A stretch of 64,000 nucleotides of DNA, from assembly GCF_024298765.1 (NCBI RefSeq), contig NZ_CP101210.1. One strand, given 5' to 3'. Below, piece by piece: positions 1 through 64,000 of this stretch. The notes below the pieces were generated by a model. It had not been told where the DNA came from and made no database searches. It worked only from the letters and a program-made list of their open reading frames with translations. The translations under genes and the position numbers were made by a program. The stretch is from Escherichia coli. GTDB taxonomy: Bacteria > Pseudomonadota > Gammaproteobacteria > Enterobacterales > Enterobacteriaceae. How positions within the stretch are numbered: the stretch's first letter is position 1; every line of letters starts with the position of its first letter.

Positions 1-1
1 G

Positions 2-214
2 GTCAGCGACAGTGCCAATCCTGTTCATCATTATGGTCATGTGCAGGGAGGCTACAGTGTGCCACTGATTATTACCGCCAGTGACATAACGTCTCATCAG
101 CCCGTCAGTAGAAAAATCAGTGCCCGTCATTTCGCAGGTATTTTTCAGTGGATGAACGGTATTTGTACTGAAAATATACCGCCATTCAATCCGCTGACAG
201 ACGAAGATAATTAA
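2..214 (+). CDS. hypothetical protein, 3' fragment; frame open from window start, stop TAA at 212-214 directly abutting IS5
   Basis: Hand translation of frame 2 gives 70 sense codons then TAA; no family recognised; could be chance. Confidence 0.25.
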   Translation, partial: VSDSANPVHHYGHVQGGYSVPLIITASDITSHQPVSRKISARHFAGIFQWMNGICTENIPPFNPLTDEDN

Positions 215-1409
<1,195 letters not shown>

Positions 1410-2823
1410 CTAGTGGTTAAAGTGGCAGCACTGATGACTTAAGCGATATTGTCTTTGTATACCAGATGAATATCTGCTCCTCGCTCATAGCAGACTTTTG
1501 CATAGGTTCTTTTCCTAAAATAGCATGACATTTGTTTCAAAATTAGCCTGTAAGTCAAGAAAATACTTGGAGAATAATAATCTAGGCATTGGTAGCAACG
1601 ATAAATATCTACATAACCGATATTATCGAGTTACTAAATTGATGTGTTCCGGTAGATGAACAAAATGGTAGATCCTTCTAGAAACAAATAGAGTGTGGAT
1701 GAGGTAACCTGACTCAGCCAATTTATTGAGTCCGTTGAGCATCTGATCGGTTAATCTCTGAGAAAGAGTTTTCAGACAGATTCATTTTCTAGAATTATTT
1801 TTACTCATCAAACAAGGATGATTTTAATTTAGGTTTATTACTATAATTATATTTATTCTTTATATATTCTTTATTCACTCCCTTTTTCATACAATCTCTA
1901 TTGTTATTTACTTCCTGTCTTCACTCACTCTCAATCTTTACACATTCCATTAGTATTACTCTTGTTATCGTATTCACTCCATCCCTCAATCATAACTACT
2001 GTAACTCATATGATGTTCAGGTAAGTTATTCTCTACTACGCTATTGTTGATATTCATCTATTCTCATCTTCAGTAAAACAGTAATTGATTCTAATTTATC
2101 CATTATGAACCGTATTTGCTTAACAATGATTGTTTATCTGAAGTGTTTTAACTATTCTGGTGAACATCAATTTCTCTGTCATTACTGATTAACTGAATGC
2201 TTACTCTTTAATAAGGTATCCATTATTCTGTAACGATTAGCCGAGCAGGGTAAATAACAGAATTAATAGAGTGAATTTCTGATTGTGTTTGTTCGTTCCT
2301 GATTATCTTGTATTTTAAACAAAATGAAAATTATCCATCCATGGTATGTTTCATTCTGGTACCGTGTACCCGTTAACGTTCATATCTTGAACATGAGTTG
2401 TTTTTAACAGATAAAATGAGTGCGTGTAAGTTTATTGGGTTACAGGTATCGTGTTGGCCTTGTACACGGTTTTTTAGAACCATTGAGAGCAAGTTTGTAA
2501 TTTATGATGGTGATTAGTCGTAATATGTTTCTTGAACTTCTGATCGTGGGTTTTTATCGCATATTTTGCAGTATTTCGTGATGTTTATTGATTCTGTATT
2601 TTATTCACTCCTCGTTTATCTCATCTCTTTAGCTAATACCATCAGATAATCCATTTATTTCTGCACAACGCTACGTGTCGTTAATAACCGACGTATCCAT
2701 TCTGTTACAGCATGCCTGATAAATACCGTCTGTAAGTTATTACCGTTTTAGATCTGATTATGAGCGAAAGCATTAATTCGTTTACAGCACTTAAAACGTC
2801 ATTAACTTTCAGGAGTCATCAGC

Positions 2824-3390
2824 ATGCCTAAATCTTACACACCAAACTGGTTTTTTACCGCTTTACTTGACAATCACATCAATCAGTTGGTCGCACGCTA
2901 TTCCCGCCTGCGGGCCTTACGCATGGATTTCTTCTACAGGAAAGATACGCCTGATTTCTTACAACCTGATCATCGCTGGCTTGAATTGCAGTTGCGTATG
3001 CTGCTGGAGCAGGTGGAACAATTTGAAAATATCGTTGGTTTCTTCTGGGTGATTGAATGGACGGCTGATCATGGTTTTCATGCGCATGCGGTTTTCTGGC
3101 TCGATCGTCAGAGGGTTAAAAAAATATATCCCTTTGCGGAGCGGATTACGGAATGCTGGCAGTCTATTACGCATAACAGCGGTTCGGCACACCGCTGTAC
3201 ATATCAGCCGCATTATACATACAACATCAACATTCCCGTGCGTCATAACGATCCCGGGAGCATCGATAATATTCGCGGTGTCCTGCATTATCTGGCGAAA
3301 GAAGAGCAAAAAGACGGACTGTGCGCATACGGTTGCAGTGAAGTTCCTGAACGACCTGCTGCAGGGCGTCCTCGTAAGCCTCACTTCTGA
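2824..3390 (+). CDS. island/prophage-associated hypothetical protein, possibly inovirus Gp2-like (YfjJ/YagK-type) family
   Basis: 188-aa ORF after a long AT-rich leader; family guess from gene context next to alpA and motif GFHAHAVFWLD; not verified. Confidence 0.4.
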   Translation: MPKSYTPNWFFTALLDNHINQLVARYSRLRALRMDFFYRKDTPDFLQPDHRWLELQLRMLLEQVEQFENIVGFFWVIEWTADHGFHAHAVFWLDRQRVKKIYPFAERITECWQSITHNSGSAHRCTYQPHYTYNINIPVRHNDPGSIDNIRGVLHYLAKEEQKDGLCAYGCSEVPERPAAGRPRKPHF

Positions 3391-3617
3391 AGCTTAAATC
3401 CTGAGCTTCCTGTCCTGGAAACATTCCGTCGGTAAAACCTTACCGCCTTGCTTAATGATGTGAACTGAAGTCAACGGAGATCATTCACTCTGAACCACAT
3501 CCGGTGTTCTGTCCCTTGTCGGTGACCTGATCTTCCCGTTCTGCCCCGGTTCTTCACTTATTCCATCAACCCCATCCGCAAACCATAACACGTCAGCTTA
3601 TTCACGGGCAGGACGCA

Positions 3618-4208
3618 TTGTGGGCTGCGCATAACGGAGCATATCTTATGAATGCTATCCCTTATTTCGACTATAGCCTGGCCCCCTTCTGGCCATCTTA
3701 TCAGAACAAAGTCATCGGCGTCCTTGAGCGTGCGCTGCGTGAGCAGTCCGGCTCACGGATACGGCGGATCCTGCTTCGTCTGCCGTGTGAATATGACAAT
3801 ACCTTCAACAGCAGAACGACCTGGTTTGGTATGGATTTTATCGAAACCGTCAGTGCGCTGATGAATGCAACACCCGGACGTGACCTTTGCTGGCTCCTGA
3901 CCCGTCATCCTGAAAAACCGGAATACCATGTGGTGCTGTGCGTCAGACAGGAGTATTTCGACGGCCCCGAACTGGATCGGTTGATTCTGGATGCCTGGAG
4001 TAACGTGCTGGGTTTCGCGTCACCAGGTGAAGCAAAGCCGTACCAGAAGCAGATCACCCGGGATGTGGTACTGGATCGCCGGTCACCGGACTGCGAAGCC
4101 CTGTTTAAGGACCTTATCTGGGCGTTCAGTGATTTCGCCCGCGATCGCCGTGGAGTGCGCGATCCGGAAGCCCGTTGCCTCGCCGGTAATCCCGGTTGGC
4201 AGTGCTGA
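3618..4208 (+). CDS. hypothetical protein (island-associated)
   Basis: 196-aa ORF in same orientation as neighbours; no family recognised. Confidence 0.35.
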   Translation: MWAAHNGAYLMNAIPYFDYSLAPFWPSYQNKVIGVLERALREQSGSRIRRILLRLPCEYDNTFNSRTTWFGMDFIETVSALMNATPGRDLCWLLTRHPEKPEYHVVLCVRQEYFDGPELDRLILDAWSNVLGFASPGEAKPYQKQITRDVVLDRRSPDCEALFKDLIWAFSDFARDRRGVRDPEARCLAGNPGWQC

Positions 4209-4276
4209 AAGCAGCATTCCATCCCATACCTCGTATTACCCCATTCTTCATCAATCTCACAGAGGATATTCTGACC

Positions 4277-4507
4277 ATGTTGACCACAATAAGCCACGAC
4301 AGCGTGTTGCTGCGTGCCGACGATCCCCTGATCGACATGAACTACATCACCAGTTTCACCGGCATGACCGATAAATGGTTTTACAGGCTGATCAGTGAAG
4401 GTCATTTCCCTAAACCCATCAAACTGGGGCGCAGCAGCCGCTGGTACAAAAGTGAAGTAGAGCAGTGGATGCAGCAGCGAATTGAGGAATCACGAGGAGC
4501 AGCATGA
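4277..4507 (+). CDS. alpA: AlpA-family phage transcriptional regulator (MerR-like HTH)
   Basis: Internal Met of ORF 4196-4507 gives ~76 aa MLTTISHDSVLL...FTGMTDKWFYRLISEGHFPKPIKLGRSSRWYKSEVEQWMQQR, typical AlpA pattern. Confidence 0.65.
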   Translation: MLTTISHDSVLLRADDPLIDMNYITSFTGMTDKWFYRLISEGHFPKPIKLGRSSRWYKSEVEQWMQQRIEESRGAA

Positions 4508-4617
4508 AACGAGTTGTGATGCCGGTACGCTGGCAATGTGCAAAATGCCGGCGCTGGTATTGCGGAAATCAGCTCTGTCCCTGGTGCTGGCGACATTACC
4601 GTTCATTTTCCTGCTGA
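4504..4617 (+). CDS. small Cys-rich (zinc-ribbon-like) protein, 37 aa, ATGA-coupled to alpA stop
   Basis: Hand translation MKRVVMPVRWQCAKCRRWYCGNQLCPWCWRHYRSFSC; CxxC and CxxC-like pairs; below ORF-track size cutoff. Confidence 0.3.
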   Translation: MKRVVMPVRWQCAKCRRWYCGNQLCPWCWRHYRSFSC

Positions 4618-4732
4618 CCCTCTCCGGTCAGCCAGCAGGTTGTAGCTCTTTCCTGACTGATTCGTTATTCCTTTCGTCCCGTCAGTCACTGGTGTTTGTA
4701 TCGTACTGTGCTGGTGTTGATGTGCGTTTTCC

Positions 4733-5275
4733 GTGTGTCTGCACCGGCTTAACAAAATTCACAGGGGTAAAATAGTGCAAATAACCGAAGCCTTACTTTC
4801 AGCGCCGGGGGAAATCCGGCGTTTTGTTCAGCAGGGGGTGGACCACTGGCCGCGTCTGCTGGCATTTCACTTCACGCTCCATTCGGCAGAAGGAAACATC
4901 AACGGGCAACAGATTCATGCATTCTGTACTTCCTTTTATGAACGTATTACTGAGCGTAATCACACGACCAGTCCATCATCGCCGGTGGTATTACGCTGGT
5001 TGCGGGAACAACATGGAGGAGCAACAATGCGATGCCTGTTGCTGCTCAGCCAGACGAGTATTTGTCACCCGCGAGCCAGTGTCACAGTTGATGAACAATG
5101 TTCGCAAGTGGTGGATTTACTGCAGCAGACCTGGCGGGGGATGGATACGGGCGGACAATGTCGGGTGGAAAGGTGTTTTCGGGTTACCCGGCCTGATACA
5201 TCAGAGCAATACGTTGCGTTAAAAACGGCTGTTCAGTCTCTGATGCCACTGGTTATTGCAACAATCATCCGGTGA
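4733..5275 (+). CDS. hypothetical protein
   Basis: 180-aa ORF; no family recognised; start uncertain. Confidence 0.3.
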   Translation: MCLHRLNKIHRGKIVQITEALLSAPGEIRRFVQQGVDHWPRLLAFHFTLHSAEGNINGQQIHAFCTSFYERITERNHTTSPSSPVVLRWLREQHGGATMRCLLLLSQTSICHPRASVTVDEQCSQVVDLLQQTWRGMDTGGQCRVERCFRVTRPDTSEQYVALKTAVQSLMPLVIATIIR

Positions 5276-5514
5276 TGACCGGGAGAAATATCGACTCTTC
5301 CGTTAATTTTTACAGACTGATAAAGTTTTGTCTGCTGAATCTTTATACGGAATTCTTTTCAGTATGCGTACACGAATTGATTATCTGGCGGATAAATACT
5401 GTTTTACAGAACTGAATGAATCGCCCCGTCTTCGCCGGCAATGGCAGGATGTCCTGGATGAGTGCCGGCAGACAGAGGCAGGGCCGGAAGAACGGTTGCG
5501 TATTGCACTGTTGA

Positions 5515-7206
5515 ATGTGGATTACGTCAGCAATGCTGAATCTGGATAAGCCTGGTGCCTGCGATCCCAGTGTGGAACGTCTGTTTGAAGGCTTTGCCTT
5601 CCTGATGGGACGTTTGCGTGAAAAGCTGGATGATGACCTGCCGGAGCTCACCGAAGGTCTGGTGAGTCTGCTGTGGCCGCACTATATGCGGACTATCCCG
5701 TCGCTGGCCATCGTTGAGTTCTCGCCTGACTGGCGTAGTCTGCGTCAGGCCGAAATACTGGCTGAAGGCTTTTCCGTTCTGTCCCGTCCTGTCGGGCCGC
5801 ATAAAACCGCCTGCCAGTACCGGGCGACCCGCGATGTGTTGCTACAACCGCTGCACCTTGCAGATGCCCGTCTCCATACTGAATCCGATGGCCGCTCTGC
5901 TATCCGTCTGCGCTTCGAATGCCCTGAAAAAGTGGACTGGAGTAAAGCCGGGATCGACAAAGTCGCCATTTTTCTTAACGCAGAGGCGCCGGTAAGTGCT
6001 GCGCTACATCTGGCAATGACCCGGCGTGTACATGCCATGTATGCGCGTCATGCCGGGACATATACCGGACGTCGTCAGTTTGACGGCTGGTGCAGACCCA
6101 TGGGCTTTGACGACAATGACTGCCTGTGGAAGAAAGCTGATACAGCCTTCAGTGGTTACCAGTTGCTGCTGGAGTATTTCAGCTTCCGTCCGAAGTTTAT
6201 GTTTGTTGAACTGCGCGGCCTCGACACCATTGGGCTCACTGCGGCCAGTACCTGGTTTGAAATCGACATTGTGCTCAGTGAAGCCTGGTCATCCGGTTTG
6301 CCTTTTGAGACAGAAAACTTCCGCCTGCACTGTGCGCCGGTTATCAATCTCTTTACCCTGGAAGCCGACCCGCTGATCCTTAACCCGCTGGATAACGAGT
6401 ACCTGCTCAGGCCGCTGCGTCTTCAGGATGGTCACACCGAAATTTACAGCGTCGATAACATTCACGGCTCGGTGAAGAACGGCAGACACCCTTATGTCCC
6501 GTTCACCAGCTTCCGGCACCGGGGCGGTATGATGCGCCACGATGCTCCTGAACGTTATTACCACACCCGTGTGAAACGGGGACCCTCCGGCCTGTATGAC
6601 ACATGGTTAGTTCTCGGGGGGCGTTCGTTCGAGCTGGAGCAGTTGTCCGATAAACCGGAGTCCCTCTCGATGCGAATCACCGCGACCAACGGGCAGCTTC
6701 CGCGCAGGGCGCTGGAAAGTACGCTCCTGGACAGGGTGGTCAAAACCGGCAAAGTCCCCGTCAGAGTCCTGAACCTGACCGCACCGACGATGCCACTGTA
6801 TCCCCCGGCAAATGACCGGTTTCACTGGCGGGTGATGAGTCACCTCGGATCAAACTTTCTCAGCATGATGGACAATCCGGAGGTGCTGCGGGGGACGCTG
6901 GCGCTCTATGACTGGACCGACGATGAAATGAACCGCCGCCGGCTTGAAGCCATCGTTGCTGTGAAGCACACCCTGATCCGCCGTTTTGAAAAGGGCTTTA
7001 TGCTCCGTGGCGTGGACATTGAGGTCACGCTGAATATGGATAATTTTGCCGGCGAGGGCGATGTGAATCTCTTCGGGGAGATGCTGCACCGTTTCTTTGC
7101 GCTCTATGCTGATGTTCACCTTTTCAACCAGCTCACACTGGTACTGCAACCCACAGGGAAACGACTGAGATGGAAAGAGAATCACAGCCAGCACGTACCG
7201 GGCTGA
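5515..7206 (+). CDS. tssF: type VI secretion baseplate subunit TssF (ImpG/VasA family), apparently lacking ~25-30 N-terminal residues
   Basis: Motif ERLFEGFAFLMGRLREKLDDDLPELTEGLVSLLWPHYMRTIPSLAIVEF is the conserved TssF N-proximal signature but sits at residue ~17; in-frame stop just upstream of 5515. Confidence 0.75.
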   Translation: MWITSAMLNLDKPGACDPSVERLFEGFAFLMGRLREKLDDDLPELTEGLVSLLWPHYMRTIPSLAIVEFSPDWRSLRQAEILAEGFSVLSRPVGPHKTACQYRATRDVLLQPLHLADARLHTESDGRSAIRLRFECPEKVDWSKAGIDKVAIFLNAEAPVSAALHLAMTRRVHAMYARHAGTYTGRRQFDGWCRPMGFDDNDCLWKKADTAFSGYQLLLEYFSFRPKFMFVELRGLDTIGLTAASTWFEIDIVLSEAWSSGLPFETENFRLHCAPVINLFTLEADPLILNPLDNEYLLRPLRLQDGHTEIYSVDNIHGSVKNGRHPYVPFTSFRHRGGMMRHDAPERYYHTRVKRGPSGLYDTWLVLGGRSFELEQLSDKPESLSMRITATNGQLPRRALESTLLDRVVKTGKVPVRVLNLTAPTMPLYPPANDRFHWRVMSHLGSNFLSMMDNPEVLRGTLALYDWTDDEMNRRRLEAIVAVKHTLIRRFEKGFMLRGVDIEVTLNMDNFAGEGDVNLFGEMLHRFFALYADVHLFNQLTLVLQPTGKRLRWKENHSQHVPG

Positions 7207-8015
7207 CGCAGGCCCTGGCCCTTAACAACGATATCTGGCGGGCCAGTTTTTATCGTTTCTGCCAGCTGCTGGAGCTGGAAAATCCGGACGGGCCAAAACT
7301 GGGCACGACCAGCCATCCGGGCGATGACCCGGTGCGATTCAGGCCCTGGCCCGGGATGGGATTCCCGGTCAGCACCCTGAAAGCGGTGGAGATCGACGAA
7401 GACCGTCCGACATTACCCCCAACGATCCGCACGACATTTCTCGGAATGTATGGGGTGGACTCACCTCTGCCGACGTCCTGGCTGGATGATATTGCGCAGC
7501 GCCGTGAAGGACATGAGGCGCTCACCTCATTTCTGGATATTTTCAGCCACCGCATCACCACCCAGTACTACCGGATCTGGCGAAAATATGCGTATCCGGC
7601 CACTTTCGAGGAGGGGGGGCGCGATGCCACATCGCAGTGTCTGCTGGGACTGGTCGGACTCGGTATACCCGGCACCGCTGAACAGGTGGCAACGCCGGTT
7701 TCCCGTTTCCTGGCCTTACTGGGTGCCATGCGATTACCCACCCGCAATGCTGAAGGCATCCGGGCTCTGGTGAGTCTGCTGGCACCGGATACCCGCGCAC
7801 TTATCACCGAACCCGATCCGGTTAAGGTCCATATCGATAACCGCAGTGGGCTGGGTGCCGGAAACCGCATCCGTCTTTCGCAGCGGGCCACGCTGGGTAA
7901 AACGGCAGGGGAAGCATGCAGCCGGCTCCTGATGACACTGGAAACAGCGGATCCGGACGAGGCGGAAGGCTGGTTGCCCACAGATAACCGGAGCAGGATT
8001 TACCGCCTTTCTTAG
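7170..8015 (+). pseudogene. tssG: type VI secretion baseplate subunit TssG (ImpH family), 3'-truncated at IS66 junction near 7970
   Basis: Overlaps tssF stop as in T6SS clusters; 281 codons versus ~330-350 expected; last ~15 codons are IS66-derived sequence read out of frame. Confidence 0.65.
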
Positions 8016-8066
8016 TGTTCAGGATCTTCAGGGTAGTCTCATCTGCATGCACCACCGGACGGTTTA

Positions 8067-8849
8067 TCAACTCGCGATGGAGTAACGCCGCCAGGGGAGA
8101 TAATGCGGCACCCGCCGCGCCAACCATGTCAGCCATCGAACTGACGGGCAGCCCGACACTGAACGGGCAAAGACCTGTTGCTGGCGATACAGAGGCAGGT
8201 GGTCACCGTATTTATTGATGATCACCTGTGTGATGACTGATGGCTCAACGGCACTTTTCGGGAGGATATGTGCCGGCATTTCACCGCTGAACACCTTCTG
8301 GCAACAGGAACAACTGTATTGCGGACGGACATAACGGTTCACCACGAAGTGAACGGGAATATACTCCAGCTTTTCACTCACCGCATCACGGATATAGTGC
8401 AGCGGCTCGTCACATTCAGGGCAATGGTCAGTGTCCGGCTGGATAATTTTTTCCACCCGTGGAAGATGAGCCGGTAAGGGTTTGCGTATCGGGCGTGAAC
8501 GGGACGCTTTTTCGTCTTCTTCAGGGGATTGCGGGAGCAGTTTATCCAGATGTGCGGTAAGCGCGGCGATATCGACATCAACATCCTCTTCGAACAGGGA
8601 GCGTTGCATACCAGCCAGCGTTTCACATTTTTTACCGAAGCGCTGTTGACGAACCAGTTTCAGCATTTCTTCCAGAAGCTGGATGCGCCGGCTTTTCTCC
8701 AGTAATTCCCGCTCTTTTTCGGCATTCTCCGACATGACTTTTTGTACCATGGTAAGTGCCATAGCACGCAGTTTTTCGATGTCATTCGTGGTGTTGAGAG
8801 CGGAGATATCCATACAGGGGAGTATACCACTCCAGATACGGATATTCAT
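8067..8849 (-). pseudogene. tnpC: IS66-family transposase TnpC, N-terminal portion (frameshift near 8140)
   Basis: 260-aa ORF with coiled-coil N-terminus, CPECDEPLHYI zinc motif and HLPLYRQQQVFAR, as in IS66 TnpC. Confidence 0.7.
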
Positions 8850-8855
8850 TATTTT

Positions 8856-9248
8856 TCACTGAGTTAGCAGTGTATTTTGCGTGTTTTCAGGGCGCAGTTC
8901 AGGTTCATTCTGCCAGCCCCATTTCGTCAGGTCATGTCCCTTAACCTGCTGCCAGTCAACACCGGCAATCAGCCAGTTAAACTCGTCGGGAGTTAGGTGC
9001 CAGGCAGCATCATTTGCACGTGGCCAGCGGAAGCTGCCTTTGTGCAGACGGCGGGTACACAACCACACCCCGTGTTTATCCCACCGGAGAACTTTGATAC
9101 GCGAACGGACTTTGTTAACAAAGACGAAGGCGGCTCCCTCATGCCATGTCGACCGGAGTTCATCCTGTATATACTGCGTCAGTGTGTCGATGCCCCGGCG
9201 CATGTCAACAGGTTTAATCGCGATGAAGACATTATCAGGACTGAGCAT
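8856..9248 (-). CDS. tnpB: IS66-family TnpB
   Basis: Internal start MLSPDNVFIAIKPVDMRRGIDTL... of ORF 8856-9542 matches IS66 orf2 pattern. Confidence 0.7.
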   Translation of the reverse strand: MLSPDNVFIAIKPVDMRRGIDTLTQYIQDELRSTWHEGAAFVFVNKVRSRIKVLRWDKHGVWLCTRRLHKGSFRWPRANDAAWHLTPDEFNWLIAGVDWQQVKGHDLTKWGWQNEPELRPENTQNTLLTQ

Positions 9249-9564
9249 ATTTGAGCGCCCTGAAGACATCGGTAAGTTGTGACGGCTGACAGCACATCCG
9301 TACTCCGCCGGGAAGGAAGAGCGTGACTGGCTCATTCGTGACGGGCTGTGGTACATCAGCATGCAGTGGTGGCGCAATATGAACGGGAAGAACGGTCGGT
9401 TCATTTGCCCGGCGTTCAGCTTTTGCGACATCCTGCGGCCATTCGCGAAGTGATGTGAAGGGAATATCGTTGAGTTCACAGTATTGCTGACGTGTAAGAC
9501 CACTGGCGCGCCAGGCAGCAACGTGCTGCCTTTTCTGTTCAATGGTCCATCGGGGTTTTGACAT
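9235..9564 (-). CDS. tnpA: IS66-family accessory protein TnpA
   Basis: 109-aa ORF immediately upstream of and overlapping tnpB in IS66 order. Confidence 0.55.
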   Translation of the reverse strand: MSKPRWTIEQKRQHVAAWRASGLTRQQYCELNDIPFTSLREWPQDVAKAERRANEPTVLPVHIAPPLHADVPQPVTNEPVTLFLPGGVRMCCQPSQLTDVFRALKYAQS

Positions 9565-9649
9565 TGATTATCTCCGGTAAGTTGGTGAATGAATGTCGGT
9601 AATGCTAACTGACTGAAAATCTCTGTGAAGATGACTTCCCCGTAACGAC

Positions 9650-10404
9650 ACCTTCTTTATCGCCTGCCGAATGACGCTGTTCAGCGATTCGATGGCTATC
9701 GTCGTGTCCGGGCTATTCTCAGACGGCAGTCTTAACGAAGGACTGCAGTTCGTGAATGCAAATCGCGTTTATCGAATAATGAGCGAGAATAACCTGTTGT
9801 TATTACATGACAAACCTTCACGACCGCAGAGGGAACATAAAGGCCCGAATATCGGTGAAGGAAAGCGACCCGCGCTGGTGTGCCGATGGCTTTGAGTTCG
9901 GTTGTGATGATGACGAAAAACTGCGTGTCACGTTCGCACTGGACTGTTGCGATCTTGAATCCATAGACTGGGCCGCAAGCACGGGAGGTTATGGCAAAGC
10001 AACGGTGCAGGATGTCATGTCAGGAGCGATAGAAAAACGCTTTGGCGATAGACCGGGATGGCCCATCCAGTGGCTGACCGATAACGGTTCGGCTTATACA
10101 ACTCATGAAACACGGCAGTTCGCCAGAGAGTTGAATCTGGAGCTCTGCACGACGGCAGTCAGTAGCCCTCAGAGTAATGGAATGAGAGAACGGTTCGTGA
10201 AAACGATGAAGAGCGATTACATCAGTATCATACCTAAACCGGACGGGTTAATGGCAGCAAAGAACCTTGCAGAGGCGTTCGAGCATTATAACGAATGGCA
10301 TCCGCATAGTGCACTGGGTTATCGCTCGCCACGGGAATATCTACGGCAGCGGGCCAGTAATGGGTTAAGTGATAACAGGTGTCTGGAAATATAGGGGCAA
10401 ATCC
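9650..10404 (+). mobile_element. IS2-like (IS3 family) element, 3' portion only; ends at IS2 right terminus GGGGCAAATCCA
   Basis: Encodes InsD-like C-terminal region; last ~150 bp identical to the IS2 fragment at 38287-38436. Confidence 0.7.
9671..10394 (+). pseudogene. insD: IS2-like transposase InsD (OrfB), 5'-truncated and frameshifted
   Basis: Frames 9671-9895 and 9807-10394 together give NANRVYRIM...WCADGFEF...WLTDNGSAY...[29 protein letters not shown]. Confidence 0.7.
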
Positions 10405-10650
10405 ATTTCGCAAGCAAAGACTCTGGTAAATACTCGTCATATTTATCCAGATCCTTATCAGGAACAACTGTAGCAGGCTCAAATTCTGAAGGTGCAAAAT
10501 GGCATCTGAATCGATCACGACTTGGCATGCTTCCGATCATTGATTGGCATCCTGCCAGTCGTATCGTAAGCGTAAACCGACCGCCGTATGTAGCCATTAG
10601 ACAAGAATTGGTAACTTAGACGCCCATCTGACACAGACGGACATCTAAGT

Positions 10651-11070
10651 ATGGAATTGCAGGACTGGCGAAAAGAACCTCGTAAAAAGTATTCGAATGA
10701 ATTCAAACTTCGTATGGTTGAACTGGCATCACAACCCGGTGCTTGTGTGGTCCAGATTGCACGAGAAAATGGCGTCAATGATAATGTTATATTCAAATGG
10801 CTCAGACTCTGGCAAAACGAAGGGTGTATATCGCAGCGTCTTCCGGTGACAACCACTTCTGACGCAGGCGTTGAATTATTACCTGTAGAGATAACGCCTG
10901 ATGAGCCGAAAGAACCGGTGGCTGCTCTTACTCCGTCTTTATCCACCCAGACTACTGTCAGTGCCAGCTCCTGCAAGGTGGAGTTCCGTCACGGTAACAT
11001 GACGCTGGAAAATCCTTCACCAGAGCTGCTCACTGTGTTGATCCGTGAACTGACCGGGAGGGGACGATGA
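10651..11070 (+). CDS. tnpA: IS66-family TnpA
   Basis: 139-aa ORF MELQDWRKEPRKKYSNEFKLRMVELAS...; overlaps tnpB start (ATGA). Confidence 0.7.
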   Translation: MELQDWRKEPRKKYSNEFKLRMVELASQPGACVVQIARENGVNDNVIFKWLRLWQNEGCISQRLPVTTTSDAGVELLPVEITPDEPKEPVAALTPSLSTQTTVSASSCKVEFRHGNMTLENPSPELLTVLIRELTGRGR

Positions 11071-11417
11071 TCTCACTCCCGTCAGGCACCCGCATCTGGC
11101 TCGTTGCCGGCGTTACCGATATGCGTAAATCCTTCAACGGACTGGGAGAACAGGTACAGCATGTGCTGAATGATAATCCCTTCTCCGGTCACCTGTTCAT
11201 CTTCCGTGGCCGACGGGGTGACACGATTAAAATCCTGTGGGCTGATGCTGATGGTCTGTGCCTGTTCACCAAACGCCTGGAGGAAGGCCAGTTTATCTGG
11301 CCTGCGGTGCGTGACGGCAAGATATCCATTACCCGCTCGCAACTGGCAATGCTCCTCGATAAGCTGGACTGGCGTCAGCCAAAAACATCCCGTCTTAACG
11401 CACTGACAATGTTGTAA
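11067..11417 (+). CDS. tnpB: IS66-family TnpB
   Basis: 116-aa ORF MISLPSGTRIWLVAGVTDMRKSFNGL..., canonical IS66 orf2. Confidence 0.75.
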   Translation: MISLPSGTRIWLVAGVTDMRKSFNGLGEQVQHVLNDNPFSGHLFIFRGRRGDTIKILWADADGLCLFTKRLEEGQFIWPAVRDGKISITRSQLAMLLDKLDWRQPKTSRLNALTML

Positions 11418-11447
11418 AAATGTCATGGCCGGATTATAAAAACGGTC

Positions 11448-12212
11448 ATGAGTCAGAAATACCTCATTCGGATCACTGAGCTGGAAAGGTTGCTCTCTGA
11501 GCAGGCTGAAGCCCTCCGTCAGAAAGACCAACAACTGAGTCTGGTTGAAGAGACGGAGGCCTTCCTGCGTTCTGCGCTGGCACGTGCCGAAGAAAAGATC
11601 GAAGAAGATGAGCGGGAAATAGAGCATCTGCGGGCCCAGGTGGAAAAACTGCGCCGGATGCTGTTCGGTACCCGTTCTGAAAAACTGCGTCGTGAAGTTG
11701 AACAGGCTGAAGCCCTGCTGAAACGACGCGAACAGAACAGCGATCGTTACAGCGGGCGTGAGGATGACCCGCAGGTTCCCCGCCAGTTGCGACAGTCGCG
11801 TCATCGTCGCCCGTTACCGGCGCATCTGCCCCGCGAAATAAACCGCCTGGAGCCAGAAGAAAGCTGTTGCCCGGAGTGTGGTGGTGAGCTGGATTATCTG
11901 GGGGAAGTCAGCGCAGAACAACTGGAACTGGTGAGCAGCGCCCTGAAAGTGATCCGCACAGAACGGGTAAAAAAAGCCTGTACAAAATGTGACTGCATCG
12001 TTGAAGCACCGGCACCGTCCCGTCCGATAGCGCGTGGTGTCGCGGGCCCGGGGTTACTTGCCCGCGTGTTAACGGGAAAATACTGCGAACACCTGCCACT
12101 GTATCGTCAGAGTGAAATCTTTGCCCGTCAGGGTGTCGAACTGAGCCGTGCGTTACTCTCCAACTGGGTTGACGAGCTCCTGCCATGGAACGTAGCACTC
12201 ACCAATAAATAA
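11448..12212 (+). pseudogene. tnpC: IS66-family transposase TnpC, N-terminal fragment (254 aa of ~520)
   Basis: Coiled-coil N-terminus, CPECGGELDYL zinc motif, HLPLYRQSEIFARQGVELSRALLSNWVDELLPW, then premature stop. Confidence 0.7.
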
Positions 12213-12437
12213 GTATCAATACGGCACTCCGTTAACGCTTACTGAAACGACGCCGGGGACCATCTTCTTTTGGGTAAAAAAGGCCGCGCCAGAATTCGAC
12301 ACGACCACTGCTATATGCGTATTATTCTGTTCCGGGAGATTGCCTCTCTTCTGGTTATTCAGCAATACAACGGACAAAAAGCACTGGCATAAATAACCCC
12401 TTGTTAAACGGAGAATAGTGATAATGTATTGACGCTA

Positions 12438-13685
12438 TTACTCATTTCTCATCTTCATCCTTCGGGTAAGCAGAGTCGCACAAATGAATCCCAGCAGACT
12501 AAATGCCACCATTACAGAAAAAACATAGTTATAGCCCTGTATGCCAGAAAAATTATCTAACAGCGAACCATAAAGCGTGTAAGCAAACATGGAAGGCATG
12601 TAACCAATAATGCACCCAAACGCCATTGCTGAACCAGCAAATTCTCTGGGGGTACCGATTTCATCCATTGGCGCAAAAAAAATTGCCCGTTGTGAAAAAA
12701 TGATTGCACCAAATCCAAGAGTTGCAGTCATTCCAAGATAAACATTCATTGAGTCGTGTGGTAGTTGAATAAAAAGTAGCATAGCGACTGCTGAAATAAG
12801 GAAAGTCCATTTCAGATAGATGACCGGAGAATGAGAAATTTTATCTGCGAGATAACCGCCAACTGGCCCGCCCACCATTTTTAGTCCGTACTGGTTAATA
12901 ATCCCGTAAGCACCCACGAGTGCAACGGGAAGGGCATAGATATCTTTCAGGAATGGTATGAAATATGTTAGCCCACAATATGCGGAGTACACAAAGAATA
13001 TACAAAATGAGGCCAGCCACAGATTTGGTGATTTAACGACATTCTTTATCCCCTTGAATATCTGTTTATTAACATCTTCGTCATTCTGTGGAATGGTCCT
13101 GTCGTCTGCATCCACAATAAAGTAGGTGATAATTCCAACAATAATGGTGATTAATGTGTAATAAACAAGACCAGCCTGCATGCCAGCTTTTCCTTCGCCA
13201 AACTGCACAAAGACGAATAAAGCGCCGGACGCAATTAATACATCCACGACTCCTCGTCCAGCTTCCAGAAAGCCGAACATACGTCCCTGTTCATCCCTGT
13301 TCCCCAACAGACGAACAGCTTTAAGTAGCACGGGCCAGTAGACCACTTCGCCAAAGAAAGCCATAGCACCAAAAGCTATAAGGTAACCAGAGAAGGGGGG
13401 TAATGTTGTGAGGTAAGCGCCGCACAGACCCACACCGATTAAACCTGCAGGAAGAAGTATTTTTTTGGAAAAGCGATCTGCTATATATAATGAACTAAAT
13501 AGTCCGATAGTCTGAACAGCAGCATATATTGTAAATCCAAAGCCAATCTGTGTATTAGTCAATCCCCAGTCAGCCTGCATAGGAACATAAAATACGTCCT
13601 TCATACTGGACAATTTGAAAATTGTCCCACCGCCAAGAATAAGGAAGCATAGCTTCATCCATTTATTCATCTGGTTATCCCCCAT
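12438..13685 (-). CDS. MFS transporter
   Basis: 415-aa polytopic hydrophobic ORF; start overlaps RidA stop (TAATG). Confidence 0.7.
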   Translation of the reverse strand: MGDNQMNKWMKLCFLILGGGTIFKLSSMKDVFYVPMQADWGLTNTQIGFGFTIYAAVQTIGLFSSLYIADRFSKKILLPAGLIGVGLCGAYLTTLPPFSGYLIAFGAMAFFGEVVYWPVLLKAVRLLGNRDEQGRMFGFLEAGRGVVDVLIASGALFVFVQFGEGKAGMQAGLVYYTLITIIVGIITYFIVDADDRTIPQNDEDVNKQIFKGIKNVVKSPNLWLASFCIFFVYSAYCGLTYFIPFLKDIYALPVALVGAYGIINQYGLKMVGGPVGGYLADKISHSPVIYLKWTFLISAVAMLLFIQLPHDSMNVYLGMTATLGFGAIIFSQRAIFFAPMDEIGTPREFAGSAMAFGCIIGYMPSMFAYTLYGSLLDNFSGIQGYNYVFSVMVAFSLLGFICATLLTRRMKMRNE

Positions 13686-14062
13686 TATTTGATAACCGCA
13701 ATGGCTTCAATTTCTATCAGCACGTCTTTCGGTAATCTGGCGACTTCAACACAGGACCTGGCCGGGTATTTGTCTGATGAGAAATATTCACTGTACAGAA
13801 GGTTAAATTGAGAAAAATTATCCATGTTACTGATAAAACAGGTTGTTTTTACGATGTTATCCATTCCGATTCCTGCAGATTCAATAATTGCCTTCAGATT
13901 ATCCATCGCTTGCCTGGTTTGCCTTTCTATAGTCTCGCCATTTACGGTTCCGTCTTCTGGTTTGAAAGGACAACATCCGGAAATGAACAATAAATTACCA
14001 GTTGATACTGCCTGTACATAGGGACCGATAGCTTTGGGGGCATGTTTAGTATCAATGATCAT
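13685..14062 (-). CDS. RidA/YjgF family reactive-intermediate deaminase
   Basis: 125-aa ORF MIIDTKHAPKAIGPYVQAV...SCVEVARLPKDVLIEIEAIA, typical RidA. Confidence 0.8.
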   Translation of the reverse strand: MIIDTKHAPKAIGPYVQAVSTGNLLFISGCCPFKPEDGTVNGETIERQTRQAMDNLKAIIESAGIGMDNIVKTTCFISNMDNFSQFNLLYSEYFSSDKYPARSCVEVARLPKDVLIEIEAIAVIK

Positions 14063-14083
14063 AAAAGTATCCTTTTAAATTTA

Positions 14084-15043
14084 TTAACAATATTTTTTTC
14101 TTAAATTCTTCAGAGTCTGAACAGAAACCTCAACACAACGATTTTGGGCTGCCATTAGTTCCTGTAATACAGAGTCAGATATTTTGGCAGGGTAGTAATA
14201 ATCAAGTGGCTTTATTTTCAGGTGTTCAAATGGTGCCTCTTTTACGGAGAATGCCCCTTCCAGAGAATATACGCCGCCAGTACCCTTTGGACGGGCAAAA
14301 GGTGAGGCATATGGGAAACATGTTTCGATGTTTATTCTGGTTAAAGAGGACTCTTTAACCAGAGTTTTAAAGCAGGTATCAATATCAATGCTTCCTTCTC
14401 CGACAGGAACACCACAGACAACCAGGTCTTCGCCGTTGCGTGTGACAATATGATCCTTGAAATGCGTGCTGTAAGCATAAGGAGCCAGTTTACGAACTGT
14501 TTCTACTGGTTCTTCCCATGCCATCATTCCATTACCTATATCACAGTGTGCTCCCACCCACTCAGAATTAACAGATTTGATAACTTCGATTATCTCGTCG
14601 GCAGTTTCATCTTCATGGTTTTCTATTGCCAGTTTAATTTTCTTTCTACTGAGTAAGGATGTCAGTGATTTTAACTGTTCTACTATTTCCGGATATTTCA
14701 GAGGGTTATATTCTCCTCTCCTGAACATATAAGTTCGGATAACTTCTGCTCCAAGTGCAGATGCAATTTCCACTGCTCTGGTGATAGCTTCACAGGAAGT
14801 GAATCGGGTATCTATCTCACAATAAAGACCATGAGAATCAATGGATTTTCTGACTTTTGACAGATATTCAGGAGATATACTGTTCAGGACACCAAATTCC
14901 GGATGCAGACCAACATCCGGAATGATATTAATTTCGACCCCATCCAGCCCCAGTTCACTGGTTTTATCAATGAAGTCGAAAATATCCATCATTCCCTGCT
15001 GAAAGAACAGATGATATGACTCAGTCTCAAGGCCTAGTTTCAT
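14084..15043 (-). CDS. sugar phosphate isomerase/epimerase (xylose isomerase-like TIM barrel)
   Basis: Start chosen at MKLGLETESYHL with GGAGG 7 nt upstream; family assigned from overall resemblance to sugar-phosphate isomerases, not verified. Confidence 0.6.
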   Translation of the reverse strand: MKLGLETESYHLFFQQGMMDIFDFIDKTSELGLDGVEINIIPDVGLHPEFGVLNSISPEYLSKVRKSIDSHGLYCEIDTRFTSCEAITRAVEIASALGAEVIRTYMFRRGEYNPLKYPEIVEQLKSLTSLLSRKKIKLAIENHEDETADEIIEVIKSVNSEWVGAHCDIGNGMMAWEEPVETVRKLAPYAYSTHFKDHIVTRNGEDLVVCGVPVGEGSIDIDTCFKTLVKESSLTRINIETCFPYASPFARPKGTGGVYSLEGAFSVKEAPFEHLKIKPLDYYYPAKISDSVLQELMAAQNRCVEVSVQTLKNLRKKYC

Positions 15044-15228
15044 GGCGAACCTCCATAGTATTTGAGACTGATTGTAGTTTTTTATACATTTGTAAAATGT
15101 GATCAAAGTAGAATAATTTCTCACTTAGTGAATAAATTTACTACCTGGTGTTATTTTGAGCCACTTTGGTGGACTCTGTTCTGCATCTGGTATAGCATTC
15201 AGATGTACTTTGTTCATGAGGTTATTAT

Positions 15229-15891
15229 ATGAAATCTATTGTTAATCATGAGTTTACTGAGGATGACAGGCAGCTTTTGCTCTCATATATTCCATTCATC
15301 GACAGTCTTGGTCAGTTCTTGGGTGAGTATTGCGAGATCGTCCTGCATAGTTTTGAGGACTTGCATCATTCCGTTATTCATATCGTTAACGGGCATGTGA
15401 CGGGGAGAGAGAAGGGGGCACCTGTAACAAATATAGCACTGGAAAAACTGGCAGAATTTAACTCAACAAACGATATGTGGGATGTCTATTTCAACCATAA
15501 AGGCGTTCGCCCTTTTAAATCATCGTCATCACTTATTCTGAATAAAAATAAAGAACCAGTAGGTATGATATGTATGAACTTTGCTCTGGATATGCCTCTT
15601 AATGCATTTATTGAAAACTTTGCAAAATCGTCAAACTGTAAAAACGAAAATTTCACTCAGGATATCAATAATCTTGTGCTTAGTCACCTTGAACCTGTTA
15701 AAAATATGGTTTACTCCAATAAGAATATACCAAGTAAAAACAAGAACTTTGAAATAGTAAAAGAACTTAATTCTATTGGGTTGTTTAAGTTCCCGGTTAC
15801 AACAAAAATTGTTTCATCGGTTCTTGGTATCAGTGCTAACACTATTTATAAACATCTCAGGGTATTAAATAATAAGGGGAAGGAGAATTAA
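15229..15891 (+). CDS. YheO-like transcriptional regulator (PAS-like N-domain plus C-terminal HTH)
   Basis: Motif CEIVLHSFEDLHHSVIHIVNGHVTGREKGAPVTNIALEKL matches YheO family; divergent from the isomerase operon. Confidence 0.7.
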   Translation: MKSIVNHEFTEDDRQLLLSYIPFIDSLGQFLGEYCEIVLHSFEDLHHSVIHIVNGHVTGREKGAPVTNIALEKLAEFNSTNDMWDVYFNHKGVRPFKSSSSLILNKNKEPVGMICMNFALDMPLNAFIENFAKSSNCKNENFTQDINNLVLSHLEPVKNMVYSNKNIPSKNKNFEIVKELNSIGLFKFPVTTKIVSSVLGISANTIYKHLRVLNNKGKEN

Positions 15892-16009
15892 GGTGTCTGT
15901 ATTCTGAACTTATAAGTAAGTTGTTTGTCTGAAGCGTATTGATATTTATTTTTCGGTTAGAGCAACTTTCTAGGGAAACAGATCGCGTATCCAGTTTGCC
16001 TGTCATTCC

Positions 16010-16290
16010 TAGATATGTTCAATGACGTAACGCAGCCATTTTTCTGGAGCCATATTGTTCAGACGGCATGTACCAATCCGCAGGTACAGCATCGCCGCAT
16101 CCTCAAGTAATGCCGGTAATTTGGGGCGTAATTCTGTTGCGCTTTTACTGAACACAATGCCGTATTCAGTAAGAAGTCCAAGAACATGATCTATCAGTTG
16201 TGTCCTTCCATCGAGATCAACCGATGCATTTTCAAAAAAGCCTGGACGTTCTGTAGGTCCAGACTTTTTATTGGTACCAGTCGTATAGTT
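16010..16290 (-). pseudogene. IS66-family transposase C-terminal remnant (no start codon)
   Basis: Hand translation ...AMLYLRIGTCRLNNMAPEKWLRYVIEHI* fits IS66 TnpC C-terminal pattern (A.L..LI.TC.LN...P..WL..V). Confidence 0.35.
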
Positions 16291-16823
16291 CTATATTGAT
16301 AGGTTTCAGCTATTGCTGTGCGTTGTTATAATCATTTTTCTGACGCCATTGATAAGATTTAACATGTTGTGCTGGATGCAATATTACATCATAGTTGAGT
16401 TCCCTTATTTCCTGTGGGCAGTGATGGGATGTCCCGCAAGCCTTCATCGCAACGGTCATTTTGGCTGTTATACCAGCCAGTTAAGCAGTTGGTTGTGAGA
16501 AAGTTTGATCTTTCCCGCGTGATTGCCACGAGCATTGATACTGAAAAGATAAAAGTTCGTTTTAGCCTGAGCGATGTCGGTAATTTTCTGTTCAATCATG
16601 GCCTTTCTCTTACTTTTGTGGTTAAAATTTATTCGCTATGGCGCAATTGAAAGCGGTCGTGAAGGTGGGGGAAGACTATCTCATCACTTACCATATTTCC
16701 GACATATTCTCACAACAAAATACCACGTAACTATTGATGAATATTGTTCTCTCCTGAGCAGCGTTTATGCTTTAATTGCTAAATCGATTTAATTAGTTTA
16801 GCAATTAGTATATTGGAGCCTTT

Positions 16824-17744
16824 ATGAGCACAAGAGTATGGGTACTTGGTGATGCGGTTGTTGATTTATTACCCGAAAGCCAGGGGAGACTACTACAGTG
16901 TCCTGGCGGGGCGCCTGCTAATGTTGCAGTCGGTATCGCAAGGCTGGGGGGGAAAAGTGCCTTTATTGGCAAAGTTGGCGATGATCCTTTCGGTCGCTTT
17001 ATGTATCAGACACTGAGTACAGAAAATGTTGATACACGTTATATGTCTCTTGATCCTCAACATCGCACCTCAATTGTGGCTGTAGGACTTGATGAGCAAG
17101 GAGAAAGAAACTTTACCTTTATGGTACGCCCAAGTGCCGATCTTTTTTTACAACCTGATGGCCTTCCTGCATTTGGGCCGGGTGAATGGCTCCATCTTTG
17201 TTCCATTGCGCTCAGTGCAGAACCTTCCCGAAGTACCGCATTTCTGGCTATGGAGAAAATACGTCAGGCTGGCGGAAACATCAGTTTTGATCCCAATATC
17301 CGCAGCGATCTCTGGCAGAGTGAAGCGCTATTAAGGAAATACCTTGATCGCGCACTTTCGCTGGCGAATATCGCTAAATTGTCCGAAGAAGAGTTGCTAT
17401 TCATCAGTGGCGAAAGCCAGGTTCAGCAAGGCGCATATTCATTAGTACAACGTTATTCGTTGACTTTATTGCTTATCACACAAGGAAAAAATGGCGTACT
17501 TGTGTATTTTCAGGGGCAGTTTATCCACTATCCCGCCAAACCTGTTTCTGTCGTCGATACGACCGGGGCAGGAGATGCTTTTGTCGCTGGATTACTTGCC
17601 GGTCTGGCTGATTCTGGAATACCAACAAATACCAGACAGCTTGAACGAATCATTGTACAAGCTCAGATTTGTGGTGCTCTGGCGACCACGGCTAAAGGCG
17701 CGATGACCGCCTTACCCCGACAACACGATCTCCCTTCACAATAG
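16824..17744 (+). CDS. scrK: fructokinase
   Basis: 306-aa PfkB-family ORF with GAGDAF motif; first gene of scr regulon. Confidence 0.85.
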   Translation: MSTRVWVLGDAVVDLLPESQGRLLQCPGGAPANVAVGIARLGGKSAFIGKVGDDPFGRFMYQTLSTENVDTRYMSLDPQHRTSIVAVGLDEQGERNFTFMVRPSADLFLQPDGLPAFGPGEWLHLCSIALSAEPSRSTAFLAMEKIRQAGGNISFDPNIRSDLWQSEALLRKYLDRALSLANIAKLSEEELLFISGESQVQQGAYSLVQRYSLTLLLITQGKNGVLVYFQGQFIHYPAKPVSVVDTTGAGDAFVAGLLAGLADSGIPTNTRQLERIIVQAQICGALATTAKGAMTALPRQHDLPSQ

Positions 17745-17887
17745 TGATCCTGCTGTTGTATCTGTAACCCGATTTGTCGTGCCTGTCACATTTACTAAAT
17801 CGGTTTAGCGAAAATAATTGCTTTGGCTAAAAAGTCAGCTTTATTATCAACACCTAAACCGGTTTAGCATTTTAGCAATTTTTATAA

Positions 17888-19429
<1,542 letters not shown>

Positions 19430-19489
19430 TACCAGACAACCTCACAGATGTGAAGTTTTTACTGAAATAACAATGAATTAGAGGGTTAT

Positions 19490-20860
19490 ATGGATTTCGA
19501 TAAAATCGCCCAATCGTTGCTTCCTTTATTAGGTGGTAAGGAGAACATCGCCAGTGCAGCACATTGCGCCACTCGCCTACGGCTGGTACTGGTTGACGAC
19601 ACACTTGCCGATCAACATGCCATTGGCCAGATTGATGGAGTGAAAGGTTGTTTTCGTAATTCAGGGCAAATGCAAATTATCTTTGGCACCGGCGTGGTTA
19701 ATAAAGTCTATGCTGCCTTTATTCAGGTTGCAGGTATTAGCGAATCCAGTAAAGCAGATATCGCTCGACTCGCCGCTCAAAAACTCAATCCTTTTCAGCG
19801 AATAGCACGGCTACTTTCTAATATTTTTGTCCCCATCATTCCAGCCATTGTTGCTTCTGGTTTATTAATGGGGCTTCTGGGAATGGTGAAAACATATGGC
19901 TGGGTGAATACCGATAATGCGATTTATATCCTGCTGGATATGTGCAGTTCAGCCGCATTTATTATTCTCCCCATCCTTATTGGCTTTACTGCTGCTCGTG
20001 AATTTGGTGGAAATCCTTATCTTGGCGCGACATTAGGAGGGATTCTGACTCACCCGGCACTCACAAATGCCTGGGGCGTTGCTGCGGGATTTCAGACAAT
20101 GAACTTCTTCGGTTTTGAAATCGCCATGATTGGCTATCAGGGAACGGTTTTCCCCGTGCTTCTGGCAGTATGGTTTATGAGCATAGTGGAAAAACAGTTA
20201 CGCAGGTTTATCCCTGATGCTCTGGATCTCATTCTGACGCCATTTCTGACTGTCGTCATTTCTGGCTTTATCGCTCTTTTGATTATTGGTCCGGCAGGAC
20301 GAGCGTTAGGTGACGGTATCTCTTTCGTTCTCAGCACGCTGATTGCACACGCAGGCTGGTTAGCAGGGTTGTTATTCGGCGGGCTATATTCAGCGATTGT
20401 TATTACGGGTATTCATCATAGCTTCCACGCAATTGAAGCAGGACTTTTAGGTAACCCTGCAATCGGTGTTAATTTCCTGCTGCCTATTTGGGCAATGGCA
20501 AACGTTGCGCAAGGCGGTGCATGTCTGGCGGTATGGTTTAAAACCAAAGATACAAAAATTAAAGCAATCACCCTACCCTCGGCCTTTTCCGCAATGTTAG
20601 GGATTACTGAAGCCGCTATTTTTGGTATCAACCTTCGTTTTGTTAAACCTTTTATTGCGGCCTTAATTGGTGGCGCTGCCGGCGGTGCCTGGGTTGTCTC
20701 TGTTCACGTTTATATGACTGCCGTTGGTCTGACCGCAATACCCGGCATGGCAATCGTTCAGCCAACATCGTTGGTTAATTATATTATTGGAATGGTGATT
20801 GCTTTCGCTGTCGCTTTTAGCCTCTCTTTATTATTCAAATACAAAACGGACGAGGAGTAA
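19490..20860 (+). CDS. scrA: PTS sucrose-specific EIIBC component
   Basis: 456 aa; EIIB Cys motif AAHCATRLRL followed by polytopic EIIC. Confidence 0.9.
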   Translation: MDFDKIAQSLLPLLGGKENIASAAHCATRLRLVLVDDTLADQHAIGQIDGVKGCFRNSGQMQIIFGTGVVNKVYAAFIQVAGISESSKADIARLAAQKLNPFQRIARLLSNIFVPIIPAIVASGLLMGLLGMVKTYGWVNTDNAIYILLDMCSSAAFIILPILIGFTAAREFGGNPYLGATLGGILTHPALTNAWGVAAGFQTMNFFGFEIAMIGYQGTVFPVLLAVWFMSIVEKQLRRFIPDALDLILTPFLTVVISGFIALLIIGPAGRALGDGISFVLSTLIAHAGWLAGLLFGGLYSAIVITGIHHSFHAIEAGLLGNPAIGVNFLLPIWAMANVAQGGACLAVWFKTKDTKIKAITLPSAFSAMLGITEAAIFGINLRFVKPFIAALIGGAAGGAWVVSVHVYMTAVGLTAIPGMAIVQPTSLVNYIIGMVIAFAVAFSLSLLFKYKTDEE

Positions 20861-22269
20861 TGTCGATGCCTTCACAAATGCCCGCGATTTTACAGGCAGT
20901 GATGAAAGGTCAGTCCAAAGCACTGGCAGATGCCCACTATCCTTGTTGGCATCTCGCTCCCGTCACCGGACTAATGAACGATCCAAATGGCTTTTGCTGG
21001 TCTGGAGGCCGCTATCATCTGTTTTATCAGTGGAATCCACTGGCTTGTGATCATAAGTACAAATGTTGGGGGCACTGGAGTTCGACGGATTTATTGCACT
21101 GGCAGCATGAACCATTAGCGCTAATGCCCGATAAAGAGTACGACCGTAATGGTTGTTACTCAGGAAGCGCGGTTAATAATCAGGGCGTTCTCACACTTTG
21201 CTATACCGGTAATGTTAAGTTTGATGATGGCAGCAGAACGGCATGGCAATGTCTGGCCACCGAAAATAACCAGGGCGGGTTTGATAAACTAGGCCCTGTC
21301 ATATCGTTACCTGATGGTTACACCGGACATGTTCGTGATCCAAAAGTCTGGAAGCACAACAGCCAATGGTACATGGTGCTTGGCGCGCAAGATAAAGAGA
21401 AACGGGGGAAAGTGCTGCTGTATTCCTCTGTCGATCTGAATACCTGGTCTTTTCATGGAGAAATTGCTGGTAACGGTCTGAATGAAATAGATAACGCAGG
21501 ATACATGTGGGAATGTCCTGATCTTTTCGCCCTTGATGGTGAATACATTCTCCTCTGTTGCCCCCAGGGAATGGTGCGCGAACATGAGCGCTATCTGAAT
21601 ACTTATCCCTGCGCCTGGCTACATGGACAGTTTGATTACGAGACAGGCAAATTTACGCATGGCGCTTTCTCAGAGCTGGATGCGGGATTTGAATTCTATG
21701 CACCACAGACGATGGAAGCCCCGGACGGGCGACGATTGCTGGTCGGCTGGATGGGGGTTCCTGATGGCGAAGAGATGTTGCAGCCAACCAGAAAGCATCA
21801 TTGGCAGCATCAAATGACCTGTTTTCGCGAACTCTCATTCCAGAAGGGAAAATTGTTTCAGATGCCAATCAGGGAACTCGCGCAACTGCGTGAAGCTGAA
21901 CACTTCTGGCAAGGAAAAGCGGATCATGCGCCGCATGTCGAAATTGAACGCCTGGAAATGGACATCATTCCGTCGGGTGAGCTGTATCTGAATTTTGGCA
22001 ATGCGCTGGCACTGCATCTTAATGACGATGGTATTCAACTACAGAGGAGAAGCCTTGCAGGGCAAGAGAAACTAACTCGTTACTGGCGAGGAAGCGTAAC
22101 GTCACTGAAGATTCTCTGTGACAGTTCCAGCGTAGAGATATTCATCAATAATGGTGAAGGTGTAATGAGTAATCGTTATTTTCCCCATCATCCAGCTTCG
22201 CTGATATTACAGGGTGAGTCTGACGTCACGTTACGCTACTGGTCGCTACGCGCCTGCATGGTAGAATGA
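20860..22269 (+). CDS. scrB: sucrose-6-phosphate hydrolase (GH32)
   Basis: 469 aa with GH32 motifs [27 protein letters not shown]. Confidence 0.9.
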
Positions 22270-22294
22270 GGGTTTTGAATTACGGATCCTCGTC

Positions 22295-23302
22295 GTGAGA
22301 AAAACCAAACGCGTTACTATTAAAGACATTGCTGAACTGGCGGGAGTGTCGAAAGCAACCGCCAGTCTGGTTCTCAATGGTCGTGGCAAAGAGTTACGTG
22401 TTGCGCAGGAAACGCGTGAGCGTGTGCTGAGTATTGCCCAACAGCAGCATTATCAGCCCAGCATTCATGCCCGCTCATTACGGGACAACCGCAGTCATAC
22501 CATTGGTCTCGTCGTTCCTGAAATCACTAACTACGGATTTGCAGTATTTTCCCATGAACTGGAAACATTGTGTCGGGAAGCGGGCGTCCAACTCCTCATA
22601 TCCTGTACTGATGAAAATCCTTCACAGGAAACAATGGTGGTGAACAATATGATTGCCCGCCAGGTTGATGGGTTAATCGTCGCATCCAGTATGCTGCATG
22701 ATAATGACTATCAAAAACTTAGCGAGCAATTACCTGTTGTGTTGTTCGATCGCCACATGAACGGCAGCACATTGCCATTGGTCATTACTGACTCTGTTTC
22801 TCCCACCGCCGCTCTGGTGGCAGATATTGCACGGAGTCACCCGGATGAATTCTATTTTCTGGGGGGACAACCCCGTTTGTCACCGACTCGCGATCGACTG
22901 GAAGGATTTACACAAGGCTTGCAGCAAGCCGGAGTAACGCTACAACCTGAATGGATTATTCACGGTAATTATCATCCGAGCTCAGGCTATGAAATGTTTG
23001 CCGCGCTATGCGCTCGTTTAGGACGTCCTCCTAAAGCCTTATTCACTGCCGCTTGTGGATTACTGGAAGGCGTTCTGCGCTATATGAGCCAATATAATTT
23101 ACTCGACAGTACAATCCACCTGGCGAGTTTTGATGATCATTATTTGTATGATTCACTTTCGGTAAGAATCGACACAATACAACAGGATAATCGCCAACTT
23201 GCTTTTCACTGCTTTGAGCTTATTTCGCAACTGATTGAAGGTGAAACGCCATCCCCATTACAGCGTTATCTTCCTGCCAGTTTACAAAAACGCTATAGAT
23301 AA
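22295..23302 (+). CDS. scrR: LacI-family sucrose operon repressor (GTG start)
   Basis: 335 aa; N-terminal [26 protein letters not shown]; follows scrB. Confidence 0.85.
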
Positions 23303-23853
23303 TTTATTAATTATCTTATGTAGCTGAGTATTAGGTGACAAATGATCAGTCTTTCCCACGACAATTGTATCGTTCTGATGAACTCATATTGACGCATTTT
23401 TCGGGCGTATCAGCCCCCGGTGTTACGAATGGTGCATACGAACGATCGCAGTTTGACGATGGTTGATTTATTTTGTTGCGCAGGGGCAATCGCCTGCTAG
23501 GTACCGAAGGCTGGCTCTGAAGTACTGAGTCGGGTGATCGCGTCTGGCCGCTGGCTGCGAATTACTGACACGGGATTGGTGGCAGGTGATGAAATCCTGT
23601 CCCGGAAATGGCTCCGGATTGATTCAAGTTCTGACCCGCTGTCAGCCCGCGTGGTTGCTGCTCTGGCTCATTTCCTGTCGTCAGTTTTCTCATGCCCGGC
23701 TGCGGGTTTTCGGACTGAATGATAATATCTGACGACAGGAGTCGCTCATCTATCGAAGGTAAATCTCCCTGAAAGTAATAGTTCTGGCAGGGGGAACAGA
23801 ACTGTAATCATTGTGCCGTAATTTGAGTTGGCTACCTTTGCTACATGAAAACT

Positions 23854-24327
23854 TTATTCACTTTGTTCATGTTGATTGGGTTTTTCAATGAGGAAAGTTT
23901 CCAGGGTACAATCTCCATTAACCTGTTTCCGCAAAGCAAGTGGCATTTTACCGTTACCAGACCACGTCCTGGTTTCGCCGTTCTCATCCTCAAAGATATA
24001 TTTCGCTTTTCTCACACCGCCTTTGGGTTTTCGTTTGGTTTCCGTTGTCCCTGCAATAGCAGAAACTGGACCCTGCCATTCTTCCGGGTCAAGCCCCACA
24101 GAAACGATGTACTCAAATACCTGTTGACATTTAGTTTCCAGTTCCTTACGTTCAGCCGCTTTTCGTTCAGCATCTTCACGGCGTTCTTCAATAACAGTGT
24201 TGAGCTTTTCCTGCATGTCGAGTAATTGCTCAAAATCAAGTTCGCGTACATACGTGCGTAGTGAACGAATATTCGTCATTGTCCGACTGATGATGCTGTA
24301 TTCTTCTTCTTTAGTCAGTTTGCACAT
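23854..24327 (-). CDS. H-NS family nucleoid-associated protein (island-borne paralog)
   Basis: NIRSLRTYVREL oligomerisation N-terminus and C-terminal DNA-binding motif AKYIFEDENGETRTWSGNGKMPLALRK; GAGG RBS upstream of ATG. Confidence 0.8.
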   Translation of the reverse strand: MCKLTKEEEYSIISRTMTNIRSLRTYVRELDFEQLLDMQEKLNTVIEERREDAERKAAERKELETKCQQVFEYIVSVGLDPEEWQGPVSAIAGTTETKRKPKGGVRKAKYIFEDENGETRTWSGNGKMPLALRKQVNGDCTLETFLIEKPNQHEQSE

Positions 24328-34549: not shown

Positions 34550-34834
34550 ATGTCATACCGTTCAGCAGCCAGCGTTGCCTTCCCCGGCTGCTGTTATTGT
34601 AAGGCATTTTCGTTAAGAATGCAGAAGGAGAGGAGCGTGAGATTGCTGTTAAAAGGGCTCGTCGGAATGGCGCTGGCCTGGCTTGTTATTGGTTTCGGGA
34701 TGGAGTTATTTTTTCTCGCCGATCGGGTTCATCCGGCATTAAGAGTAATCGTTGGCCTGGGGATGTTATTCCTGATGATAATGATTGCGGGTGGTATGTG
34801 CGGTTCTCTTCTGTCACGAAAGAAAACATCATGA
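34550..34834 (+). CDS. small hydrophobic membrane protein (2 TM helices), hypothetical
   Basis: ORF with two hydrophobic stretches; true start may be the internal Met at 34622. Confidence 0.35.
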   Translation: MSYRSAASVAFPGCCYCKAFSLRMQKERSVRLLLKGLVGMALAWLVIGFGMELFFLADRVHPALRVIVGLGMLFLMIMIAGGMCGSLLSRKKTS

Positions 34835-34886
34835 CGTTCCTGTTTACGCCGCTACATTTGTGGTGGCTTTATGATTATTCAGAATA

Positions 34887-36560
34887 ATGAATTCACCTGT
34901 CGCGGCATGTTCAGCGACCAGCGCCGGACAGAAATATCGCTTTTTCTCAATTATTATGAAAATTAATCTTCCGTTCATACACTGGTCACGGATTAGCAAT
35001 GATAAGCGCCTCGTGTTATCAGTGGTTGTCTTTACCCTTTCTAATCTCCTTGTATCCTCAGGAGCGCATCTGATTTACCGGATATTATTCTTTATCCTGG
35101 CACTTCTTATTATTAAGGCAATGAAATCGATTACGTTGCGTTTGATTCTTGCCTTCCCGTTCACATTACTGACTGCTGCAGATATCAGTATCAGCCTGTA
35201 TTCATGGTGTACATTTGGCACAACATTTAATGATGGTTTTGCAATCAGTATCCTTCAGACAGATCCTGATGAAGTAATAAGAATGTTCAGGATGTATGTT
35301 GTTTATGTTATCGCATTTATTATCCTCTTTTTATTGTTCTTCTGTTCAGCAATAAATAAAACGTCCTCATTGCCATCGGAAAAGGTCACGGTAATTACAT
35401 TTTTATTGTTAATTACAGTAACGTTATATTCTTCCTTCCAGTTTGCGTTGAAGAAACAGTATCAAATAAATGAAGTTGATCCTTACATAGTCGCTTCCCG
35501 GTTTGCCACATATACCCCTTTCTTTAATCTGAACTATTTTGCACTGGCCGCAAAGGAGCATCAGAGATTAATGACGATTGCTGATACCATACCTCACTAC
35601 GATCTGGTGATTACGGATAACAACACTGACGTATTTGTTCTGGTGATTGGTGAATCTGCAAGGACTGATAACATGTCCATTTACGGGTATTCGCGCCCTA
35701 CCACACCAGAGCTTCAGAAACAGAAATCACGACTGAAACTGTTCACTCAGGCAATCAGTGGCGCACCTTACACCGCGCTGGCTGTTCCACTGGCGTTATC
35801 TGCCGATAGTGTACTGCATCATGATATCCGTAATTACCCTGATAACATTATCAACATGGCGAATCAGGCGGGGTTCGATACCTGGTGGCTCAGTGCGCAG
35901 TCCGCTTTCCGACAGAACGGAACGGCTGTGGCCAGTATCGCCATGCGGGCCAGAAACAGAATTTATGTCAGAGGCTATGATGAGTTACTGCTCCCACACC
36001 TGGCTGAAGCACTGAACAGTAATCCGGGGAGCAGGAAACTGATTGTTCTGCATCTGACGGGCAGCCATGAACCGGTTTGCAGTAACTGGCCCAGAGATAA
36101 AGCCGTGTTTAAACCGCTGGATACAGAAGAAGTCTGTTACGATAATTCCATTCATTATACCGACAGTTTGTTGGGACAGGTTTTCACCATGCTGGAAACG
36201 CGTCAGGCATCCGTCATGTATTTTTCAGATCACGGTCTGGAGTATGACCCGACAAAAGAACATGCCTATTTTCATGGTGGAATAAAACCCAGTCAGCAGG
36301 CTTATCATGTTCCGATGTTTATCTGGTACAGCCCGGCACTGGGAGAGCATGTCGATCGCCAGACGGTGAACAGCGTTTTTTCCACTGCGTATAATGATTA
36401 TCTGATTAATGCATGGATGGGCGTAACCAGACCGGCTCAACCGAAAACGCCGGAGGAGGTGATTACCCGCTGGCAGGGGAAATCCGTGGTTTTTGATGCC
36501 AGTCATAACGTGTTTGATTACAAAGTATTACGAAAGAACTTTAATGAACTCCAGGAATAA
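34887..36560 (+). CDS. phosphoethanolamine transferase, sulfatase superfamily (YhbX/EptA-like)
   Basis: N-terminal TM helices plus motifs VLVIGESARTDNMSIYGY, HLTGSHEP, YFSDHGL; close to remembered E. coli YhbX; start may be Met at 34956. Confidence 0.75.
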   Translation: MNSPVAACSATSAGQKYRFFSIIMKINLPFIHWSRISNDKRLVLSVVVFTLSNLLVSSGAHLIYRILFFILALLIIKAMKSITLRLILAFPFTLLTAADISISLYSWCTFGTTFNDGFAISILQTDPDEVIRMFRMYVVYVIAFIILFLLFFCSAINKTSSLPSEKVTVITFLLLITVTLYSSFQFALKKQYQINEVDPYIVASRFATYTPFFNLNYFALAAKEHQRLMTIADTIPHYDLVITDNNTDVFVLVIGESARTDNMSIYGYSRPTTPELQKQKSRLKLFTQAISGAPYTALAVPLALSADSVLHHDIRNYPDNIINMANQAGFDTWWLSAQSAFRQNGTAVASIAMRARNRIYVRGYDELLLPHLAEALNSNPGSRKLIVLHLTGSHEPVCSNWPRDKAVFKPLDTEEVCYDNSIHYTDSLLGQVFTMLETRQASVMYFSDHGLEYDPTKEHAYFHGGIKPSQQAYHVPMFIWYSPALGEHVDRQTVNSVFSTAYNDYLINAWMGVTRPAQPKTPEEVITRWQGKSVVFDASHNVFDYKVLRKNFNELQE

Positions 36561-36703
36561 TTCGTTAAAGTAATTTACGACTCTATTCTTTTTTAAAGGA
36601 AACTTTCAGAAAATGCCCCCAGGGCGATAACCTGGGGAAGGGGGACTGTGTTATTACTGGTGGATAAATTATTACTTGTTTGAAAGATACACTAATGCAA
36701 TAT

Positions 36704-37723
36704 CTACTGATGCTGGATGCTTGAGTGTTTCATTCCTGCTGCTGAAAACGGCAATATCCAGGGCCAGACATATTCACCGTTAATATTTCTGCATTTCTGT
36801 ACAATTTCCTCAGAAAGTGTCTCATCAATTCTTTCCCGCAACAGCTTCTGCTGTCTTAAAATGCTTTCGCATATTTCGAAATCATCTTCCTGCATCAGCA
36901 TTTCGGCGCATTTAATGATTTCTGCTCGTTCATGCAGCACAGAGGAATGGTTATAGAGCCAGTTTACAAACAGCAATGCTTCCGGATATTGTCCCCATAA
37001 TGGTGAGTATGTTGCATAGTAATCTTCTGCCGTATCCAGAGAGCCGGAGAAGTTATGCCGCACAGCAAGTGGAAATGGATGCAAATTTCCGCACAGCATT
37101 TCCGCGATGTAAGTGTTTGTAGCAAAGCCATGACGAAAAGCTGTGGCAGCCTTAACATGTTCCCCATTCAGAAAATGCAGAAGACCAAGTTCATACCAGT
37201 AAGGTGAAAATTCATCAGCATGCTCTTTCAGTACACTGAAGGCTTGCTTATGATCGCCTGTTCGTAACAGTTCTGAGCCCAACAACCAGCGGGCACCCTG
37301 ATTATCTTCAGGATTGTATGCCAGTATTTTATCAGTGAGCATAACCGCATCCTGATGACGCTGTAAGTGCACATTTGCGAGAATTGTTGCATAAAGCGCG
37401 CGCAGATAAGGGCGGTTTTCGGGATGCATCCAGATGATTTCACCACTGAAACTTTCCGGGATGAGACGATTACCTGCCGCCAGTCCTTTAAGAGCGGCGT
37501 TCAGTGCCTTACGCGGGGCATTCTGCTCCAGAAATGCATATGCCAGATGAGCGTGTATATCAATAAAGTCAGGCTCCTGTTGAGCAAGGCGTCTGAGTTT
37601 GTTGATATAACCCGTCTCACTGATTTCATCAGTGTCGTATGCATCAAGCACTTCTTCAAACTCCCCCAGTAATGGGCCAAACCAGGTATCCGGAAATACG
37701 AAACGACCCTGGTTATTGTTCAC
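36704..37723 (-). CDS. TPR-like hypothetical protein, probably 5'-truncated by IS1 (listed start is GTG abutting the IS1 end)
   Basis: 339-aa ORF whose frame stays open into IS1 at 37733; helical-repeat-like sequence; no family recognised. Confidence 0.45.
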   Translation of the reverse strand: MNNNQGRFVFPDTWFGPLLGEFEEVLDAYDTDEISETGYINKLRRLAQQEPDFIDIHAHLAYAFLEQNAPRKALNAALKGLAAGNRLIPESFSGEIIWMHPENRPYLRALYATILANVHLQRHQDAVMLTDKILAYNPEDNQGARWLLGSELLRTGDHKQAFSVLKEHADEFSPYWYELGLLHFLNGEHVKAATAFRHGFATNTYIAEMLCGNLHPFPLAVRHNFSGSLDTAEDYYATYSPLWGQYPEALLFVNWLYNHSSVLHERAEIIKCAEMLMQEDDFEICESILRQQKLLRERIDETLSEEIVQKCRNINGEYVWPWILPFSAAGMKHSSIQHQ

Positions 37724-37787
37724 TTCAAAGCGGGTGATGCTGCCAACTTACTGATTTAGTGTATGATGGTGTTTTTGAGGTGCTCCA

Positions 37788-38063
37788 GTGGCTTCTGTTT
37801 CTATCAGCTGTCCCTCCTGTTCAGCTACTGACGGGGTGGTGCGTAACGGCAAAAGCACCGCCGGACATCAGCGCTATCTCTGCTCTCACTGCCGTAAAAC
37901 ATGGCAACTGCAGTTCACTTACACCGCTTCTCAACCCGGTACGCACCAGAAAATCATTGATATGGCCATGAATGGCGTTGGATGCCGGGCAACAGCCCGC
38001 ATTATGGGCGTTGGCCTCAACACGATTTTACGTCACTTAAAAAACTCAGGCCGCAGTCGGTAA
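37788..38063 (+). CDS. insA: IS1 protein InsA
   Basis: 91 aa [48 protein letters not shown]... Confidence 0.9.
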
Positions 38064-38425
38064 CCTCGCGCATACAGCCGGGCAGTGACGTCATCGTCTG
38101 CGCGGAAATGGACGAACAGTGGGGCTATGTCGGGGCTAAATCGCGCCAGTTCGCCCGGATGTTGGGACTTGAACCGAAGAACACGGCGGTGCGGAGTCCG
38201 GAGAGTAACGGCATAGCAGAGAGCTTCGTGAAAACGATAAAGCGTGATTACATCAGTATCATGCCCAAACCAGACGGGTTAACGGCAGCAAAGAACCTTG
38301 CAGAGGCGTTCGAGCATTATAACGAATGGCATCCGCATAGTGCACTGGGTTATCGCTCGCCACGGGAATATCTACGGCAGCGGGCCAGTAATGGGTTAAG
38401 TGATAACAGGTGTCTGGAAATATAG
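37982..38425 (+). pseudogene. chimeric ORF: IS1 InsB N-terminus (56 aa) fused in frame to IS2 InsD C-terminus
   Basis: [16 protein letters not shown]...GAKSRQ then [34 protein letters not shown]...NRCLEI; junction at CGCCAG 38143-38148. Confidence 0.75.
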
Positions 38426-39002
38426 GGGCAAATCCACTGCATGACAAAGTCATCGGGCATTATCTGAACATAAAACACTATCAATAAGTTGGAGTCATTA
38501 CCGACGAAGCGATAGCGATAATGACTGAAAGCGGAAAAATAAAAACAAATTGAATAATGTGTTTGGTAATGAATTTATCGGGGGGAATTGGGCATATCTA
38601 CCGCTTACGTCGAGCCGCTCACACCCGGTCAATGACCTGACAATCTCCCGGCAAGTCCCGACGTCGGGACTTGCGCCCCTGACACCGAAAAATAGCAGGA
38701 ACCCGCTCGCTACGGGTCCTCAGCTCAGTGCAAACCTGACTCAGCTCCTGCATTGCATCCCCGAAATTACCACACTCAGTACTTCATCACCTGCCACCAA
38801 TACCCGTGTCAGTCCTTCGTGACCTGACGCAATTACCCGACTCAGAGCTTCAGAGTCAGCCGCCGGTACCTGCCCGGTGCTCGCCCCTGCGCAACCAAGA
38901 TAAATCGACCATTGGCAGACTGCGATCATTCGTATGCATCGCTGATGACGCGCCCGAAAAACGCGTTAATGTAAGTGTGGAACAATACTTTGTTACTATG
39001 CA

Positions 39003-40397
39003 TCAAAAAAAGTATTTGAAACGTAATCGGGCACCGTAACGATCATCGGTAATGTCACAATTACTATATCTACAGTTACTATCCAGAATTGAGTAATAAG
39101 CCCCGAGGTAAATATTAAAGTTCTCCATATCCATCACATTAGCAAACTGATAAGATGCATGAATGGTGTGAATGTTGTATATTCCTTCACCATCAATCCA
39201 GCAACCATTATTACACACGACACCACTAAATTCATCAATCTTATTATGTGCGTAGATATAACCCAGTTCGAAACGTTTCCACAGAGCATTAATACTGGCA
39301 GTGAAATCTTTCTCATTACTGGCATCCAAATAGGCGGTATTAAGAGTAACCACGATGCCATTTTCCGGATCTGTTTTCAGACCGTTCCATGTCATGCTAA
39401 TACCATAACCGGAACGATTGGACTGATCGACAAAATTCCCCTTATTATCGGTATAGCCATAAGCATTTTTTACCACGTTCGCTTCCATCGCTGCGGAGAC
39501 TGTGAATTCTTCCGTTGGCGACCAGGCAATTACCGGGCGCAGATAAGCGACATTTTTCTGCTGCTCCATATATCGTCCATGATAATTACCGTTATTATAT
39601 AAAGATGTTCCGTCTTCAAGTAACGTGTTTAACTCAAAATACCAGTTATCGAGTTGTTTACTGATGAGGAAATTACCACCAGCGTCAGAACGACCGCGTC
39701 CCTCTTTCATCATATAGATATAACCACGGCCATCAGCATAAATATCATTAGCTGTATTACCGGAATACTCAATGAAAGTATCCTGATTTAGAGGGAACAT
39801 ATCGTAAGCTTCAAAACGACCGACTTTCACTTTCCACTCGTCATCTTTTCCAAAAAAGAATAATGCATCATCAATATTCACTGAACCGTGCATATCCGCC
39901 AGTGGTTGTGCTGAAAATCCAGCGAAATAACCATTATCAAGCTTACGGGTACCGTCAAAACCTAATAGAATACGGCCATTAAGGTCCCACCGTTCATTCA
40001 CTGACTCACTGTTCGCCCCGGAACTTATCATTACTAACTGACCGGGTTTACTGGCAGCATCTATATTAAACTCCACATCACCATAAAACTTCAAATCATT
40101 GTAACCAGAGAGCAGAAAACCTGGAGAAGATGTTTTTTCTTTTGTTGACTCAACTACTGCATAGCTGTTAGCATCTTTTTTATTCTGCTCTGAACTAATT
40201 TGACGTATTTCAGAATGTTGTTCTATATCAAAACTCTTTAACATTCTTTCTGCTTTTTCCGCCCTTTTTTCTGCAGCTTCCAGGCGTTCTTCCAGCAATG
40301 CCATTCTTTGTTCAAGCGTTAGCCCCCCTGTTTTTGCTGCACACGCATTGTATTCCAGTAATAAAAAAAGAGATAAACCCAAAAGTAACTTATTCAT
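39003..40397 (-). CDS. rafY: raffinose-inducible outer membrane glycoporin
   Basis: 464 aa with signal peptide, coiled-coil N-extension, C-terminal ...RFKYFF; last gene of raf operon. Confidence 0.8.
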   Translation of the reverse strand: MNKLLLGLSLFLLLEYNACAAKTGGLTLEQRMALLEERLEAAEKRAEKAERMLKSFDIEQHSEIRQISSEQNKKDANSYAVVESTKEKTSSPGFLLSGYNDLKFYGDVEFNIDAASKPGQLVMISSGANSESVNERWDLNGRILLGFDGTRKLDNGYFAGFSAQPLADMHGSVNIDDALFFFGKDDEWKVKVGRFEAYDMFPLNQDTFIEYSGNTANDIYADGRGYIYMMKEGRGRSDAGGNFLISKQLDNWYFELNTLLEDGTSLYNNGNYHGRYMEQQKNVAYLRPVIAWSPTEEFTVSAAMEANVVKNAYGYTDNKGNFVDQSNRSGYGISMTWNGLKTDPENGIVVTLNTAYLDASNEKDFTASINALWKRFELGYIYAHNKIDEFSGVVCNNGCWIDGEGIYNIHTIHASYQFANVMDMENFNIYLGAYYSILDSNCRYSNCDITDDRYGARLRFKYFF

Positions 40398-40591
40398 TTT
40401 ACCCCCTTAAATAAAAACAAATGTGGGTACTCTTATATTCTCTGTATCAACACAAAATACCATTCATATTCTTCACCAGACTGGTATATATAATCGCAAC
40501 ACATTACCAAAAGCACACAGCAAAGATAATTAATGTGTACTGGCAAAGTAATGACAGATAATGTCAGAAAAAATACTGATATCGATATGTC

Positions 40592-42022
40592 TCAGGTCAG
40601 CATCCATAAAGTGCCATCAGTTAATATCGCATCGCCATGAGCGGCATATAACGATAATTGTCTCGAGTCCGCTTGCGGATAAATACGACTTGATAAGGTT
40701 GCCTCACCATCGTTAACAAACACTTCAACAGATGAACGATCCAAGAAAATACGAAGAGTCAGATATTCTGTATCAGGAAGTTCAACACTGCGGTAACCAT
40801 CCAACCCTTCCTCAGGGTAATAGCGCCACAGTACCAGTCGCCCGGCCTGATTATCCACATAAAGTCGCAGACCGTCTCCAAGGCGGACGCCATAGTGCTC
40901 CGCATGACTGTCAACCGTATGCCACGTCACCAATAATTCTGCGGCCTGTACATTTTCGGTCAGTAATTGCAAACCCTGTAACCTTACAGGGGATAATGGC
41001 TGGCATTTTTTGCGCAGAGATTCGACTTCACGCACAGGTCGCTGGCACAGCCGGCCATCGCGCTCAAAAACCTCTCTGGGCAGCGTCAGACATCCTGCCC
41101 AGGCTTCACTGCGGGTGGGCACGGGTGAATCCCACATATTCATCCATGCCATAATGATACGCCTGCCGTCCTCAGCCAGCATGGACTGTGGAGCATAAAA
41201 GTCATGACCATAATCCAGCTCTTCAAATCCCCCTTTCAGCGCAAAGACAGAACCAGGCTTCCAGCTCCCTGCCAACACACCGCTCTGAAAAAGGTTACGG
41301 AACCGATAACCGGAAGGGGGCATCCCCTGTGGTGAGAACATCAGCCAGTGAAAATTACCACACCTGAAGAAATCGGGGCATTCCCACATATAACTTTTTC
41401 CGGCTGCGGAATGAGCAAGAACATGCTCCAGATGCCAGTCCCGCAAAGATGTCCCGCGATACAACAGAACTTGCCCATTGTCAGAAGCGTCCCGGGCACC
41501 AATGACCATCCACCAGGAGCCGTCTTCGTGCCAGACTTTGGGATCACGGAAATGCATTATACCTTCCGGAGGTGTCAGCACACAGCCCTGCTTCTCAAAG
41601 TGAATACCATCATGACTTGTAGCCAGACACTGTACTTCACGGATAATGCTGTCATTACCACGATCATCGAGACAAATATGACCAGTATAAATAAGTGATA
41701 GCACGCCATCATCATCCACGGCACTCCCTGAAAAACAGCCATCACGATCATATTTATCTCCGGGTGCCAGCGCGATAGGTTCGTGTTGCCAGTGCAACAT
41801 GTCGGTACTGGTGGCATGCCCCCAGTGCATTGGCCCCTGATATGCGCTTGCAGGATGATGCTGGAAGAACGCATGGTAACGCCCATTGAAGTAAATAAGG
41901 CCATTTGGATCATTCATCCAGCCGGCAGGTGGAGCCAGATGAAAAATCGGGTACCAGGCATTACCACGACGTGCGCAAAGTTTTTCAAGGGCAGACTGTG
42001 CCAAAGCAAGACGCTGTTTCAT
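40592..42022 (-). CDS. rafD: raffinose invertase / sucrose hydrolase (GH32)
   Basis: 476 aa; motifs HLAPPAGWMNDPNG, RDPKVW, MWECPD. Confidence 0.85.
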   Translation of the reverse strand: MKQRLALAQSALEKLCARRGNAWYPIFHLAPPAGWMNDPNGLIYFNGRYHAFFQHHPASAYQGPMHWGHATSTDMLHWQHEPIALAPGDKYDRDGCFSGSAVDDDGVLSLIYTGHICLDDRGNDSIIREVQCLATSHDGIHFEKQGCVLTPPEGIMHFRDPKVWHEDGSWWMVIGARDASDNGQVLLYRGTSLRDWHLEHVLAHSAAGKSYMWECPDFFRCGNFHWLMFSPQGMPPSGYRFRNLFQSGVLAGSWKPGSVFALKGGFEELDYGHDFYAPQSMLAEDGRRIIMAWMNMWDSPVPTRSEAWAGCLTLPREVFERDGRLCQRPVREVESLRKKCQPLSPVRLQGLQLLTENVQAAELLVTWHTVDSHAEHYGVRLGDGLRLYVDNQAGRLVLWRYYPEEGLDGYRSVELPDTEYLTLRIFLDRSSVEVFVNDGEATLSSRIYPQADSRQLSLYAAHGDAILTDGTLWMLT

Positions 42023-43299
42023 CAGTTAATCTCCGAATGCGCTGCAGGGGCTTTTTCTACAGAAGGGTGTACGCTCCCGCGGGAAGAACTCAGCGTGAAA
42101 ACTGATATCACGGTAACAGTCAGAGCAATCATCCCGAGCACAAAATACGTATTCTGGAATCCCATACGATCATACAGGTGGCCGGCAAAGGTAGAGAGAA
42201 GTATTGCAGCAAGTTGTTTGGAAAACTGAAAACCTATTAAATAAACGGTCGCTGACAGTCGGGTGTCAAACACTGCCGTAATATATTTGAACGCCCCAAC
42301 CAGCAAAAATGGAACTTCAAGAGCGTGAAGCATTTTCAGAATCACCACTTCTGTCGCGGTGGTGGCAAAAGCAGAACCGGTAATGCGGATGGTCATAATT
42401 CCCCCCGCAACAAGCAGGGTATTTTTGGCACCAATGCGATGAATTATCCATGGTGTACAGAACATGATAATGGCATTACAAATCTCCCCCGCAGTGGTAG
42501 CAAATCCGAATGCTTTTATTCCTGCCTGAGGAGTGTCAAAGAATGAACGAAAAAATGTGGCAAACTGCTGATCAAATACATCATAGACACAGGCCACACC
42601 AATCGTGTAGAGAACAAACATCCACATCTGACGCATGCGAAACAGGCTGAAGACCATTCTGGTCGAAATCAGGGAAGAATTGGCACCCAGTGTATTCATA
42701 ACCATTGCCGTCTGGCTGGTACTGGGGCGCGCCAGAAACAACAGAAGAAGCAACAATAATGCGCTTCCTGACCCCATCCAGAAAACCAGAGAAGGATCGA
42801 CATTAAAAAGCATTCCAGCCATAGCCGCACATAACGCCCAGCCCAGACACCCGAACATCCTCGCTTTACCGTATTCAAATCCACGACTGCGACTGACCCG
42901 CTCTATATAAGCTTCAATAGCTCCGGCACCTGCAGAAAACACAAAACCAATAAAGACACCGCCAGTCAGTGCGCCTGCCCAGATATTGAAGCGCAGCAGG
43001 GGCGCAAATACATATAAAAAAAAGGGGGCGAAAAATACAAGTAACAGGCTGATACTCCAGATCAGGTTTTTTTTCAGTCCCAGGCGATCTGATATGACCC
43101 CAAGCAATGGCTGGAAACTGATGGCAAACAGAGAAAGACATGAAAAGACTATACCTGTATCCGTTTTACTCAGTCCGACCACATCGGACAGCCATACAGG
43201 CAAAAACGGAAAACAGGTTGCCATGATGAAAAAGTAGAGAAAGAAGAACAGACCGAAAATCCAGAAATCGGGATTTTTATGCGTACTTGCAGAATTCAT
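42022..43299 (-). CDS. rafB: raffinose permease (LacY-family MFS symporter)
   Basis: Start at MNSASTHKNPDFWIFGLFFFLYFF (GAGGG RBS); LacY-like throughout. Confidence 0.85.
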   Translation of the reverse strand: MNSASTHKNPDFWIFGLFFFLYFFIMATCFPFLPVWLSDVVGLSKTDTGIVFSCLSLFAISFQPLLGVISDRLGLKKNLIWSISLLLVFFAPFFLYVFAPLLRFNIWAGALTGGVFIGFVFSAGAGAIEAYIERVSRSRGFEYGKARMFGCLGWALCAAMAGMLFNVDPSLVFWMGSGSALLLLLLLFLARPSTSQTAMVMNTLGANSSLISTRMVFSLFRMRQMWMFVLYTIGVACVYDVFDQQFATFFRSFFDTPQAGIKAFGFATTAGEICNAIIMFCTPWIIHRIGAKNTLLVAGGIMTIRITGSAFATTATEVVILKMLHALEVPFLLVGAFKYITAVFDTRLSATVYLIGFQFSKQLAAILLSTFAGHLYDRMGFQNTYFVLGMIALTVTVISVFTLSSSRGSVHPSVEKAPAAHSEIN

Positions 43300-43361
43300 T
43301 ATTCTTACCCTCACGGGATAATATTGAGAAACAGGACGGAGCTGAGGCTCCGTACCTCTCT

Positions 43362-45488
43362 TCACACAGCTCTTTCAAGTGCTATCAAAATCGCACTCTC
43401 CGGATCCAGTACGGGGAGCTGAATCCCTCCCTGTGCCAGCCATTCACCACTGGCCTCAAGGCTCTGATTCATCCAGACAGGTAATTTGCGCATGGTATGA
43501 CCGCCTTCACCAACCACCTGGAGGTCCGGGTGATCAATAACCCGAAGCCGGTAACGCACTTCCGCCGCCAGACCGGGAAAACGAAGTATGCCTGGTAAGG
43601 TGTAATCCGGCATTGCAAGCTGGCTGATCATAAAAAGTGCCTGAGACTGATCAGGGCTGACGACTCCCTGAACCTGTATCGAAGGATCTGGCATATCCAC
43701 ACGCCAGAGAACTCCTGTATGAATCAGTTGTCGCCATTCTTTATAGAGCAAGGCATACCGGCGATAACCGTCAGATTCCTTCGCATCTGCGGCCACCGGA
43801 TCCAGCTCCAGCCCCATATGGCCGAACAATGCCGTCAGCCCACGAAAAGCGATGCTGTGCTGCCGGAAAGTTGCATGGCAGCGGCGATGGCCAATATGCG
43901 CCCCCATCACCTCAGGAGGGAAAAAGTAACTCATGCCACGTTGTATGGTGCAGCGCTCCAGGGCATCATTATTGTCAGATGCCCAGAACCGGTGTGTGCG
44001 TTTCAGGACTTCGAAGTCAATACGCCCCCCACCGGAAGCACAGGACTCAAACTCAACATGTGGAAAACGTTCACGGAGGAGATCAAGCAATCGATAGAAC
44101 TGACGGGTCTGTGCATCTGCTGCCGCACGGCCTTCATGCCCTGCCTGTACAAGCTCACGATTCATGTCCCATTTCACATAATCAACCGGATGTTCTCCCA
44201 GTAACCATAAGAAACGTTCATAAATGTAAGCAAAGGCCTCTGGAATATTCAGGTTAAGAACATACTGATATCTTCCGGTTGGCTGGGAATATCCAGGCAT
44301 TGACAATACCCAGTCAGGATGAAGACGAAACAGGTCAGAATCCGGGTTAATCATTTCCGGCTCAACCCATATGCCAAATTCCATACCGAGAGATTTCACA
44401 TGTTTAATAACCGGCATCAGCCCGTTCGGGTATTTCTGTTCATCGGTATACCAGTCGCCCAGAGCCGCGCGGTCATCGTTACGTCCTTTAAACCAGCCAT
44501 CATCAATAATGAAACGTTCAACGCCCAGTGCTGCTGCACGCTCAGCCATCTGCATGATGTAATCAGGATTGTGATTGAAATAAATACCTTCCCAGGTATT
44601 GAGATGTACAGGGCGGGGTTTTTGCTCAGGGAAACGGATAATTTCATCACGCAAAAAACGATGGTATTGCTGACTCATTCCATTCAGGCCATCCGCAGAG
44701 TGGCAGGCATATAGCCACGGGGTGTACAGGGTTTCATTCTTCCTGAGAGCCTTCTCACCCGGCATCCACAGAGCCTCAGCCTGAACGTAACGCCTGCCGT
44801 CAGTTTTTGCCTCACATCTCATGCGGTGATTTCCACTCCACCCCAGATGCACAGCCCACACCTCTCCCTGTTGTTCCGAGAAGCCTGGCGTGCCGACAAT
44901 CAGCGCCGGAAAATGCTCATGAGATGTCCGCCCTCTGCGATTTTCCAGAACAAAAGCATCATGAGTGAGACGTACCCTGTGCGGCTGAAATTCACGAGTC
45001 CAGCGTCCGTGAAAAGCCATGACTTCTTCCGCACGTTCCGCTAAAGGTAAAGTGATGGCGAAACGATTTATCTGCCAGTCCCCCTCTCTGAGGTTGGTCA
45101 GTGCATGACGAACTTTCAGAATTCCTGATGGCGTCATCACCAGCTCGCTGACCAGACGCAGGCCGGCTACCGAATCTTCACTGGTAAGTCTCAGAGTGTT
45201 TTCGGTATGTTCCACGTCAACTGTATAAAAAACAGGAGATGCATCCAGCCCATTCCTGTGTCCTTCCAGTCCCGGAGAGCTAAAAAGTCCCAGGGCATTT
45301 TCAGCCATCAGTGTTAGTGGCGTATCAATATCCAGACGACCATTCGCAACCGGTCTTTCCAGGCTGGCACAGTCATCCGGTGAGAAATGTTTCAGTGCAG
45401 AGCCCCACCAGATAATTTCTGCATGTGGACGGGTTTTAATAATTAAATCAGAGCGAGGACTGCTCAGTCTGCAGTACTTTGAAACCAT
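43362..45488 (-). CDS. rafA: alpha-galactosidase (GH36)
   Basis: 708-aa ORF with GH36-like catalytic region (KWDMN, CASGGGR). Confidence 0.85.
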   Translation of the reverse strand: MVSKYCRLSSPRSDLIIKTRPHAEIIWWGSALKHFSPDDCASLERPVANGRLDIDTPLTLMAENALGLFSSPGLEGHRNGLDASPVFYTVDVEHTENTLRLTSEDSVAGLRLVSELVMTPSGILKVRHALTNLREGDWQINRFAITLPLAERAEEVMAFHGRWTREFQPHRVRLTHDAFVLENRRGRTSHEHFPALIVGTPGFSEQQGEVWAVHLGWSGNHRMRCEAKTDGRRYVQAEALWMPGEKALRKNETLYTPWLYACHSADGLNGMSQQYHRFLRDEIIRFPEQKPRPVHLNTWEGIYFNHNPDYIMQMAERAAALGVERFIIDDGWFKGRNDDRAALGDWYTDEQKYPNGLMPVIKHVKSLGMEFGIWVEPEMINPDSDLFRLHPDWVLSMPGYSQPTGRYQYVLNLNIPEAFAYIYERFLWLLGEHPVDYVKWDMNRELVQAGHEGRAAADAQTRQFYRLLDLLRERFPHVEFESCASGGGRIDFEVLKRTHRFWASDNNDALERCTIQRGMSYFFPPEVMGAHIGHRRCHATFRQHSIAFRGLTALFGHMGLELDPVAADAKESDGYRRYALLYKEWRQLIHTGVLWRVDMPDPSIQVQGVVSPDQSQALFMISQLAMPDYTLPGILRFPGLAAEVRYRLRVIDHPDLQVVGEGGHTMRKLPVWMNQSLEASGEWLAQGGIQLPVLDPESAILIALERAV

Positions 45489-45526
45489 AAGACATTCTCC
45501 TTTCTCAGGGATGCCTTACTGTTGAT

Positions 45527-45561
45527 CCGAAACGTTTCGGGTATCAACCAAAACGTTTCGG
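45527..45561 (-). promoter_or_regulatory. putative RafR operator pair (two LacI-type palindromes) in rafA promoter
   Basis: CCGAAACGTTTCGG (45527-45540, perfect) and CCAAAACGTTTCGG (45548-45561) between rafR stop and rafA start. Confidence 0.55.
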
Positions 45562-45583
45562 ATATGTGAGCTGGATAAAAAAA

Positions 45584-46594
45584 TCAGGAGCAAGGAGGAT
45601 GAATCGTCTTTCCCGGATAAAATACCGGGTTCCAGACAACCTGTAGTGGTTTTGATGATGAATCAGTAATTATCTGATATATCATCTCGGAAATCTGGCG
45701 ACCAACGAGGCTTCGTGTTGACTGAATAACTGCAGCCACATCCAGCTCAATAATACTGTCCTGTGGCAAACCATCATATACAACCAGAGATACCGCATCT
45801 TTTCCTGAAAGACGACCGCTCAACTGCAGTGCCATGGCAGCACCATCTCCACTCAGGTCATTGTCAGTAATAATAGCTGTTGGTGGTATCGGTAGTGACA
45901 TTAACTCCATCACGGCCTGATATCCTGCTCGCCGTGTGGGAGAAACCAGCCGCAGCCATGTATCTTCCAGTTCATGCTCATTCAGTGCATCAAGCCATCC
46001 CTGACGTCTTGCAACAACATAGCTATGTGAAGTGTCTTCACTCAACAATGCAATACGTTTATGTCCCAAAGCAATCAGTTTCTGGGTTGCCTGTCCAGTC
46101 CCGGCATGATTATCAAAGTCAAACCACGCACAGGGCAGACCAGATGGTACCCGACCAAGAGCCAGAAATGGAATACCTGCTTTATGAAGGTGTGTGATAC
46201 GGGGATCGTCATCCAGAGTGTGTGCAATGATGAGAGCATCAACCCTGCGACTTTCAACAAGCCGCATATAGCTGTGGCAATCGGCATGCTCATCATCAGC
46301 TATCAGTAGTAAGTCAATATCATGGTGAGCAAGTTCCCGGCTGATGCAACTGACCATATCCATAAAAACACCACTGTTAAATGGCACATCACGTCCAGGA
46401 TAAACCAGACCGACAGCATCGGTTTTACCGGTTTTGAGTCTTCTTGCCTGAGTATTAGGACGGTAACCGCGTCGACGAGCTTCAGCTTCCACCCGTGCAC
46501 GGGTGGAAGCTGACACATCTGCATAGCCTCCAAGAGCCCGACTGACAGTGGTGACAGAAACTCCGAGTGCAGTGGCAATCGCCTTAAGTGACAT
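45584..46594 (-). CDS. rafR: LacI-family raffinose operon repressor
   Basis: 336 aa; HTH MSLKAIATALGVSVTTVSRAL. Confidence 0.8.
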   Translation of the reverse strand: MSLKAIATALGVSVTTVSRALGGYADVSASTRARVEAEARRRGYRPNTQARRLKTGKTDAVGLVYPGRDVPFNSGVFMDMVSCISRELAHHDIDLLLIADDEHADCHSYMRLVESRRVDALIIAHTLDDDPRITHLHKAGIPFLALGRVPSGLPCAWFDFDNHAGTGQATQKLIALGHKRIALLSEDTSHSYVVARRQGWLDALNEHELEDTWLRLVSPTRRAGYQAVMELMSLPIPPTAIITDNDLSGDGAAMALQLSGRLSGKDAVSLVVYDGLPQDSIIELDVAAVIQSTRSLVGRQISEMIYQIITDSSSKPLQVVWNPVFYPGKTIHPPCS

Positions 46595-46743
46595 ATTATC
46601 TCCTGCTAATTATTATAGTAGACCGTCCCCCTAAATCTCCAGACAACCAATATCACTTATTGTAAGTTAACGGAATCCCTCTGATCTGTAAGATCAGAGG
46701 GAAAGGTTATTGATTGTGAGAATAATTTCAGGACAAAGTGTAA

Positions 46744-47928
46744 TTAACTCTCCTGGATGGAAAGTGAATCAATGTAGTCAGCGTACCATTGCATCATTTC
46801 ACGGCGACCATCGAGATACAGGGCATGATTATAGGTACCCCTGATGGAATTTTTATCCACATGAGCTAACTGCATTTCAATCCAGGCAGAATTAAAGCCC
46901 TGTTCGTGCAGAATGGTACTCATGGTGTGACGAAAACCATGACCGGTTGCCCTGCCATCGTAACCGATACGTTTGAGCACCATATTGATGCTGGCTTCGC
47001 TCATTGGCTTGTTGATATCACAACGTCCCGGGAAAACCAGCCGGTATTGTCCGGAGAAAGTTTTGAGCTGCAGCAGAATGTCAGTGGCCTGTCGTGACAG
47101 TGGTACGACATGTTTACGTCGCATTTTCATGCGGCTTTCAGGGATTGTCCACAGGGCATTATCAAAATCAATTTCTGACCATTCAGCGGACCGTAGTTCA
47201 ATCGTTCTGAGGCCTGTCAGAAGCAGCAGATTTGTCGCCATGCGGGTAACAGGACTGCCATGATATTCAGCGAGCTTCCGGAGAAAAACAGGGAGCTCAT
47301 CTGCTCTCAGGTGGGGGAAATGTGCAGCTTTTGGCGCCGCCAGCGTACTGGTCAGTTCAGATGCCGGATTGACAGTGGCTCGTCCGGTGGCGATGGCATA
47401 ACGAAAAATCTGATTACAGTATTGACGCACCTTACGAAGTTTTTCCAGCGAGCCACGTTTTTCTATGCGGCGCAGAATTTCCAGCATTTCCAGCGGGAGG
47501 ATATCAGTAACGCTTCGTTTGCCCAGATACGGGAAAATATCTTTATCCAGAGCCTCCAGTACGCTTCTGGCGTAACTTTCAGACCATGACAAAGATTTAT
47601 GCTGATGCCATTCCGTAGCAAGGGCATGGAACGTATTGGTGGCAGAGATTTTCTGAGTGAGTTTTTCCTTTCGCTTCTTTTCGCCCGGGTCGCCACCTTC
47701 GGAGATAATTTTTCGGGCATCGTCGCGTTTGATTCTGGCTTCAGCAAGGGAGACGTCGGGATAGACGCCGAGGGCCAGTTTTTTCTCTTTTCCTGCTATC
47801 CGGTATTTAAGCCGCCAGTAGCGGGCACCCGTGGTTTTTACCAGCAGATATAAACCACGTTCGTCAGAGAGTTTATAGTCTTTTTCTTTAGGTCTGGCTG
47901 TTTCGACCTGTCTGGCTGTAAGTGCCAT
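46744..47928 (-). CDS. int: P4-type tyrosine integrase
   Basis: Start MALTARQVETARPKEKDYKLSDERGLYLLV (AGGAG RBS); C-terminal catalytic region HGFRHT...Y; adjacent to tRNA-Phe. Confidence 0.85.
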   Translation of the reverse strand: MALTARQVETARPKEKDYKLSDERGLYLLVKTTGARYWRLKYRIAGKEKKLALGVYPDVSLAEARIKRDDARKIISEGGDPGEKKRKEKLTQKISATNTFHALATEWHQHKSLSWSESYARSVLEALDKDIFPYLGKRSVTDILPLEMLEILRRIEKRGSLEKLRKVRQYCNQIFRYAIATGRATVNPASELTSTLAAPKAAHFPHLRADELPVFLRKLAEYHGSPVTRMATNLLLLTGLRTIELRSAEWSEIDFDNALWTIPESRMKMRRKHVVPLSRQATDILLQLKTFSGQYRLVFPGRCDINKPMSEASINMVLKRIGYDGRATGHGFRHTMSTILHEQGFNSAWIEMQLAHVDKNSIRGTYNHALYLDGRREMMQWYADYIDSLSIQES

Positions 47929-48104
47929 ATGGGGGCTCCTGAAACTGACTGAACACAATGAGCCCCCACCGGTGCCCCCAATGAACGCTTGATTGAGAGA
48001 GAGTTCAGTAGAGTTCGGTGGAGTTCAGGATGTTCAGATTGCTTGTAACGATGTGATTATACTTGAGTTTCGTGGAGTTCGGGAGATGAATCTGGAAGTG
48101 AAAG

Positions 48105-48180
48105 TGGTGCCCGGACTCGGAATCGAACCAAGGACACGGGGATTTTCAATCCCCTGCTCTACCGACTGAGCTATCCGGGC
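48105..48180 (-). tRNA. pheV: tRNA-Phe (anticodon GAA)
   Basis: Reverse complement reads GCCCGGATAGCTCAGTCGGTAGAGCAGGGGATTGAAAATCCCCGTGTCCTTGGTTCGATTCCGAGTCCGGGCACCA; pheV rather than pheU inferred from neighbouring yqgA-speC. Confidence 0.95.
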
Positions 48181-48285
48181 AACGGGGCGCATTAAACCTG
48201 ATTCGCCTCGTCTCGTCAATCAAATTTCTTCAATTTACTGCAGACTGCACAATCTATCATCACTTTGCCGCTATTGCACGCATTG

Positions 48286-48993
48286 TCAGGCAAACCAGGC
48301 GGTCCAGGCGGCGGAAAGCGGCATTGCCAGAAGGAGTGCTGGAAGCATGTTGACCACCGGGAACATTTTAATGCCACAGATGCGTAATCCGGTTGCCAGC
48401 AGCAATAAACCGCCTACGGCGCTGAAGTCTGCCATCATCGACGGTGTGGTCAGCGGTAATATCAGCGCGGCAGCCCACGCCAGCGTTAACTGGATGATCA
48501 GTAATGGGATACTAATTACCGACACCGCAATACCCAACGAGCAGGCGAAGATCATCGCCGTAAAGAAATCGAGAAATGACTTGGCGATTAAAATACTCGG
48601 ATCGCCGGTCATCCCTTCGTTCATCGCCCCGAAGATCCCGGTGCCGCTGGCGCAAAACAGGACAATAATCGCGACATAATTCTGAATAAAAGATTCATGC
48701 GCTGGCTTCTTACGTGAGTGGCGAAACAGATTTTGTGCTTTGGTGACCGCGGTATTGACGCCTTTTTCCAGCAGACAAATTTCGCCGATTAATGCACCGA
48801 GTAAGGTTGCTAAAACCATCGCCGGAAGGTTGGCGCATTTCACCACCAGTAAAATACCAATCCCCAGCGATGCCAGACCAAAAATAGATGTCATGGAGAC
48901 GCGGATACGTTCCGGTAAACGTTGGCTGAGCAGTGCGCCGAGAACGCCACCCAGTAAGACTGCACTAGCGTTGATAAAAGGGCCGATGACCAC
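48286..48993 (-). CDS. yqgA: DUF554 inner membrane protein YqgA
   Basis: 235-aa hydrophobic ORF matching YqgA; conserved neighbour of pheV. Confidence 0.8.
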   Translation of the reverse strand: MVIGPFINASAVLLGGVLGALLSQRLPERIRVSMTSIFGLASLGIGILLVVKCANLPAMVLATLLGALIGEICLLEKGVNTAVTKAQNLFRHSRKKPAHESFIQNYVAIIVLFCASGTGIFGAMNEGMTGDPSILIAKSFLDFFTAMIFACSLGIAVSVISIPLLIIQLTLAWAAALILPLTTPSMMADFSAVGGLLLLATGLRICGIKMFPVVNMLPALLLAMPLSAAWTAWFA

Positions 48994-49384
48994 AAGAGTT
49001 CCTGTTAACTGTATTGTCTGATTTTCTTATTATGAACTTTTTGCCTTGTTGATGGCTTGTCTGGTCGCAAAGTCCTGGCTTGCACGCTTTAGCGAAAGGT
49101 GCCATGATTGCGCGAATTTTCTCCTCTCTGTACGGAGTTTGCCCGATGCACGCCACCTCCTTACATTCTCTCGCTTATCGCCGTTTCGCGCGAAACTCCT
49201 CCCCTTTTCTGCTCATGCGGTGAAGTTAACGCACGCTCACTGCAGGACAACAGTAAAATCAGAGCGTTTCTGCTTTTACTGATGTCTGGCGGTCGGAGCT
49301 GGTGACCAGTTTGACCCATATCTCATGGGGCAGGGTTTTCCACCTTGTCCGGTATTCTTACTTCCCCGAAACGGGTTTGCGCTT

Positions 49385-51520
49385 ATGAAATCAATGAATA
49401 TTGCCGCCAGTAGTGAACTGGTATCCCGACTTTCTACTCATCGCCGCGTGGTGGCGTTGGGAGATACTGATTTTACGGACGTCGCGGCAGTCGTCATTAC
49501 CGCTGCGGATAGCCGCAGTGGCATTCTTGCGTTGCTTAAGCGCACCGGTTTTCATCTACCGGTGTTTTTGTATTCCGAACATGTTGTTGAATTACCTGCG
49601 GGCGTTACGGCGGTAATCAACGGCAACGAGCAGCAGTGGCTGGAGCTGGAATCCGCAGCCTGTCAGTATGAAGAGAATTTGCTGCCACCGTTTTATGACA
49701 CGCTGACGCAGTACGTTGAGATGGGCAACAGCACTTTTGCTTGCCCTGGGCATCAACATGGTGCGTTCTTTAAAAAGCATCCTGCCGGACGCCATTTTTA
49801 CGATTTCTTTGGTGAGAACGTCTTTCGCGCCGATATGTGTAACGCTGACGTAAAATTGGGCGATCTGCTTATTCATGAAGGATCGGCGAAAGATGCGCAG
49901 AAATTCGCAGCCAAAGTCTTTCATGCCGATAAAACCTATTTTGTGCTGAACGGCACATCGGCAGCGAATAAAGTAGTGACGAATGCGCTGTTAACGCGTG
50001 GCGATCTGGTGCTCTTCGACCGTAACAACCATAAGTCGAATCATCACGGCGCGCTGATTCAGGCGGGGGCGACGCCGGTCTATCTGGAAGCTTCACGTAA
50101 CCCGTTTGGTTTCATTGGCGGTATTGATGCGCACTGTTTTAATGAAGAGTATCTGCGCCAGCAAATTCGCGACGTTGCGCCAGAAAAAGCGGAGTTGCCG
50201 CGCCCGTTTCGCCTGGCGATTATTCAGCTGGGAACCTATGACGGCACTGTCTATAACGCCCGTCAGGTGGTCGATACCGTTGGGCATCTGTGTGATTACA
50301 TTCTGTTTGATTCCGCGTGGGTCGGTTACGAACAGTTTATCCCGATGATGGCGGATAGCTCGCCGCTGCTGTTAGAACTTAACGAAAACGATCCGGGGAT
50401 CTTTGTGACTCAGTCGGTGCACAAACAGCAGGCGGGATTCTCACAGACGTCGCAGATCCATAAAAAAGATAACCATATTCGCGGACAGGCGCGTTTTTGC
50501 CCGCATAAGCGGTTGAATAATGCCTTTATGCTCCATGCTTCTACCAGCCCGTTCTATCCGCTGTTTGCTGCACTGGACGTTAACGCCAAAATTCATGAAG
50601 GGGAGAGTGGGCGTCGGCTGTGGGCGGAGTGCGTTGAGATAGGGATTGAAGCGCGCAAGGCGATTCTTGCGCGCTGTAAGCTGTTCCGCCCGTTTATCCC
50701 GCCCGTTGTTGATGGCAAATTGTGGCAGGATTATCCGACATCAGTGTTAGCCAGCGACCGCCGTTTTTTCAGTTTTGAGCCGGGGGCGAAGTGGCACGGC
50801 TTTGAAGGATATGCCGCGGATCAGTATTTTGTTGATCCGTGCAAGCTGTTACTCACTACACCTGGTATCAATGCCGAAACTGGCGAATATAGCGACTTTG
50901 GCGTTCCGGCGACGATTCTGGCGCACTATCTGCGTGAGAACGGCATTGTGCCGGAGAAGTGCGATCTCAATTCCATTCTGTTCTTATTAACGCCGGCGGA
51001 AAGCCACGAGAAGCTGGCGCAACTGGTGGCGATGCTGGCGCAGTTTGAACAGCATATTGAGGATGACTCACCGCTGGCTGAGGTGTTGCCGAGCGTTTAT
51101 AACAAATATCCGGTGCGCTATCGCGACTACACCCTGCGCCAGTTGTGTCAGGAGATGCACGATCTGTATGTCAGTTTCGACGTCAAAGACCTACAAAAAG
51201 CGATGTTCCGCCAGCAGAGTTTCCCGTCAGTGGTGATGAACCCCCAGGATGCACATAGTGCTTATATTCGCGGTGAAGTGGAGTTGGTGCGGATTCGTGA
51301 TGCCGAAGGGCGAATTGCGGCAGAAGGGGCGTTGCCTTATCCACCAGGCGTGCTTTGCGTGGTACCCGGAGAAGTCTGGGGTGGGGCGGTTCAGCGTTAT
51401 TTCCTTGCGCTGGAAGAAGGGGTGAATTTATTGCCGGGATTTTCGCCGGAGCTGCAAGGTGTCTATAGCGAAACCGATGCGGATGGCATGAAACGATTGT
51501 ACGGTTATGTGTTGAAGTAA
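49385..51520 (+). CDS. speC: ornithine decarboxylase, constitutive
   Basis: Start MKSMNIAASSELVSRL; 711 aa, matches SpeC. Confidence 0.9.
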   Translation: MKSMNIAASSELVSRLSTHRRVVALGDTDFTDVAAVVITAADSRSGILALLKRTGFHLPVFLYSEHVVELPAGVTAVINGNEQQWLELESAACQYEENLLPPFYDTLTQYVEMGNSTFACPGHQHGAFFKKHPAGRHFYDFFGENVFRADMCNADVKLGDLLIHEGSAKDAQKFAAKVFHADKTYFVLNGTSAANKVVTNALLTRGDLVLFDRNNHKSNHHGALIQAGATPVYLEASRNPFGFIGGIDAHCFNEEYLRQQIRDVAPEKAELPRPFRLAIIQLGTYDGTVYNARQVVDTVGHLCDYILFDSAWVGYEQFIPMMADSSPLLLELNENDPGIFVTQSVHKQQAGFSQTSQIHKKDNHIRGQARFCPHKRLNNAFMLHASTSPFYPLFAALDVNAKIHEGESGRRLWAECVEIGIEARKAILARCKLFRPFIPPVVDGKLWQDYPTSVLASDRRFFSFEPGAKWHGFEGYAADQYFVDPCKLLLTTPGINAETGEYSDFGVPATILAHYLRENGIVPEKCDLNSILFLLTPAESHEKLAQLVAMLAQFEQHIEDDSPLAEVLPSVYNKYPVRYRDYTLRQLCQEMHDLYVSFDVKDLQKAMFRQQSFPSVVMNPQDAHSAYIRGEVELVRIRDAEGRIAAEGALPYPPGVLCVVPGEVWGGAVQRYFLALEEGVNLLPGFSPELQGVYSETDADGMKRLYGYVLK

Positions 51521-51521
51521 G

Positions 51522-51556
51522 AAAAAAACGGGTCACCTTCTGGCGACCCGTTTTTC
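51522..51556. terminator. bidirectional rho-independent terminator between speC and nupG
   Basis: A-run, stem ACGGGTC/GACCCGT with 10-nt loop, T-run. Confidence 0.6.
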
Positions 51557-51565
51557 TTTGCGTAA

Positions 51566-52822
51566 TTAGTGGCTCACCGTCTGTGTGCCTGTCGGGACAC
51601 GAACGTGTTTATATTTGAACATCGCCATGAACGCGAAGGCCAGAACCACGGAGTAACCTGCGAAAATCAGCCATACGGTCTGCCAGTCGGTAATGCCGTT
51701 TTGGGTGTACATCTCAACCACTTTACCGCTCACGATGCCGCCGAGGATACAGCCGAAGCCGTTGGTCATCATCAGGAACATCCCCTGCGCGCTGGCGCGA
51801 ATTGCCGGGCTAACTTCTTTTTCGACAAACACCGAACCAGAGATGTTGAAGAAGTCGAATGCGCAACCGTAAACGATCATCGACAGTACCAGCAGTACAG
51901 TACCGAACGGAGTCGGGTCGCCGTAAGCAAACAGAGCAAAACGCAGGATCCACGCCACAATACTGATCATCATTACGTTCTTAATACCGTAGCGGCTTAA
52001 GAAGAACGGGATGGTCAGAATGAACAGGGTTTCAGAGATCTGCGAAATCGACATGATGATTGACGCATGCTGCACGATGAAGCTGCTGGCAAACATCGGA
52101 TCTTTGTCGAAGCTGTGCAGGAAGGTATTACCGAACATGTTGGTAATCTGCAGTTCCGCGCCCAGCAGCATTGAGAAGATGAAGAAGATTGCCATACGCT
52201 TGTTTTTAAACAGAGCGAATGCATCGAGGCCCAGCAGGGTTGTCCAGCTCTGATTCGCTTGCTGTTTAGCAACCGGAATATGCGGCAGAGTCAGGGTAAA
52301 CAGAACCAGAATGGCGGAAAGCGCTGCGCCAATATACAGCTGCATGTGGCTTAATTCGAAGCCGGACAGGCTCACCACCCACATTGCCATGATAAAGCCG
52401 ATGGTGCCCCAGATACGGATTGGCGGGAAGTCAGTAACGATATCCATCCCGGCATTTTGCAGGCGATAGTAAGAGATGGTGTTGATTAACCCAAGCGTTG
52501 GCATATAAGCAAACGAGTTAATCAATATCACAAGGAACATCGCCTCCGGCGTAGTGACCTCTGCCGCCATGAACAGCGTGATAGCGCCAATGGTGTGGCA
52601 AATGGCATAGACCCATTTCGCACTTAACCATTTGTCGGCCACAATCCCCAGCAGCGCAGGCATAAAGACCGCGGCGATACCCAGTGAACTATAAACTGCG
52701 CCAATAGAAGCACCGTCAAACTTCAGGGTAACAAACATATAGGAGCCGAGGGTCGTCAGCCAACTTCCCCACAGACAGAACTGCAGAAAAGAGAGGATTT
52801 TCAGCTGCAGCTTAAGATTCAT
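51566..52822 (-). CDS. nupG: nucleoside:H+ symporter
   Basis: Start MNLKLQLKILSFLQF (GAGGA RBS); 418 aa, matches NupG. Confidence 0.9.
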   Translation of the reverse strand: MNLKLQLKILSFLQFCLWGSWLTTLGSYMFVTLKFDGASIGAVYSSLGIAAVFMPALLGIVADKWLSAKWVYAICHTIGAITLFMAAEVTTPEAMFLVILINSFAYMPTLGLINTISYYRLQNAGMDIVTDFPPIRIWGTIGFIMAMWVVSLSGFELSHMQLYIGAALSAILVLFTLTLPHIPVAKQQANQSWTTLLGLDAFALFKNKRMAIFFIFSMLLGAELQITNMFGNTFLHSFDKDPMFASSFIVQHASIIMSISQISETLFILTIPFFLSRYGIKNVMMISIVAWILRFALFAYGDPTPFGTVLLVLSMIVYGCAFDFFNISGSVFVEKEVSPAIRASAQGMFLMMTNGFGCILGGIVSGKVVEMYTQNGITDWQTVWLIFAGYSVVLAFAFMAMFKYKHVRVPTGTQTVSH

Positions 52823-53023
52823 GTTAATTTCCTCACATCGTGATGCGGATGAGTGTTTGAAAAAGCACATTTGACCGTGCGAGATGATGGGATTCTATCA
52901 ACTTCGCGGACTGGTTTTTTGTTACCTGTGGCAAATAATTGCAAACATTCCCAATTTGCAAAACGAAATTGTGATGTGGATAACATTTTTACCCCTGAGC
53001 ATCGTCAGGGGCGGTTAGTGGAA

Positions 53024-54130
<1,107 letters not shown>

Positions 54131-54167
54131 TTATGCAAGTTGCCGGAGGCGTGCTCCGGCACTGTTT

Positions 54168-54446
<279 letters not shown>

Positions 54447-54470
54447 TCATCCTCTTTATCGACTCACGCG

Positions 54471-55523
54471 CTAAACCGGCGCGCCAGTGCGTAACTGCTG
54501 TAACAAACGCTCCACGGGAGCCGCCAGGCCAACTGACGGCGGTTGCGCTAAGTTATACCAGAGCGCATTGTCTTCATCCATGCAGCCGGTGAATGACGAC
54601 ACGGGAAGCCACATAGGCACAATATCTAAGTGGAAATGGCTGAAGGTATGCCGAAACGCGGTCAGTTGCGTCAGGTTATCGGCAGCAATCTGCCGTTGCG
54701 CCAGCCATAGTCGCAAACTTTCTTCATCGGCAAACTGCGGGAAACAGTATAAACCGCCCCACAATCCACTCGGCGGGCGCTGCGCCAGCAATACCTCATC
54801 ATCATGCTGTAACAGTAAAAAGTAACCCGTGCGCTCCGGTAGCGTCTGCTTTGGTTTTTTGCCCGGATAAAGCGACCAGCTATTGTTGGCGGTGGCAATA
54901 CACCCGTTTTGTAGCGGACAGAGCGAGCATTTCGGCTTCGAGCGCGTGCAAATCATCGCGCCCAAATCCATCATCGCCTGATTAAACCGCTCCACGCCGA
55001 GCGCGGGCGTCACCTGCTCGCTCAAACTCCACAGTTTATTCTCGACCTCTTTTTTCCCAGGCCAGCCGCTTACAGCATAGCAGCGCGCCAGCACCCGTTT
55101 GACGTTACCGTCGAGAATCGGAAAGTGCTTACCCAGAGAAAGCGAGAGAATCGCGCCTGCGGTGGAACGCCCGACGCCCGGTAACGCCGCGACTTCTTCA
55201 AAGGTTTCCGGGAATTTACCGCCGTGTAAGGTCGCCACTTGTTGTGCCGCTTTATGCAGATTGCGCGCGCGGGCGTAATAGCCAAGCCCGGTCCACAAGT
55301 GGAGAACTTCGTCGAGCGGCGCATTGGCGAGATCGGTCACCGTTGGGAAGCGCGCCATAAAGCGTTCAAAATAGGGGATAACGGTCGCAACCTGAGTTTG
55401 TTGCAACATCACTTCTGAGAGCCATACTTTGTAGGGCGTCTTGTCAATTTGCCAGGGCAGCGTTTTCCGCCCGTATTTATCGTACCAGTCCAGAACCTGG
55501 GCTGAAAATTGCGACGCTTGCAT
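54471..55523 (-). CDS. mutY: adenine DNA glycosylase
   Basis: Start [25 protein letters not shown]; 350 aa. Confidence 0.9.
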
Positions 55524-55683
55524 GGTCACCGAATTCACTGTTATTGGGGGCAAGATTGCAGCACAGCGACGGCAGGGTGTAAACCGGAACTTTCCGCAGC
55601 CACGGCCTTATCATGCTTGCATCCGGCAACTAACTTTGGATAATGCCCGTTTTCAGAACACTTTCACAAGCGACTAAATCTTT

Positions 55684-56403
55684 ATGAAAAACGACGTCAT
55701 CTCACCGGAATTTGATGAAAACGGCCGCCCGCTGCGCCGTATCCGTAGTTTTGTGCGCCGCCAGGGGCGACTGACCAAAGGCCAGGAACATGCGCTGGAA
55801 AACTACTGGCCGGTGATGGGCGTTGAGTTCAGCGAAGATATGCTGGATTTCCCTGCGCTTTTTGGCCGTGAAGCGCCGGTGACGCTTGAGATTGGTTTCG
55901 GCATGGGGGCGTCGCTGGTGGCAATGGCTAAAGATCGCCCCGAGCAGGACTTCCTCGGCATTGAAGTGCATTCACCGGGCGTTGGTGCGTGCCTGGCTTC
56001 TGCGCATGAAGAGGGCTTAAGCAACCTGCGCGTGATGTGTCACGATGCGGTTGAAGTGCTGCATAAAATGATTCCTGACAATTCATTGCGCATGGTGCAG
56101 CTCTTTTTCCCTGACCCGTGGCACAAAGCGCGCCATAATAAACGCCGTATCGTTCAGGTGCCGTTTGCCGAACTGGTAAAAAGCAAACTGCAACTGGGGG
56201 GCGTATTCCATATGGCGACCGACTGGGAACCTTATGCGGAACATATGCTTGAAGTGATGTCTTCTATTGACGGTTATAAAAACCTGTCAGAGAGCAATGA
56301 TTACGTACCGCGTCCGGCATCACGTCCGGTGACGAAATTTGAACAACGTGGTCATCGTCTTGGTCACGGAGTATGGGACTTAATGTTCGAGAGGGTGAAA
56401 TAA
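55684..56403 (+). CDS. trmB: tRNA (guanine-N7)-methyltransferase
   Basis: 239 aa [49 protein letters not shown]... Confidence 0.9.
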
Positions 56404-56729
56404 TGGCAAAGAACCGTAGCCGTCGTCTGCGTAAAAAAATGCACATCGACGAATTCCAGGAATTAGGATTTTCGGTGGCATGGCGATTCCCGGAAGGTAC
56501 ATCGGAAGAACAGATTGATAAAACCGTTGATGACTTTATTAACGAGGTTATCGAACCGAACAAACTGGCCTTTGACGGCAGCGGTTATCTGGCCTGGGAA
56601 GGTCTGATCTGCATGCAGGAAATCGGCAAATGCACCGAAGAACATCAGGCGATTGTGCGTAAGTGGCTGGAAGAGCGCAAACTGGGCGAGGTACGCACCA
56701 GCGAACTTTTCGACGTTTGGTGGGACTAA
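56403..56729 (+). CDS. yggL: DUF469 protein YggL
   Basis: Start [18 protein letters not shown] overlapping trmB stop (TAATG). Confidence 0.85.
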   Translation: MAKNRSRRLRKKMHIDEFQELGFSVAWRFPEGTSEEQIDKTVDDFINEVIEPNKLAFDGSGYLAWEGLICMQEIGKCTEEHQAIVRKWLEERKLGEVRTSELFDVWWD

Positions 56730-56912
56730 GAAAGCATACGGGCGATGACAAATGCAAAACTGCCTGATGTGCTACGCTTATCAGGCCTATAAAGATGCAC
56801 GATCGAGTAGGCTGGATAAGGCGTTTACGCCGCATCCGGCATGGAAAACGCGCACTTTGTTATCAATCTGGGGCCAGCAAATGCTGGCCTGATTTGTTCT
56901 TGAGGGAAGACT

Positions 56913-57632
56913 ATGATGCGCAAAATGCTGCTGGCGGCAGCACTTTCAGTGACGGCAATGACCGCTCACGCCGACTACCAGTGCAGCGTCACGCCGCGTG
57001 ACGATGTGATTGTCAGCCCGCAAACCGTGCAGGTGAAGGGCGAAAACGGCAATCTGGTGATCACGCCAGACGGCAACGTGATGTATAACGGTAAGCAATA
57101 TTCCCTGAATGCCGCCCAGCGCGAGCAGGCGAAGGATTATCAGGCTGAACTCCGTAGCACCCTGCCGTGGATTGATGAAGGCGCGAAAAGCCGCGTCGAA
57201 AAAGCCCGTATTGCGCTGGATAAAATTATCGTTCAGGAGATGGGCGAAAGCAGCAAAATGCGCAGCCGTCTGACCAAACTTGATGCGCAGCTGAAAGAGC
57301 AGATGAACCGCATTATCGAAACGCGCAGCGATGGCCTGACGTTTCACTATAAAGCCATTGATCAGGTTCGCGCCGAAGGCCAGCAATTAGTGAATCAGGC
57401 AATGGGTGGAATTTTACAGGACAGCATTAATGAAATGGGCGCGAAAGCGGTGCTGAAAAGCGGCGGTAACCCATTACAGAATGTGCTGGGAAGCCTGGGC
57501 GGTCTGCAATCCTCAATCCAAACCGAGTGGAAAAAGCAGGAAAAAGATTTCCAGCAGTTTGGCAAAGATGTTTGTAGCCGCGTTGTGACTCTGGAAGATA
57601 GCCGCAAAGCCCTGGTCGGGAATTTAAAATAA
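56913..57632 (+). CDS. yggN: DUF2884 periplasmic protein YggN
   Basis: 239 aa with signal peptide; conserved position between yggL and ansB. Confidence 0.8.
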   Translation: MMRKMLLAAALSVTAMTAHADYQCSVTPRDDVIVSPQTVQVKGENGNLVITPDGNVMYNGKQYSLNAAQREQAKDYQAELRSTLPWIDEGAKSRVEKARIALDKIIVQEMGESSKMRSRLTKLDAQLKEQMNRIIETRSDGLTFHYKAIDQVRAEGQQLVNQAMGGILQDSINEMGAKAVLKSGGNPLQNVLGSLGGLQSSIQTEWKKQEKDFQQFGKDVCSRVVTLEDSRKALVGNLK

Positions 57633-57807
57633 TCCTCTATTTTAAGACGGCATAATACTTTTTTATGCCGTTTAATTCTTCGTTTTGTTACCTGCCTCTA
57701 ACTTTGTAGATCTCCAAAATATATTCACGTTGTAAATTGTTTAACGTCAAATTTCCCATACAAAGCTAAGGGATAATGCGTAGCGTTCACGTAACTGGAG
57801 GAATGAA

Positions 57808-58854
57808 ATGGAGTTTTTCAAAAAGACGGCACTTGCCGCACTGGTTATGGGTTTTAGTGGTGCAGCATTGGCATTACCCAATATCACCATTTTAGCAACT
57901 GGCGGGACCATTGCCGGTGGTGGTGACTCCGCAACCAAATCTAACTACACAGCGGGTAAAGTTGGCGTAGAAAATCTGGTTAATGCGGTGCCGCAACTGA
58001 AGGACATTGCGAACGTTAAAGGCGAGCAGGTAGTGAATATTGGCTCCCAGGACATGAACGATGATGTCTGGCTGACACTGGCGAAAAAAATTAACACCGA
58101 CTGCGATAAAACCGACGGCTTCGTCATTACCCACGGTACCGACACGATGGAAGAAACCGCTTACTTCCTCGACCTGACGGTGAAATGCGACAAACCGGTG
58201 GTGATGGTCGGCGCAATGCGCCCGTCCACGTCCATGAGCGCAGACGGTCCATTCAACCTGTATAACGCGGTAGTGACCGCAGCTGATAAAGCCTCCGCTA
58301 ATCGTGGCGTGCTGGTGGTGATGAACGACACCGTACTGGACGGTCGCGATGTCACCAAAACCAACACCACCGACGTAGCGACCTTCAAGTCTGTTAACTA
58401 CGGTCCTCTGGGATACATTCACAACGGTAAGATTGACTACCAACGTACCCCGGCACGTAAGCACACCAGCGACACGCCGTTCGATGTCTCTAAGCTGAAT
58501 GAACTGCCGAAAGTCGGCATTGTTTATAACTACGCTAACGCATCCGATCTTCCGGCTAAAGCACTGGTAGATGCGGGCTATGATGGCATCGTCAGCGCTG
58601 GTGTGGGTAACGGTAACCTGTATAAATCCGTGTTCGACACTCTGGCGACCGCCGCGAAAAACGGCACTGCAGTCGTGCGTTCTTCCCGCGTACCGACGGG
58701 CGCTACCACTCAGGATGCCGAAGTGGATGATGCGAAATATGGCTTCGTGGCCTCTGGCACGCTGAACCCGCAAAAAGCGCGCGTTCTGCTGCAACTGGCT
58801 CTGACGCAAACCAAAGATCCGCAGCAGATCCAGCAGATCTTCAATCAGTACTAA
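57808..58854 (+). CDS. ansB: periplasmic L-asparaginase II
   Basis: 348 aa; signal peptide and motif ILATGGTIAGGGDS. Confidence 0.9.
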   Translation: MEFFKKTALAALVMGFSGAALALPNITILATGGTIAGGGDSATKSNYTAGKVGVENLVNAVPQLKDIANVKGEQVVNIGSQDMNDDVWLTLAKKINTDCDKTDGFVITHGTDTMEETAYFLDLTVKCDKPVVMVGAMRPSTSMSADGPFNLYNAVVTAADKASANRGVLVVMNDTVLDGRDVTKTNTTDVATFKSVNYGPLGYIHNGKIDYQRTPARKHTSDTPFDVSKLNELPKVGIVYNYANASDLPAKALVDAGYDGIVSAGVGNGNLYKSVFDTLATAAKNGTAVVRSSRVPTGATTQDAEVDDAKYGFVASGTLNPQKARVLLQLALTQTKDPQQIQQIFNQY

Positions 58855-58861
58855 TCACCTC

Positions 58862-58887
58862 GCCCCGGTATCGTGCCGGGGCTTTTT
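58862..58887 (+). terminator. rho-independent terminator after ansB
   Basis: Stem GCCCCGG/CCGGGGC, loop TATCGTG, followed by TTTTT. Confidence 0.65.
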
Positions 58888-58970
58888 CACTTCAGACTCA
58901 CGTCCATTGCCAATTTTCATCACCCTAATGATAATCACCGGAATAAATTATTCCGCGCGAGGGTTTTCGG

Positions 58971-59978
58971 GTGAAAAAGCAATGGATTGTTGGTACGGCG
59001 CTGCTTATGTTGATGACTGGTAATGTCCGGGCAGATGGTGAACCGCCAACTGAAAATATCTTAAAAGATCAATTCAAAAAGCAGTATCACGGCATTCTCA
59101 AGCTTGATGCCATCAGCTTAAAAAATCTTGATGCTAAGGGTAATCAGGCCACCTGGTCAGCGGAAGGCGATGTCTCTTCCAGTGACGATCTCTATACCTG
59201 GGTCGGTCAGTTGGCAGATTACGAACTGCTCGAACAGACCTGGACGAAAGATAAACCGGTAAAATTCTCGGCGATGTTAACCAGTAAAGGAACGCCCGCT
59301 TCTGGCTGGTCGGTGAACTTTTACTCTTTTCAGGCGGCAGCCAGCGATCGTGGGCGGGTGGTCGACGATATCAAAACGAATAATAAATATCTGATCGTGA
59401 ATAGCGAAGATTTCAATTATCGCTTTAGTCAGCTTGAGTCTGCGTTGAATAACCAGAAGAACTCGATTCCTGCGCTGGAAAAGGAAGTGAAAGCGCTTGA
59501 TAAGCAAATGGTGGCGGCGCAGAAAGCAGCGGATGCATATTGGGGAAAAGATGCAAACGGTAAGCAAATGACCCGCGAAGACGCCTTTAAAAAAATTCAC
59601 CAACAGCGTGATGAGTTTAATAAACAGAATGATAGCGAGGCGTTCGCGGTTAAATATGACAAAGAGGTTTATCAACCGGCGATTGCGGCATGTCATAAAC
59701 AGAGTGAAGAGTGTTATGAAGTGCCGATTCAGCAGAAGCGAGATTTCGATATCAACGAACAACGGCGACAGACTTTTCTGCAATCACAAAAACTTAGCCG
59801 TAAATTGCAGGATGACTGGATAACGCTCGAAAAAGGGCAATATCCGTTAACGATGAAAGTTTCAGAAATAAACAGTAAAAAAGTCGCGATTTTGATGAAA
59901 ATTGACGATATCAATCAGGCTAATGAACGCTGGAAAAAAGACACCGAACAACTGCGGCGCAATGGGGTGATTAAGTAA
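58971..59978 (+). CDS. yggM: DUF1202 periplasmic protein YggM
   Basis: 335 aa MKKQWIVGTALLMLMTGNVRADGEPPTENILKDQFKK... Confidence 0.8.
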   Translation: MKKQWIVGTALLMLMTGNVRADGEPPTENILKDQFKKQYHGILKLDAISLKNLDAKGNQATWSAEGDVSSSDDLYTWVGQLADYELLEQTWTKDKPVKFSAMLTSKGTPASGWSVNFYSFQAAASDRGRVVDDIKTNNKYLIVNSEDFNYRFSQLESALNNQKNSIPALEKEVKALDKQMVAAQKAADAYWGKDANGKQMTREDAFKKIHQQRDEFNKQNDSEAFAVKYDKEVYQPAIAACHKQSEECYEVPIQQKRDFDINEQRRQTFLQSQKLSRKLQDDWITLEKGQYPLTMKVSEINSKKVAILMKIDDINQANERWKKDTEQLRRNGVIK

Positions 59979-59994
59979 CTCATGTTAAGTGCCT

Positions 59995-60035
59995 TTGCCG
60001 GATAATATAAAAAGTTATCCGGCAAATTATTTTTT
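59995..60035. terminator. bidirectional terminator between yggM and TRAP dctM
   Basis: Stem TTGCCGGATAA/TTATCCGGCAA, loop TATAAAAAG, flanking T-run. Confidence 0.55.
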
Positions 60036-61335
60036 ACATTAGCCCTAGTAGCTGTGGAATGAACAAGGATATTTGCGGGATGTAAGTGATCATCATCAAC
60101 GCGATTAACAATGCGGCATAAAATGGCAGCAATGGTTTGATCAAATGTTGAATCTTCACACCTGAAATAGAACAACCAACAAATAGCGCACTACCCACCG
60201 GCGGTGTTAACAGCCCAATACAAAGGTTAGCCACCATCATAATACCGAAATGTACCGGATCCATTCCCAGCTCTTGTGCAATCGGCAAGAAGATTGGTGT
60301 GAAGATTAGTACAGCCGGTGTCATGTCCATAAAGATGCCGACAATTAATAAGACGATATTAATCAGCAGCAATATGATCAGTGGGTTATCAGAAATCCCC
60401 ATCAATGCGTCGCTGATCATATAAGGAATATCAGCATTGGTCATTGCCCAGGACATGCCCACGGAAAAACCGATCAACAGTAATACAATCGAAGTGGTAA
60501 CAACCGATTCCAGAATCAGTTTGGGTAAATCGCGCCATTTTACTTCCCGGTAAATCAGCACCGAGAGAATAAATGTGTAGACAACGGCAATTGCTGACGC
60601 TTCAGTTGCGGTAAAAATGCCGCCCAGAATGCCGCCCATTACAATGAACACCAGAAGCAAACTTGGTAAGGCATCCAGAAAAGCTTTACATGCCTGAGCA
60701 AAGGTTGCTCTTTCTGAAAGTGGGTAGCCACGGCGTTTAGCAATAATGCCGCAGACTATCATTACCGCGAGACCCATTAAGATCCCTGGCAAATATCCCG
60801 CCATAAATAACGATGCTACAGAAACGCCGCCAGCTGTCAGGGAAAACACAATTAACACGTTTGAGGGCGGTATCAGTAATCCAGTAATACAAGATGAGAC
60901 GTTTACAGCGGTAGAAAATGCCGGATCATAACCTTCTTTGGTCTGAATGGGATTCAGTGTGCCACCAACGGCAGCAGCTGCCGCAACGGCTGAACCAGAA
61001 ATGGAACCAAACATCATATTCGCCAGGACGTTCACATGACCAAGCGAACCAGGAACGCGGCCAACCATTACCTGGGCGAGGTTAATCAAACGTATCGCAA
61101 TACCGCCGCTGTTCATCAGTGTTCCGGCAAAGATGAAAAAGGGGATTGCCAACAGGGCAAAGTTATCCAGTCCATTAGCCAATCGTTGCGAAACAGTGAT
61201 TGCCGCGATATCCCAGGGAAACATCAACAGCATTGAAGCTACAGTCGCAATAGCGATTGAGAACGAAATGGGCACACCAATAAAGACCAGCACAAAAAAA
61301 CAGTCAAACAGTGTAATCGCGATATAACTATCCAT
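60034..61335 (-). CDS. TRAP transporter large permease (DctM family)
   Basis: 433-aa polytopic ORF; start overlaps DctQ stop. Confidence 0.8.
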   Translation of the reverse strand: MDSYIAITLFDCFFVLVFIGVPISFSIAIATVASMLLMFPWDIAAITVSQRLANGLDNFALLAIPFFIFAGTLMNSGGIAIRLINLAQVMVGRVPGSLGHVNVLANMMFGSISGSAVAAAAAVGGTLNPIQTKEGYDPAFSTAVNVSSCITGLLIPPSNVLIVFSLTAGGVSVASLFMAGYLPGILMGLAVMIVCGIIAKRRGYPLSERATFAQACKAFLDALPSLLLVFIVMGGILGGIFTATEASAIAVVYTFILSVLIYREVKWRDLPKLILESVVTTSIVLLLIGFSVGMSWAMTNADIPYMISDALMGISDNPLIILLLINIVLLIVGIFMDMTPAVLIFTPIFLPIAQELGMDPVHFGIMMVANLCIGLLTPPVGSALFVGCSISGVKIQHLIKPLLPFYAALLIALMMITYIPQISLFIPQLLGLM

Positions 61336-61847
61336 TAACTGGCCTCCTGCGCAGGTTGTTTCAGTTGTTGAATGCTTTGATTAATAAAACACAAGGCATA
61401 AAACATCATCACCACTCCACTTAATGGCAGAATGATATATACGTATCCCATCGGTATTTGCATTGCGGCAGATACCTGTGATGTTGCCAGTGTTTTATCA
61501 ATTAATTTCAGGCCACCAGTCACAATGACCGAACCGGCAAAACCTAAAATAAGAACGTTAATGACTATACTAAGAAGTAATTGCTTGCGCTTATTCAGGG
61601 CGAGAGCAAATAAATCGATAGAGAGATGTCTCTGCGCGCCGACGGTATATGCAGCACCTAATAATCCTACCCAGATCATCAAAAAGCGTGCCAGCTCATC
61701 GGTTAATGTACTTGGCTGGTTAAGTACGTAGCGGCTAAATACTTGCCAGACTACGCATACAACCAGAGCAAGCATTACGGCGACAGAAAACGCGGCAATG
61801 ACGCGGTCTACCGCAAGTTTCAGGCGGTTAAATATCATTGTAAGCAT
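61335..61847 (-). CDS. TRAP transporter small permease (DctQ family)
   Basis: 170-aa 4-TM ORF between DctP and DctM. Confidence 0.75.
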   Translation of the reverse strand: MLTMIFNRLKLAVDRVIAAFSVAVMLALVVCVVWQVFSRYVLNQPSTLTDELARFLMIWVGLLGAAYTVGAQRHLSIDLFALALNKRKQLLLSIVINVLILGFAGSVIVTGGLKLIDKTLATSQVSAAMQIPMGYVYIILPLSGVVMMFYALCFINQSIQQLKQPAQEAS

Positions 61848-61882
61848 CCTGGAAAATCAGGGCCAGAGACTGGCCCGAAATA

Positions 61883-62869
61883 TTATTGAGCAGCGTTGTC
61901 GAATTTCTCTAACAAAGCAGCTTGTTTTGGATCTTTTTTGAAGTCGTCAAACAGAGGTTGAACTGCGGCACGGAATGGGGCTTTATCAACCTTAACGATT
62001 TCACCACCCATAGCTTTCGCCTGAGCACGTGTGTCAGCGTCAATTTTTTCCCACAATTTTTGTTGATAAGCTTCGGATTTCTTCGCCGCTGTTTCGAGGA
62101 TTTGTTGCTGTTCTGGGGTTAATTTATTCCATGTTTTGGTGGAGATAACCAAAAAGTCAGGAATTGAGGCATGTTCATCTTCAGAAAAGACTTTGGCAAT
62201 TTCGATATGTCGAGTCTGCACCCAGGAAGGCACGTTATTTTCTGCGCCATCTACTACACCTTGTTGCATCGCAGTATAAACTTCGCCAAATGAAATTGGA
62301 GTGGGTGAGCCACCCATCAGTTCAATCATTTTGATGGTGGTCGGGCTTGGCTGAACACGAATTTTCAGCCCTTTAAGATCTTCTGGCTTAGTAATCGGTT
62401 TTTTCGCATAGAAACTGCGAGTACCCGCTACATAAGCTGATAAAGCAAAAAAGCCTTTATCTTTTGTTGAATCCATAATTTCTTTACCAACTTCACCAAA
62501 AACCACTTTGTTGAAGTGCGCCTGATCTTTAAATAAGAACGGCAAATTATAGATAGCATAAATATTATCAAAAGACTCCAGATCACTGGCGGAACCTTTG
62601 GTCATATCCAGTGCACCATTTTGCAACAACTCCATAGTTTCTCGCGCATTACCCATCTGGCTGCTGGGGTAAATACGGATCACCATATTACCTTTTGACA
62701 GCTGTTTTACTTCTTTCGCCAGCTCTTCAAAACTCTGATGTACAACATGACTTCTTTCCAGGTTGTGTGCTAACTTTAACGTCACTTTTTCTGCGGCGTT
62801 TACGCCAGTGCTAACCAGAGCCAGCAAGGATGCGCAGACTAATGAGCGGGTAAATGACCTCATTTTCAT
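61883..62869 (-). CDS. TRAP transporter substrate-binding protein (DctP family)
   Basis: 328 aa with signal peptide MKMRSFTRSLVCASLLALVSTGVNA. Confidence 0.8.
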   Translation of the reverse strand: MKMRSFTRSLVCASLLALVSTGVNAAEKVTLKLAHNLERSHVVHQSFEELAKEVKQLSKGNMVIRIYPSSQMGNARETMELLQNGALDMTKGSASDLESFDNIYAIYNLPFLFKDQAHFNKVVFGEVGKEIMDSTKDKGFFALSAYVAGTRSFYAKKPITKPEDLKGLKIRVQPSPTTIKMIELMGGSPTPISFGEVYTAMQQGVVDGAENNVPSWVQTRHIEIAKVFSEDEHASIPDFLVISTKTWNKLTPEQQQILETAAKKSEAYQQKLWEKIDADTRAQAKAMGGEIVKVDKAPFRAAVQPLFDDFKKDPKQAALLEKFDNAAQ

Positions 62870-63136
62870 AAAAAAACTCCCTGTTGAAGAATGGAAATTG
62901 GTTGATATCTAATTGTGCTTATCAGTGCTTTGTGCGACAAATTGGTTAACCTGTCTGACAACTTGTCTATGTTTATCACAACTTGAAATAAAGTCAGAAA
63001 TTAAATATTAATTTTGTGCGCCAGGTTGTACATGTTTATAATCAATAAATGATGAGTAAATATTCACTAAATATATATAATAAATATCGTCGATATTTAT
63101 TCTGTAAGAAATATATTTTTGCCGAAGTTAATTAAC

Positions 63137-63150
63137 GGGGGGGGGGGGGG
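63137..63150. repeat. homopolymeric G14 tract (C14 on the TRAP/hemW coding strand)
   Basis: Read directly: ...ttaacGGGGGGGGGGGGGGtaaaag...; between hemW stop and AT-rich region upstream of dctP. Confidence 0.9.
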
Positions 63151-63189
63151 TAAAAGAAGTGATTAATGCGCCCGCAGGCGCATTAATGA

Positions 63190-64000
63190 TTACTCAGCGA
63201 GGAATAATTCAAGAAGTGAGTTTAAGAATAATTTACCATGCTCGGTTATCTGCCAGTAATCCGCACATTCTGTGAGATAACCCTGAGCGATGGCCTCGTC
63301 TAACTGAGAGCGAATAACTTCTTCAGAAAGGCCAGTATACTGGCTAAACTCCACGCGCGGCGCGGCCTCCAGCAGACGGAAGCGATTCATAAAGAACTCA
63401 AACGGCTTATCTGCGGCTTCGACATCACGCTGGCTTTCCAGATACCTTCCTTGCATAAAACCACGCGGATGACGCGTTTTGGTGGTACGCAGAATGCGCC
63501 CATCCGGGAAGGTCACTTTGCCGTGCGCGCCGCAGCCAATACCGATGTAGTCGCCAAATCGCCAGTAGTTGAGATTGTGCTGGCACTGATAACCTGGTTT
63601 GGCGTAAGCGGATGTTTCATACTGCTGATAGCCCGCTGCGGTTAATAACTGATGCCCCTGTTCGAAAATATCCCACAGCGCGTCATCGTCCGGCAGTACA
63701 GGAGGGCGCGAGCCAAACAGCGTATTAGGTTCGATGGTCAGTTGATACCAGGAAAGATGCGGCGGATTCAGTTCAATGGCCTGGCGCAGATCGCCAAGCG
63801 CCTCTTCCAGTGATTGATCCGGTAGCCCATGCATCAAATCGAGGTTAAAGCTACGTAACCCTAAACCGCTCGCCAGATTTGCCGCTCGTTTCGCTTCTTG
63901 CGGGCCATGAATGCGCCCAAGTCGTTTCAGCTTTTCTTCGCTAAAACTCTGCACGCCAATGGAGATGCGGTTCACACCAGCACGCTGATAATCAACAAAG
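63190..64000 (-). CDS. hemW: heme chaperone HemW (radical SAM family), 3' portion; N-terminus beyond window end
   Basis: C-terminal 261 aa of ORF running off the window; matches YggW/HemW. Confidence 0.8.
   Translation of the reverse strand, partial: FVDYQRAGVNRISIGVQSFSEEKLKRLGRIHGPQEAKRAANLASGLGLRSFNLDLMHGLPDQSLEEALGDLRQAIELNPPHLSWYQLTIEPNTLFGSRPPVLPDDDALWDIFEQGHQLLTAAGYQQYETSAYAKPGYQCQHNLNYWRFGDYIGIGCGAHGKVTFPDGRILRTTKTRHPRGFMQGRYLESQRDVEAADKPFEFFMNRFRLLEAAPRVEFSQYTGLSEEVIRSQLDEAIAQGYLTECADYWQITEHGKLFLNSLLELFLAE

What the first reader, a model, noticed from the sequence alone, without database searches (positions are those of the whole stretch)
12438..15891. Compact YheO-regulated catabolic module: sugar-phosphate isomerase, RidA, MFS transporter
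A three-gene operon with overlapping stop/start codons is divergent from a YheO-like regulator, embedded between IS remnants. RidA implies an enamine/imine-generating step, so the substrate may be an amino sugar or amino acid derivative. Substrate is unknown.
Basis: partly seen in the sequence, partly recalled or inferred. Interest (0 to 1): 0.4.

Follow-up and report, generated by a model that had tools for sequence, protein, structure and literature searches.

The report
Mobile four-gene amino-compound utilisation cassette
A compact, horizontally mobile E. coli cassette (regulator, metal-dependent TIM-barrel enzyme, RidA imine deaminase, YihN-like transporter) is real, intact and conserved across bacterial phyla, but what it breaks down is still unknown.

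Summary
They are MFS 12438-13670(-), RidA 13685-14062(-), a xylose-isomerase-like TIM-barrel enzyme 14084-15043(-), and a divergent YheO-like regulator 15229-15891(+). IS66 remnants lie on both sides. The claimed stop/start overlaps are not real: the gaps are 21 and 14 nt.

The unit is a discrete 3.64-kb, 40% GC cassette (12276-15915). It occurs in about 1% of complete E. coli genomes, on 16 conjugative plasmids, and in Y. pestis, where its MFS gene is the 'yihN' PCR marker. All four genes are under purifying selection (dN/dS 0.02-0.10).

In 80 genomes from at least five phyla, the enzyme keeps the same MFS next to it in 58. RidA is adjacent in 33 and a YheO-like regulator in 28, a 40-100-fold local enrichment. 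The enzyme family is small, sharply delimited and uncharacterised. Its nearest solved structure is 23% identical, and it passes no curated equivalog model. The cassette is a paralogue of the orphan K-12 yihLMN genes.

Best model (about 0.45): uptake of a small amino acid-like compound, metal-dependent elimination to a 2-enamine/imine acid, then RidA hydrolysis to a 2-oxo acid plus ammonium. The substrate remains unresolved. Weak transporter hints point to phosphoserine-, cysteate- or aminophosphonate-like zwitterions.

The parts
12276..15915 (.). The mobile cassette as a unit (3.64 kb, 39.8% GC). It is the block shared at about 95% identity with conjugative plasmids.
   Evidence: BLAST of the window against plasmid pEc98_1 gives one block, 12276-15915. 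On that plasmid it lies between nikB and trbC. GC values are and the composition profile.
12282..12306 (-). Terminator-like hairpin followed by a T-run, downstream of the MFS gene at the left edge of the cassette.
   Evidence: Consensus scan. The hairpin lies inside the block shared with the plasmids.
12438..13670 (-). YihN-like MFS transporter, 410 aa. An alternative ATG at 13685 would give 415 aa.
   Evidence: PF07690, E 3.6e-30. It is 49% identical to E. coli K-12 YihN. Orthologues lie next to the TIM gene in 58 of 80 loci. It is below cut-off for the OPA, OFA and MCT models.
13685..14062 (-). Archetypal RidA (2-iminoacid/enamine deaminase), 125 aa.
   Evidence: PF01042, E 2.5e-42. TIGR00004 scores 163 bits against a cut-off of 106. 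Closest solved relatives are RidA, YabJ, YjgF and TdcF. The catalytic Arg (PARSCVEV), Cys and Glu are read from the sequence.
14084..15043 (-). Uncharacterised xylose-isomerase-like TIM-barrel metalloenzyme, 319 aa. It is the core enzyme of the module.
15044..15228 (.). Divergent intergenic control region between the operon and the regulator gene.
   Evidence: Sequence. There is no Rfam match.
15123..15149 (.). Candidate operator: two ACTNAGT palindromes 20 nt apart. In this window the upstream copy is degenerate (ACCAGGT) and the downstream copy is exact (ACTAAGT).
   Evidence: The motif is conserved in register in the Citrobacter (two species) and Proteus (two species) orthologous intergenic regions, and partly in Yersinia. 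Background frequency is 0.1 per kb. Function is inferred only.
15229..15891 (+). YheO/DauR-family transcription regulator (PAS_6 sensor plus HTH_22), 220 aa.
   Evidence: PF08348, E 5.8e-32, and PF13309, E 1.1e-12. A homologue lies next to the TIM gene in 28 of 80 loci, including Bacillota.
10651..12212 (+). Left flank: IS66-family remnant made of tnpA, tnpB and a 3'-truncated tnpC.
   Evidence: ORFs.
15909..16100 (.). Right flank: remnant of the 3' end of an IS66-family tnpC gene.
   Evidence: 82-84% identity to annotated IS66/ISCro1 tnpC genes in many E. coli records.

Best explanation
The cassette is a self-contained, horizontally mobile nutrient-utilisation module for a small amino acid-like compound, probably used as a nitrogen and/or carbon source.

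Proposed sequence of events:
1. The YihN-like MFS protein takes the compound up.
2. The TIM-barrel enzyme uses a divalent metal held by Glu141/Asp168/His194/Glu240. It removes the proton next to the carboxylate and eliminates a beta-substituent (hydroxyl, phosphate or sulfonate type). No pyridoxal phosphate is involved.
3. This releases a 2-aminoacrylate-type enamine, which tautomerises to a 2-imino acid.
4. The cassette's own RidA hydrolyses the imine to a 2-oxo acid (for example pyruvate) plus ammonium, so the reactive enamine does not damage other enzymes.
5. The YheO-like PAS/HTH protein senses the substrate or its oxo acid and controls the divergent promoter through the paired ACTNAGT sites.

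Shown: gene integrity, family assignments, the conserved metal tetrad, purifying selection, cross-phylum linkage of enzyme, MFS, RidA and YheO, and mobility.

Inferred: direction of transport, the elimination chemistry, the identity of the leaving group and substrate, and regulation.
For: Linkage:
- In 80 loci from Pseudomonadota, Bacillota, Fusobacteriota, Spirochaetota, Campylobacterota and Actinomycetota, the orthologous MFS is adjacent in 58, RidA in 33 and YheO in 28.
- These occur in several different gene orders and are 41-108-fold enriched locally.

One enzyme is enough:
- The conserved core is only MFS plus TIM. No other catabolic enzyme recurs. The product must therefore enter central metabolism directly.

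RidA:
- It is archetypal and keeps the carboxylate-binding Arg (sequence). This indicates a 2-imino carboxylate intermediate.

Amino acid character of the substrate:
- An AgcS Na+/alanine-family carrier joins the module in 15 loci of amino acid-fermenting Clostridia and Fusobacteria.
- A distant YheO homologue sits beside RidA and a class I/II aminotransferase.
- From established knowledge, the YheO-family member DauR controls an imino-acid-forming D-arginine pathway.

Fold precedent:

Functionality:
- dN/dS is 0.02-0.10 for all four genes, and the cassette is carried intact on conjugative plasmids.
- The paralogue YihN behaves as an influx transporter (PMC8131027).

Hints to an oxyanion-bearing zwitterion:
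- The alternative ABC systems next to the enzyme best match 2-aminoethylphosphonate-type components (PhnT2 379 bits, PhnV 89, PhnU2 80, PhnS-like substrate-binding protein 52).
- The CUT1-type sugar/glycerophosphate ABC binding protein found next to TIM in Lysinibacillus best matches UgpB.
- The MFS best matches the organophosphate subfamily (69 bits).
- YihL, the regulator of the paralogous module, best matches PhnR (183 bits).
Against: - No experiment exists, and no characterised homologue does this chemistry on an amino acid. Every characterised structural neighbour acts on sugars or keto-sugars.
- RidA is absent from 47 of 80 loci, so the enzyme does not strictly need a dedicated RidA. A housekeeping RidA could substitute, but absence also fits a non-nitrogenous substrate.
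- In many loci the regulator is DeoR-type and a HAD phosphatase is adjacent. These are hallmarks of sugar-phosphate pathways.
- All transporter-family hints are below curated cut-offs.
- I could not inspect the active site in three dimensions.
Confidence: 0.45

Rival explanations
1. The enzyme is an ordinary isomerase, epimerase or dehydratase acting on a nitrogen-free sugar, sugar acid or small organophosph(on)ate, as the paralogous YihM-YihN pair may be. RidA and YheO are then an optional add-on. They might deal with general enamine stress or with a separate amino acid that shares the transporter, rather than with the enzyme's product.
For: - All characterised structural relatives act on sugars or keto-sugars.
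- DeoR regulators occur in 37 of 80 loci, and HAD-IA or Cof phosphatases sit next to the enzyme.
- RidA is missing from 47 of 80 loci.
- The K-12 paralogue yihLMN has no RidA.
- JGI labels some homologues '3-oxoisoapionate decarboxylase'.
Against: - RidA is 41-fold enriched beside the enzyme, in several gene orders and in three phyla. That is hard to explain without a shared intermediate.
- No kinase, aldolase or dehydrogenase recurs to complete a sugar pathway.
- The module is common in non-saccharolytic amino acid fermenters such as C. tetani and Fusobacterium, where it comes with an AgcS amino acid carrier.
- No apiose-pathway genes lie nearby.
Confidence: 0.3
2. The cassette is a resistance or detoxification unit. 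The enzyme inactivates a toxic amino acid or phosphonate antimetabolite, RidA removes the reactive product, and the MFS protein exports the compound. This would explain its carriage on plasmids.
For: - It is carried on 16 conjugative IncK/I-gamma plasmids and in islands that also hold resistance genes.
- It pairs an MFS protein with a modifying enzyme and a local regulator.
- The transporter families hinted at are those that carry phosphonate-like compounds.
Against: - The closest studied relative, YihN, behaves as an influx system.
- In other phyla the enzyme is paired with uptake-type ABC systems that have substrate-binding proteins, and with a Na+ symporter. These import.
- The module sits in chromosomes of many non-clinical soil and gut bacteria.
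Confidence: 0.1
3. The adjacency is accidental, or the genes are decaying cargo between IS elements with no joint function.
For: The cassette lies in a mosaic island full of IS remnants and pseudogenes.
Against: - All four genes are intact and under purifying selection.
- The same block moves as a unit.
- Synteny is conserved across phyla.
Confidence: 0.02

Closest known systems
E. coli K-12 yihL-yihM-yihN (b3872-b3874), orphan y-genes
   Same: The architecture is the same: a local regulator, a PF01261 TIM-barrel protein and an MFS transporter. The MFS proteins are 49% identical. The TIM proteins are homologous (23% identity, E 1e-14). YihN behaves as an influx transporter of unknown substrate.
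   Different: yihLMN has a GntR/PhnR-like regulator in place of the YheO-like one, and it has no RidA. It is core chromosome, not mobile. The enzymes are too divergent to assume the same substrate.
tdc operon logic (TdcC transporter, TdcB PLP threonine/serine dehydratase, TdcF RidA paralogue); from established knowledge
   Same: A transporter, an enamine-generating amino acid dehydratase and a dedicated RidA paralogue sit in one operon. The cassette's RidA is a close relative of TdcF (E 8.8e-33).
   Different: The enzyme here is a metal-dependent TIM barrel, not a PLP fold-type II dehydratase. The regulator, transporter family and substrate all differ.
DauR/dauBAR of Pseudomonas aeruginosa (YheO-family regulator of D-arginine catabolism through 2-iminoarginine); from established knowledge
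   Same: The regulator architecture (PAS_6 plus HTH_22) is associated with a pathway that passes through an imino acid.
   Different: The imine there is made by an FAD dehydrogenase. That system has no TIM barrel, MFS or RidA. Homology to DauR itself was not tested here.
Dehydratases and eliminases of the xylose-isomerase-like fold (IolE, AsbF, UxuA mannonate dehydratase, 3-keto-glucoside lyases, C-glycoside deglycosidases)
   Different: Identity is only 11-22%. None acts on an amino acid or is linked to RidA. The family here has its own roughly 48 invariant residues.
Art22 (PDB 8z1i), an isomerase of aurantinin biosynthesis
   Different: It is a polyketide tailoring enzyme in a biosynthetic cluster. 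The context is unrelated and the similarity is too low to transfer function.
2-Aminoethylphosphonate uptake and catabolism (PhnR, PhnSTUV/AepXVW, PhnW, PhnX)
   Same: The ABC systems that replace the MFS next to the enzyme in Paenibacillus, Peribacillus and Acidimicrobiaceae give their best matches to PhnT2, PhnU2, PhnV and PhnS. The adjacent HAD is weakly PhnX-like. YihL is PhnR-like. AepX and AepS share the PF13343 binding-protein family (PMC8316502).
   Different: Every score is below the curated cut-off. No PhnW, PhnX or PhnA orthologue is present, and aminoethylphosphonate has no carboxylate for RidA to bind.

Membership tests
Xylose isomerase-like TIM barrel (Pfam PF01261, AP_endonuc_2) | Pfam model matched above the gathering score | tested here: met
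   78.6 bits against a cut-off of 31.1, residues 53-257.
Xylose isomerase-like TIM barrel (Pfam PF01261, AP_endonuc_2) | (beta/alpha)8 barrel fold | tested here: met
Xylose isomerase-like TIM barrel (Pfam PF01261, AP_endonuc_2) | Conserved Glu-Asp-His-Glu metal-binding tetrad at the barrel strand ends | tested here: met
   E141 (ENHE), D168 (CDIGN), H194 (HFKDH) and E240 (NIE) are invariant in 79 sequences. They align with the corresponding motifs of UlaE and Art22. Metal binding itself was not tested.
L-ribulose-5-phosphate / L-xylulose-5-phosphate 3-epimerase (UlaE/SgbU; NCBIfam NF009688, NF009689, TIGR00542) | Score above the curated equivalog/subfamily cut-off | tested here: not met
   42.8 against 317, 34.1 against 200, and 29.9 against 272 bits. 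The 'sugar phosphate isomerase/epimerase' label is a family-level name only.
3-oxo-isoapionate decarboxylase (OiaC), the label JGI gives to some homologues | Genomic association with apiose/apionate pathway genes, and orthology to a characterised OiaC | tested here: inconclusive
   No kinase, dehydrogenase or RuBisCO-like gene recurs in the 80 neighbourhoods. No OiaC sequence was available for direct comparison (one search found no usable source).
RidA subfamily of the Rid/YjgF/YER057c family (TIGR00004) | Score above the curated cut-off | tested here: met
   163.1 bits against a cut-off of 106.25. E is 1e-35 to 4e-39 to solved RidA/YjgF/YabJ proteins.
RidA subfamily of the Rid/YjgF/YER057c family (TIGR00004) | Catalytic and carboxylate-binding residues (E. 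coli RidA Tyr17, Ser30, Asn88, Arg105, Cys107, Glu120; from established knowledge) | tested here: met
   GPY(15), ISG(28), NMDNF, PAR(102)SC(104)VEV and EIE(117)AIA were read from the translation. The residue mapping rests on my recollection of the E. coli RidA sequence.
YheO/DauR-type regulators | N-terminal PAS_6 (PF08348) plus C-terminal HTH_22 (PF13309) | tested here: met
   110.4 bits against 27, and 48.3 bits against 29.6. No NCBIfam model matches, and there is no solved relative by sequence.
Organophosphate:Pi antiporter family of MFS (TIGR00881; GlpT/UhpT/PgtP) | Score above cut-off, and paired phosphate-binding arginines in TM1 and TM7 (from established knowledge) | tested here: not met
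   69.3 bits against a cut-off of 407.75. The invariant basic residues are K19, K117 and R139; K264 and R328 are nearly invariant. None is an arginine pair in TM1/TM7. TM positions were assigned by eye.
Oxalate/formate antiporter and L-lactate MCT families of MFS | Score above the curated cut-off | tested here: not met
   36.4 bits against 335, and 39 bits against 320.
YihN-like MFS transporters | Full-length homology to E. coli YihN and pairing with a PF01261 enzyme | tested here: met
   49% identity over 413 residues, E 2e-141. Both are adjacent to a PF01261 gene.
Phosphonatase-type 2-aminoethylphosphonate catabolic clusters | Presence of PhnW transaminase and PhnX (or PhnA/PhnY) together with a cognate transporter | tested here: not met
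   No aminotransferase recurs. The HAD scores 55.9 bits against a cut-off of 218.9 for the PhnX-like model, and the transporter components are all below cut-off.

The most novel reading that the evidence does not exclude
The TIM-barrel protein may found a new class of enzyme: a PLP-independent, metal-dependent beta-eliminating 'ammonia-lyase' within the xylose-isomerase-like fold. It would release free 2-aminoacrylate-type enamines from a beta-substituted alpha-amino acid. Candidates are O-phosphoserine or O-phosphothreonine, cysteate, or a hydroxy-amino acid or 2-amino-aldonate. This would explain why it has recruited a dedicated RidA in three phyla. The cassette would then be a plasmid- and island-borne single-enzyme route from a host- or diet-derived compound to pyruvate, ammonium and possibly phosphate or sulfite. 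It would also give a first functional handle on the orphan K-12 yihLMN genes and on the Y. pestis 'yihN' marker locus.
Probability: 0.3. Interest if true: 0.7.

Novelty: new variant of a known kind. Interest (0 to 1): 0.45.

Why it matters
Every enamine source so far tied to RidA is a PLP, flavin or Fe-S enzyme. A metal-dependent TIM-barrel source would be new enzymology and would widen the known origins of 2-aminoacrylate stress.

The cassette is also practically visible:
- It moves between E. coli, Salmonella and Yersinia on IncK/I-gamma plasmids and tRNA-Phe islands.
- Its transporter gene is a routinely used Y. pestis chromosomal PCR signature.
- It is paralogous to three long-standing E. 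coli orphan genes.

Identifying the substrate would therefore explain a niche-adaptive trait of gut, poultry and plague strains and remove several genes from the orphan list. If the rival reading is right, it is simply one more unassigned sugar or acid utilisation operon.

Tried and rejected
- **Curated NCBIfam models**: nothing passed the cut-off for the enzyme, the MFS or the regulator.
- **Nine full-text literature searches** found no paper on this module, on YihM/YihN function, or on a link between a TIM barrel and RidA.
- **Sulfur-compound idea.** It was prompted by two YeeE/YedE genes in C. tetani, CysK in Vagococcus salmoninarum and an FNT channel in Helicobacter. I rejected it as general evidence because none of these recurs in the 80 loci.
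- **Rosetta-stone fusion.** The 652-aa homologue P0300 has only a low-complexity insertion.
- **Riboswitch or leader RNA in the control region.** There was no Rfam match at E <= 0.1.
- **Operator motif beyond Enterobacterales.** ACTNAGT pairs are absent upstream of yheO homologues in Pasteurellaceae and Bacillota, so the motif is clade-specific.
- **Three exact-sequence context look-ups** returned nothing useful.
- **Phosphonate-pathway membership.** I considered it and did not adopt it, because PhnW and PhnX are absent and all scores are below cut-off.
- **The claim of translational coupling through overlapping codons** was rejected from the sequence itself.


Full report
**Observation**

The region holds four intact genes.
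- On the minus strand: a 319-aa PF01261 'xylose isomerase-like TIM barrel' protein (14084-15043; the longest ORF reaches 15124), a 125-aa RidA (13685-14062) and a 410-aa MFS transporter (12438-13670).
- On the plus strand, across a 185-bp intergenic region: a 220-aa PAS_6+HTH_22 (YheO-like) regulator (15229-15891).

Pfam assignments are all well above gathering scores. RefSeq annotation of identical DNA in other E. coli genomes gives the same four genes and the same starts.

- TIM to RidA is a 21-nt gap with an AAGGA ribosome-binding site.
- RidA and MFS overlap by one base only if the ATG at 13685 is used. The ATG at 13670 has a GGGGGA Shine-Dalgarno sequence 7 nt upstream. It is also the RefSeq start and matches the N-termini of YihN and the orthologues, which are separated from RidA by 12-13 nt.

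The IS flanks are real. IS66 tnpA, tnpB and a truncated tnpC lie at 10651-12212. An 82-84% identical remnant of an IS66-family tnpC 3' end lies at 15909-16100.

**The unit and its mobility**

- The window is part of an E. coli genomic island inserted at tRNA-Phe (48105-48180).
- The four genes form a low-GC block, 39.8% against 50.7% to the left.
- The block occurs essentially complete in 59 of 5,426 complete E. coli genomes.
- A 95%-identical allele is carried on 16 conjugative plasmids.
- On IncI-gamma/K1 plasmid pEc98_1 the shared block is exactly window 12276-15915. It includes a terminator-like hairpin at 12282-12306 and is inserted between nikB and trbC.
- Between the chromosomal and plasmid alleles, dN/dS is 0.023 (MFS), 0.063 (RidA), 0.083 (TIM) and 0.097 (regulator). 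All four genes are therefore maintained by selection.

**The enzyme**

- The TIM-barrel protein passes no curated equivalog. The best match, L-ribulose-5-phosphate 3-epimerase, scores 43 bits against a 317-bit cut-off.
- Its best PDB sequence match has E 1e-5, improving to 1.8e-11 for Art22 with a family profile.
- An AlphaFold2 model built on 34 homologues is very confident (pLDDT 96.3).
- The family is tight. E141, D168, H194 and E240 (the canonical metal tetrad) and about 45 further residues are invariant in 79 sequences.
- An exhaustive phmmer search of 1.84 billion cluster representatives finds only 25 at E <= 1e-30. The family is small and sharply delimited.

**Comparative context: the key evidence**

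A scan of one genome per species returned 80 loci. They come from Enterobacterales, Pasteurellaceae, Vibrionaceae, Succinivibrionaceae, Helicobacter, Bacillales, Lactobacillales, Clostridia, Fusobacteria, Brachyspira and Acidimicrobiaceae. I called ORFs and clustered them. The results were:

| Partner next to the TIM gene | Loci (of 80) |
|---|---|
| Orthologous MFS | 58 |
| RidA | 33 |
| YheO-like regulator | 28 |
| DeoR regulator | 37 |
| AgcS Na+/alanine-family carrier | 15 |
| PotD/PhnS-type ABC system, usually with a HAD phosphatase directly upstream of the enzyme | about 17 |

- Gene order differs between clades: YheO|TIM-RidA-MFS in Enterobacterales, YheO|RidA-MFS-TIM in Bacillus and Paenibacillus, YheO|MFS-TIM-RidA in Vagococcus and Sporosarcina, and DeoR-AgcS-MFS-TIM in Clostridia and Fusobacteria. 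The linkage has therefore been kept through independent rearrangements.
- Within these loci, homologues of RidA, MFS and YheO are 41-, 47- and 108-fold denser within 3 kb of the enzyme than further out.
- No second catabolic enzyme recurs. The minimal unit is transporter plus enzyme, which occurs alone in Brachyspira and Helicobacter.

**RidA and the regulator**

- The RidA is archetypal (TIGR00004, 163 bits against 106). It retains the residues that define 2-iminoacid deaminase activity, including the carboxylate-binding arginine (PARSCVEV; sequence, relatives). This argues that the intermediate is a 2-imino or enamine carboxylate and not an amino-sugar imine.
- The regulator has no characterised close relative.
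- Two distant homologues were examined. One lies next to RidA and a class I/II aminotransferase. The other is divergent from a glycyl-radical enzyme.
- In Enterobacterales the intergenic region keeps two ACTNAGT palindromes exactly 20 nt apart. In the window these are at 15123-15149, with the upstream copy degenerate. This is a plausible operator but is untested, and it is not found in other clades.
- No riboswitch is detectable.

**Mechanism**

The model that best fits has five steps: uptake by the MFS, metal-assisted proton abstraction and beta-elimination by the TIM-barrel enzyme, release of a 2-aminoacrylate-type enamine, RidA-catalysed hydrolysis to a 2-oxo acid plus ammonium, and control by the YheO-like sensor.

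- The elimination chemistry has precedent in this fold (IolE, AsbF, UxuA and the keto-glucoside lyases). It has no precedent on an amino acid.
- I put this model at about 0.45.
- The main rival (about 0.3) is that the enzyme handles a nitrogen-free sugar, acid or organophosphate and that RidA and YheO are accessory. It rests on the sugar-type structural relatives, the frequent DeoR and HAD neighbours, and the 47 loci without RidA.
- A detoxification/export reading (about 0.1) fits plasmid carriage. It conflicts with the import-type partners (ABC systems with binding proteins, a Na+ symporter) and with the influx behaviour reported for YihN (PMC8131027).

**Substrate**

The substrate is unresolved. 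Two weak lines of evidence pull in somewhat different directions.
- The AgcS carriers and the prevalence in amino acid fermenters suggest a small neutral amino acid of the serine, threonine or alanine type.
- The alternative transporters suggest an amino compound bearing a tetrahedral oxyanion. The ABC ATPase, permeases and binding protein give their best matches to the 2-aminoethylphosphonate systems (PhnT2 379, PhnV 89, PhnU2 80 and PhnS-like 52 bits). A second, CUT1-type (sugar/glycerophosphate-family) binding protein best matches UgpB. The MFS best matches the organophosphate subfamily. YihL, the regulator of the paralogous K-12 module, best matches PhnR (183 bits).

All of these scores are below curated cut-offs, and no PhnW or PhnX is present. 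An alpha-amino acid with a phosphate or sulfonate leaving group (O-phosphoserine or O-phosphothreonine, cysteate) would reconcile both lines and the RidA requirement. This is inference, not a result. Isolated sulfur-related neighbours did not recur.

**Relation to what is known**

- The cassette is a paralogue of the orphan K-12 genes yihL-yihM-yihN. YihN is 49% identical to the MFS. YihM is 23% identical to the enzyme (E 1e-14).
- The published Y. pestis chromosomal PCR signature 'yihN' matches exactly inside the MFS gene of the orthologous four-gene module in Y. pestis (primer and probe from PMC3280232). That gene is 86% identical to the window protein.
- I found no paper that describes the module or assigns a function to any member.

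**Verdict**

However, 'sugar-phosphate isomerase' and 'YheO-regulated' are labels or inferences, not findings.
- It is not an artefact and not already explained.
- It is an uncharacterised variant of a familiar kind of system (transporter, enzyme, RidA and regulator). It has an unusual enzyme partner, broad phylogenetic conservation and clear mobility.
- Interest is moderate (0.45). It would be higher if the PLP-independent enamine-forming chemistry were confirmed.

Noticed in passing
L011 7386-7443 (Y. pestis NCTC5923; MFS ORF 6510-7745), orthologous to window 12438-13670: The published Y. pestis chromosomal PCR signature 'yihN' (primer yin_f and probe, PMC3280232) matches exactly inside the MFS gene of the same four-gene module in Y. 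pestis. The widely used plague marker is therefore this horizontally acquired cassette, not an orthologue of K-12 yihN.
   Followed up: yes
L091 4448-7513 (E. coli K-12 yihL, yihM, yihN): The core-genome orphan genes yihLMN form a paralogous regulator/TIM-barrel/MFS module. The MFS proteins are 49% identical and the enzymes 23%. Its GntR regulator YihL gives its best NCBIfam match to the phosphonate-utilisation regulator PhnR (183 bits, below the cut-off of 297).
   Followed up: partly
window 26715-27590 (-), with insertion sequences at about 26040-30440: A chromosomal blaCTX-M-14 gene (291-aa ORF) sits in the same island. By identity with NZ_CP067342.1, it is flanked by ISEcp1, ISVsa5 and a truncated IS5-family element.
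   Followed up: partly
window 48105-48180 (-) and leftwards: tRNA-Phe, followed by a tyrosine integrase, marks the island boundary. By colinearity with NZ_CP067342.1, the island also carries a raffinose-type cluster (alpha-galactosidase, MFS, GH32, porin), the scrKYABR sucrose regulon (16824 to about 23300), an H-NS paralogue (about 23854-24327) and a phosphoethanolamine transferase (about 34887-36560).
   Followed up: partly
window about 5527-7979: Truncated type VI secretion genes (tssF and tssG pseudogenes) lie just left of the IS66 copies, according to RefSeq annotation of identical DNA in strain 8GC.
   Followed up: no
L032, L034, L053, L087 (Paenibacillus, Bacillus, Lysinibacillus, Peribacillus): A GerA-type spore germinant receptor operon (GerAA/AB/AC-like ORF clusters c40, c56 and c38) lies next to the TIM-barrel gene in four Bacillales loci from different genera. 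I identified it by reading the sequences, not with a domain search. It may be chance, or it may hint that the substrate is a germinant-like nutrient.
   Followed up: no
L095 95-2697 and L094 3785-7672: Distant YheO-like regulators (29-32% identical) sit next to RidA plus a class I/II aminotransferase in one metagenomic contig. In Erysipelothrix urinaevulpis one is divergent from a glycyl-radical enzyme and its activase. This suggests the regulator family often accompanies imine- or enamine-forming amino acid metabolism.
   Followed up: partly
L005 11208-11435 (Aliivibrio salmonicida): The orthologous four-gene module in A. salmonicida is also followed by an IS66 TnpB fragment. The association with IS66-family elements therefore recurs outside E. 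coli.
   Followed up: no
L016, L017, L019, L022 (Pasteurellaceae of tortoises): In Pasteurella testudinis, Testudinibacter and Chelonobacter the module is inserted inside a myo-inositol catabolic cluster (IolA, IolB and IolG-like genes, a sugar ABC system and further PF01261 genes). It is unclear whether this is functional or merely positional.
   Followed up: no

What the first reader, a model, noticed from the sequence alone, without database searches (positions are those of the whole stretch)
23854..24327. Island-encoded H-NS paralog
A full-length H-NS-family protein with intact dimerisation N-terminus and DNA-binding motif (TWSGNGKMP) is carried on horizontally acquired DNA. Such paralogs can modulate silencing of AT-rich island genes by heteromerising with chromosomal H-NS/StpA.
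Basis: partly seen in the sequence, partly recalled or inferred. Interest (0 to 1): 0.45.

Follow-up and report, generated by a model that had tools for sequence, protein, structure and literature searches.

The report
Plasmid-type H-NS paralog on island
The gene is a real, intact H-NS-family DNA-silencer gene on an E. coli Phe-tRNA genomic island, but it belongs to the branch normally carried by IncX resistance plasmids rather than to the H-NS/StpA/Hfp branch. It is an uncharacterised member of a known family.

Summary
Window 23854..24327 (-) encodes a 157-aa protein with an H-NS N-terminal oligomerisation domain, a K/R-rich linker and an H-NS C-terminal DNA-binding domain. RefSeq already annotates it as an H-NS family protein (WP_000335224.1). 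It lies on a pheV island of E. coli.

The protein is 37-40% identical to H-NS, StpA, Hfp and an IncHI2 homolog, and 68% identical to the IncX4 plasmid protein HppX (pCROD2). It groups with the IncX 'HppX/Sfx' clade in 100 of 100 bootstraps.

The quoted motif TWSGNGKMP is not canonical. The minor-groove triplet is NGK, not QGR or RGR, and IncX4 HppX shares it. That protein binds AT-rich DNA in published ChIP-seq.

Unlike the plasmid genes, this copy has no topB or hha beside it. It sits divergently, across a conserved 318-bp spacer, from a Tia/Hra-family adhesin gene.

The allele occurs in 121 of 5426 complete E. coli genomes, always on the chromosome. Frameshifted and decayed copies exist elsewhere, so the gene is dispensable.

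Most likely it is a self-oligomerising silencer acting on island DNA. Heteromerisation with H-NS is plausible but untested. It is a new member of a known kind, of modest interest.

The parts
23854..24327 (-). hns-like CDS, 157 aa (WP_000335224.1); island-borne member of the HppX/Sfx clade with an NGK motif
24079..24297 (-). N-terminal dimerisation/oligomerisation domain (residues 11-83). Residues 1-16 form an extension absent from H-NS but shared with IncX4 and IncX1 HppX.
   Evidence: Pfam PF22470 E=2.6e-19; 3NR7 match; AF2 helices 6-28, 32-76 and 81-84; translation
24004..24063 (-). Flexible K/R-rich linker (about residues 89-108, ...TKRKPKGGVRKAK)
   Evidence: AF2 pLDDT below 50 for residues 89-104; sequence
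23887..24006 (-). C-terminal H-NS-type DNA-binding domain (residues 108-147)
   Evidence: Pfam PF00816 E=6e-5; 2L93, 1HNR and 2LRX sequence matches; top Foldseek hits are 1HNR, 2L93, Ler 2LEV and StpA 2LRX
23941..23967 (-). Minor-groove loop TWSGNGKMP. The triplet is NGK where H-NS has QGR and Sfx has RGR. A +G frameshift allele found in other strains maps here (TGG->TGGG at about 23961-23964).
24328..24645 (.). 318-bp divergent control region between hns-like and the tia/hra-like gene. Its length and sequence are conserved in diverged copies of the module. It contains the only four ATCGATCG matches in the window and 4 GATC sites within 35 bp (24517-24555).
24646..25383 (+). Tia/Hra (heat-resistant agglutinin) family outer-membrane adhesin gene, the conserved divergent partner of the hns-like gene
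   Evidence: 66% identity to 'invasion outer membrane protein Tia' and 51% to 'Heat resistant agglutinin 1'; synteny
34887..36560 (+). Phosphoethanolamine transferase, the third recurrent member of the OMP-ept-hns island module
46744..47958 (-). P4-type tyrosine integrase of the island
   Evidence: NF007246, 309 bits
48105..48180 (-). tRNA-Phe (pheV), the island attachment site

Best explanation
The gene encodes a functional nucleoid-associated silencer of the IncX-plasmid H-NS lineage (HppX/Sfx clade, IncX4-like 'NGK' subclade). A Phe-tRNA genomic island captured it as a bare coding sequence. Shown here: the domain architecture, the clade membership, the exclusively chromosomal location, the absence of the plasmid partners topB and hha, the conserved divergent pairing with a Tia/Hra-family adhesin gene, purifying selection, and a mosaic history. 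Inferred: the protein dimerises and oligomerises through its N-terminal coiled coil. It binds AT-rich or curved DNA through the K/R-rich linker plus the NGK loop, as its 68%-identical relative HppX(pCROD2) does in ChIP-seq. It then forms mainly homo-oligomeric filaments that repress island genes, most probably starting with its own 318-bp divergent control region and the adjacent adhesin gene. Contacts with H-NS, StpA or Hha are possible but secondary. The function is accessory and dispensable.
For: Architecture. Clade: 68% identity to IncX4 HppX, 55% to IncX1, 43% to IncX3, and 37-40% to H-NS, StpA, Hfp and HppH. The bipartition HppX-like versus {H-NS, StpA, Hfp, HppH} is recovered in 100 of 100 bootstraps, and so is the NGK clade. 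Q39 sits at the H-NS L30 position, which is the published HppX signature (PMC7544231). pCROD2 HppX carries WSGNGKRP. It binds AT-rich DNA, with an H-NS-like profile in E. coli K-12 (PMC13308145). dN/dS is 0.2 against the IncX4 gene and 0.24-0.28 in the N- and C-terminal domains against a diverged island allele. The allele is intact and near-identical in 109 of the 121 complete E. coli genomes that carry it, all on chromosomes. The exact protein is recorded on at least 1000 contigs. The divergent partner and the 318-bp spacer are conserved in loci that differ in everything else.
Against: There are no expression, binding or phenotype data for this protein. [quoted passage not shown] Published HppX/Sfx selectivity depends on plasmid context and topology, and is proposed to involve the adjacent topB. 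That context is absent here. Sister lineages of the same module keep the adhesin and the PEtN transferase but carry a multi-stop hns-like pseudogene or no copy at all. A +G frameshift allele that destroys the DNA-binding domain is common. The adhesin therefore does not need this protein. dN/dS is about 1.1 in the central region between island alleles, based on small counts.
Confidence: 0.5

Rival explanations
1. One reading: a generic H-NS 'backup/stealth' paralog, like Hfp, StpA or Sfh. It would act mainly by forming heteromers with chromosomal H-NS/StpA and so tune silencing of AT-rich island genes genome-wide.
For: The N-terminal domain is retained and the equivalents of H-NS R12 and R15 are conserved. 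Sfx, in the same clade, interacts with H-NS, StpA and Hha in two-hybrid assays and partly complements hns loss (PMC11796372). HppX(pCROD2) expressed alone in K-12 binds H-NS-like sites (PMC13308145).
Against: Identity to H-NS is only 40%. The L30 position is Q, and site-2 residues differ (Y61->V, M64->Y, D68->V). Fitzgerald et al. predict reduced hetero-oligomerisation for these clades (PMC7544231). Sfx and HppX(pCROD2) occupy niches reciprocal to H-NS and exclude it (PMC13250579, PMC13308145).
Confidence: 0.25
2. A hitch-hiking relic: the gene is a neutral passenger of the island with no current role and happens to be still intact in this lineage.
For: A multi-stop pseudogene sits at the same position in the EC361 and L030-L033 lineage. 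A +G frameshift allele is recorded on 833 contigs. Other truncated clusters exist (P0008, P0010, P0087). Tia-type loci have no copy.
Against: 109 of 121 complete-genome copies are intact at the motif site. dN/dS is 0.2-0.44 overall and 0.24-0.28 in both functional domains. The NGK loop is invariant across island and plasmid members that are 58-68% identical. The upstream control region is conserved.
Confidence: 0.15
3. An anti-silencer, Ler-like or H-NST-like. The weakened NGK hook or altered oligomerisation would let it displace or poison H-NS filaments and activate the adjacent adhesin gene.
For: It lies divergently next to a virulence-type adhesin gene, as Ler does within LEE. The minor-groove triplet is non-canonical. 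The natural +G allele gives an N-terminal-only protein with the architecture of dominant-negative H-NST (PMC3897749).
Against: The window allele is full-length with a complete DNA-binding fold. All characterised clade members (Sfx, HppX3, HppX-pCROD2) are repressors (PMC11796372, PMC11915502, PMC13308145).
Confidence: 0.1

Closest known systems
HppX(pCROD2) and IncX4-plasmid H-NS homologs (WP_001293133.1, WP_001293134.1)
   Same: 68% identity. They share the 16-residue N-terminal extension, Q at the H-NS L30 position, the K/R-rich linker and the WSGNGK-P loop, and they form one clade in 100 of 100 bootstraps. The pCROD2 protein binds AT-rich DNA in vivo (PMC13308145).
   Different: The plasmid genes sit in a topB-hha-hns backbone module next to the T4SS. 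The window gene is chromosomal and has no topB, hha or T4SS nearby. Similarity stops at the CDS ends. Its partner is a Tia/Hra adhesin gene.
Sfx (R6K, IncX2) and HppX3 (IncX3)
   Same: Same deep clade (HppX/Sfx) with a similar length and architecture. Both are experimentally shown to be oligomerising repressors.
   Different: 43-55% identity. They carry RGR, not NGK, and have a Pro-rich linker. They repress conjugation operons, which the island region around the gene lacks.
Island RGR-type allele (P0025; E. coli A41, CP028735.1:4153062-4153523, cited by Wang et al. 2024 as an Sfx-clade gene 'within chromosomal transposons')
   Same: Same locus, same divergent OMP and same 318-bp spacer. The first 60 codons are nearly identical (dS 0.055).
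   Different: From about codon 60 onward the sequence is of the IncX1/X3 RGR type (dS saturated), so the two are recombinant alleles of one locus.
Hfp / H-NSB (serU island and EARL islands)
   Same: A full-length H-NS family protein encoded on a tRNA-linked genomic island of pathogenic E. coli.
   Different: 37% identity. Hfp is 63% identical to H-NS, has QGR, has no N-terminal extension, and lies in a different island family.
H-NST (truncated H-NS antagonists)
   Same: Island-encoded. The +G frameshift allele of this gene, found in other strains, gives a comparable N-terminal-only product.
   Different: The window allele is full-length. The 80-aa ORF at L011:26257-26499 in the CFT073 serU island, which I take to be H-NST, gave no match to any window ORF.
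H-NS, StpA, and Sfh/HppH
   Same: Same two Pfam domains and the same fold.
   Different: 37-40% identity and below the NCBIfam equivalog cut-offs. They have QGR, L30 and a shorter N-terminus.

Membership tests
H-NS family (Pfam Histone_HNS_N + Histone_HNS) | N-terminal coiled-coil dimerisation/oligomerisation domain | tested here: met
   PF22470 E=2.6e-19; 3NR7 E=4e-11; AF2 helices 6-28, 32-76 and 81-84, pLDDT 80-96
H-NS family (Pfam Histone_HNS_N + Histone_HNS) | C-terminal beta-beta-alpha DNA-binding domain | tested here: met
   PF00816 E=6e-5; 2L93 E=1e-8 and 1HNR E=2e-7; top Foldseek hits 1HNR and 2L93 (TM to target 0.60-0.72)
H-NS family (Pfam Histone_HNS_N + Histone_HNS) | Q/RGR AT-hook-like minor-groove triplet | tested here: not met
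   The triplet is N125-G126-K127. The skeleton W122, G124, G126 and P129 is invariant.
H-NS family (Pfam Histone_HNS_N + Histone_HNS) | Binds AT-rich DNA and silences transcription | not testable with these tools
   Only by analogy: the 68%-identical HppX(pCROD2), with the same NGK, binds AT-rich DNA in ChIP-seq (PMC13308145).
H-NS proper / StpA (NCBIfam equivalogs NF008193, NF007656) | Score above the curated equivalog cut-off | tested here: not met
   92.2 bits against 211, and 90.1 bits against 202
Hfp (H-NSB) | Close similarity to UPEC Hfp (clade collected at >90% identity in PMC7544231) | tested here: not met
   37% identity to CFT073 Hfp; separated by a 100/100 bipartition
HppX / Sfx clade (IncX-plasmid H-NS homologs) | Phylogenetic grouping with IncX H-NS homologs | tested here: met
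   100 of 100 NJ bootstraps for the HppX-like bipartition, and 100 of 100 for the NGK subclade with IncX4. The taxon set is small (16 sequences).
HppX / Sfx clade (IncX-plasmid H-NS homologs) | Published sequence signatures: divergence from H-NS at dimerisation position 30 and at the QGR triplet | tested here: met
   Q39 at the L30 position; L42 retained at the L33 position; NGK at the QGR position (PMC7544231)
HppX / Sfx clade (IncX-plasmid H-NS homologs) | Encoded on an IncX plasmid immediately downstream of topB (with or without hha) | tested here: not met
   All 125 places of this allele are chromosomal. No topB or hha ORF is in the window. Similarity to IncX plasmids is confined to the CDS.
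HppX / Sfx clade (IncX-plasmid H-NS homologs) | Represses the plasmid T4SS/conjugation operon with cognate-plasmid preference | not testable with these tools
   No T4SS genes were annotated in the parts of the window covered. The function cannot be assayed here.
H-NST (truncated antagonists) | N-terminal domain only, lacking the DNA-binding domain | tested here: not met
   The window allele is full-length. Only the +G allele in other strains (P0090, 124 aa) has that architecture.
HlpC (chromosomal clade of PMC7544231) | QGR retained; all members diverge from H-NS at position 33 | not tested
   No HlpC sequence could be fetched. By the published description the window protein does not fit, because it has NGK and L at position 33.

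The most novel reading that the evidence does not exclude
A Phe-tRNA island has domesticated an IncX4-type silencer with a non-canonical NGK minor-groove hook as the dedicated local regulator of a Tia/Hra-family adhesin (and PEtN-transferase) module. It would act through the conserved 318-bp divergent control region, whose cluster of four Dam (GATC) sites could make the switch phase-variable. Because the copy is chromosomal and has no adjacent topB, it would also be a natural test of whether the 'cognate replicon specificity' of HppX proteins needs the adjacent plasmid topoisomerase.
Probability: 0.15. Interest if true: 0.55.

Novelty: new member of a known kind. Interest (0 to 1): 0.3.

Why it matters
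H-NS-family clades have been described as exclusively chromosomal or exclusively plasmid-borne (PMC7544231). The IncX branch (Sfx, HppX3, HppX-pCROD2) is now the model for how a silencer can prefer its own replicon, possibly through the neighbouring topoisomerase. Here an IncX4-like member sits on the chromosome of about 2% of complete E. coli genomes, without topB or hha, next to an adhesin gene. This allows three comparisons. First, what an HppX protein binds when it is removed from its plasmid. Second, what the NGK variant of the minor-groove hook does compared with QGR and RGR. Third, whether the natural frameshift (N-terminal-only) alleles behave as H-NS antagonists. The island also carries chromosomal blaCTX-M-14, so carriers are clinically relevant strains. 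None of this is a new principle. It extends a known family into a new context.

Tried and rejected
(1) I looked for IncX backbone remnants around the gene. blastn of 23303-24645 against IncX1, X3 and X4 loci matched only the CDS. phmmer with IncX4 Hha and TopB, the 80-aa CFT073 serU-island ORF that I take to be H-NST, H-NS and the protein itself found no other hit among the window ORFs. An integrated IncX plasmid is therefore rejected.

(2) I tested whether the adhesin pairing is universal. It is not. Tia-proper and P0147-type loci lack any hns-like remnant, and the P0121/EC361 lineage has only a pseudogene. An obligatory regulator-target relationship is therefore rejected.

(3) Rooted-tree bootstrap values were unreliable for deep nodes, apparently because of re-rooting. 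I replaced them with bipartition counts.

(4) The promoter and terminator scan gave only weak consensus matches, about 240 nt upstream of the ATG. I did not use them.

(5) Foldseek E-values are weak (0.016-0.18) because the domain is small. Only the ranking and the TM scores to the target are informative.

(6) Literature searches linking heat-resistant agglutinin/Tia or pheV islands with an H-NS paralog found nothing relevant.

(7) HlpC sequences could not be retrieved by accession, so that comparison rests on the published description only.

(8) ATCGATCG occurs 4 times in the window, which is not unusual as a total (13 of 100 shuffles reach 4). Only the clustering and its conservation are notable.

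Full report
**Observation.** A GAGG ribosome-binding site lies 6 nt upstream (sequence). Pfam finds the H-NS N-terminal domain at residues 11-83 (E=2.6e-19) and the H-NS C-terminal domain at residues 108-147 (E=6e-5). PDB sequence searches hit the H-NS oligomerisation domain 3NR7 and the DNA-binding domains 2L93, 1HNR and StpA 2LRX. An AlphaFold2 model has mean pLDDT 76. It shows helices 6-28, 32-76 and 81-84, a disordered linker at 89-104, and a beta-beta-alpha-alpha C-terminal domain. Its best structural matches in the PDB are the H-NS, Ler and StpA C-terminal domains. RefSeq already annotates the identical protein, WP_000335224.1, as an H-NS family protein. The exact sequence is recorded on at least 1000 contigs.

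**Island context.** The window is E. coli. tRNA-Phe is at 48105..48180(-). It is followed by yqgA and speC, so it is pheV by comparison with strain 222, and it is preceded by a P4-type integrase. The same 24 kb is 100% identical in strain ECJXMCRH7, where it sits at pheU next to dicD, dsbD and cutA. The element therefore uses both Phe-tRNA genes. The island carries scrKYABR, a raffinose operon, T6SS remnants and an ISEcp1-blaCTX-M-14 unit. The gene is 43.7% GC, against 49.3% in the core flank.

**What the protein is.** It is not an H-NS, StpA or Hfp-type paralog. NCBIfam scores are far below the equivalog cut-offs: 92 bits against 211, and 90 bits against 202. I fetched reference sequences from K-12 (hns, stpA), CFT073 (hfp on the serU island), an IncHI2 plasmid, and IncX1, IncX3 and IncX4 plasmids including pCROD2.
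- Identity is 40% to H-NS, 37% to StpA, 37% to Hfp and 40% to the IncHI2 homolog.
- Identity is 68% to IncX4 HppX, 55% to the IncX1 protein and 43% to the IncX3 protein.
- In neighbour-joining bootstraps, the split between the HppX-like sequences and {H-NS, StpA, Hfp, HppH} was recovered 100 of 100 times. So was a subclade uniting the island proteins with the IncX4 and Salmonella IncX-like proteins.
- The protein also carries the published sequence signatures of the HppX clade. It has Q at the H-NS L30 dimerisation position while L33 is retained, and it diverges at the QGR triplet (PMC7544231).
- It shares the 16-residue N-terminal extension of the IncX4 and IncX1 proteins.

**The DNA-binding motif.** TWSGNGKMP keeps the invariant W, G, G and P. 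It replaces H-NS Q112 with N and the groove-inserting R114 with K. This NGK triplet is invariant in the island alleles and in the IncX4 and Salmonella plasmid proteins, which are 58-68% identical. The other IncX proteins and one island allele have RGR. pCROD2 HppX has WSGNGKRP. It was shown by ChIP-seq to bind AT-rich DNA. Binding strongly preferred its own plasmid, and the profile was H-NS-like when the protein was expressed alone in K-12 (PMC13308145). NGK is therefore a functional variant rather than a sign of decay, and its biochemical consequence is unknown. The papers I read on this clade discuss only QGR and RGR (PMC11796372, PMC11915502).

**Genomic anatomy differs from the plasmids.** On IncX plasmids the gene follows topB, with hha in between on IncX4, next to the T4SS genes. 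In the window, similarity to IncX DNA stops at the ends of the CDS, and no topB, hha or second hns-like ORF is present. Instead the gene is divergent from a 245-aa outer-membrane protein at 24646..25383. That protein is 66% identical to the invasin Tia and 51% identical to heat-resistant agglutinin 1. The 318-bp spacer has the same length and about 84% mean column identity in independent loci whose other flanks differ. A phosphoethanolamine transferase is the third recurrent member of the module.

**Evolution.**
- Against the IncX4 gene, dN/dS is about 0.2 in every domain.
- Against a diverged island NGK allele it is 0.24 in the N-terminal domain and 0.28 in the C-terminal domain, and about 1.1 in the central region, based on small counts.
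- Against the island RGR allele (P0025), the first 60 codons are almost identical (dS 0.055) and the rest is saturated. N- and C-terminal trees are incongruent. The locus has therefore exchanged its C-terminal two-thirds by recombination with IncX-type genes.
- The RGR allele in E. coli A41 is exactly the 'chromosomal transposon' example cited by Wang et al. (CP028735.1:4153062-4153523; PMC11796372). The locus has thus been noted once in the literature but not studied.

**Prevalence and decay.** The NGK island allele is present in 121 of 5426 complete E. coli genomes, at 125 places, all chromosomal. Of these genomes, 109 are exact over the motif region and 11 carry one change. A +G insertion (TGG->TGGG) inside the motif gives a 124-aa product ending TWVW*. 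That product is recorded on 833 contigs. A sister lineage of the module has an OMP 66% identical to this one (the same module is in strain EC361). It retains the OMP and the transferase, but its hns-like gene has several stop codons. Tia-proper loci have no remnant of the gene. The protein is therefore accessory, and the adhesin does not require it.

**Mechanism.** The best-supported reading is a self-oligomerising, AT-rich-DNA-binding silencer of plasmid lineage acting on island DNA. Its own divergent control region and the tia-like gene are the most probable first targets. Architecture, clade, synteny and selection are shown here. Oligomerisation, DNA binding and repression are inferred from Sfx, HppX3 and HppX(pCROD2) (PMC11796372, PMC11915502, PMC13250579, PMC13308145). 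It is weakened by the L30->Q change and the site-2 substitutions, and by the reciprocal, mutually exclusive occupancy reported for HppX/Sfx and H-NS. A neutral relic and an anti-silencer are less likely rivals.

**Verdict.** This is an uncharacterised, chromosomally captured member of the known IncX (HppX/Sfx) branch of the H-NS family. Its variant minor-groove triplet and new genomic partner are of modest interest. It contradicts strict plasmid exclusivity of that clade and offers a natural control lacking an adjacent topB for the 'cognate plasmid specificity' idea.

Noticed in passing
window 26042..30440: An ISEcp1 - ISVsa5 (IS4-like) - blaCTX-M-14 - truncated IS5-family transposase unit is inserted in the island between the tia-like OMP gene and the WYL regulator gene, 1.7 kb from the hns-like gene. 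Other carriers (strains 222 and CFSAN061769) lack the insertion. This gives a chromosomal ESBL gene on a Phe-tRNA island.
   Followed up: partly
window 24517..24555 (within the intergenic region 24328..24645): All four ATCGATCG matches in the 64-kb window, and 4 GATC (Dam) sites within 35 bp, cluster here. This is the densest GATC cluster in the window. The core ATCGATCG-N-TAAAATCGATC is conserved even in the diverged EC361-type locus. It could be a regulator-binding array or a Dam-dependent switch for the adhesin gene, the hns-like gene, or both.
   Followed up: partly
window ~23961-23964; L022:6001-6375: A +G frameshift allele (TGG->TGGG) truncates the protein inside the DNA-binding loop, giving 124 aa that end TWVW*. 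It is recorded on 833 contigs, and at most 11 of 121 complete genomes differ at this site. The product has the architecture of dominant-negative H-NST.
   Followed up: partly
window 23854..24327 versus L016:8001-8462 and L038:7063-7524: The same island locus carries either an NGK-type or an RGR-type C-terminal two-thirds behind a nearly identical first 60 codons. This indicates a recombination breakpoint near the EREAAER repeat. IncX1 and IncX4 plasmid genes show the same mosaicism.
   Followed up: yes
window 30628..34234: A WYL-domain regulator is followed by proteins of 359 aa and 523 aa. RefSeq calls these 'chemotaxis protein'/hypothetical and 'ATP--cob(I)alamin adenosyltransferase'. They have no NCBIfam hit but match the PADLOC candidate defence families PDC-M09A (3.5e-22) and PDC-M40B (1.3e-42). 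This is probably a mis-annotated candidate anti-phage operon.
   Followed up: partly
window 23000..47000 versus L003 (NZ_CP067342.1): The identical 24-kb island segment is integrated at pheV in the window (yqgA/speC flank) and at pheU in strain ECJXMCRH7 (dicD/dsbD flank). The island has therefore moved between the two Phe-tRNA genes.
   Followed up: partly
window 16824..23302 and 39003..46594: A complete sucrose PTS regulon (scrK, scrY, scrA, scrB, scrR) and a raffinose operon (regulator, alpha-galactosidase, permease, invertase, porin) flank the module. T6SS remnants (tssF, tssG) and IS66/IS3 debris lie at the left end of the window (about 1410..12500).
   Followed up: no
L013:12003-12443; L030-L033:3325-3765: A diverged copy of the module (OMP 66% identical) keeps the OMP and the PEtN transferase intact. 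Its hns-like gene has at least 4 in-frame stops and reads WSRNGKMP in the loop. This shows lineage-specific decay of the paralog.
   Followed up: yes

What the first reader, a model, noticed from the sequence alone, without database searches (positions are those of the whole stretch)
34887..36560. Accessory YhbX/EptA-family phosphoethanolamine transferase paralog on the island
Enzymes of this family decorate lipid A or core with phosphoethanolamine and can alter polymyxin susceptibility and phage receptors. This copy sits directly downstream of the candidate defense module and a YkgJ-like gene on the same strand; it may be functionally linked or independent cargo.
Basis: partly seen in the sequence, partly recalled or inferred. 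Interest (0 to 1): 0.4.

Follow-up and report, generated by a model that had tools for sequence, protein, structure and literature searches.

The report
Island-borne YhbX-like phosphoethanolamine transferase gene
This is an intact, already-annotated extra copy of an E. coli membrane enzyme that attaches phosphoethanolamine to envelope sugars; it travels as standard cargo next to the integrase of tRNA-inserted genomic islands, is not part of the neighbouring phage-defence genes, and is unlikely to be a colistin-resistance gene.

Summary
The ORF is real: 34887-36560 (+), 557 aa, though its true start is probably ATG 34956 (534 aa). It is a full-length phosphoethanolamine (PEtN) transferase. It has about five N-terminal TM helices, a periplasmic sulfatase-fold domain (Pfam E=4e-50), and every catalytic residue intact (E256, T296, H394, D448, H449, H463). 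A confident AF2 model matches EcEptC, NmEptA and MCR-1. Its only close relative is core E. coli YhbX (65% aa); OpgE, EptC, EptA and EptB are all in the 19-28% range. All curated EptA/EptB/CptA/MCR models score far below cut-off.

The window is E. coli ECJXMCRH7, from an island at tRNA-Phe (pheU). The gene occurs in 633 of 5426 complete genomes (454 near full length), always chromosomal. RefSeq annotates it as "phosphoethanolamine transferase". Papers mention comparable genes in tia/SE-PAI/pheU/pheV/selC islands, but I did not show that those are this gene. Alleles are under purifying selection (dN/dS 0.14-0.18).

The same unit of 65-aa membrane ORF, PEtN gene and TPR gene also lies downstream of leoCBA at selC. 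A variant without the TPR gene lies directly beside the integrase at pheU. It is therefore island-backbone cargo beside a variable defence slot, not a component of the upstream module. The acceptor is unknown and lipid A is unlikely. Ordinary finding, low interest.

The parts
34887..36560 (+). PEtN transferase ORF as annotated (557 aa; RefSeq WP_025492097.1)
   Evidence: ORF list. 100% identical to annotated CDSs in many E. coli chromosomes. Pfam Sulfatase E=4.4e-50.
34956..36560 (+). Probable true coding sequence (534 aa, starting at Met24)
   Evidence: The alignment with YhbX starts here. dN/dS is 0.14-0.18 for codons 24-557 and about 0.9 for codons 1-23. Some NCBI records annotate 534-aa forms. 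The AF2 model of this form has pLDDT 93.3.
35010..35447 (+). N-terminal membrane domain, about five TM helices (res 42-187 in 557-aa numbering)
   Evidence: Hydropathy scan. Long helices in the AF2 model. Full-length structural alignment to NmEptA 5fgn and MCR-1 9nww. Pfam EptA_B_N scores only 14.8 bits, below its 22.3 cut-off.
35634..36377 (+). Periplasmic sulfatase-fold catalytic domain (res 250-497)
   Evidence: PF00884 E=4.4e-50. Foldseek match to the EcEptC periplasmic domain 6a82, E=3.6e-20, TM 0.75.
35772..35774 (+). Codon of the catalytic nucleophile Thr296 (= NmEptA Thr280). The other active-site codons are E256 35652-35654, H394 36066-36068, D448/H449 36228-36233 and H463 36273-36275.
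   Evidence: HMMER alignment to 5fgn. Alignment with the E. coli paralogs. Codons checked. Roles of the residues taken from PMC10525099.
34637..34834 (+). 65-aa two-TM small ORF (GTG start with a GGAG-rich Shine-Dalgarno sequence) that travels with the PEtN gene
   Evidence: Annotated as WP_001238004.1. Intact at 80% aa identity upstream of the PEtN gene in the leoCBA/selC context, 94% in the 62-kb circular element, and 5'-shortened in the pheU int-adjacent context. Found only in E. coli, with no Pfam hit.
34848..34867 (+). Terminator-like hairpin between the small ORF and the PEtN gene
   Evidence: Pattern scan, conserved in L005. In genomes that have lost the PEtN gene, homology ends at 34867. 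The RNA fold of 34830-34960 gives only z=-2.05, so this is weak evidence.
36616..36638 (-). Terminator-like hairpin, on the - strand, between the convergent PEtN and TPR genes
   Evidence: Pattern scan, 8-bp stem with 6 GC pairs.
36704..37738 (-). Convergent TPR-repeat protein gene, part of the same conserved right flank
   Evidence: Pfam TPR hits and RefSeq annotation. Co-linear with the PEtN gene at 95% identity over 3096 bp between the pheV and selC islands. It persists next to the integrase in islands where only a 3' remnant of the PEtN gene is left.
30628..34497 (+). Upstream variable cassette, context only and not part of the PEtN unit: WYL regulator, 359-aa PDC-M09A-like protein, 523-aa PDC-M40B-like protein, YkgJ-type CxxCxxCC protein
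   Evidence: Pfam and PADLOC hits. Replaced by leoCBA between the same flanks in L005.
46744..48180 (-). Island anchor: tyrosine integrase (46744-47928) and tRNA-Phe (48105-48180; next to dicD/dsbD, i.e. pheU)
   Evidence: Annotation of source genome NZ_CP067342.1. Rfam tRNA hit at 48108-48180.

Best explanation
The gene encodes a functional, island-borne paralog of E. coli YhbX, an integral inner-membrane phosphoethanolamine transferase.

Shown:
- About five N-terminal TM helices anchor a periplasmic alkaline-phosphatase/sulfatase-fold domain.
- The Zn site (E256, T296, D448, H449) and the second-metal histidines (H394, H463) are intact.
- The protein is under purifying selection.
- It belongs to the YhbX clade, which sits with OpgE and EptC and apart from the lipid-A/Kdo enzymes EptA, EptB and MCR.

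Inferred from the family mechanism:
- Thr296 attacks phosphatidylethanolamine, releasing diacylglycerol and forming a PEtN-Thr intermediate.
- PEtN then passes to a periplasm-exposed acceptor.

Acceptor (inferred, uncertain): a glycan other than lipid A, such as LPS core, periplasmic glucan or another envelope polysaccharide. Any effect on polymyxin MIC should therefore be small or absent.

Genomically, the gene and a 65-aa membrane ORF (often with a convergent TPR gene) form integrase-proximal backbone cargo of P4-type-integrase islands at pheU, pheV and selC. The gene lies beside a slot that holds different defence cassettes, and it is not a component of those cassettes.
For: Family and fold:
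- PF00884 E=4e-50.
- PDB sequence hits: EcEptC 1.7e-24, NmEptA 1.3e-23 over residues 72-494.
- AF2 model with pLDDT 93.3 and pTM 0.91.
- Foldseek: EcEptC 6a82 E=3.6e-20; full-length NmEptA TM 0.63; MCR-1 TM 0.65.
- TM helices.

Catalytic residues are conserved. Their roles are described in PMC10525099.

Clade placement:
- 65% identity to YhbX, against 19-28% to EptA/B/C and OpgE.
- A nine-member YhbX-clade profile scores OpgE 190, EptC 185, EptA 132 and EptB 126 bits.
- NJ tree: 100% bootstrap for island alleles plus YhbX, and 98% for the split from EptA/EptB.
- Only 2 Cys in the periplasmic domain, against 10 in EptA.

Selection: dN/dS 0.14-0.18 between alleles that differ by dS 0.14-0.25.

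Independence from the upstream cassette:
- L001 (pheV) and L005 (selC) share the left flank (integrase remnant plus tia-like OMP, 81%) and the right flank (small ORF, PEtN, TPR; 95% over 3096 bp). The middle is WYL/M09A/M40B/YkgJ in one and leoCBA in the other.
- 339 genomes carry the first arrangement and 68 the second.
- In L021 the gene sits directly beside the integrase at pheU.
- The PEtN protein hits no PADLOC model.
Against: - No experiment exists on this protein or on YhbX, so the acceptor is unknown (PMC4013655). YhbX did not turn up in my term searches of the PEtN-transferase review (PMC10525099).
- The gene is on the same strand as the upstream cassette with short gaps. The hairpin between them is weak, so read-through co-transcription is possible.
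- The association with the M09A/M40B cassette persists across alleles about 6% diverged (L003/L012). This could reflect function rather than linkage.
- The placement nearer OpgE/EptC rests on 24-28% identities and on an NJ node with 60% support.
- Of the 633 genomes with a match, 179 fall below 80% coverage. Some carry IS-cut remnants, so the gene is dispensable.
Confidence: 0.7

Rival explanations
1. It is a lipid-A PEtN transferase (EptA/MCR-like) that raises polymyxin/colistin resistance in its carriers.
For: It has the same superfamily, architecture and active site as NmEptA and MCR-1. CjEptC and EcEptC show that non-EptA members can affect sensitivity to cationic peptides (PMC10525099).
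Against: - 19-27% identity to EptA.
- NCBIfam EptA equivalog scores 98 bits against a 660 cut-off. The MCR-1 to MCR-13 models score 38-67 bits against cut-offs of 1075-1250.
- The EptA_B_N membrane domain is below threshold.
- The Cys-rich disulfide pattern of EptA/MCR is absent.
- The protein separates from EptA/EptB with 98% bootstrap support.
- No PmrA or PhoP box within 2 mismatches upstream.
- The gene is chromosomal in about 12% of E. coli genomes. A different island-borne PEtN transferase tested by MIC gave no significant change (PMC6408774; not this protein).
Confidence: 0.08
2. It is a working component or effector of the upstream candidate defence module (WYL, M09A-like, M40B-like, YkgJ), for example remodelling the envelope when the module fires or masking a phage receptor.
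For: It is on the same strand with short intergenic gaps. The whole block co-occurs in 339-351 genomes. The block is retained at about 94% identity in a 62-kb circular element.
Against: - Largely the same PEtN flank is found behind leoCBA (68 genomes) and directly next to an integrase without any cassette.
- The PEtN protein matches no PADLOC model.
- A hairpin lies between the small ORF and the PEtN gene.
- Homologues in Buttiauxella and Mixta are solitary genes among housekeeping genes.
Confidence: 0.1
3. It is a decaying passenger with no current function.
For: About 28% of genomes with a match (179 of 633) fall below 80% coverage. Some carry IS-truncated remnants in BL21-type selC and O145 pheV islands. 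No regulatory boxes or clear promoter were found. The annotated start is doubtful.
Against: The ORF is intact in 454 genomes. dN/dS is 0.10-0.13 in the catalytic domain despite dS up to 0.25. All catalytic residues are conserved across alleles and in YhbX.
Confidence: 0.07

Closest known systems
E. coli YhbX (b3173; putative PEtN transferase, function untested)
   Same: 65% aa identity over residues 42-557. Same length class, TM layout and active-site motifs (GES, PYT, GSHEP, DHGLE, YFHGG). Sister clade with 100% bootstrap support.
   Different: YhbX is a near-core gene between leuU and argG, in 5178 of 5426 genomes at 95% DNA identity or more. This copy is on tRNA-inserted islands in about 12% of genomes. 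It has more diverse alleles and a linked 65-aa ORF that is absent upstream of yhbX. dS between the two is saturated, so the split is ancient.
OpgE (YbiP), PEtN transferase for osmoregulated periplasmic glucans (Bontemps-Gallo 2013, cited in PMC10525099)
   Same: Best-scoring characterised E. coli paralog against the YhbX-clade profile (190 bits). Weak sister group in the NJ tree. EptA_B_N is equally sub-threshold. Two Cys in the periplasmic domain in both.
   Different: Only 24-28% identity. The sister node has 60% support. Nothing here tests the acceptor.
EptC/CptA, PEtN transferase for phosphorylated heptose I of the LPS core (EcEptC structures 5zzu/6a82)
   Same: Top PDB hit by sequence (1.7e-24) and by fold (E=3.6e-20, TM 0.75). 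Shares the 'PYT' nucleophile motif.
   Different: 24% identity. The NCBIfam CptA models score 131-146 bits against cut-offs of 404-900.
EptA/PmrC, NmEptA and MCR-1 to MCR-13 (lipid A PEtN transferases)
   Same: Same two-domain architecture and Zn/Thr active site. Full-length structural alignment with TM 0.63-0.65.
   Different: 19-27% identity. All curated models are far below cut-off. The membrane domain diverges and the disulfide-forming cysteines are lacking.
Island-borne 'putative sulfatase/PEtN transferase' genes reported in tia GI, SE-PAI and pheU/pheV/selC islands, and the YjgX/PEAX type
   Same: Literature describes a putative sulfatase or PEtN transferase next to tia and the integrase at tRNA-Sec and tRNA-Phe. 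This is the arrangement seen here (PMC8454413, PMC7371111, PMC6174562).
   Different: I did not compare sequences with the genes in those papers, so their identity with this gene is unconfirmed. The K-12 yjgX pseudogene type is a different paralog (31% identity). The PEAX of PMC6408774 is a shorter gene of about 1.5 kb that I did not compare. None has a demonstrated function.

Membership tests
PEtN transferase superfamily (EptA/EptB/EptC/OpgE/MCR; alkaline-phosphatase fold) | C-terminal periplasmic sulfatase/alkaline-phosphatase-fold domain | tested here: met
   PF00884 171 bits against a cut-off of 25. Foldseek to EcEptC, NmEptA and MCR-1 catalytic domains gives TM 0.71-0.77 normalised by target length.
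PEtN transferase superfamily (EptA/EptB/EptC/OpgE/MCR; alkaline-phosphatase fold) | N-terminal domain of about five transmembrane helices | tested here: met
   Hydropathy peaks at residues 42-60, 66-84, 86-104, 138-156 and 169-187. Helices in the AF2 model. Full-length alignment to 5fgn and 9nww.
PEtN transferase superfamily (EptA/EptB/EptC/OpgE/MCR; alkaline-phosphatase fold) | Catalytic Thr nucleophile with Zn ligands Glu/Asp/His, plus two second-site His residues | tested here: met
   E256, T296, D448, H449, H394 and H463 align with NmEptA E240, T280, D452, H453, H383 and H465 (roles from PMC10525099).
PEtN transferase superfamily (EptA/EptB/EptC/OpgE/MCR; alkaline-phosphatase fold) | Transfer of PEtN from phosphatidylethanolamine to an acceptor | not testable with these tools
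   Needs biochemistry or mass spectrometry.
YhbX clade | Closest relative is YhbX, forming a monophyletic group with it | tested here: met
   65% identity. Next-nearest proteins among 1.8 billion representatives are at most 45% identical. 100% bootstrap support.
YhbX clade | Orthology: same chromosomal locus (leuU-yhbX-argG) | tested here: not met
   This copy lies in islands at pheU, pheV or selC. Core yhbX is present separately in 95% of genomes. It is therefore a paralog, not the ortholog.
EptA / MCR lipid-A PEtN transferases | Score above the curated NCBIfam equivalog or exception cut-offs | tested here: not met
   EptA NF008619 scores 98 against 660. MCR models score 38-67 against 1075-1250.
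EptA / MCR lipid-A PEtN transferases | EptA_B_N (PF08019) membrane domain above the gathering score | tested here: not met
   14.8 bits against 22.3. EptA scores 151 and EptB 56.
EptA / MCR lipid-A PEtN transferases | PEtN added to lipid A phosphates, with a rise in polymyxin MIC | not testable with these tools
   Needs lipid A MS and MIC assays.
EptC/CptA | Score above the NCBIfam CptA cut-offs | tested here: not met
   NF007933 scores 146.5 against 404. NF012179 scores 131.5 against 900.
OpgE | Orthologous-level similarity to OpgE | tested here: not met
   24-28% identity. OpgE-like representatives form a separate clade.
Known anti-phage defence system components (PADLOC-DB 2.0) | Match to any PADLOC protein model | tested here: not met
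   0 families at E<=0.01 for the PEtN protein, the small ORF, YkgJ and TPR. Only the 359-aa and 523-aa proteins and the WYL protein match.
Lpt-O/Opt (plasmid O-antigen PEtN transferase of Shigella flexneri) | Sequence similarity to Lpt-O of pSFxv_2 | tested here: not met
   No BLASTP hit at E<=1e-3.

The most novel reading that the evidence does not exclude
The 65-aa two-TM protein and the YhbX-like enzyme could form a conserved two-gene 'conversion' unit at the integrase-proximal end of pheU/pheV/selC islands. In this reading the unit adds PEtN to an acceptor outside the eleven described acceptor classes, for example O-antigen, ECA, capsule or periplasmic glucan. That would change phage or host recognition of the carrier, as prophage-encoded O-antigen modification does. 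It would also give core YhbX its first function.
Probability: 0.15. Interest if true: 0.5.

Novelty: already known. Interest (0 to 1): 0.18.

Why it matters
The practical value is mostly negative. This gene should not be read as a colistin-resistance determinant or as part of the neighbouring defence system. Its modest positive value is that it and core YhbX form a PEtN-transferase clade with no known acceptor. The island copy occurs naturally in about one in eight E. coli genomes and comes with a linked small membrane protein. That gives a convenient gain-of-function handle for finding out what YhbX-type enzymes modify.

Tried and rejected
- K-12 yjgX (KpLE2 pseudogene) as the ortholog: only 31% identity over residues 248-479. 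Rejected.
- Shigella Lpt-O/Opt (pSFxv_2) as the closest characterised mobile PEtN transferase: no BLASTP similarity. Rejected.
- Gene neighbourhoods of the nearest non-E. coli homologues (Mixta 45%, Buttiauxella 42%) as a clue to the acceptor: solitary genes among unrelated housekeeping genes. Uninformative.
- Envelope-regulon boxes (PmrA, PhoP, PhoB, RcsB, CpxR) in 34400-34990: none within 2 mismatches.
- Promoter scan: nothing convincing on the + strand just upstream of the gene.
- Rfam over the whole window: only RNA-OUT of IS10 and tRNA-Phe, with no leader or riboswitch.
- RNA fold of the 34830-34960 leader: z=-2.05, not compelling.
- Homologues of the 65-aa ORF outside E. coli: none.
- Literature on YhbX function: strain-construction mentions and 'no function established' statements only.
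- One Biopython bootstrap run timed out and was replaced by a faster implementation.
Full report
**1. The observation**

The window contains an uninterrupted ORF at 34887-36560 on the + strand (557 aa, ATG to TAA).
- It matches Pfam Sulfatase PF00884 at E=4.4e-50 over residues 250-497.
- By sequence it matches solved PEtN transferases: E. coli EptC (5zzu, 1.7e-24), full-length Neisseria EptA (5fgn, 1.3e-23, aligned over residues 72-494) and MCR-1.

The window itself is E. coli. The stretch 24000-31000, and separately 30500-37800, is 100% identical to the chromosome of strain ECJXMCRH7 (NZ_CP067342.1, chicken, China). RefSeq annotates the ORF there as WP_025492097.1, 'phosphoethanolamine transferase'.

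**2. Anatomy of the protein**

A hydropathy scan gives about five TM segments between residues 42 and 187.

An AlphaFold2 model was built on 63 homologues (alignment A1). It is confident (mean pLDDT 93.3, pTM 0.91) and shows long N-terminal helices followed by an alpha/beta domain. Foldseek against the PDB returns:
- the EcEptC periplasmic domain first (6a82, E=3.6e-20, TM 0.75 normalised by target);
- then full-length NmEptA (5fgn, TM 0.63) and full-length MCR-1 (9nww, TM 0.65).

From the HMMER alignment to 5fgn, all six active-site residues of NmEptA are matched: E240, T280, H383, D452, H453 and H465 correspond to E256, T296, H394, D448, H449 and H463. The motifs are GES, PYT, GSHEP, SDHG and YFHGG. 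They are also conserved in YhbX. The roles of these residues are taken from PMC10525099.

**3. Start codon**

Four points suggest the real start is ATG 34956 (Met24, 534 aa) rather than 34887:
- YhbX (541 aa) and the other homologues align only from about residue 24-42 of the annotated protein.
- Between three island alleles, codons 24-557 give dN/dS of 0.14-0.18. Codons 1-23 give about 0.9, though on very few sites.
- Several NCBI records annotate a 534-aa form.
- Neither ATG has a good Shine-Dalgarno sequence.

This stays an inference.

**4. Which family**

Pairwise identities are 64-65% to YhbX, 24% to EptC, 24-28% to OpgE, 22-25% to EptB and 19-27% to EptA.

Every curated NCBIfam model is far below its cut-off:
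- generic PEtN-lipid A transferase domain: 163 against 500;
- CptA: 146 against 404;
- EptB: 112 against 493;
- EptA: 98 against 660;
- MCR-1 to MCR-13: 38-67 against 1075-1250.

The EptA_B_N membrane-domain model scores 14.8 bits, below its 22.3 cut-off. OpgE (14.7) and EptC (20.9) are similar, whereas EptA scores 151 and EptB 56.

A profile of the nine nearest YhbX-clade sequences scores OpgE 190, EptC 185, EptA 132 and EptB 126 bits. An NJ tree with 200 bootstraps gives:
- 100% support for island alleles plus YhbX;
- 94% for a small Enterobacterales YhbX group;
- a weak (60%) sister relation to the OpgE clade;
- 98% for the split from EptA/EptB.

The periplasmic domain has 2 cysteines, against 10 in EptA.

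Across 5.8 billion proteins, nothing lies between the island cluster (88-100% identity) and YhbX (66%). Across 1.8 billion 50%-identity representatives, the next relatives are 40-45% identical, from Buttiauxella and Mixta.

The protein is thus a paralog of YhbX in a clade whose acceptor has never been determined. [quoted passage not shown] YhbX did not turn up in my term searches of the review PMC10525099, whose acceptor classes run to XI.

**5. Distribution and selection**

- The gene is found in 633 of 5426 complete E. coli genomes, always on chromosomes. It is near full length in 454 of them.
- Core yhbX is present in 5178 of 5426 genomes, so the island gene is an extra copy.
- Island alleles differ by dS 0.14-0.25 yet keep dN/dS at 0.10-0.13 in the catalytic domain.
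- dS against yhbX is saturated, so the duplication is old.
- Remnants show frequent loss. O145 RM9873 keeps a 75-bp fragment cut by IS1 next to the pheV integrase. A BL21 derivative keeps only about 120 bp beside the TPR gene at selC.

**6. Context: linked to the defence module or independent?**

In the window the order on the + strand is:
- WYL regulator (30628-31488);
- a 359-aa protein (PADLOC PDC-M09A, 3.5e-22);
- a 523-aa protein (PDC-M40B, 1.3e-42);
- a YkgJ-type CxxCxxCC protein overlapping the previous stop by 4 bp (34231-34497);
- a 65-aa two-TM ORF (34637-34834);
- a hairpin (34848-34867);
- the PEtN gene;
- a convergent TPR gene (36704-37738).

Further right lie an IS1 remnant, a raf-type cluster, the integrase and tRNA-Phe beside dicD/dsbD (pheU). 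In strain W2-5 the same block sits at pheV.

The decisive comparison is with strain O17_K12a (L005, selC). Its order is integrase remnant, tia, leoC, leoB, leoA, small ORF, PEtN, TPR, integrase, tRNA-Sec. Blastn of L001 against L005 gives:
- left flank (integrase remnant plus tia-like OMP): 81% identity over 1163 bp;
- right flank (small ORF, PEtN, TPR): 95% identity over 3096 bp;
- no similarity in the roughly 4.4-kb middle.

This is a cassette swap between conserved flanks. LeoBC is itself a PADLOC defence component. From my own knowledge it is the 'Eleos' system of Millman et al. 2022.

Counts and further contexts:
- 339 genomes carry M40B through PEtN, and 68 carry leoA-PEtN.
- In a third context (E1535) the PEtN gene lies directly beside the pheU integrase, without the TPR gene or any cassette.
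- The M40B/YkgJ/small-ORF stretch also occurs without the PEtN gene, but there ISKpn26 has cut it off at 34867.
- A 62-kb circular element (CP057032.1) keeps the whole block at about 94% identity.

The PEtN protein hits no PADLOC model.

My reading is that the PEtN gene, with its small ORF, is integrase-proximal backbone cargo lying next to a variable defence slot. It is not a component of the cassette. Read-through transcription cannot be excluded.

**7. The small ORF**

The 65-aa ORF starts at a GTG preceded by GAAGGAGAGGAG. It is retained upstream of the PEtN gene in all four contexts examined:
- 100% identity in L001 and L013;
- 94% in L003;
- 80% in L005, with no frameshift;
- 5'-shortened in L021.

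It has homologues only in E. coli and no Pfam hit. It is absent upstream of core yhbX and of the Mixta and Buttiauxella homologues. Its role is unknown, and I flag it as the one mildly unexplained feature.

**8. Mechanism**

Shown: the architecture, the intact active site, purifying selection and clade placement.

Inferred from the established family mechanism (NmEptA/MCR-1, PMC10525099):
- Thr296, activated at the Zn site, attacks phosphatidylethanolamine.
- Diacylglycerol leaves and a PEtN-Thr intermediate forms.
- PEtN is passed to a periplasm-exposed acceptor.

The acceptor is not known. The affinities to OpgE and EptC, the lack of EptA/MCR hallmarks and the absence of PmrA/PhoP boxes make lipid A unlikely. 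I put that at about 8%.

**9. What is already known**

- The sequence is in RefSeq and occurs on at least 1000 contigs.
- Putative sulfatase or PEtN transferase genes have been reported, all without functional tests: next to tia and the integrase in a tRNA-Sec island of ETEC ST182 (PMC8454413), in SE-PAI (PMC7371111) and in pheU/pheV/selC insertions of LEE-negative STEC (PMC6174562). I did not compare sequences with those genes, so whether they are this gene is unconfirmed.
- A different island-borne PEtN transferase (PEAX in PMC6408774) gave no significant change in colistin MIC.

**10. Verdict**

The gene is an ordinary, already-annotated accessory paralog of YhbX. What this check adds:
- The catalytic machinery and fold are intact.
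- The gene belongs with the non-lipid-A branch of the family.
- The start codon is probably mis-annotated.
- It is backbone cargo next to a swappable defence slot, not part of the defence module.
- It is consistently paired with an E. coli-only small membrane ORF.

Interest is low (0.18).

Noticed in passing
window ~25852-30625 (ISEcp1 tnp 29178-30440 -, IS10-like ISVsa5 tnp 27835-29043 -, RNA-OUT 29036-29105, blaCTX-M-14 ~26715-27590 -, IS903 remnant): A chromosomal ISEcp1-blaCTX-M-14 transposition unit, itself hit by an IS10-like element, is inserted into the 5' end of the WYL regulator gene of the upstream cassette. The uninterrupted gene in W2-5 encodes 299 aa. Here homology resumes at its codon ~12, so the native promoter and first codons are split off. 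This may alter expression of the cassette.
   Followed up: partly
window 30628-34497; L005 4824-8872: The slot between a tia-like OMP gene and the small ORF/PEtN flank holds WYL + PDC-M09A-like + PDC-M40B-like + YkgJ in 339 genomes and leoCBA (dynamin-like, PADLOC LeoBC) in 68. It looks like a defence-cassette hotspot with conserved flanks.
   Followed up: partly
window 32663-34234: PGAP names the 523-aa protein 'ATP--cob(I)alamin adenosyltransferase', but it has no Pfam hit and matches PADLOC PDC-M40B (1.3e-42). This is probably an annotation error that has propagated. Its N-terminus has a DH...N...N motif reminiscent of HNH nucleases, and its C-terminus has hydrophobic segments.
   Followed up: no
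window 34637-34834: A 65-aa two-TM ORF, restricted to E. coli with alleles 77-100% identical, is always found just upstream of the island PEtN gene. It survives alone where ISKpn26 removed the PEtN gene (ATCC 8739, next to a type II Zorya system).
   Followed up: partly
window 36704-37738 (-); L020 6271-7314: The TPR-repeat protein gene next to the integrase is much more widespread than the PEtN gene. Examples are the BL21-derivative selC island and sites next to pap operons at 84-91% identity. It often has a ~120-bp 3' remnant of the PEtN gene beside it.
   Followed up: partly
window 39003-46594, ~16800-23300 and ~4200-6600: The island also carries a raffinose-type cluster (porin, GH32 invertase, MFS permease, alpha-galactosidase, LacI-type regulator). 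It carries a sucrose PTS cluster as well (porin, IIBC, sucrose-6-P hydrolase, LacI regulator, kinase) and IS66-disrupted T6SS tssF/tssG remnants.
   Followed up: no
L002 ~2400-2953 (K-12-type yhbX locus): Core yhbX lies immediately next to the leuU tRNA gene, a typical island insertion site. The 'core' copy may itself be an ancient island relic. Not tested.
   Followed up: no

Follow-up and report, generated by a model that had tools for sequence, protein, structure and literature searches.

IS1 typically generates a 9-bp target-site duplication and makes its InsAB' transposase by -1 frameshifting. IS2, a member of the IS3 family, is complete when it has both terminal repeats together with orfA and orfB, about 1331 bp in all. 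At the module borders of tRNA-linked islands, nested IS elements, truncated IS ends, and microhomology deletions are commonplace. Plasmid-borne raffinose (raf) operons of the pRSD2 type occur on IncF plasmids such as pIP1206. Here we analyzed a 770-bp IS1/IS2 chimera in a 64,000-nucleotide stretch of Escherichia coli DNA (contig NZ_CP101210.1; the whole stretch is called the window below). Compared with IS1, the chimera retains both 23-bp terminal inverted repeats, insA, and the A6C motif, but it lacks the 9-bp duplication as well as nt 418 to 702; because these comprise most of insB, no InsAB' transposase is possible. From IS2 it has the last 287 to 293 nt with the right inverted repeat; identity is 96% to K-12 IS2A and 100% to an IS2 variant of which other E. 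coli carry complete copies. The left inverted repeat, orfA, the N-terminal part of orfB, and the catalytic core are absent. It is neither a functional IS1 nor a complete IS2, and it does not have the features of a mobilized non-autonomous derivative. With IS-bounded deletion scars in tRNA-linked islands it shares the IS-in-IS arrangement, truncated ends, mismatched flanks, and position at a module border. Nothing of substance sets it apart from these scars; its joint, IS1 nt 417/IS2 nt 1045, is lineage-specific.

To resolve its composition, the window was compared by BLAST with K-12 IS1A (NC_000913 19796-20563) and IS2A (381260-382590). Two segments matched IS1A perfectly, and window positions 38133 to 38436 between them were 96.1% identical to IS2A nt 1025 to 1331 (Table 1). 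The middle segment aligned to IS2 at 96 to 100% and not to IS1, which rules out a contiguous natural IS1 variant. In a four-way alignment, the window tracked IS1 through ...GGGGCTAAATCGCGCCAG and thereafter IS2 (TTCGCCCGGATG...), the joint being spelled TAAATCGCGCCAG followed directly by TTCGCCCGGATG. The three matches upheld the preliminary description, made from the letters alone, in that CGCCAG joins the IS1 left part to the IS2 3' end, the middle is IS2, and the IS1 right end resumes at 38437; its coordinates for the 6-bp microhomology (38143 to 38148) lay one base too far to the left. At its right end, IS2 is preserved through the final base (38436), directly followed by IS1 nt 703. Including the microhomology, the IS2 part (38144 to 38436, 293 nt) matched the complete IS2 of strain FXCREC004 (L027) without a single mismatch, and it is a natural IS2 variant, not the K-12 IS2A form. 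Identity at the joint is perfect and shared by both elements, and the joint is internal to both with no transposon end involved, as in a microhomology deletion. When all 767,225 distinct IS1 x IS2 junctions were enumerated, only 0.03% had a microhomology of at least 6 bp (P = 0.0003), and CGCCAG is for this reason more than chance.

Table 1. Features of the chimera and its surroundings, in window coordinates
Feature	Position	Strand	Evidence or remark
TPR-repeat gene remnant, codons 6-347 + stop	36704-37732	-	ORF list, homologue alignment, ETEC1716 empty-site allele
Left flank TTCAAAGCG, 9 bp abutting IS1 left end	37724-37732		Sequence
IS1 nt 1-417	37733-38149	+	100% to IS1A, gap-free (BLAST); includes first part of insB'
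IS1 left inverted repeat	37733-37755	+	Identical to IS1A
Intact insA	37788-38063	+	InsA identical to K-12 InsA
147-aa in-frame fusion ORF, InsB' N-terminal part + IS2 OrfB C-terminal part	37982-38425	+	ORF list
A6C frameshift motif	38039-38045	+	
CGCCAG microhomology, deletion joint	38144-38149	+	IS1 nt 412-417 = IS2 nt 1039-1044
IS2 nt 1045-1331 (final 287 nt): orfB 3' end + complete right inverted repeat ending ...GGGGCAAATCCA	38150-38436	+	
IS1 nt 703-768 stub	38437-38502	+	100% to IS1A (BLAST)
IS1 right inverted repeat	38480-38502	+	Identical to IS1A
Right flank GACGAAGCG, start of BRO-N gene 3' end	38503-38511		Sequence
Last 16 codons + stop of BRO-N-domain gene	38503-38553	+	Intact 792-nt gene in EC974 ends here
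raf block: rafY porin, rafD invertase (GH32), rafB permease, rafA alpha-galactosidase, rafR LacI-type repressor	39003-46594	-	RefSeq annotation of identical region in SM107, ORF list
IS2 left inverted repeat remnant, 41 bp	46619-46659	+	38/41 identical to IS2A nt 1-41 (BLAST)
Tyrosine integrase gene	46744-47928	-	Annotation
tRNA-Phe (pheV)	48105-48180	-	ARAGORN, annotation; attachment end of the island, neighbors yqgA and speC

The chimera encodes no complete IS1 or IS2 transposase, although insA is intact. The product of the fusion ORF gave Pfam matches to both DDE_Tnp_IS1 and rve_3, and RefSeq labels the ORF an incomplete integrase-core pseudogene; in the RefSeq annotation the region reads "TPR protein," "IS1-like element transposase," and "integrase core domain-containing protein (incomplete)."

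Region 36500 to 38800 was present in 175 of 5,426 complete E. coli genomes (at least 80% coverage), many of them 100% identical. More genomes were recovered with queries for the TPR-IS1 junction (215), the IS2/IS1-right junction (257), and 500 nt of the right flank (289), and between hundreds and thousands of assembly blocks hold records of this exact fusion ORF and of the 344-aa TPR product. The one point in favor of an assembly artefact is the general prior that repeats are frequently misassembled; because the identical 2.3-kb stretch recurs in many independent complete E. coli chromosomes, with the same structure in at least 175 of them, we assign a negligible probability to an artefact or a contiguous IS1 variant. 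The chimera is a fixed, widespread structure. The arrangement was the same in 49 of the 50 contigs read (26 + 24). The exception, locus L015, shares the chimera and the right flank in identical form and differs in its left flank, without a duplication; other genomes have this left-flank sequence in inverted orientation, a few tens of kilobases away. This shows that an IS1-associated inversion exchanged the left flank of L015, and that the 417-bp IS1 part takes part in later recombination.

On the left, the chimera abuts the remnant of the TPR-repeat gene. The 339-codon ORF given in the preliminary description (36704 to 37723, minus strand) does exist, its first canonical start being GTG at 37723 (339 aa), and beyond it the frame stays open for 8 further codons, RFE from the TPR gene and VGSIT from the IS1 left inverted repeat, followed by TAA. 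A protein search returned full-length homologues of 346 to 347 aa in E. coli and Shigella and of 337 to 340 aa in more distant genera, with Morganella and Pseudomonas among the genera that have intact copies. Residues 6 to 347 of the window gene align at 88 to 94% to the E. coli homologues, whereas the family N-terminus MNDRL and the ATG are absent. The closest uninterrupted allele, in strain ETEC1716 (L008; 96.8% DNA identity), reads ...CACTTCAAAGCG followed by TAATCTGTCGTTCAT at this site, i.e., M-N-D-R-L-R-F-E-V. IS1 thus abuts TPR codon 6, and what is missing is 15 coding nucleotides (codons 1 to 5, MNDRL) and, along with them, the start codon and the native upstream sequence. The suspected loss of the 5' part was therefore correct for these sequences, but there was no substantial loss: an intact homologue of equal length would speak against a truncation, and lengths of 346 to 347 aa against 339 codons come near to that.

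The TPR gene is probably silent, its start codon and native upstream region being gone. In a consensus scan no outward promoter for it was found, the matches being the known insA promoter and one that spans a junction; the number of promoter-like matches in the region was not above the shuffled expectation. The junction-spanning match, TTGTCA-17 nt-TATATT (10/12; 38419 to 38447, minus strand), straddles the border of the IS1 stub and the IS2 right end and points into the IS2 fragment. RefSeq protein WP_032153697.1 (344 aa; 36704 to 37738, minus strand) has its annotated start at an ATC within the left inverted repeat of IS1, and caution is warranted with this annotation: the 344-aa "TPR protein" is the product of a truncated gene, not the natural full-length one. 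In strain VTB97585v (L009, 3031 to 6710), the truncated gene is further split by an IS21-family element (ISSso4-like), and such continued IS accumulation is consistent with a dispensable gene.

On the right, the chimera adjoins a BRO-N-domain gene of which the 3' end is left; in EC974 this gene is intact and directly upstream of rafY. The preliminary description had missed this, and with it the position of the chimera as the left border of the raf block. The left flank TTCAAAGCG was identical in 9 of 10 related loci examined. It agrees with the right flank GACGAAGCG at 6 of 9 positions, which are the last five, as previously noted, and also position 3. There is no target-site duplication of the IS1 kind, the two flanks belonging to two unrelated genes (TPR and BRO-N), and both IS1 terminal repeats are intact, which bears out the earlier statement that this is not a simple insertion. 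A reading of the shared AAGCG as a degenerate duplication was rejected: besides the origin of the flanks in unrelated genes, both IS1 parts match the reference at 100% and are hence too recent for substitutions at 3 of 9 positions. From the sequences, the partial similarity is best taken as coincidence.

Comparison with ETEC1716 revealed what has been exchanged at this site. There, the order is PEA transferase gene, TPR gene, 417 bp, integrase gene, tRNA-Phe (pheV), yqgA, and speC; homology to the window ends at 37732 and restarts at 46712. The 417 bp are replaced in the window by 8,979 bp consisting of the chimera, the BRO-N 3' end, rafY-D-B-A-R, and the IS2 remnant, and the chimera sits exactly at the border of two island modules, TPR/PEA-transferase and raf. 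Such an exchange, 417 bp missing and ~9 kb gained, differs from the 770-bp insertion that would be expected if the element were a MITE-like non-autonomous IS1 derivative, mobilized in trans by other IS1 copies and inserted here. The two intact 23-bp terminal repeats and a length close to the 768 bp of IS1 would suit such a derivative; yet it left no target-site duplication (6/9 match), and the right flank was the same in the 26 + 24 contigs read and in all listed genome matches, with no second site bearing a duplication. We consider it highly improbable. The 770-bp element is best explained as an inert scar and not as a transposable unit that had landed at this site.

On its right, the raf block is bounded by the 41-bp IS2 remnant, located between the start of rafR and the stop of the integrase gene. 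The block is thus bracketed by direct IS2 sequences (38150 to 38436 and 46619 to 46659), resembling a composite structure that has decayed. A terminator-like hairpin with a T-run (38699 to 38719, minus strand) lies ~280 bp downstream of rafY and would halt raf read-through before the IS scar and the TPR gene. Elsewhere in the window (9700 to 10405), a 5'-truncated IS3-family orfB fragment is only ~65% identical to IS2 up to ~10190 and then, over the final ~215 bp with the right inverted repeat, 98 to 100% identical to the IS2 variant; this mosaic IS end suggests that IS2 and a related IS3-family element have exchanged sequence by recombination or conversion.

A closely similar segment occurs on the IncF plasmid pIP1206 (L010), which carries rafR-A-B-D-Y, the IS2 left remnant, and ~760 bp of the integrase gene at 98.5% identity (window 38810 to 47503, L010 4537 to 13212), the integrase part being cut off by IS2. 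Instead of the chimera, its raf segment is bordered on the left by a complete IS1 of opposite orientation, at a different position. Among the matches listed from the plasmid collection, none covered at least 80% of window 38100 to 39000 and thus the chimera; the listed matches were three-piece matches of separate IS copies. Separately, 148 plasmids covered at least 80% of window 46300 to 46760, which runs from the rafR 5' end across the IS2 remnant to the terminal part of the integrase gene. Judging from the sequence comparison, the plasmid and island raf segments appear to share an origin, with transfer possible in either direction.

To look for forms from which the chimera could have arisen, we used a synthetic query of IS2 nt 745 to 1044 joined to window 38150 to 38652. 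It matched in one piece at 100% coverage in 18 complete genomes, of which five were inspected. All five loci had a complete 1331-bp IS2 followed by IS1 nt 703 to 768, GACGAAGCG, BRO-N', and raf, and the IS2 3' 293 nt differed from the window by 0 to 5 mismatches. The three that extend far enough (L028 to L030) run on into the integrase gene, and L028 and L029, compared with the window over the whole length of the two loci, are 99.9% identical to positions 38133 to 47652. To the left of the complete IS2, three contexts were seen among the loci inspected, with IS1 sequence abutting in none; in one context a same-orientation IS1 is located ~950 bp to the left, the geometry that a single deletion needs. 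Strain EC17CM2 (NZ_CP190349.1) carries the raf block twice, once with the chimera beside the TPR gene (~0.36 Mb) and once in the complete-IS2 form elsewhere (L029, 3.885 to 3.904 Mb), next to an integrase gene and possibly at the other tRNA-Phe gene.

Three further junctions were searched for. A simple IS1 insertion in the TPR gene would read GGAGTCATTACC, TTCAAAGCG, and TAATCTGTCGTTCAT in succession, but this junction of the IS1 right end, TTCAAAGCG, and the TPR 5' part was found in 0 of 5,426 genomes and in 0 metagenome contigs. The 5' part of BRO-N abutting the IS1 left end would read ACAGACTATCGACGAAGCG followed by GGTGATGCTGCC; for this BRO-N 5', GACGAAGCG, IS1-left junction, there were only two-piece pseudo-hits among the genomes and 0 metagenome contigs. 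The one pseudo-hit inspected, H243, was an unrelated IS1 adjoining a BRO-N-like fragment. The left junction of a nested IS1::IS2, IS1 nt 707 joined to IS2 nt 1, would read GGTGGAGCTGCA followed by TAGACTGGCCCC, and no one-piece match to it occurred among the matches listed for the 5,426 genomes, the best ones being two-piece matches of neighboring IS copies. Literature searches turned up nothing specific on a raf/pheV island or on the chimera.

Because the complete right end of IS2 abuts IS1 nt 703, an insertion of IS2 into an IS1 at nt 703 to 707 must have happened. Because 18 genomes have a complete IS2 together with the IS1 nt 703-768 stub and the raf block, we judged the two IS1 ends of the chimera to derive from two copies. 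On balance we lean toward a history in which one microhomology-mediated deletion joined the TPR-gene IS1 to the raf-border IS2. First, an IS1 would have inserted into the BRO-N gene beside rafY, and an IS2 would have inserted into this IS1 at nt 703 to 707. Rearrangements at the IS2 end would have removed the left part of the BRO-N IS1, giving the form with complete IS2, IS1 nt 703 to 768, BRO-N', and raf that is still extant. A second IS1 would have inserted in the same orientation at TPR codon 5/6, further left in the island. Finally, a single RecA-independent deletion, by slippage or illegitimate recombination at CGCCAG, would have joined IS1 nt 417 to IS2 nt 1045, removing all sequence between these points. 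IS1 nt 703 to 768 would then probably be what is left of another, older IS1 copy that IS2 had entered. With two IS1 copies, the flanks could not match, and as the chimera and the mismatch of its flanks are made in one step, this history is the most economical and in our view the best reading. "IS1 middle replaced by IS2," as the preliminary description put it, accordingly holds as a statement of composition but probably not of history, the IS1 ends most likely being from two copies. The junction counts (215, 257, and 289 genomes) fit a derived, widespread form. Against a single deletion, the direct precursor, a complete TPR-gene IS1 with a duplication of TTCAAAGCG to the left of a complete-IS2 raf block, was not found.

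Two further observations against it, the 100% identity of both IS1 pieces to IS1A, compatible with a single copy too, and the finished chimera with a left flank exchanged by IS1-associated inversion in L015, are what a history with one IS1 would draw on, in addition to the IS2 insertion at nt 703 to 707. IS2 would have entered the BRO-N IS1, an internal deletion from IS1 nt 418 to IS2 nt 1044 would have produced the chimera, and the left flank would have been exchanged later, through homologous recombination between the 417-bp IS1 part and a TPR-gene IS1, or else through an adjacent deletion that transposase supplied in trans drove at the IS1 left end. This involves one event more than the single deletion. 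Moreover, neither the nested IS1(1-707)-IS2 junction, searched for in genomes, nor the BRO-N-5'/IS1-left junction, searched for in genomes and metagenome contigs, was found, and every complete-IS2 form that was found is without the IS1 left part. By either route of flank exchange, we regard one IS1 as possible but doubtful.

Whatever the order of events, the chimera is a known kind of feature, an ordinary dead IS1/IS2 remnant that is real and explained. There is a slim chance that the scar is not wholly inert, either through an InsA-InsB'-OrfB' hybrid made by frameshifting or through TPR expression driven from the IS1 left end. If so, the hybrid might inhibit IS1 transposition in trans in many carrier lineages, and transcription and a start might come from the IS1 left end, yielding a TPR protein with an altered N-terminus. 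A recent genome-wide association study reported rafY as associated with chicken E. coli (PMC12987596), and the annotated products of other chicken-associated genes in that study match genes in the pheV island or its variants (PMC12987596). The chimera is a useful lineage marker for a common variant of the pheV island with the raffinose operon, and it illustrates how island modules are stitched together by nested IS elements and microhomology deletions.

What the first reader, a model, noticed from the sequence alone, without database searches (positions are those of the whole stretch)
38651..38674. Perfect 24-bp palindrome GCAAGTCCCGAC|GTCGGGACTTGC downstream of rafY
A 12+12 inverted repeat with no loop lies between the IS1 right end and the rafY stop. 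It could be a protein binding site, a recombination site or a REP-like element.
Basis: seen in the sequence. Interest (0 to 1): 0.2.

Follow-up and report, generated by a model that had tools for sequence, protein, structure and literature searches.

The report
Hairpin palindrome in IS66 remnant
The perfect 24-bp palindrome is real, but it belongs to a leftover end-piece of an IS66-family insertion sequence next to the raffinose genes, not to those genes, so it is an ordinary fossil of mobile DNA with one small undocumented twist.

Summary
The palindrome GCAAGTCCCGAC|GTCGGGACTTGC is at window 38651-38674 exactly as described. It occurs once in the window and is far longer than chance gives. 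It is not part of the raf operon: 146 raf plasmids share only 38873-39002 downstream of rafY and lack it. It lies in a ~380-bp orphan fragment (about 38608-38996) homologous to the non-coding right end of IS66-family insertion sequences (ISEc49/ISSfl3-like). This is the stretch between the transposase (tnpC) stop codon and the right terminal repeat. The transposase genes are missing here. In intact relatives the same site starts 60-61 nt after the tnpC stop. A Salmonella element carries a different perfect palindrome there (GTAAGTCCTGAC|GTCAGGACTTAC), with two base pairs swapped symmetrically while the flanks differ by 31% (chance about 3e-4). So dyad symmetry is actively kept, either by selection for a hairpin or by self-templated correction. 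More distant relatives keep only a weaker hairpin or a different one. It has no U-tract, so it is not an intrinsic terminator. It is single-copy, so it is not REP-like. It sits at no homology boundary, so nothing marks it as a recombination site. In this window it is most likely a functionless fossil. Interest is low.

The parts
38651..38674 (.). Perfect 24-bp palindrome GCAAGTCCCGAC|GTCGGGACTTGC. It is the apical hairpin of the IS66-type right-end non-coding module.
   Evidence: Homologous palindromes or near-palindromes lie 60-61 nt after the tnpC stop in L003, L007 and L156.
38608..38996 (+). Orphan right-end (3' non-coding) fragment of an IS66-family insertion sequence, with no tnpA/B/C. 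The left edge is at 38608-38612. Clear homology to right ends of intact elements stops at 38976.
   Evidence: The left edge is fixed by comparison with an island that lacks the fragment (L152).
38688..38719 (-). Terminator-like hairpin plus T-run on the minus strand (GGACCCGtagcgagCGGGTTCC TGCTATTTTT). It lies 284 nt after the rafY stop and 13 nt before the palindrome in that direction.
   Evidence: -16.5 kcal/mol, z = -2.4. The same feature is at the same position in L156. It is weaker or absent in L003, L007 and L162.
38776..38874 (+). Three 33-nt direct repeats carrying the TCAGTACTTCA..CCTG motif. This is a conserved sub-terminal block of this IS66 subclade's right end.
38963..38976 (+). 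Inner part of the IS66-type right terminal inverted repeat (GCGTTAATGTAAGT, against GCGTCAATATGAGT in intact copies). The outer ~15 bp are replaced or degenerate.
   Evidence: Alignment A1. Strain M9 carries the same fragment with a complete repeat, caatatgagttcaccggatgcttac.
38503..38553 (+). 3' end of a BRO-N-domain gene of the island backbone (stop TGA at 38551-38553), cut by IS1.
38554..38607 (+). Native island spacer with the tail of a YagK/YfjJ-like gene. Its 'CGCTTA' is native sequence and not an IS66 terminal repeat.
38437..38502 (+). Last 66 bp of IS1, including its right terminal repeat. The rest of this IS1 is interrupted by an IS3-family fragment further left.
   Evidence: Identification of the IS1 end rests on my own knowledge of the IS1 sequence.
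39003..40397 (-). rafY (carbohydrate porin), the last gene of the raf cluster. The IS66 fragment abuts its stop codon region.

Best explanation
The palindrome is the top of a hairpin-forming element in the non-coding right end of an IS66-family insertion sequence of the ISEc49/ISSfl3-like subclade.

Shown:
- In this window only the ~380-bp right-end piece survives. It is wedged between the tail of a genomic-island backbone (BRO-N and YfjJ-like genes) and the rafY stop. The transposase genes are gone.
- In intact relatives the site begins 60-61 nt after the stop codon of the transposase gene tnpC.
- Its two arms stay complementary through symmetric double changes.

Inferred:
- In a live element it folds as a stem-loop in the tnpABC transcript's 3' untranslated region, where it would protect or define the mRNA 3' end. 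It could instead fold in single-stranded DNA.
- A neighbouring terminator facing the opposite way would stop transcription that enters the IS from outside.
- The perfection of the dyad, including the loop bases, most likely arose by template switching within the hairpin during replication (quasi-palindrome correction) and is renewed the same way.
- In the window itself it has no gene to serve and is most likely a fossil. At most it is an incidental second barrier behind the minus-strand terminator-like hairpin that raf read-through would meet first.
For: Identity as an IS66 right end:
- Homologues of 38612-38786 lie directly after an IS66-family transposase stop codon in a Salmonella plasmid (L003, 84.6%).
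- The same holds in 67 E. coli chromosomes at 60-80% identity, in the copies fetched (L007, L008, L151).
- It also holds in Enterobacter, Cedecea and Pantoea plasmids.
- 38776-38976 matches about 200 plasmids at 80-95%. In the copies fetched it again follows an IS66 transposase.
- All four transposases tested score about 411-440 bits on NCBIfam NF033517, IS66 family transposase. Source names for close relatives include ISEc49 and ISSfl3.
- Alignment A1 shows shared blocks out to the right terminal repeat.

Relic status:
- There is no tnpABC in the window.
- The left junction is fixed by L152.
- The same orphan fragment is found in 289-299 of 5426 complete E. coli genomes, always chromosomal. 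All 7 metagenome copies of the window type have the same left flank.

Dyad symmetry is kept:
- L156 has the perfect palindrome GTAAGTCCTGAC|GTCAGGACTTAC at the same site.
- Against the window it differs at 4 of 24 positions, forming two symmetric C-G to T-A pair swaps, while the flanks differ at 51 of 163 positions (31%).
- In simulation the chance of staying a perfect palindrome is about 3e-4.
- RNAalifold picks this hairpin as the consensus for the five closest lineages.
- Shorter hairpins on the same conserved 3' arm occur in some more distant lineages. They are read by eye in L159 and L142 and predicted in L157 and partly L162.
Against: - No experiment bears on function.
- Over 13 lineages the pairing signal is barely above shuffles: 71.3% of cells paired against 68.6% (59 of 500 shuffles as high), and covariation 0.250 against 0.212 (27 of 500).
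- Some relatives have a degenerate hairpin at the site (L004, L161), a decayed one (relic L149), or a differently placed one (pRK1/ISEc49 type).
- Elements with about 60% TnpC identity have almost no 3' non-coding DNA (L163, L164).
- GC-rich flanks allow alternative pairings, for example the right arm GUCGGG with the downstream CCUGAC (and direct inspection).
- The imperfect variants show no strand-specific G-U pattern, so RNA and DNA, and sense and antisense, cannot be told apart.
- The window-type sequence was never found attached to an intact transposase gene.
Confidence: 0.6

Rival explanations
1. The palindrome is a functionless, self-perpetuating quasi-palindrome. Once an imperfect hairpin existed in the IS66 right end, template switching during replication copied one arm onto the other. 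Mismatches are then erased in either direction, and perfect dyads persist and drift without any selection.
For: - The dyad is perfect through the four central bases (ACGT), which an RNA hairpin does not need.
- Distant lineages have only an imperfect hairpin with a non-palindromic loop, GCACUAA.
- Lineages show half-changed intermediates (L003, L149) alongside two different perfect states (window, L156).
- The mechanism itself is established in E. coli. This is from my own knowledge of quasi-palindrome mutagenesis (work of Ripley and of Lovett), not from a tool result.
- A second, longer perfect palindrome inside the rafR coding region of the same window shows that such dyads occur here without an obvious structural role.
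Against: - It does not explain why a hairpin-prone segment sits at the same distance from the tnpC stop in several lineages.
- It does not explain why the unrelated pRK1-type right ends also carry a strong hairpin immediately after the stop.
- The relic in L149 has decayed, with a 1-nt deletion and mismatches, rather than being corrected.
Confidence: 0.28
2. The palindrome is a dyad-symmetric DNA binding site for a dimeric protein, either an IS66 accessory protein such as TnpA or a host factor, that regulates the element.
For: - It has perfect two-fold symmetry over 24 bp, including the centre.
- It is conserved in the closest lineages.
- Another small palindrome, AGCGGGARCCCGCT, lies 25 bp away in relatives.
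Against: - Relatives change both half-sites at once (positions 2/23 and 9/16). That preserves pairing but would alter base-specific contacts.
- No second copy or half-site occurs near the left end or elsewhere in the intact elements examined.
- The left arm is not conserved beyond the closest lineages, while the right arm is.
- No candidate binding protein is known, and the literature searches gave nothing.
Confidence: 0.08
3. The palindrome is a cis element of the raf operon: the rafY terminator, an mRNA-stabilising hairpin for the raf transcript, or a RafR operator.
For: - It lies downstream of rafY and forms a strong hairpin on the minus strand too (-20.2 kcal/mol).
Against: - It is absent from all 146 raf plasmids, which share only 38873-39002 beyond rafY. 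No PLSDB plasmid has the window-type palindrome.
- It ends 328 nt beyond the rafY stop.
- No T-run follows it on either strand.
- A better terminator-like hairpin with a T-run precedes it in the rafY direction.
- By my own comparison with the LacI-family operator consensus as I recall it, the sequence does not fit.
Confidence: 0.03
4. The palindrome is a REP-like dispersed repeat or a site-specific recombination site.
For: - It is an extragenic GC-rich palindrome near IS ends and on an integrase-bearing island.
Against: - There is one copy in the window and a median of one per genome. It is always in the same IS66 right-end context.
- The exact 24-mer was not found in the GTDB representative genomes or in viral contigs.
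- It is not at any homology breakpoint.
- The island's integrase and tRNA-Phe attachment end are 8-9 kb away.
Confidence: 0.01

Closest known systems
IS66-family insertion sequences, ISEc49/ISSfl3-like subclade (tnpA-tnpB-tnpC, DDE transposase TnpC)
   Same: The 380-bp segment holding the palindrome is homologous, block by block, to the stretch between the tnpC stop and the right terminal repeat of intact members. Strain M9's copy still ends in a complete IS66-type repeat.
   Different: The window has no transposase genes, no left end, and only the inner half of the right terminal repeat, so it is a dead fragment. The hairpin itself is not described for the family in anything I could find or recall.
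IS200 left-end palindromic hairpin that terminates impinging transcription (from my own knowledge of work by Beuzon and Casadesus, not verified here)
   Same: Both are strong palindromic stem-loops in the non-coding end of an IS. Here the hairpin sits next to a terminator-like hairpin oriented against inward transcription.
   Different: IS200 belongs to a different family with a Y1 transposase. The palindrome here has no U-tract on either strand and sits at the 3' side of the transposase gene. Its function is untested.
REP/BIME extragenic palindromes
   Same: It is an extragenic GC-rich hairpin that could stabilise an upstream mRNA 3' end.
   Different: It is single-copy rather than present in hundreds of copies. 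By my own comparison it does not match the REP consensus as I recall it. It is carried inside an IS end.
Rho-independent terminators
   Same: It has a stable 10-bp GC-rich stem with a 4-nt loop.
   Different: No U-tract follows it on either strand, and the pattern scan did not call it.
Quasi-palindrome template-switch hotspots in E. coli (from my own knowledge)
   Same: Lineages show imperfect intermediates and two alternative perfect states, as expected if one arm templates the other.
   Different: That is a mutational process, not a functional class. It would explain the perfection of the dyad, not its placement.

Membership tests
IS66-family insertion sequence (right-end non-coding module) | Sequence homology to the segment between the tnpC stop codon and the right terminal repeat of intact elements | tested here: met
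   84.6% to L003. About 72% to L007, L008 and L156. 88-89% to pRK1 over 38779-38976. Shared blocks appear in alignment A1.
IS66-family insertion sequence (right-end non-coding module) | Adjacent tnpA, tnpB and tnpC genes | tested here: not met
   No such ORFs lie beside the fragment in the window or in 289 identical genomes. BRO-N/YfjJ remnants flank it on the left and rafY on the right. It is therefore a relic, not an element.
IS66-family insertion sequence (right-end non-coding module) | Terminal inverted repeat ending ...CTTAC (GTAAG... read inward) | tested here: inconclusive
   The window keeps only GCGTTAATGTAAGT (38963-38976), and the outer ~15 bp do not match. Strain M9's copy of the same fragment has the full repeat caatatgagttcaccggatgcttac.
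IS66-family insertion sequence (right-end non-coding module) | 8-bp target-site duplication | not testable with these tools
   The left end of the element is missing, so no pair of flanks exists to compare.
Rho-independent terminator | Stable GC-rich stem-loop | tested here: met
   -19.6 kcal/mol on the plus strand and -20.2 kcal/mol on the minus strand.
Rho-independent terminator | U-rich tract immediately 3' of the stem | tested here: not met
   The plus strand continues GCCCCTGACACC and the minus strand continues CGGGAGATTGTC. The scan did not call it.
REP/BIME | Many dispersed copies per genome | tested here: not met
   There is one copy in the window and a median of 1 place per genome. 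The exact 24-mer was found in none of the GTDB species-representative genomes.
raf operon cis element (terminator or RafR operator) | Present downstream of rafY in other raf operons | tested here: not met
   146 raf plasmids align only from 38873 rightward. pSJ_94 has unrelated sequence where the palindrome would be.
Site-specific recombination site | Lies at a boundary of the mobile unit or at a rearrangement junction | tested here: not met
   Homology boundaries are at 38608-12, 38873 and 38976. The integrase and tRNA-Phe end are at 46744-48180.
Conserved structured RNA element (Rfam) | Match to a curated covariance model | tested here: not met
   No relevant Rfam hit in 38000-39500 at E <= 1. 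The only hit is a chance snoRNA match inside rafY.

The most novel reading that the evidence does not exclude
A subclade of IS66-family elements (ISEc49/ISSfl3-like, with 220-360-nt right ends) may carry an undescribed functional cis module downstream of tnpC. Its parts would be a hairpin about 60 nt after the stop codon kept by compensatory change, an oppositely oriented terminator, and 33-nt-spaced TCAGTACTTCA repeats. Together these would control transposase mRNA fate, or insulate the element from outside transcription, or position the transposase at the right end only. The window's palindrome would be a fossil of that module.
Probability: 0.3. Interest if true: 0.35.

Novelty: new member of a known kind. 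Interest (0 to 1): 0.15.

Why it matters
For this window it matters mainly as a correction. The palindrome says nothing about raffinose gene regulation. It marks an IS66-family end fragment that lies against the rafY stop region in both the chromosomal and the plasmid forms of the raf cluster examined, which is a useful marker of how the cluster was assembled and moved.

More generally, the right ends of this IS66 subclade look organised: a hairpin, an inward-facing terminator-like hairpin and phased repeats. The family's transposition and regulation are poorly studied, so a mapped cis element would give a handle for experiments. This is a modest point, not a surprise for specialists.

Tried and rejected
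- **Exact 24-mer in the GTDB representative genomes:** no hits.
- **Second GTDB scan with a 16-17-base flank pattern:** wasted. It returned 120 chance hits and no true homologue.
- **Metagenome scan with a longer flank pattern:** only the two sequence types already known, 7 of the window type and 6 of the afa-linked type.
- **Viral-contig scans:** no hits with the flank pattern or the degenerate palindrome. A protein-guided scan found only pRK1-type elements.
- **Rfam:** nothing relevant.
- **Phage collection:** no match.
- **Literature searches on IS66 hairpins and on rafY/pRSD2:** nothing on this element.
- **Idea that '...ACCGCTTAC' at 38600-38608 is a second IS66 terminal repeat:** rejected. 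The same bases are native in an island without the fragment (L152).
- **Idea that the palindrome is two abutted IS66 repeat tips (GTAAG...):** rejected. The arms share only about 5 bases with the elements' own terminal repeats, and no target duplication flanks it (direct inspection).
- **Search for further half-sites in intact elements:** none found.
- **Strand assignment from G-U wobbles in imperfect variants:** uninformative.
- **Broad 13-lineage covariation test:** only marginal.
- **Coding potential of the ORFs overlapping the palindrome (38550-38822 plus strand, 38619-38753 minus strand):** rejected, because relatives differ by 1-nt indels in the region.

Full report
**Observation.** The sequence GCAAGTCCCGACGTCGGGACTTGC is at 38651-38674. 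It is a perfect 12+12 dyad with no spacer, bounded by G on both sides. It occurs once in the window even with three mismatches allowed, and no dinucleotide shuffle produced a match. In 200 dinucleotide shuffles of the window the longest perfect palindrome arm was 6-11. The real window has only three perfect palindromes with arms of 9 or more. The hairpin is stable as RNA (-19.6 kcal/mol, z = -3.6) and as DNA (-12.0 kcal/mol, z = -3.9). The stated neighbours are right: the IS1 right end stops at 38502, and rafY is 39003-40397 on the minus strand.

**Not part of the raf operon.** The 500 bp between IS1 and rafY are 100% identical in many E. coli chromosomes. 289 of 5426 complete genomes cover at least 80% of the segment, and it is never annotated as a feature other than an occasional 'hypothetical protein'. 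Raf plasmids behave differently. 146 PLSDB records align at 96% only from 38873 rightward into rafY. In pSJ_94 the sequence to the left of that point is unrelated and has no such palindrome. A sensitive search of 38503-38790 against all plasmids found just eight records, none of them raf plasmids. The opposite holds.

**What the segment is.**
- Every homologue of the palindrome-bearing stretch outside the raf island that I fetched lies directly after the stop codon of an IS66-family transposase gene (tnpC). One is a Salmonella diarizonae plasmid (L003, 84.6% identity over 38612-38786).
- An IS66 element next to afa/dra adhesin genes is another. 67 E. coli chromosomes match this stretch at 60-80% identity, and the three I fetched are this element.
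- Further cases are a decayed copy in strain CFS3292 and Enterobacter, Cedecea and Pantoea plasmids.
- The right part, 38776-38976, matches about 200 plasmids at 80-95%. In the copies I fetched it again follows an IS66 transposase.
- The four transposases tested score about 411-440 bits on NCBIfam NF033517. Close relatives are named ISEc49-family and ISSfl3 by their sources.
- A ten-lineage alignment shows shared blocks from the palindrome region to the right terminal repeat.
- In the window the transposase genes are absent. To the left are the last 51 bp of a BRO-N gene (stop at 38551-38553) and a spacer with a YfjJ-like tail that is native to such islands.
- The fragment starts at 38608-38612, about 25-30 nt downstream of where the tnpC stop would be.
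- At the right only the inner 14 bp of the terminal repeat remain (38963-38976). Strain M9 has the same fragment with a complete repeat.
- The island sits at tRNA-Phe with its integrase at 46744-47958.

**Is the palindrome a feature of the IS or an accident?**
- In intact relatives the site begins 60-61 nt after the tnpC stop (L003 5040, L007 6029, L156 2463).
- The five closest lineages read as follows: window GCAAGTCCCGAC|GTCGGGACTTGC (perfect); L156 GTAAGTCCTGAC|GTCAGGACTTAC (perfect); L007 GTAACTCCTGAC|GTCAGGACTTAC (one C-C mismatch); L003 GTAAGTCCCGAC|GTCAGGACTTGC (two half-changes); relic L149 GTAAG-CCCGAC|GTCTGGACTTGC (decaying).
- The window and L156 differ at 4 of 24 positions. These form two symmetric C-G to T-A pair swaps.
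- The aligned flanks differ at 51 of 163 positions (31%). A simulation at that rate gives about 3e-4 for a 24-bp dyad remaining perfect.
- RNAalifold chooses this hairpin as the consensus for the five. Dyad symmetry is therefore actively kept.
- Symmetric complementary changes are what a nucleic-acid hairpin predicts, or a process that copies one arm from the other. They are not what a base-specific protein site predicts.

**Limits of conservation.**
- Further out, the 3' arm and the following GCGC.CCTGAC block are the conserved part.
- The partner varies. Some Enterobacter-type relatives can form a shorter stem with a 7-nt loop, read by eye in L159 and partly predicted in L162, but it is degenerate in L004 and L161.
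- Pantoea can form a wobble-rich stem at the site, although its z-score is only -0.8 and the longer-context fold prefers another pairing.
- L157 and L158 can use an upstream partner, which is predicted for L157 but not for L158.
- The pRK1/ISEc49/Shigella pINV type has a different strong hairpin directly after the stop, with one compensatory change between pRK1 and the IMG/VR viral-contig (UViG) copies.
- Elements with about 60% TnpC identity have almost no 3' non-coding DNA.
- A pair count over 13 lineages is only marginally above shuffles: 71.3% against 68.6% paired (59 of 500 shuffles as high), and covariation 0.250 against 0.212 (27 of 500).
- I therefore claim a conserved hairpin only for the closest subclade, and a hairpin-prone region more broadly.

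**Mechanism.**
- Neither strand has a U-tract after the stem, so it is not an intrinsic terminator.
- Thirteen bases to its right is a minus-strand hairpin followed by TGCTATTTTT (38688-38719). The same feature is at the same place in L156 and is weaker elsewhere. It would stop transcription entering the IS from its right flank.
- In this window it is also the first terminator-like site that raf read-through meets, 284 nt after the rafY stop.
- My best reading is inferred, not shown. In a live element the palindrome would fold in the 3' untranslated region of the tnpABC transcript and protect or define its 3' end, next to an inward-facing terminator that insulates the element. In the window it would be a fossil.
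- The perfection of the dyad, including the central ACGT, is best explained by template switching within the hairpin. This could also maintain it without any function, and that is the main rival.
- The sequence data cannot separate these two readings, and the imperfect variants give no strand-specific wobble signal.

**Comparison with known things.** The segment is a member of the IS66-family right-end sequences by homology. It fails the tests for a complete element: no genes, no left end, and a half terminal repeat. It fails the defining tests for an intrinsic terminator (no U-tract), for REP (single copy), for a raf cis element (absent from raf plasmids) and for a recombination site (not at any boundary). 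It matches no Rfam family. I found no description of this hairpin in the papers searched.

**Verdict.** The object is an ordinary relic of a known IS family. The small new point is a hairpin kept by compensatory change about 60 nt after tnpC in one IS66 subclade, beside phased TCAGTACTTCA repeats. Interest is 0.15.

Noticed in passing
window 46482-46513: A 32-bp perfect palindrome, TCAGCTTCCACCCGTG|CACGGGTGGAAGCTGA (arms of 16), is the longest in the window and far beyond any shuffle. It lies inside the rafR coding sequence (45584-46594, minus strand) and encodes SASTRARVEA at the end of the helix-turn-helix region. I did not check whether plasmid rafR genes share it.
   Followed up: partly
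window 38776-38874; also L007 6153/6186, L003 5165/5320/5354, L144 3248/3281/3314, L142 3109/3143: There are two or three copies of TCAGTACTTCA(N)CCTG at 33-nt spacing, always in the same orientation. They occur only in the right non-coding end of this IS66 subclade and not at the left end. They look like phased sub-terminal binding sites, and I know of no description of them.
   Followed up: partly
L002 3860-3925; L144-L148, L155, L160, L165-L167, L169 at the equivalent place: pRK1/ISEc49/Shigella pINV-type IS66 elements have a different strong inverted repeat immediately after the tnpC stop: CCTGYCGTCAGG, about 42 nt, then CCTGACGRCAGG. There is a T-A to C-G compensatory change between pRK1 and the IMG/VR copies.
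   Followed up: partly
L003 versus L155 and L144-L148: Right-end non-coding modules are mosaic relative to the transposase. The L003 TnpC is about 90% identical to ISEc49-type TnpC, yet the two carry different right-end types. The window's fragment is L003-like on the left and pRK1-like on the right.
   Followed up: partly
window 38873-39002 and L143 3960-4130: Both the chromosomal and the plasmid raf clusters have an IS66-type right-end remnant abutting the rafY stop, with the same degenerate junction (…GAAAAACGCGTTAATGTAAGTGTGG…). The association therefore predates their split. The plasmid form keeps only about 190 bp of it.
   Followed up: partly
window 46744-48180: The raf island is bounded by a tyrosine integrase (46744-47958, minus strand) next to tRNA-Phe (48105-48180). 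The afa/dra island carrying the related intact IS66 copy (L008) sits at a tRNA-Phe with a similarly annotated tyrosine integrase of nearly the same length.
   Followed up: no
L003 5126-5441: The Salmonella plasmid element has a tandem duplication of about 157 bp at its right end. This gives two copies of the terminal repeat-like sequence caagatgagttccccggaagcacac.
   Followed up: no
window 37759-38502: The IS1 copy left of the finding is interrupted. Its insA part is followed by a C-terminal fragment of an IS3-family (IS2-like) integrase-core gene, and then by only the last 66 bp of IS1.
   Followed up: no
window 1234-1251: An 18-bp perfect palindrome, ATTCTGCCATGGCAGAAT (arms of 9), is within the range reached by shuffles.
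   Followed up: no

What the first reader, a model, noticed from the sequence alone, without database searches (positions are those of the whole stretch)
45527..45561. Tandem LacI-type operators CCGAAACGTTTCGG and CCAAAACGTTTCGG in the rafA promoter
Two near-identical 14-bp palindromes 21 bp centre-to-centre lie between rafR and rafA. This fits repressor binding at twin operators as described for the raf operon.
Basis: partly seen in the sequence, partly recalled or inferred. Interest (0 to 1): 0.2.

Follow-up and report, generated by a model that had tools for sequence, protein, structure and literature searches.

The report
Twin RafR operators at raf promoter

Summary
Confirmed and already known. 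CCGAAACGTTTCGG (45527-45540, perfect palindrome) and CCAAAACGTTTCGG (45548-45561) lie exactly where stated, 21 bp centre to centre. They sit in the 95-bp gap between a LacI-family repressor gene (rafR, 46594..45584) and a GH36 alpha-galactosidase gene (rafA, 45488..43362). Both genes are on the minus strand and are followed by rafB, rafD and rafY.

On the sense strand the two sites flank a -35-like hexamer, TTGATA. A CRP-like site abuts the distal palindrome, and a weak -10 (AACAGT) follows the proximal one.

The pair, its spacing and its position are conserved in every raf lineage examined:
- plasmid lineages at 99, 87, 86 and 76% nucleotide identity;
- a Klebsiella plasmid whose RafR is 65% identical;
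- 48 Enterobacterales species.
The 7-bp spacer and the flanking coding DNA diverge freely.

The literature describes two adjacent raf operators bound by RafR, and RafR double sites 21-22 bp apart.

Most likely mechanism: two RafR dimers sit on one face of the helix and block RNA polymerase at the -35 region until melibiose or raffinose releases them.

The only local twist is that this copy lies in a chromosomal island at a tRNA-Phe gene rather than on a plasmid. Interest is low.

The parts
45527..45540 (.). Promoter-proximal operator, CCGAAACGTTTCGG. A perfect 14-bp palindrome with a central CG, at about -28..-15 if +1 is near 45512.
   Evidence: The 14-mer is CCGAAACGTTTCGG in 46 of 47 species loci; 10 of its positions were fixed and 2 restricted to W (A/T) by the search pattern, but the leading CC was not constrained. 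Kept in all plasmid lineages.
45548..45561 (.). Promoter-distal operator. Sense strand CCGAAACGTTTTGG (+ strand CCAAAACGTTTCGG), with one broken symmetric pair, at about -49..-36.
   Evidence: The imperfect form ...TTTTGG is kept in 45 of 47 species although the search pattern allowed C or T there.
45542..45547 (-). -35-like hexamer TTGATA (5 of 6 to TTGACA), lying in the 7-bp spacer TTGATAC between the two operators.
   Evidence: Read. The spacer varies among relatives but mostly begins TT(G): TTGATAC, TTGGCAT, TTGTTAC, TTTGTAT. The assignment as -35 is inferred.
45518..45523 (-). Candidate weak -10, AACAGT (3 of 6, with A2 and T6), 18 nt after TTGATA, inside the invariant block ATCAACA(G/C)T.
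   Evidence: block conserved in 47 species. The promoter scan did not call it at its threshold. Inferred; the transcription start was not mapped here.
45562..45583 (-). CRP-like 22-mer (core TTTTA-N6-TCACA, 8 of 10 to TGTGA-N6-TCACA) abutting the distal operator, with its centre about 60-61 bp upstream of the inferred start.
   Evidence: At this fixed offset the match averages 7.2 of 10 over 53 sequences, against at most 3.8 at 26 other offsets. GATCAC is invariant.
45497..45502 (-). rafA ribosome-binding site AAGGAG, 8 nt before the ATG at 45488.
   Evidence: GGAG is invariant in alignment A2.
45584..46594 (-). rafR: a 336-aa LacI-family repressor with recognition helix VTTVSR and hinge YRPNTQARRL. 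It has no LacI-type tetramerisation tail.
   Evidence: 332/336 identical to the pIP1206 copy. The end of RafR relative to LacI is shown.
43362..45488 (-). rafA: a 708-aa GH36 alpha-galactosidase and the first gene of the regulated operon.
   Evidence: Melibiase, GH36 N- and C-terminal domains.
42022..43299 (-). rafB: oligosaccharide MFS permease. The start is taken from the RefSeq annotation of the 99.9%-identical locus L001; the mechanical ORF runs to 43365.
40592..42022 (-). rafD: GH32 sucrose/raffinose hydrolase (invertase).
39003..40397 (-). rafY: glycoporin.
   Evidence: Pfam PF16966, Porin-like glycoporin RafY, E 3.5e-148.

Best explanation
The two palindromes are the twin operators of the raffinose (raf) operon, equivalent to O1 and O2 of the classical plasmid system. 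A dimer of the LacI-family repressor RafR, encoded immediately upstream, binds each 14-bp site. By homology with other LacI-family proteins, the helix-turn-helix reads each half-site CCGAAAC and the hinge-helix leucine inserts at the central CpG.

The centres are 21 bp apart, which is two helical turns, so both dimers lie on the same face of the DNA. They bracket the -35 hexamer (TTGATA) and cover the spacer down to about -15. RNA polymerase therefore cannot occupy the CRP-dependent promoter of rafA-rafB-rafD. An alpha-galactoside inducer (melibiose or raffinose) releases RafR. CRP bound just upstream of the distal operator then activates the weak promoter.

Shown here: the sites, their spacing, their location, their gene neighbours and their conservation. 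Taken from the literature: that RafR binds two adjacent operators and responds to melibiose. Inferred: the exact -10 and transcription start, the CRP site, the dimeric state, and any cooperativity between the two dimers.
For: Sites and spacing:
- Both sites and their 21-bp spacing are in the sequence.
- They lie in the 95-bp rafR-rafA gap of a complete rafR-A-B-D-Y cluster.

Conservation:
- The intergenic region is identical in pIP1206.
- Both sites and the 21-bp register survive in 87%, 86% and 76% nucleotide relatives. They also survive in a K. quasipneumoniae plasmid where only this segment still aligns.
- A scan of 100,044 species genomes found the twin site in 55 loci. 48 of these are Enterobacterales with rafR upstream and rafA about 38 nt downstream.
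- Columns not fixed by the search pattern are conserved (CC before each core), while the 7-nt spacer drifts.
- A CRP-like site is kept at one fixed offset.

Match to what is published about RafR:
- The RafR recognition residues V-T and the lack of G at half-site position 6 match the published description of RafR sites.
- The central CG goes with a hinge Ala/Leu, and RafR has ...QARRL.
- RafR ends before LacI's tetramerisation segment.
- The literature describes 'adjacent raf operator sites' and 'two operators' (titles), double RafR sites 21-22 bp apart, and melibiose as ligand.
Against: - No binding, footprint or transcript data exist for this allele. Its RafR is only about 86-88% identical to the studied type.
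- The promoter scan found no sigma-70 site at its threshold, so the -10 and +1 assignments rest on conservation and spacing only.
- The primary papers could not be read, so the published operator coordinates were not compared base by base.
- Ravcheev et al. infer obligatory cooperativity, whereas the 1990 title speaks of 'successive binding'. The mode of occupancy is unsettled.
- The species set was retrieved with the motif itself, so it cannot show how many raf loci lack it.
Confidence: 0.93

Rival explanations
1. The main function is structural. The two sites, together with their outer AT, form a 39-bp hyphenated inverted repeat (16-nt arms, 7-nt loop). This could fold as an RNA hairpin at the 3' end of rafR transcripts, acting as a terminator, insulator or stabiliser, or could extrude as a DNA cruciform.
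For: - Inverted repeat I1 has 16-nt arms that are 94% complementary.
- Read-through RNA folds into a 16-bp stem at -35.3 kcal/mol, z = -4.2.
- In the pS84-1/Salmonella lineage the two sites changed together and are exact reverse complements of each other: CCGAATCGTTTCGG and CCGAAACGATTCGG.
Against: - The hairpin is an automatic by-product of two copies of one palindrome.
- No U tract follows it on either strand.
- It lies upstream of the inferred rafA start, so it is absent from raf mRNA.
- Other lineages break the inter-arm pairing without compensation: L021 has distal A6T only, and K. quasipneumoniae has proximal CA for CC.
- The paired change in pS84-1 is equally expected for two-fold symmetric protein binding.
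- The hairpin does not explain the LacI-type half-site or the central CG.
Confidence: 0.04
2. The sites are bound mainly by another LacI-family regulator of the host, such as PurR or CytR, whose operators also have an AAACGTTT core, rather than by RafR.
For: The core AAACGTTT with a central CG is shared by many LacI-family operators (general family pattern). The same core 21 bp apart also occurs next to a 29-31% identical LacI homologue in Rhodobacterales.
Against: - The twin site travels with rafR on plasmids across Escherichia, Klebsiella, Salmonella and Shigella, and in 48 species it always lies directly after rafR.
- The half-site has C, not the family-typical G, at position 6, which is the feature published for RafR sites.
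- The literature assigns the two raf operators to RafR.
Confidence: 0.02
3. The repeat is a chance occurrence with no function.
For: Single 14-bp near-palindromes are as common as expected by chance in this window.
Against: The same palindrome recurring within 21 bp is expected about 1.7e-5 times per window (my estimate). The pair is conserved across 48 species while neighbouring bases drift.
Confidence: 0.005

Closest known systems
[quoted passage not shown]
   Same: - Gene order rafR-rafA-rafB-rafD(-rafY).
- Two adjacent near-identical palindromic operators between rafR and rafA, 21 bp apart.
- A LacI-family repressor with the same recognition helix.
- Melibiose-type induction.
Plasmid pP136-4, whose RafR matches the studied protein (328/337), has the sites at the homologous position.
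   Different: - This is a different allele, about 86% identical in DNA and about 86-88% in RafR to the studied type.
- Six substitutions lie in the first 60 residues of RafR, none in VTTVSR.
- The proximal site is a perfect palindrome here but TCGAAACGTTTCGG in pP136-4, and the -35 is TTGATA against TTGATG.
- It lies in a chromosomal tRNA-Phe island rather than on a plasmid.
- The published coordinates themselves could not be read.
RegPrecise RafR regulog of Enterobacteriales (Ravcheev et al. 2014, PMC4052901)
   Same: That regulog is described as having only double sites 21-22 bp apart, interpreted as two cooperating dimers. This is the architecture seen here and in 48 species.
   Different: That regulog was built from 4 genomes and 8 sites anchored on Pectobacterium. 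The motif itself is not printed in the held text, so the comparison is by architecture only.
lac operon operators O1/O2/O3 with tetrameric LacI
   Same: A LacI-family repressor with a palindromic operator overlapping a CRP-dependent promoter, more than one operator per promoter, and a sugar inducer.
   Different: LacI is a tetramer that loops DNA between operators 92 and 401 bp apart (established knowledge). RafR lacks the C-terminal tetramerisation segment, and its two sites are adjacent and bracket the -35 hexamer. The half-site sequence also differs.
Double LacI-family sites in other regulogs (ScrR of Burkholderiales; a Rhodobacterales LacI homologue found here)
   Same: Two sites 21-22 bp apart. 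In L022 and L028 the cores CCGAAACGTTTCGG and GGAAACGTTTCGG lie 21 bp apart directly after a LacI-family gene.
   Different: The regulators are only 29-31% identical to RafR. In L028 the downstream gene encodes an ABC solute-binding protein, not an alpha-galactosidase. The sites lie downstream of a TTGACT-type -35 rather than around it.

Membership tests
LacI/GalR-family operator | A palindrome of about 14-18 bp with a central CG and AAnCGnTT-type core. | tested here: met
   CCGAAAC|GTTTCGG is perfect; CCGAAAC|GTTTTGG matches in 13 of 14 positions. The family pattern is described.
LacI/GalR-family operator | A cognate LacI-family regulator gene with an HTH and a hinge Ala/Leu lies adjacent. 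| tested here: met
   The Pfam LacI HTH (residues 3-47) and Peripla_BP_1 are present. The hinge is YRPNTQARRL. The gene ends 22 nt before the distal site.
LacI/GalR-family operator | The site overlaps or abuts the promoter of the regulated operon. | tested here: inconclusive
   The sites bracket a 5-of-6 -35 hexamer and lie 38 nt or more upstream of the rafA ATG. However, the scan tool calls no promoter and no transcription start was mapped.
LacI/GalR-family operator | The site is conserved at orthologous loci while its surroundings diverge. | tested here: met
   Alignment A2, and 47 species with a variable spacer and invariant sites.
LacI/GalR-family operator | Physical binding by the regulator, relieved by the effector. 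| not testable with these tools
   This is known only from the literature for the classical RafR (titles and ligand).
raf operon twin operators (O1/O2) | Location between rafR and rafA of a rafR-A-B-D cluster. | tested here: met
raf operon twin operators (O1/O2) | Two adjacent sites about 21-22 bp apart. | tested here: met
   21 bp here.
raf operon twin operators (O1/O2) | The repressor is RafR. | tested here: met
   The N-terminal 70 aa are identical to the published E24377A rafR entry. The protein is 289/337 identical to the RafR printed in PMC13056197 and 332/336 to the pIP1206 copy.
raf operon twin operators (O1/O2) | Base-by-base identity of position with the published pRSD2 operator map. 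| not testable with these tools
   The primary papers and the pRSD2 entry are not held. pP136-4, which encodes the studied RafR type, was used as a surrogate.
Intrinsic (Rho-independent) terminator | A GC-rich hairpin followed by a U tract. | tested here: not met
   A hairpin is present, but no T run follows on either strand and the scan calls none at the site.

The most novel reading that the evidence does not exclude
The two operators may be deliberately unequal and dual-use. The distal site keeps one broken symmetric pair (…TTTTGG) in 45 of 47 species, although a perfect site was equally retrievable. This suggests selection for a weaker distal operator, giving ordered or 'successive' occupancy, or for bases shared with the -35/CRP-alphaCTD region. 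In addition, the 39-bp inverted repeat formed by the pair may act in RNA as an insulating hairpin at the end of rafR transcripts.
Probability: 0.15. Interest if true: 0.25.

Novelty: already known. Interest (0 to 1): 0.1.

Why it matters
It matters little beyond annotation. The result confirms that this chromosomal island carries a complete raffinose operon that is probably normally regulated, with repressor, twin operators, a CRP-like site and a weak promoter. About 9% of complete E. coli genomes (466 of 5426) carry this region, on chromosomes (311 places) or plasmids (188 places). The cross-species footprint assembled here gives a clean picture of which bases of the raf control region are constrained. 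That could help anyone using RafR and its operators as a synthetic-biology part.

Tried and rejected
- Primary papers. I tried to read Aslanidis and Schmitt 1990, Aslanidis et al. 1989, Muiznieks and Schmitt 1994 and Ulmke et al. 1997 by PMID, PMC id and DOI. None is held. Full-text searches for raf operator, repressor and promoter terms returned mostly Raf-kinase noise.
- Promoter scan. It returned no sigma-70 site and only an unrelated terminator-like hit inside rafR. The -35 and -10 were therefore assigned by eye and by conservation.
- Cluster look-up. The look-up of RafR and RafA gave only generic names ('substrate-binding domain-containing protein', 'LacI family...'), with no 'RafR' label among the members listed.
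- Palindromy as evidence. I rejected it because 14-bp near-palindromes occur at the chance rate.
- Additional RafR sites. I looked upstream of rafR (autoregulation) and near rafY. Only 3-mismatch hits at about chance level appeared, and none was in a promoter position.
- Non-raf hits of the genome scan. The Treponema locus is a 21-bp tandem repeat, not an operator pair. The Halorussus, Planctomycetales and Caldilinea hits were not followed up.
- Hairpin or terminator reading. Considered and rejected as the primary function.

Full report
**Observation**

Reading the window shows CCGAAACGTTTCGG at 45527-45540 and CCAAAACGTTTCGG at 45548-45561 on the + strand. The two sites are 21 bp apart start to start and centre to centre.

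The first site is a perfect palindrome. The second has one broken pair. No other copy with 2 mismatches or fewer exists in the 64 kb. The 3-mismatch hits are at about chance level, and none lies in a promoter position.

Palindromy by itself is not evidence. 14-bp near-palindromes occur at the expected rate, 93 found against about 94 expected. What is improbable is the same palindrome twice within 21 bp. I estimate about 1.7e-5 such cases per window.

**Surroundings**

The genes are on the minus strand:

| Gene | Coordinates | Product and evidence |
|---|---|---|
| rafR | 46594..45584 | 336 aa; Pfam LacI HTH plus Peripla_BP_1 |
| rafA | 45488..43362 | GH36 melibiase |
| rafB | to 42022 | oligosaccharide MFS permease |
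| rafD | 42022..40592 | GH32 hydrolase |
| rafY | 40397..39003 | Pfam 'Porin-like glycoporin RafY' |

The 95-bp gap between rafR and rafA, read on the sense strand, is:

TGA-TTTTTTTATCCAGCTCACATAT-[CCGAAACGTTTTGG]-TTGATAC-[CCGAAACGTTTCGG]-ATCAACAGTAAGGCATCCCTGAGAAAGGAGAATGTCTT-ATG

- The 7-bp spacer contains TTGATA, a 5-of-6 match to the -35 consensus.
- AACAGT follows 18 nt later, inside an invariant block.
- A TGTGA-N6-TCACA-like element (8 of 10) abuts the distal palindrome.
- The promoter scan calls nothing at its threshold. That fits a weak, activator-dependent promoter, but it means the -10 and +1 are inferred.

**Identity with the raf system**

- The first 70 residues of the repressor equal the 'rafR' entry of E. 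coli E24377A in the supplement of Camas et al. 2010.
- The protein is 332/336 identical to the pIP1206 copy, and the intergenic DNA is identical in pIP1206.
- The RafR sequence printed in S1 Fig of PMC13056197, which cites the three original raf regulation papers, is 328/337 identical to the repressor of pig-ETEC plasmid pP136-4 (L004). The differences look like PDF-reading noise. It is 289/337 identical to the window protein.
- The window therefore carries a sister allele of the classical operon. The classical-type plasmid has the same twin sites at the homologous position.

**Conservation**

The region occurs in 466 of 5426 complete E. coli genomes, at 311 chromosomal and 188 plasmid places, and on 171-182 plasmids.

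Alignment of lineages at 99, 87, 86 and 76% nucleotide identity keeps both palindromes, the 21-bp register, the TCACA element and the ATCAACAGTAAG block. The same holds for a K. quasipneumoniae plasmid (RafR 65% identical) where only this segment still aligns.

A pattern scan of 100,044 species genomes found 55 loci. By my estimate about 0.3 would be expected by chance.
- 48 of the 55 are Enterobacterales, with a RafR homologue (about 65% identical) ending just upstream and a RafA homologue (about 72% identical) starting about 38 nt downstream.
- Columns not fixed by the pattern are conserved: CC before both cores in 47/47 and 46/47 loci, GATCAC upstream, and ATCAACA(G/C)T downstream. The spacer drifts: TTTGTAT, TTGGCAT, TTGTTAC and others.
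- The CRP-like match averages 7.2 of 10 at one fixed offset, against at most 3.8 at other offsets.
- Because this species set was retrieved with the motif, it shows breadth, not the frequency of loss.

**Literature**

The primary papers are not held. Their titles, as cited, are:
[quoted passage not shown] Other sources add the following.
- Ravcheev et al. 2014 state that the enterobacterial RafR regulog has only double sites 21-22 bp apart and infer cooperative binding of two dimers.
- Camas et al. note that RafR has recognition residues V-T and that its natural site lacks the usual G at half-site position 6. The half-site here, CCGAAAC, has C at that position.
- Francke et al. 2008 link the hinge Ala/Leu to a central CG. 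RafR has ...QARRL, and the sites have a central CG.
- In the S1 Fig alignment RafR ends before LacI's tetramerisation segment, so it is probably a dimer.
- From my own memory, not verified here: the 1990 paper describes the two operators as flanking the -35 box, and the 1994 paper places a CRP site about 60 bp upstream of the start. Both agree with what the sequence shows.

**Mechanism**

Two RafR dimers on the same helical face cover about -49..-36 and -28..-15. They bracket the -35 hexamer and so exclude RNA polymerase. The inducer (melibiose or raffinose) releases them, and CRP at about -61 then activates the weak promoter.

Cooperativity, relative affinities and the exact start site remain open.

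**Rivals**

The pair also forms a 39-bp hyphenated inverted repeat. In read-through RNA it folds as a 16-bp hairpin at -35.3 kcal/mol, z = -4.2.

This is a by-product of two copies of one palindrome. It has no U tract, lies upstream of the inferred rafA start, and is broken without compensation in some lineages.

One lineage (pS84-1/Salmonella) changed both sites together so that they remain reverse complements. This is compatible with a hairpin, but equally with two-fold symmetric protein binding.

Binding by another host LacI-family protein is unlikely, because the sites always travel with rafR. Chance is excluded by the conservation.

**Verdict**

The feature is an already known regulatory element in a new but very common genomic copy. 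Interest is low.

Noticed in passing
window 36380-48228 (tRNA-Phe at 48105-48180, integrase at 46744-47928): The raf cluster sits in an island of about 11.9 kb that is 99.9% identical to one in E. coli ECCNB12-2 (L001). There it lies at the tRNA-Phe next to dicD/dsbD (the pheU side). In the window the tRNA-Phe is flanked by a YqgA-like membrane protein, ornithine decarboxylase (speC-like) and nupG (the pheV side). The same island therefore uses both tRNA-Phe genes in different strains.
   Followed up: partly
window 45548-45561 and loci L008-L062: The distal operator keeps its single asymmetry (…TTTTGG rather than …TTTCGG) in 45 of 47 species, although the search pattern accepted either base. 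The two operators therefore seem to be kept unequal by selection.
   Followed up: partly
L005 (pS84-1) and L006 (Salmonella pIndS102), rafR-rafA gap: In this 76%-identity lineage the distal site is CCGAATCGTTTCGG and the proximal site CCGAAACGATTCGG. Each has lost one symmetric pair, but the two are exact reverse complements of each other, so the outer half-sites changed in concert.
   Followed up: partly
L022 2203-2237 (Phycocomes zhengii) and L028 10094-10128 (Meridianimarinicoccus roseus): CCGAAACGTTTCGG and GGAAACGTTTCGG lie 21 bp apart directly after a LacI-family gene only 29-31% identical to RafR. They sit downstream of a TTGACT -35-like box and upstream of a 454-aa ORF that matches an ABC solute-binding protein in L028 (no Pfam match in L022). 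The same twin-site design thus occurs in Alphaproteobacteria for a different sugar system.
   Followed up: partly
L020 330-530 (Treponema MAG): Several matches to the twin-operator pattern come from a 21-bp tandem repeat (GCCTTGGCCGGAATCGTTTCG and variants) inside overlapping ORFs. This is a false positive of the pattern search, not an operator array.
   Followed up: yes
L051 (Affinibrenneria salicis) 1815-1847: The twin-site pattern occurs with a 46%-identical RafR homologue and a 61%-identical RafB homologue in a different gene arrangement. No RafA match appears in the held 3.1-kb stretch.
   Followed up: no
window 34887-36560: The island also carries a phosphoethanolamine-transferase-family gene (EptA/CptA-like, with distant similarity to MCR models, well below their cut-offs), next to IS remnants and a TPR protein as annotated in L001.
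   Followed up: no
RefSeq annotations of the rafR gene: The same intact 336-aa repressor with a LacI HTH is named 'substrate-binding domain-containing protein' in many records and 'LacI family DNA-binding transcriptional regulator' in others. No NCBIfam model reaches its cut-off for it, so RafR is not named as such by the annotation pipeline.
   Followed up: partly
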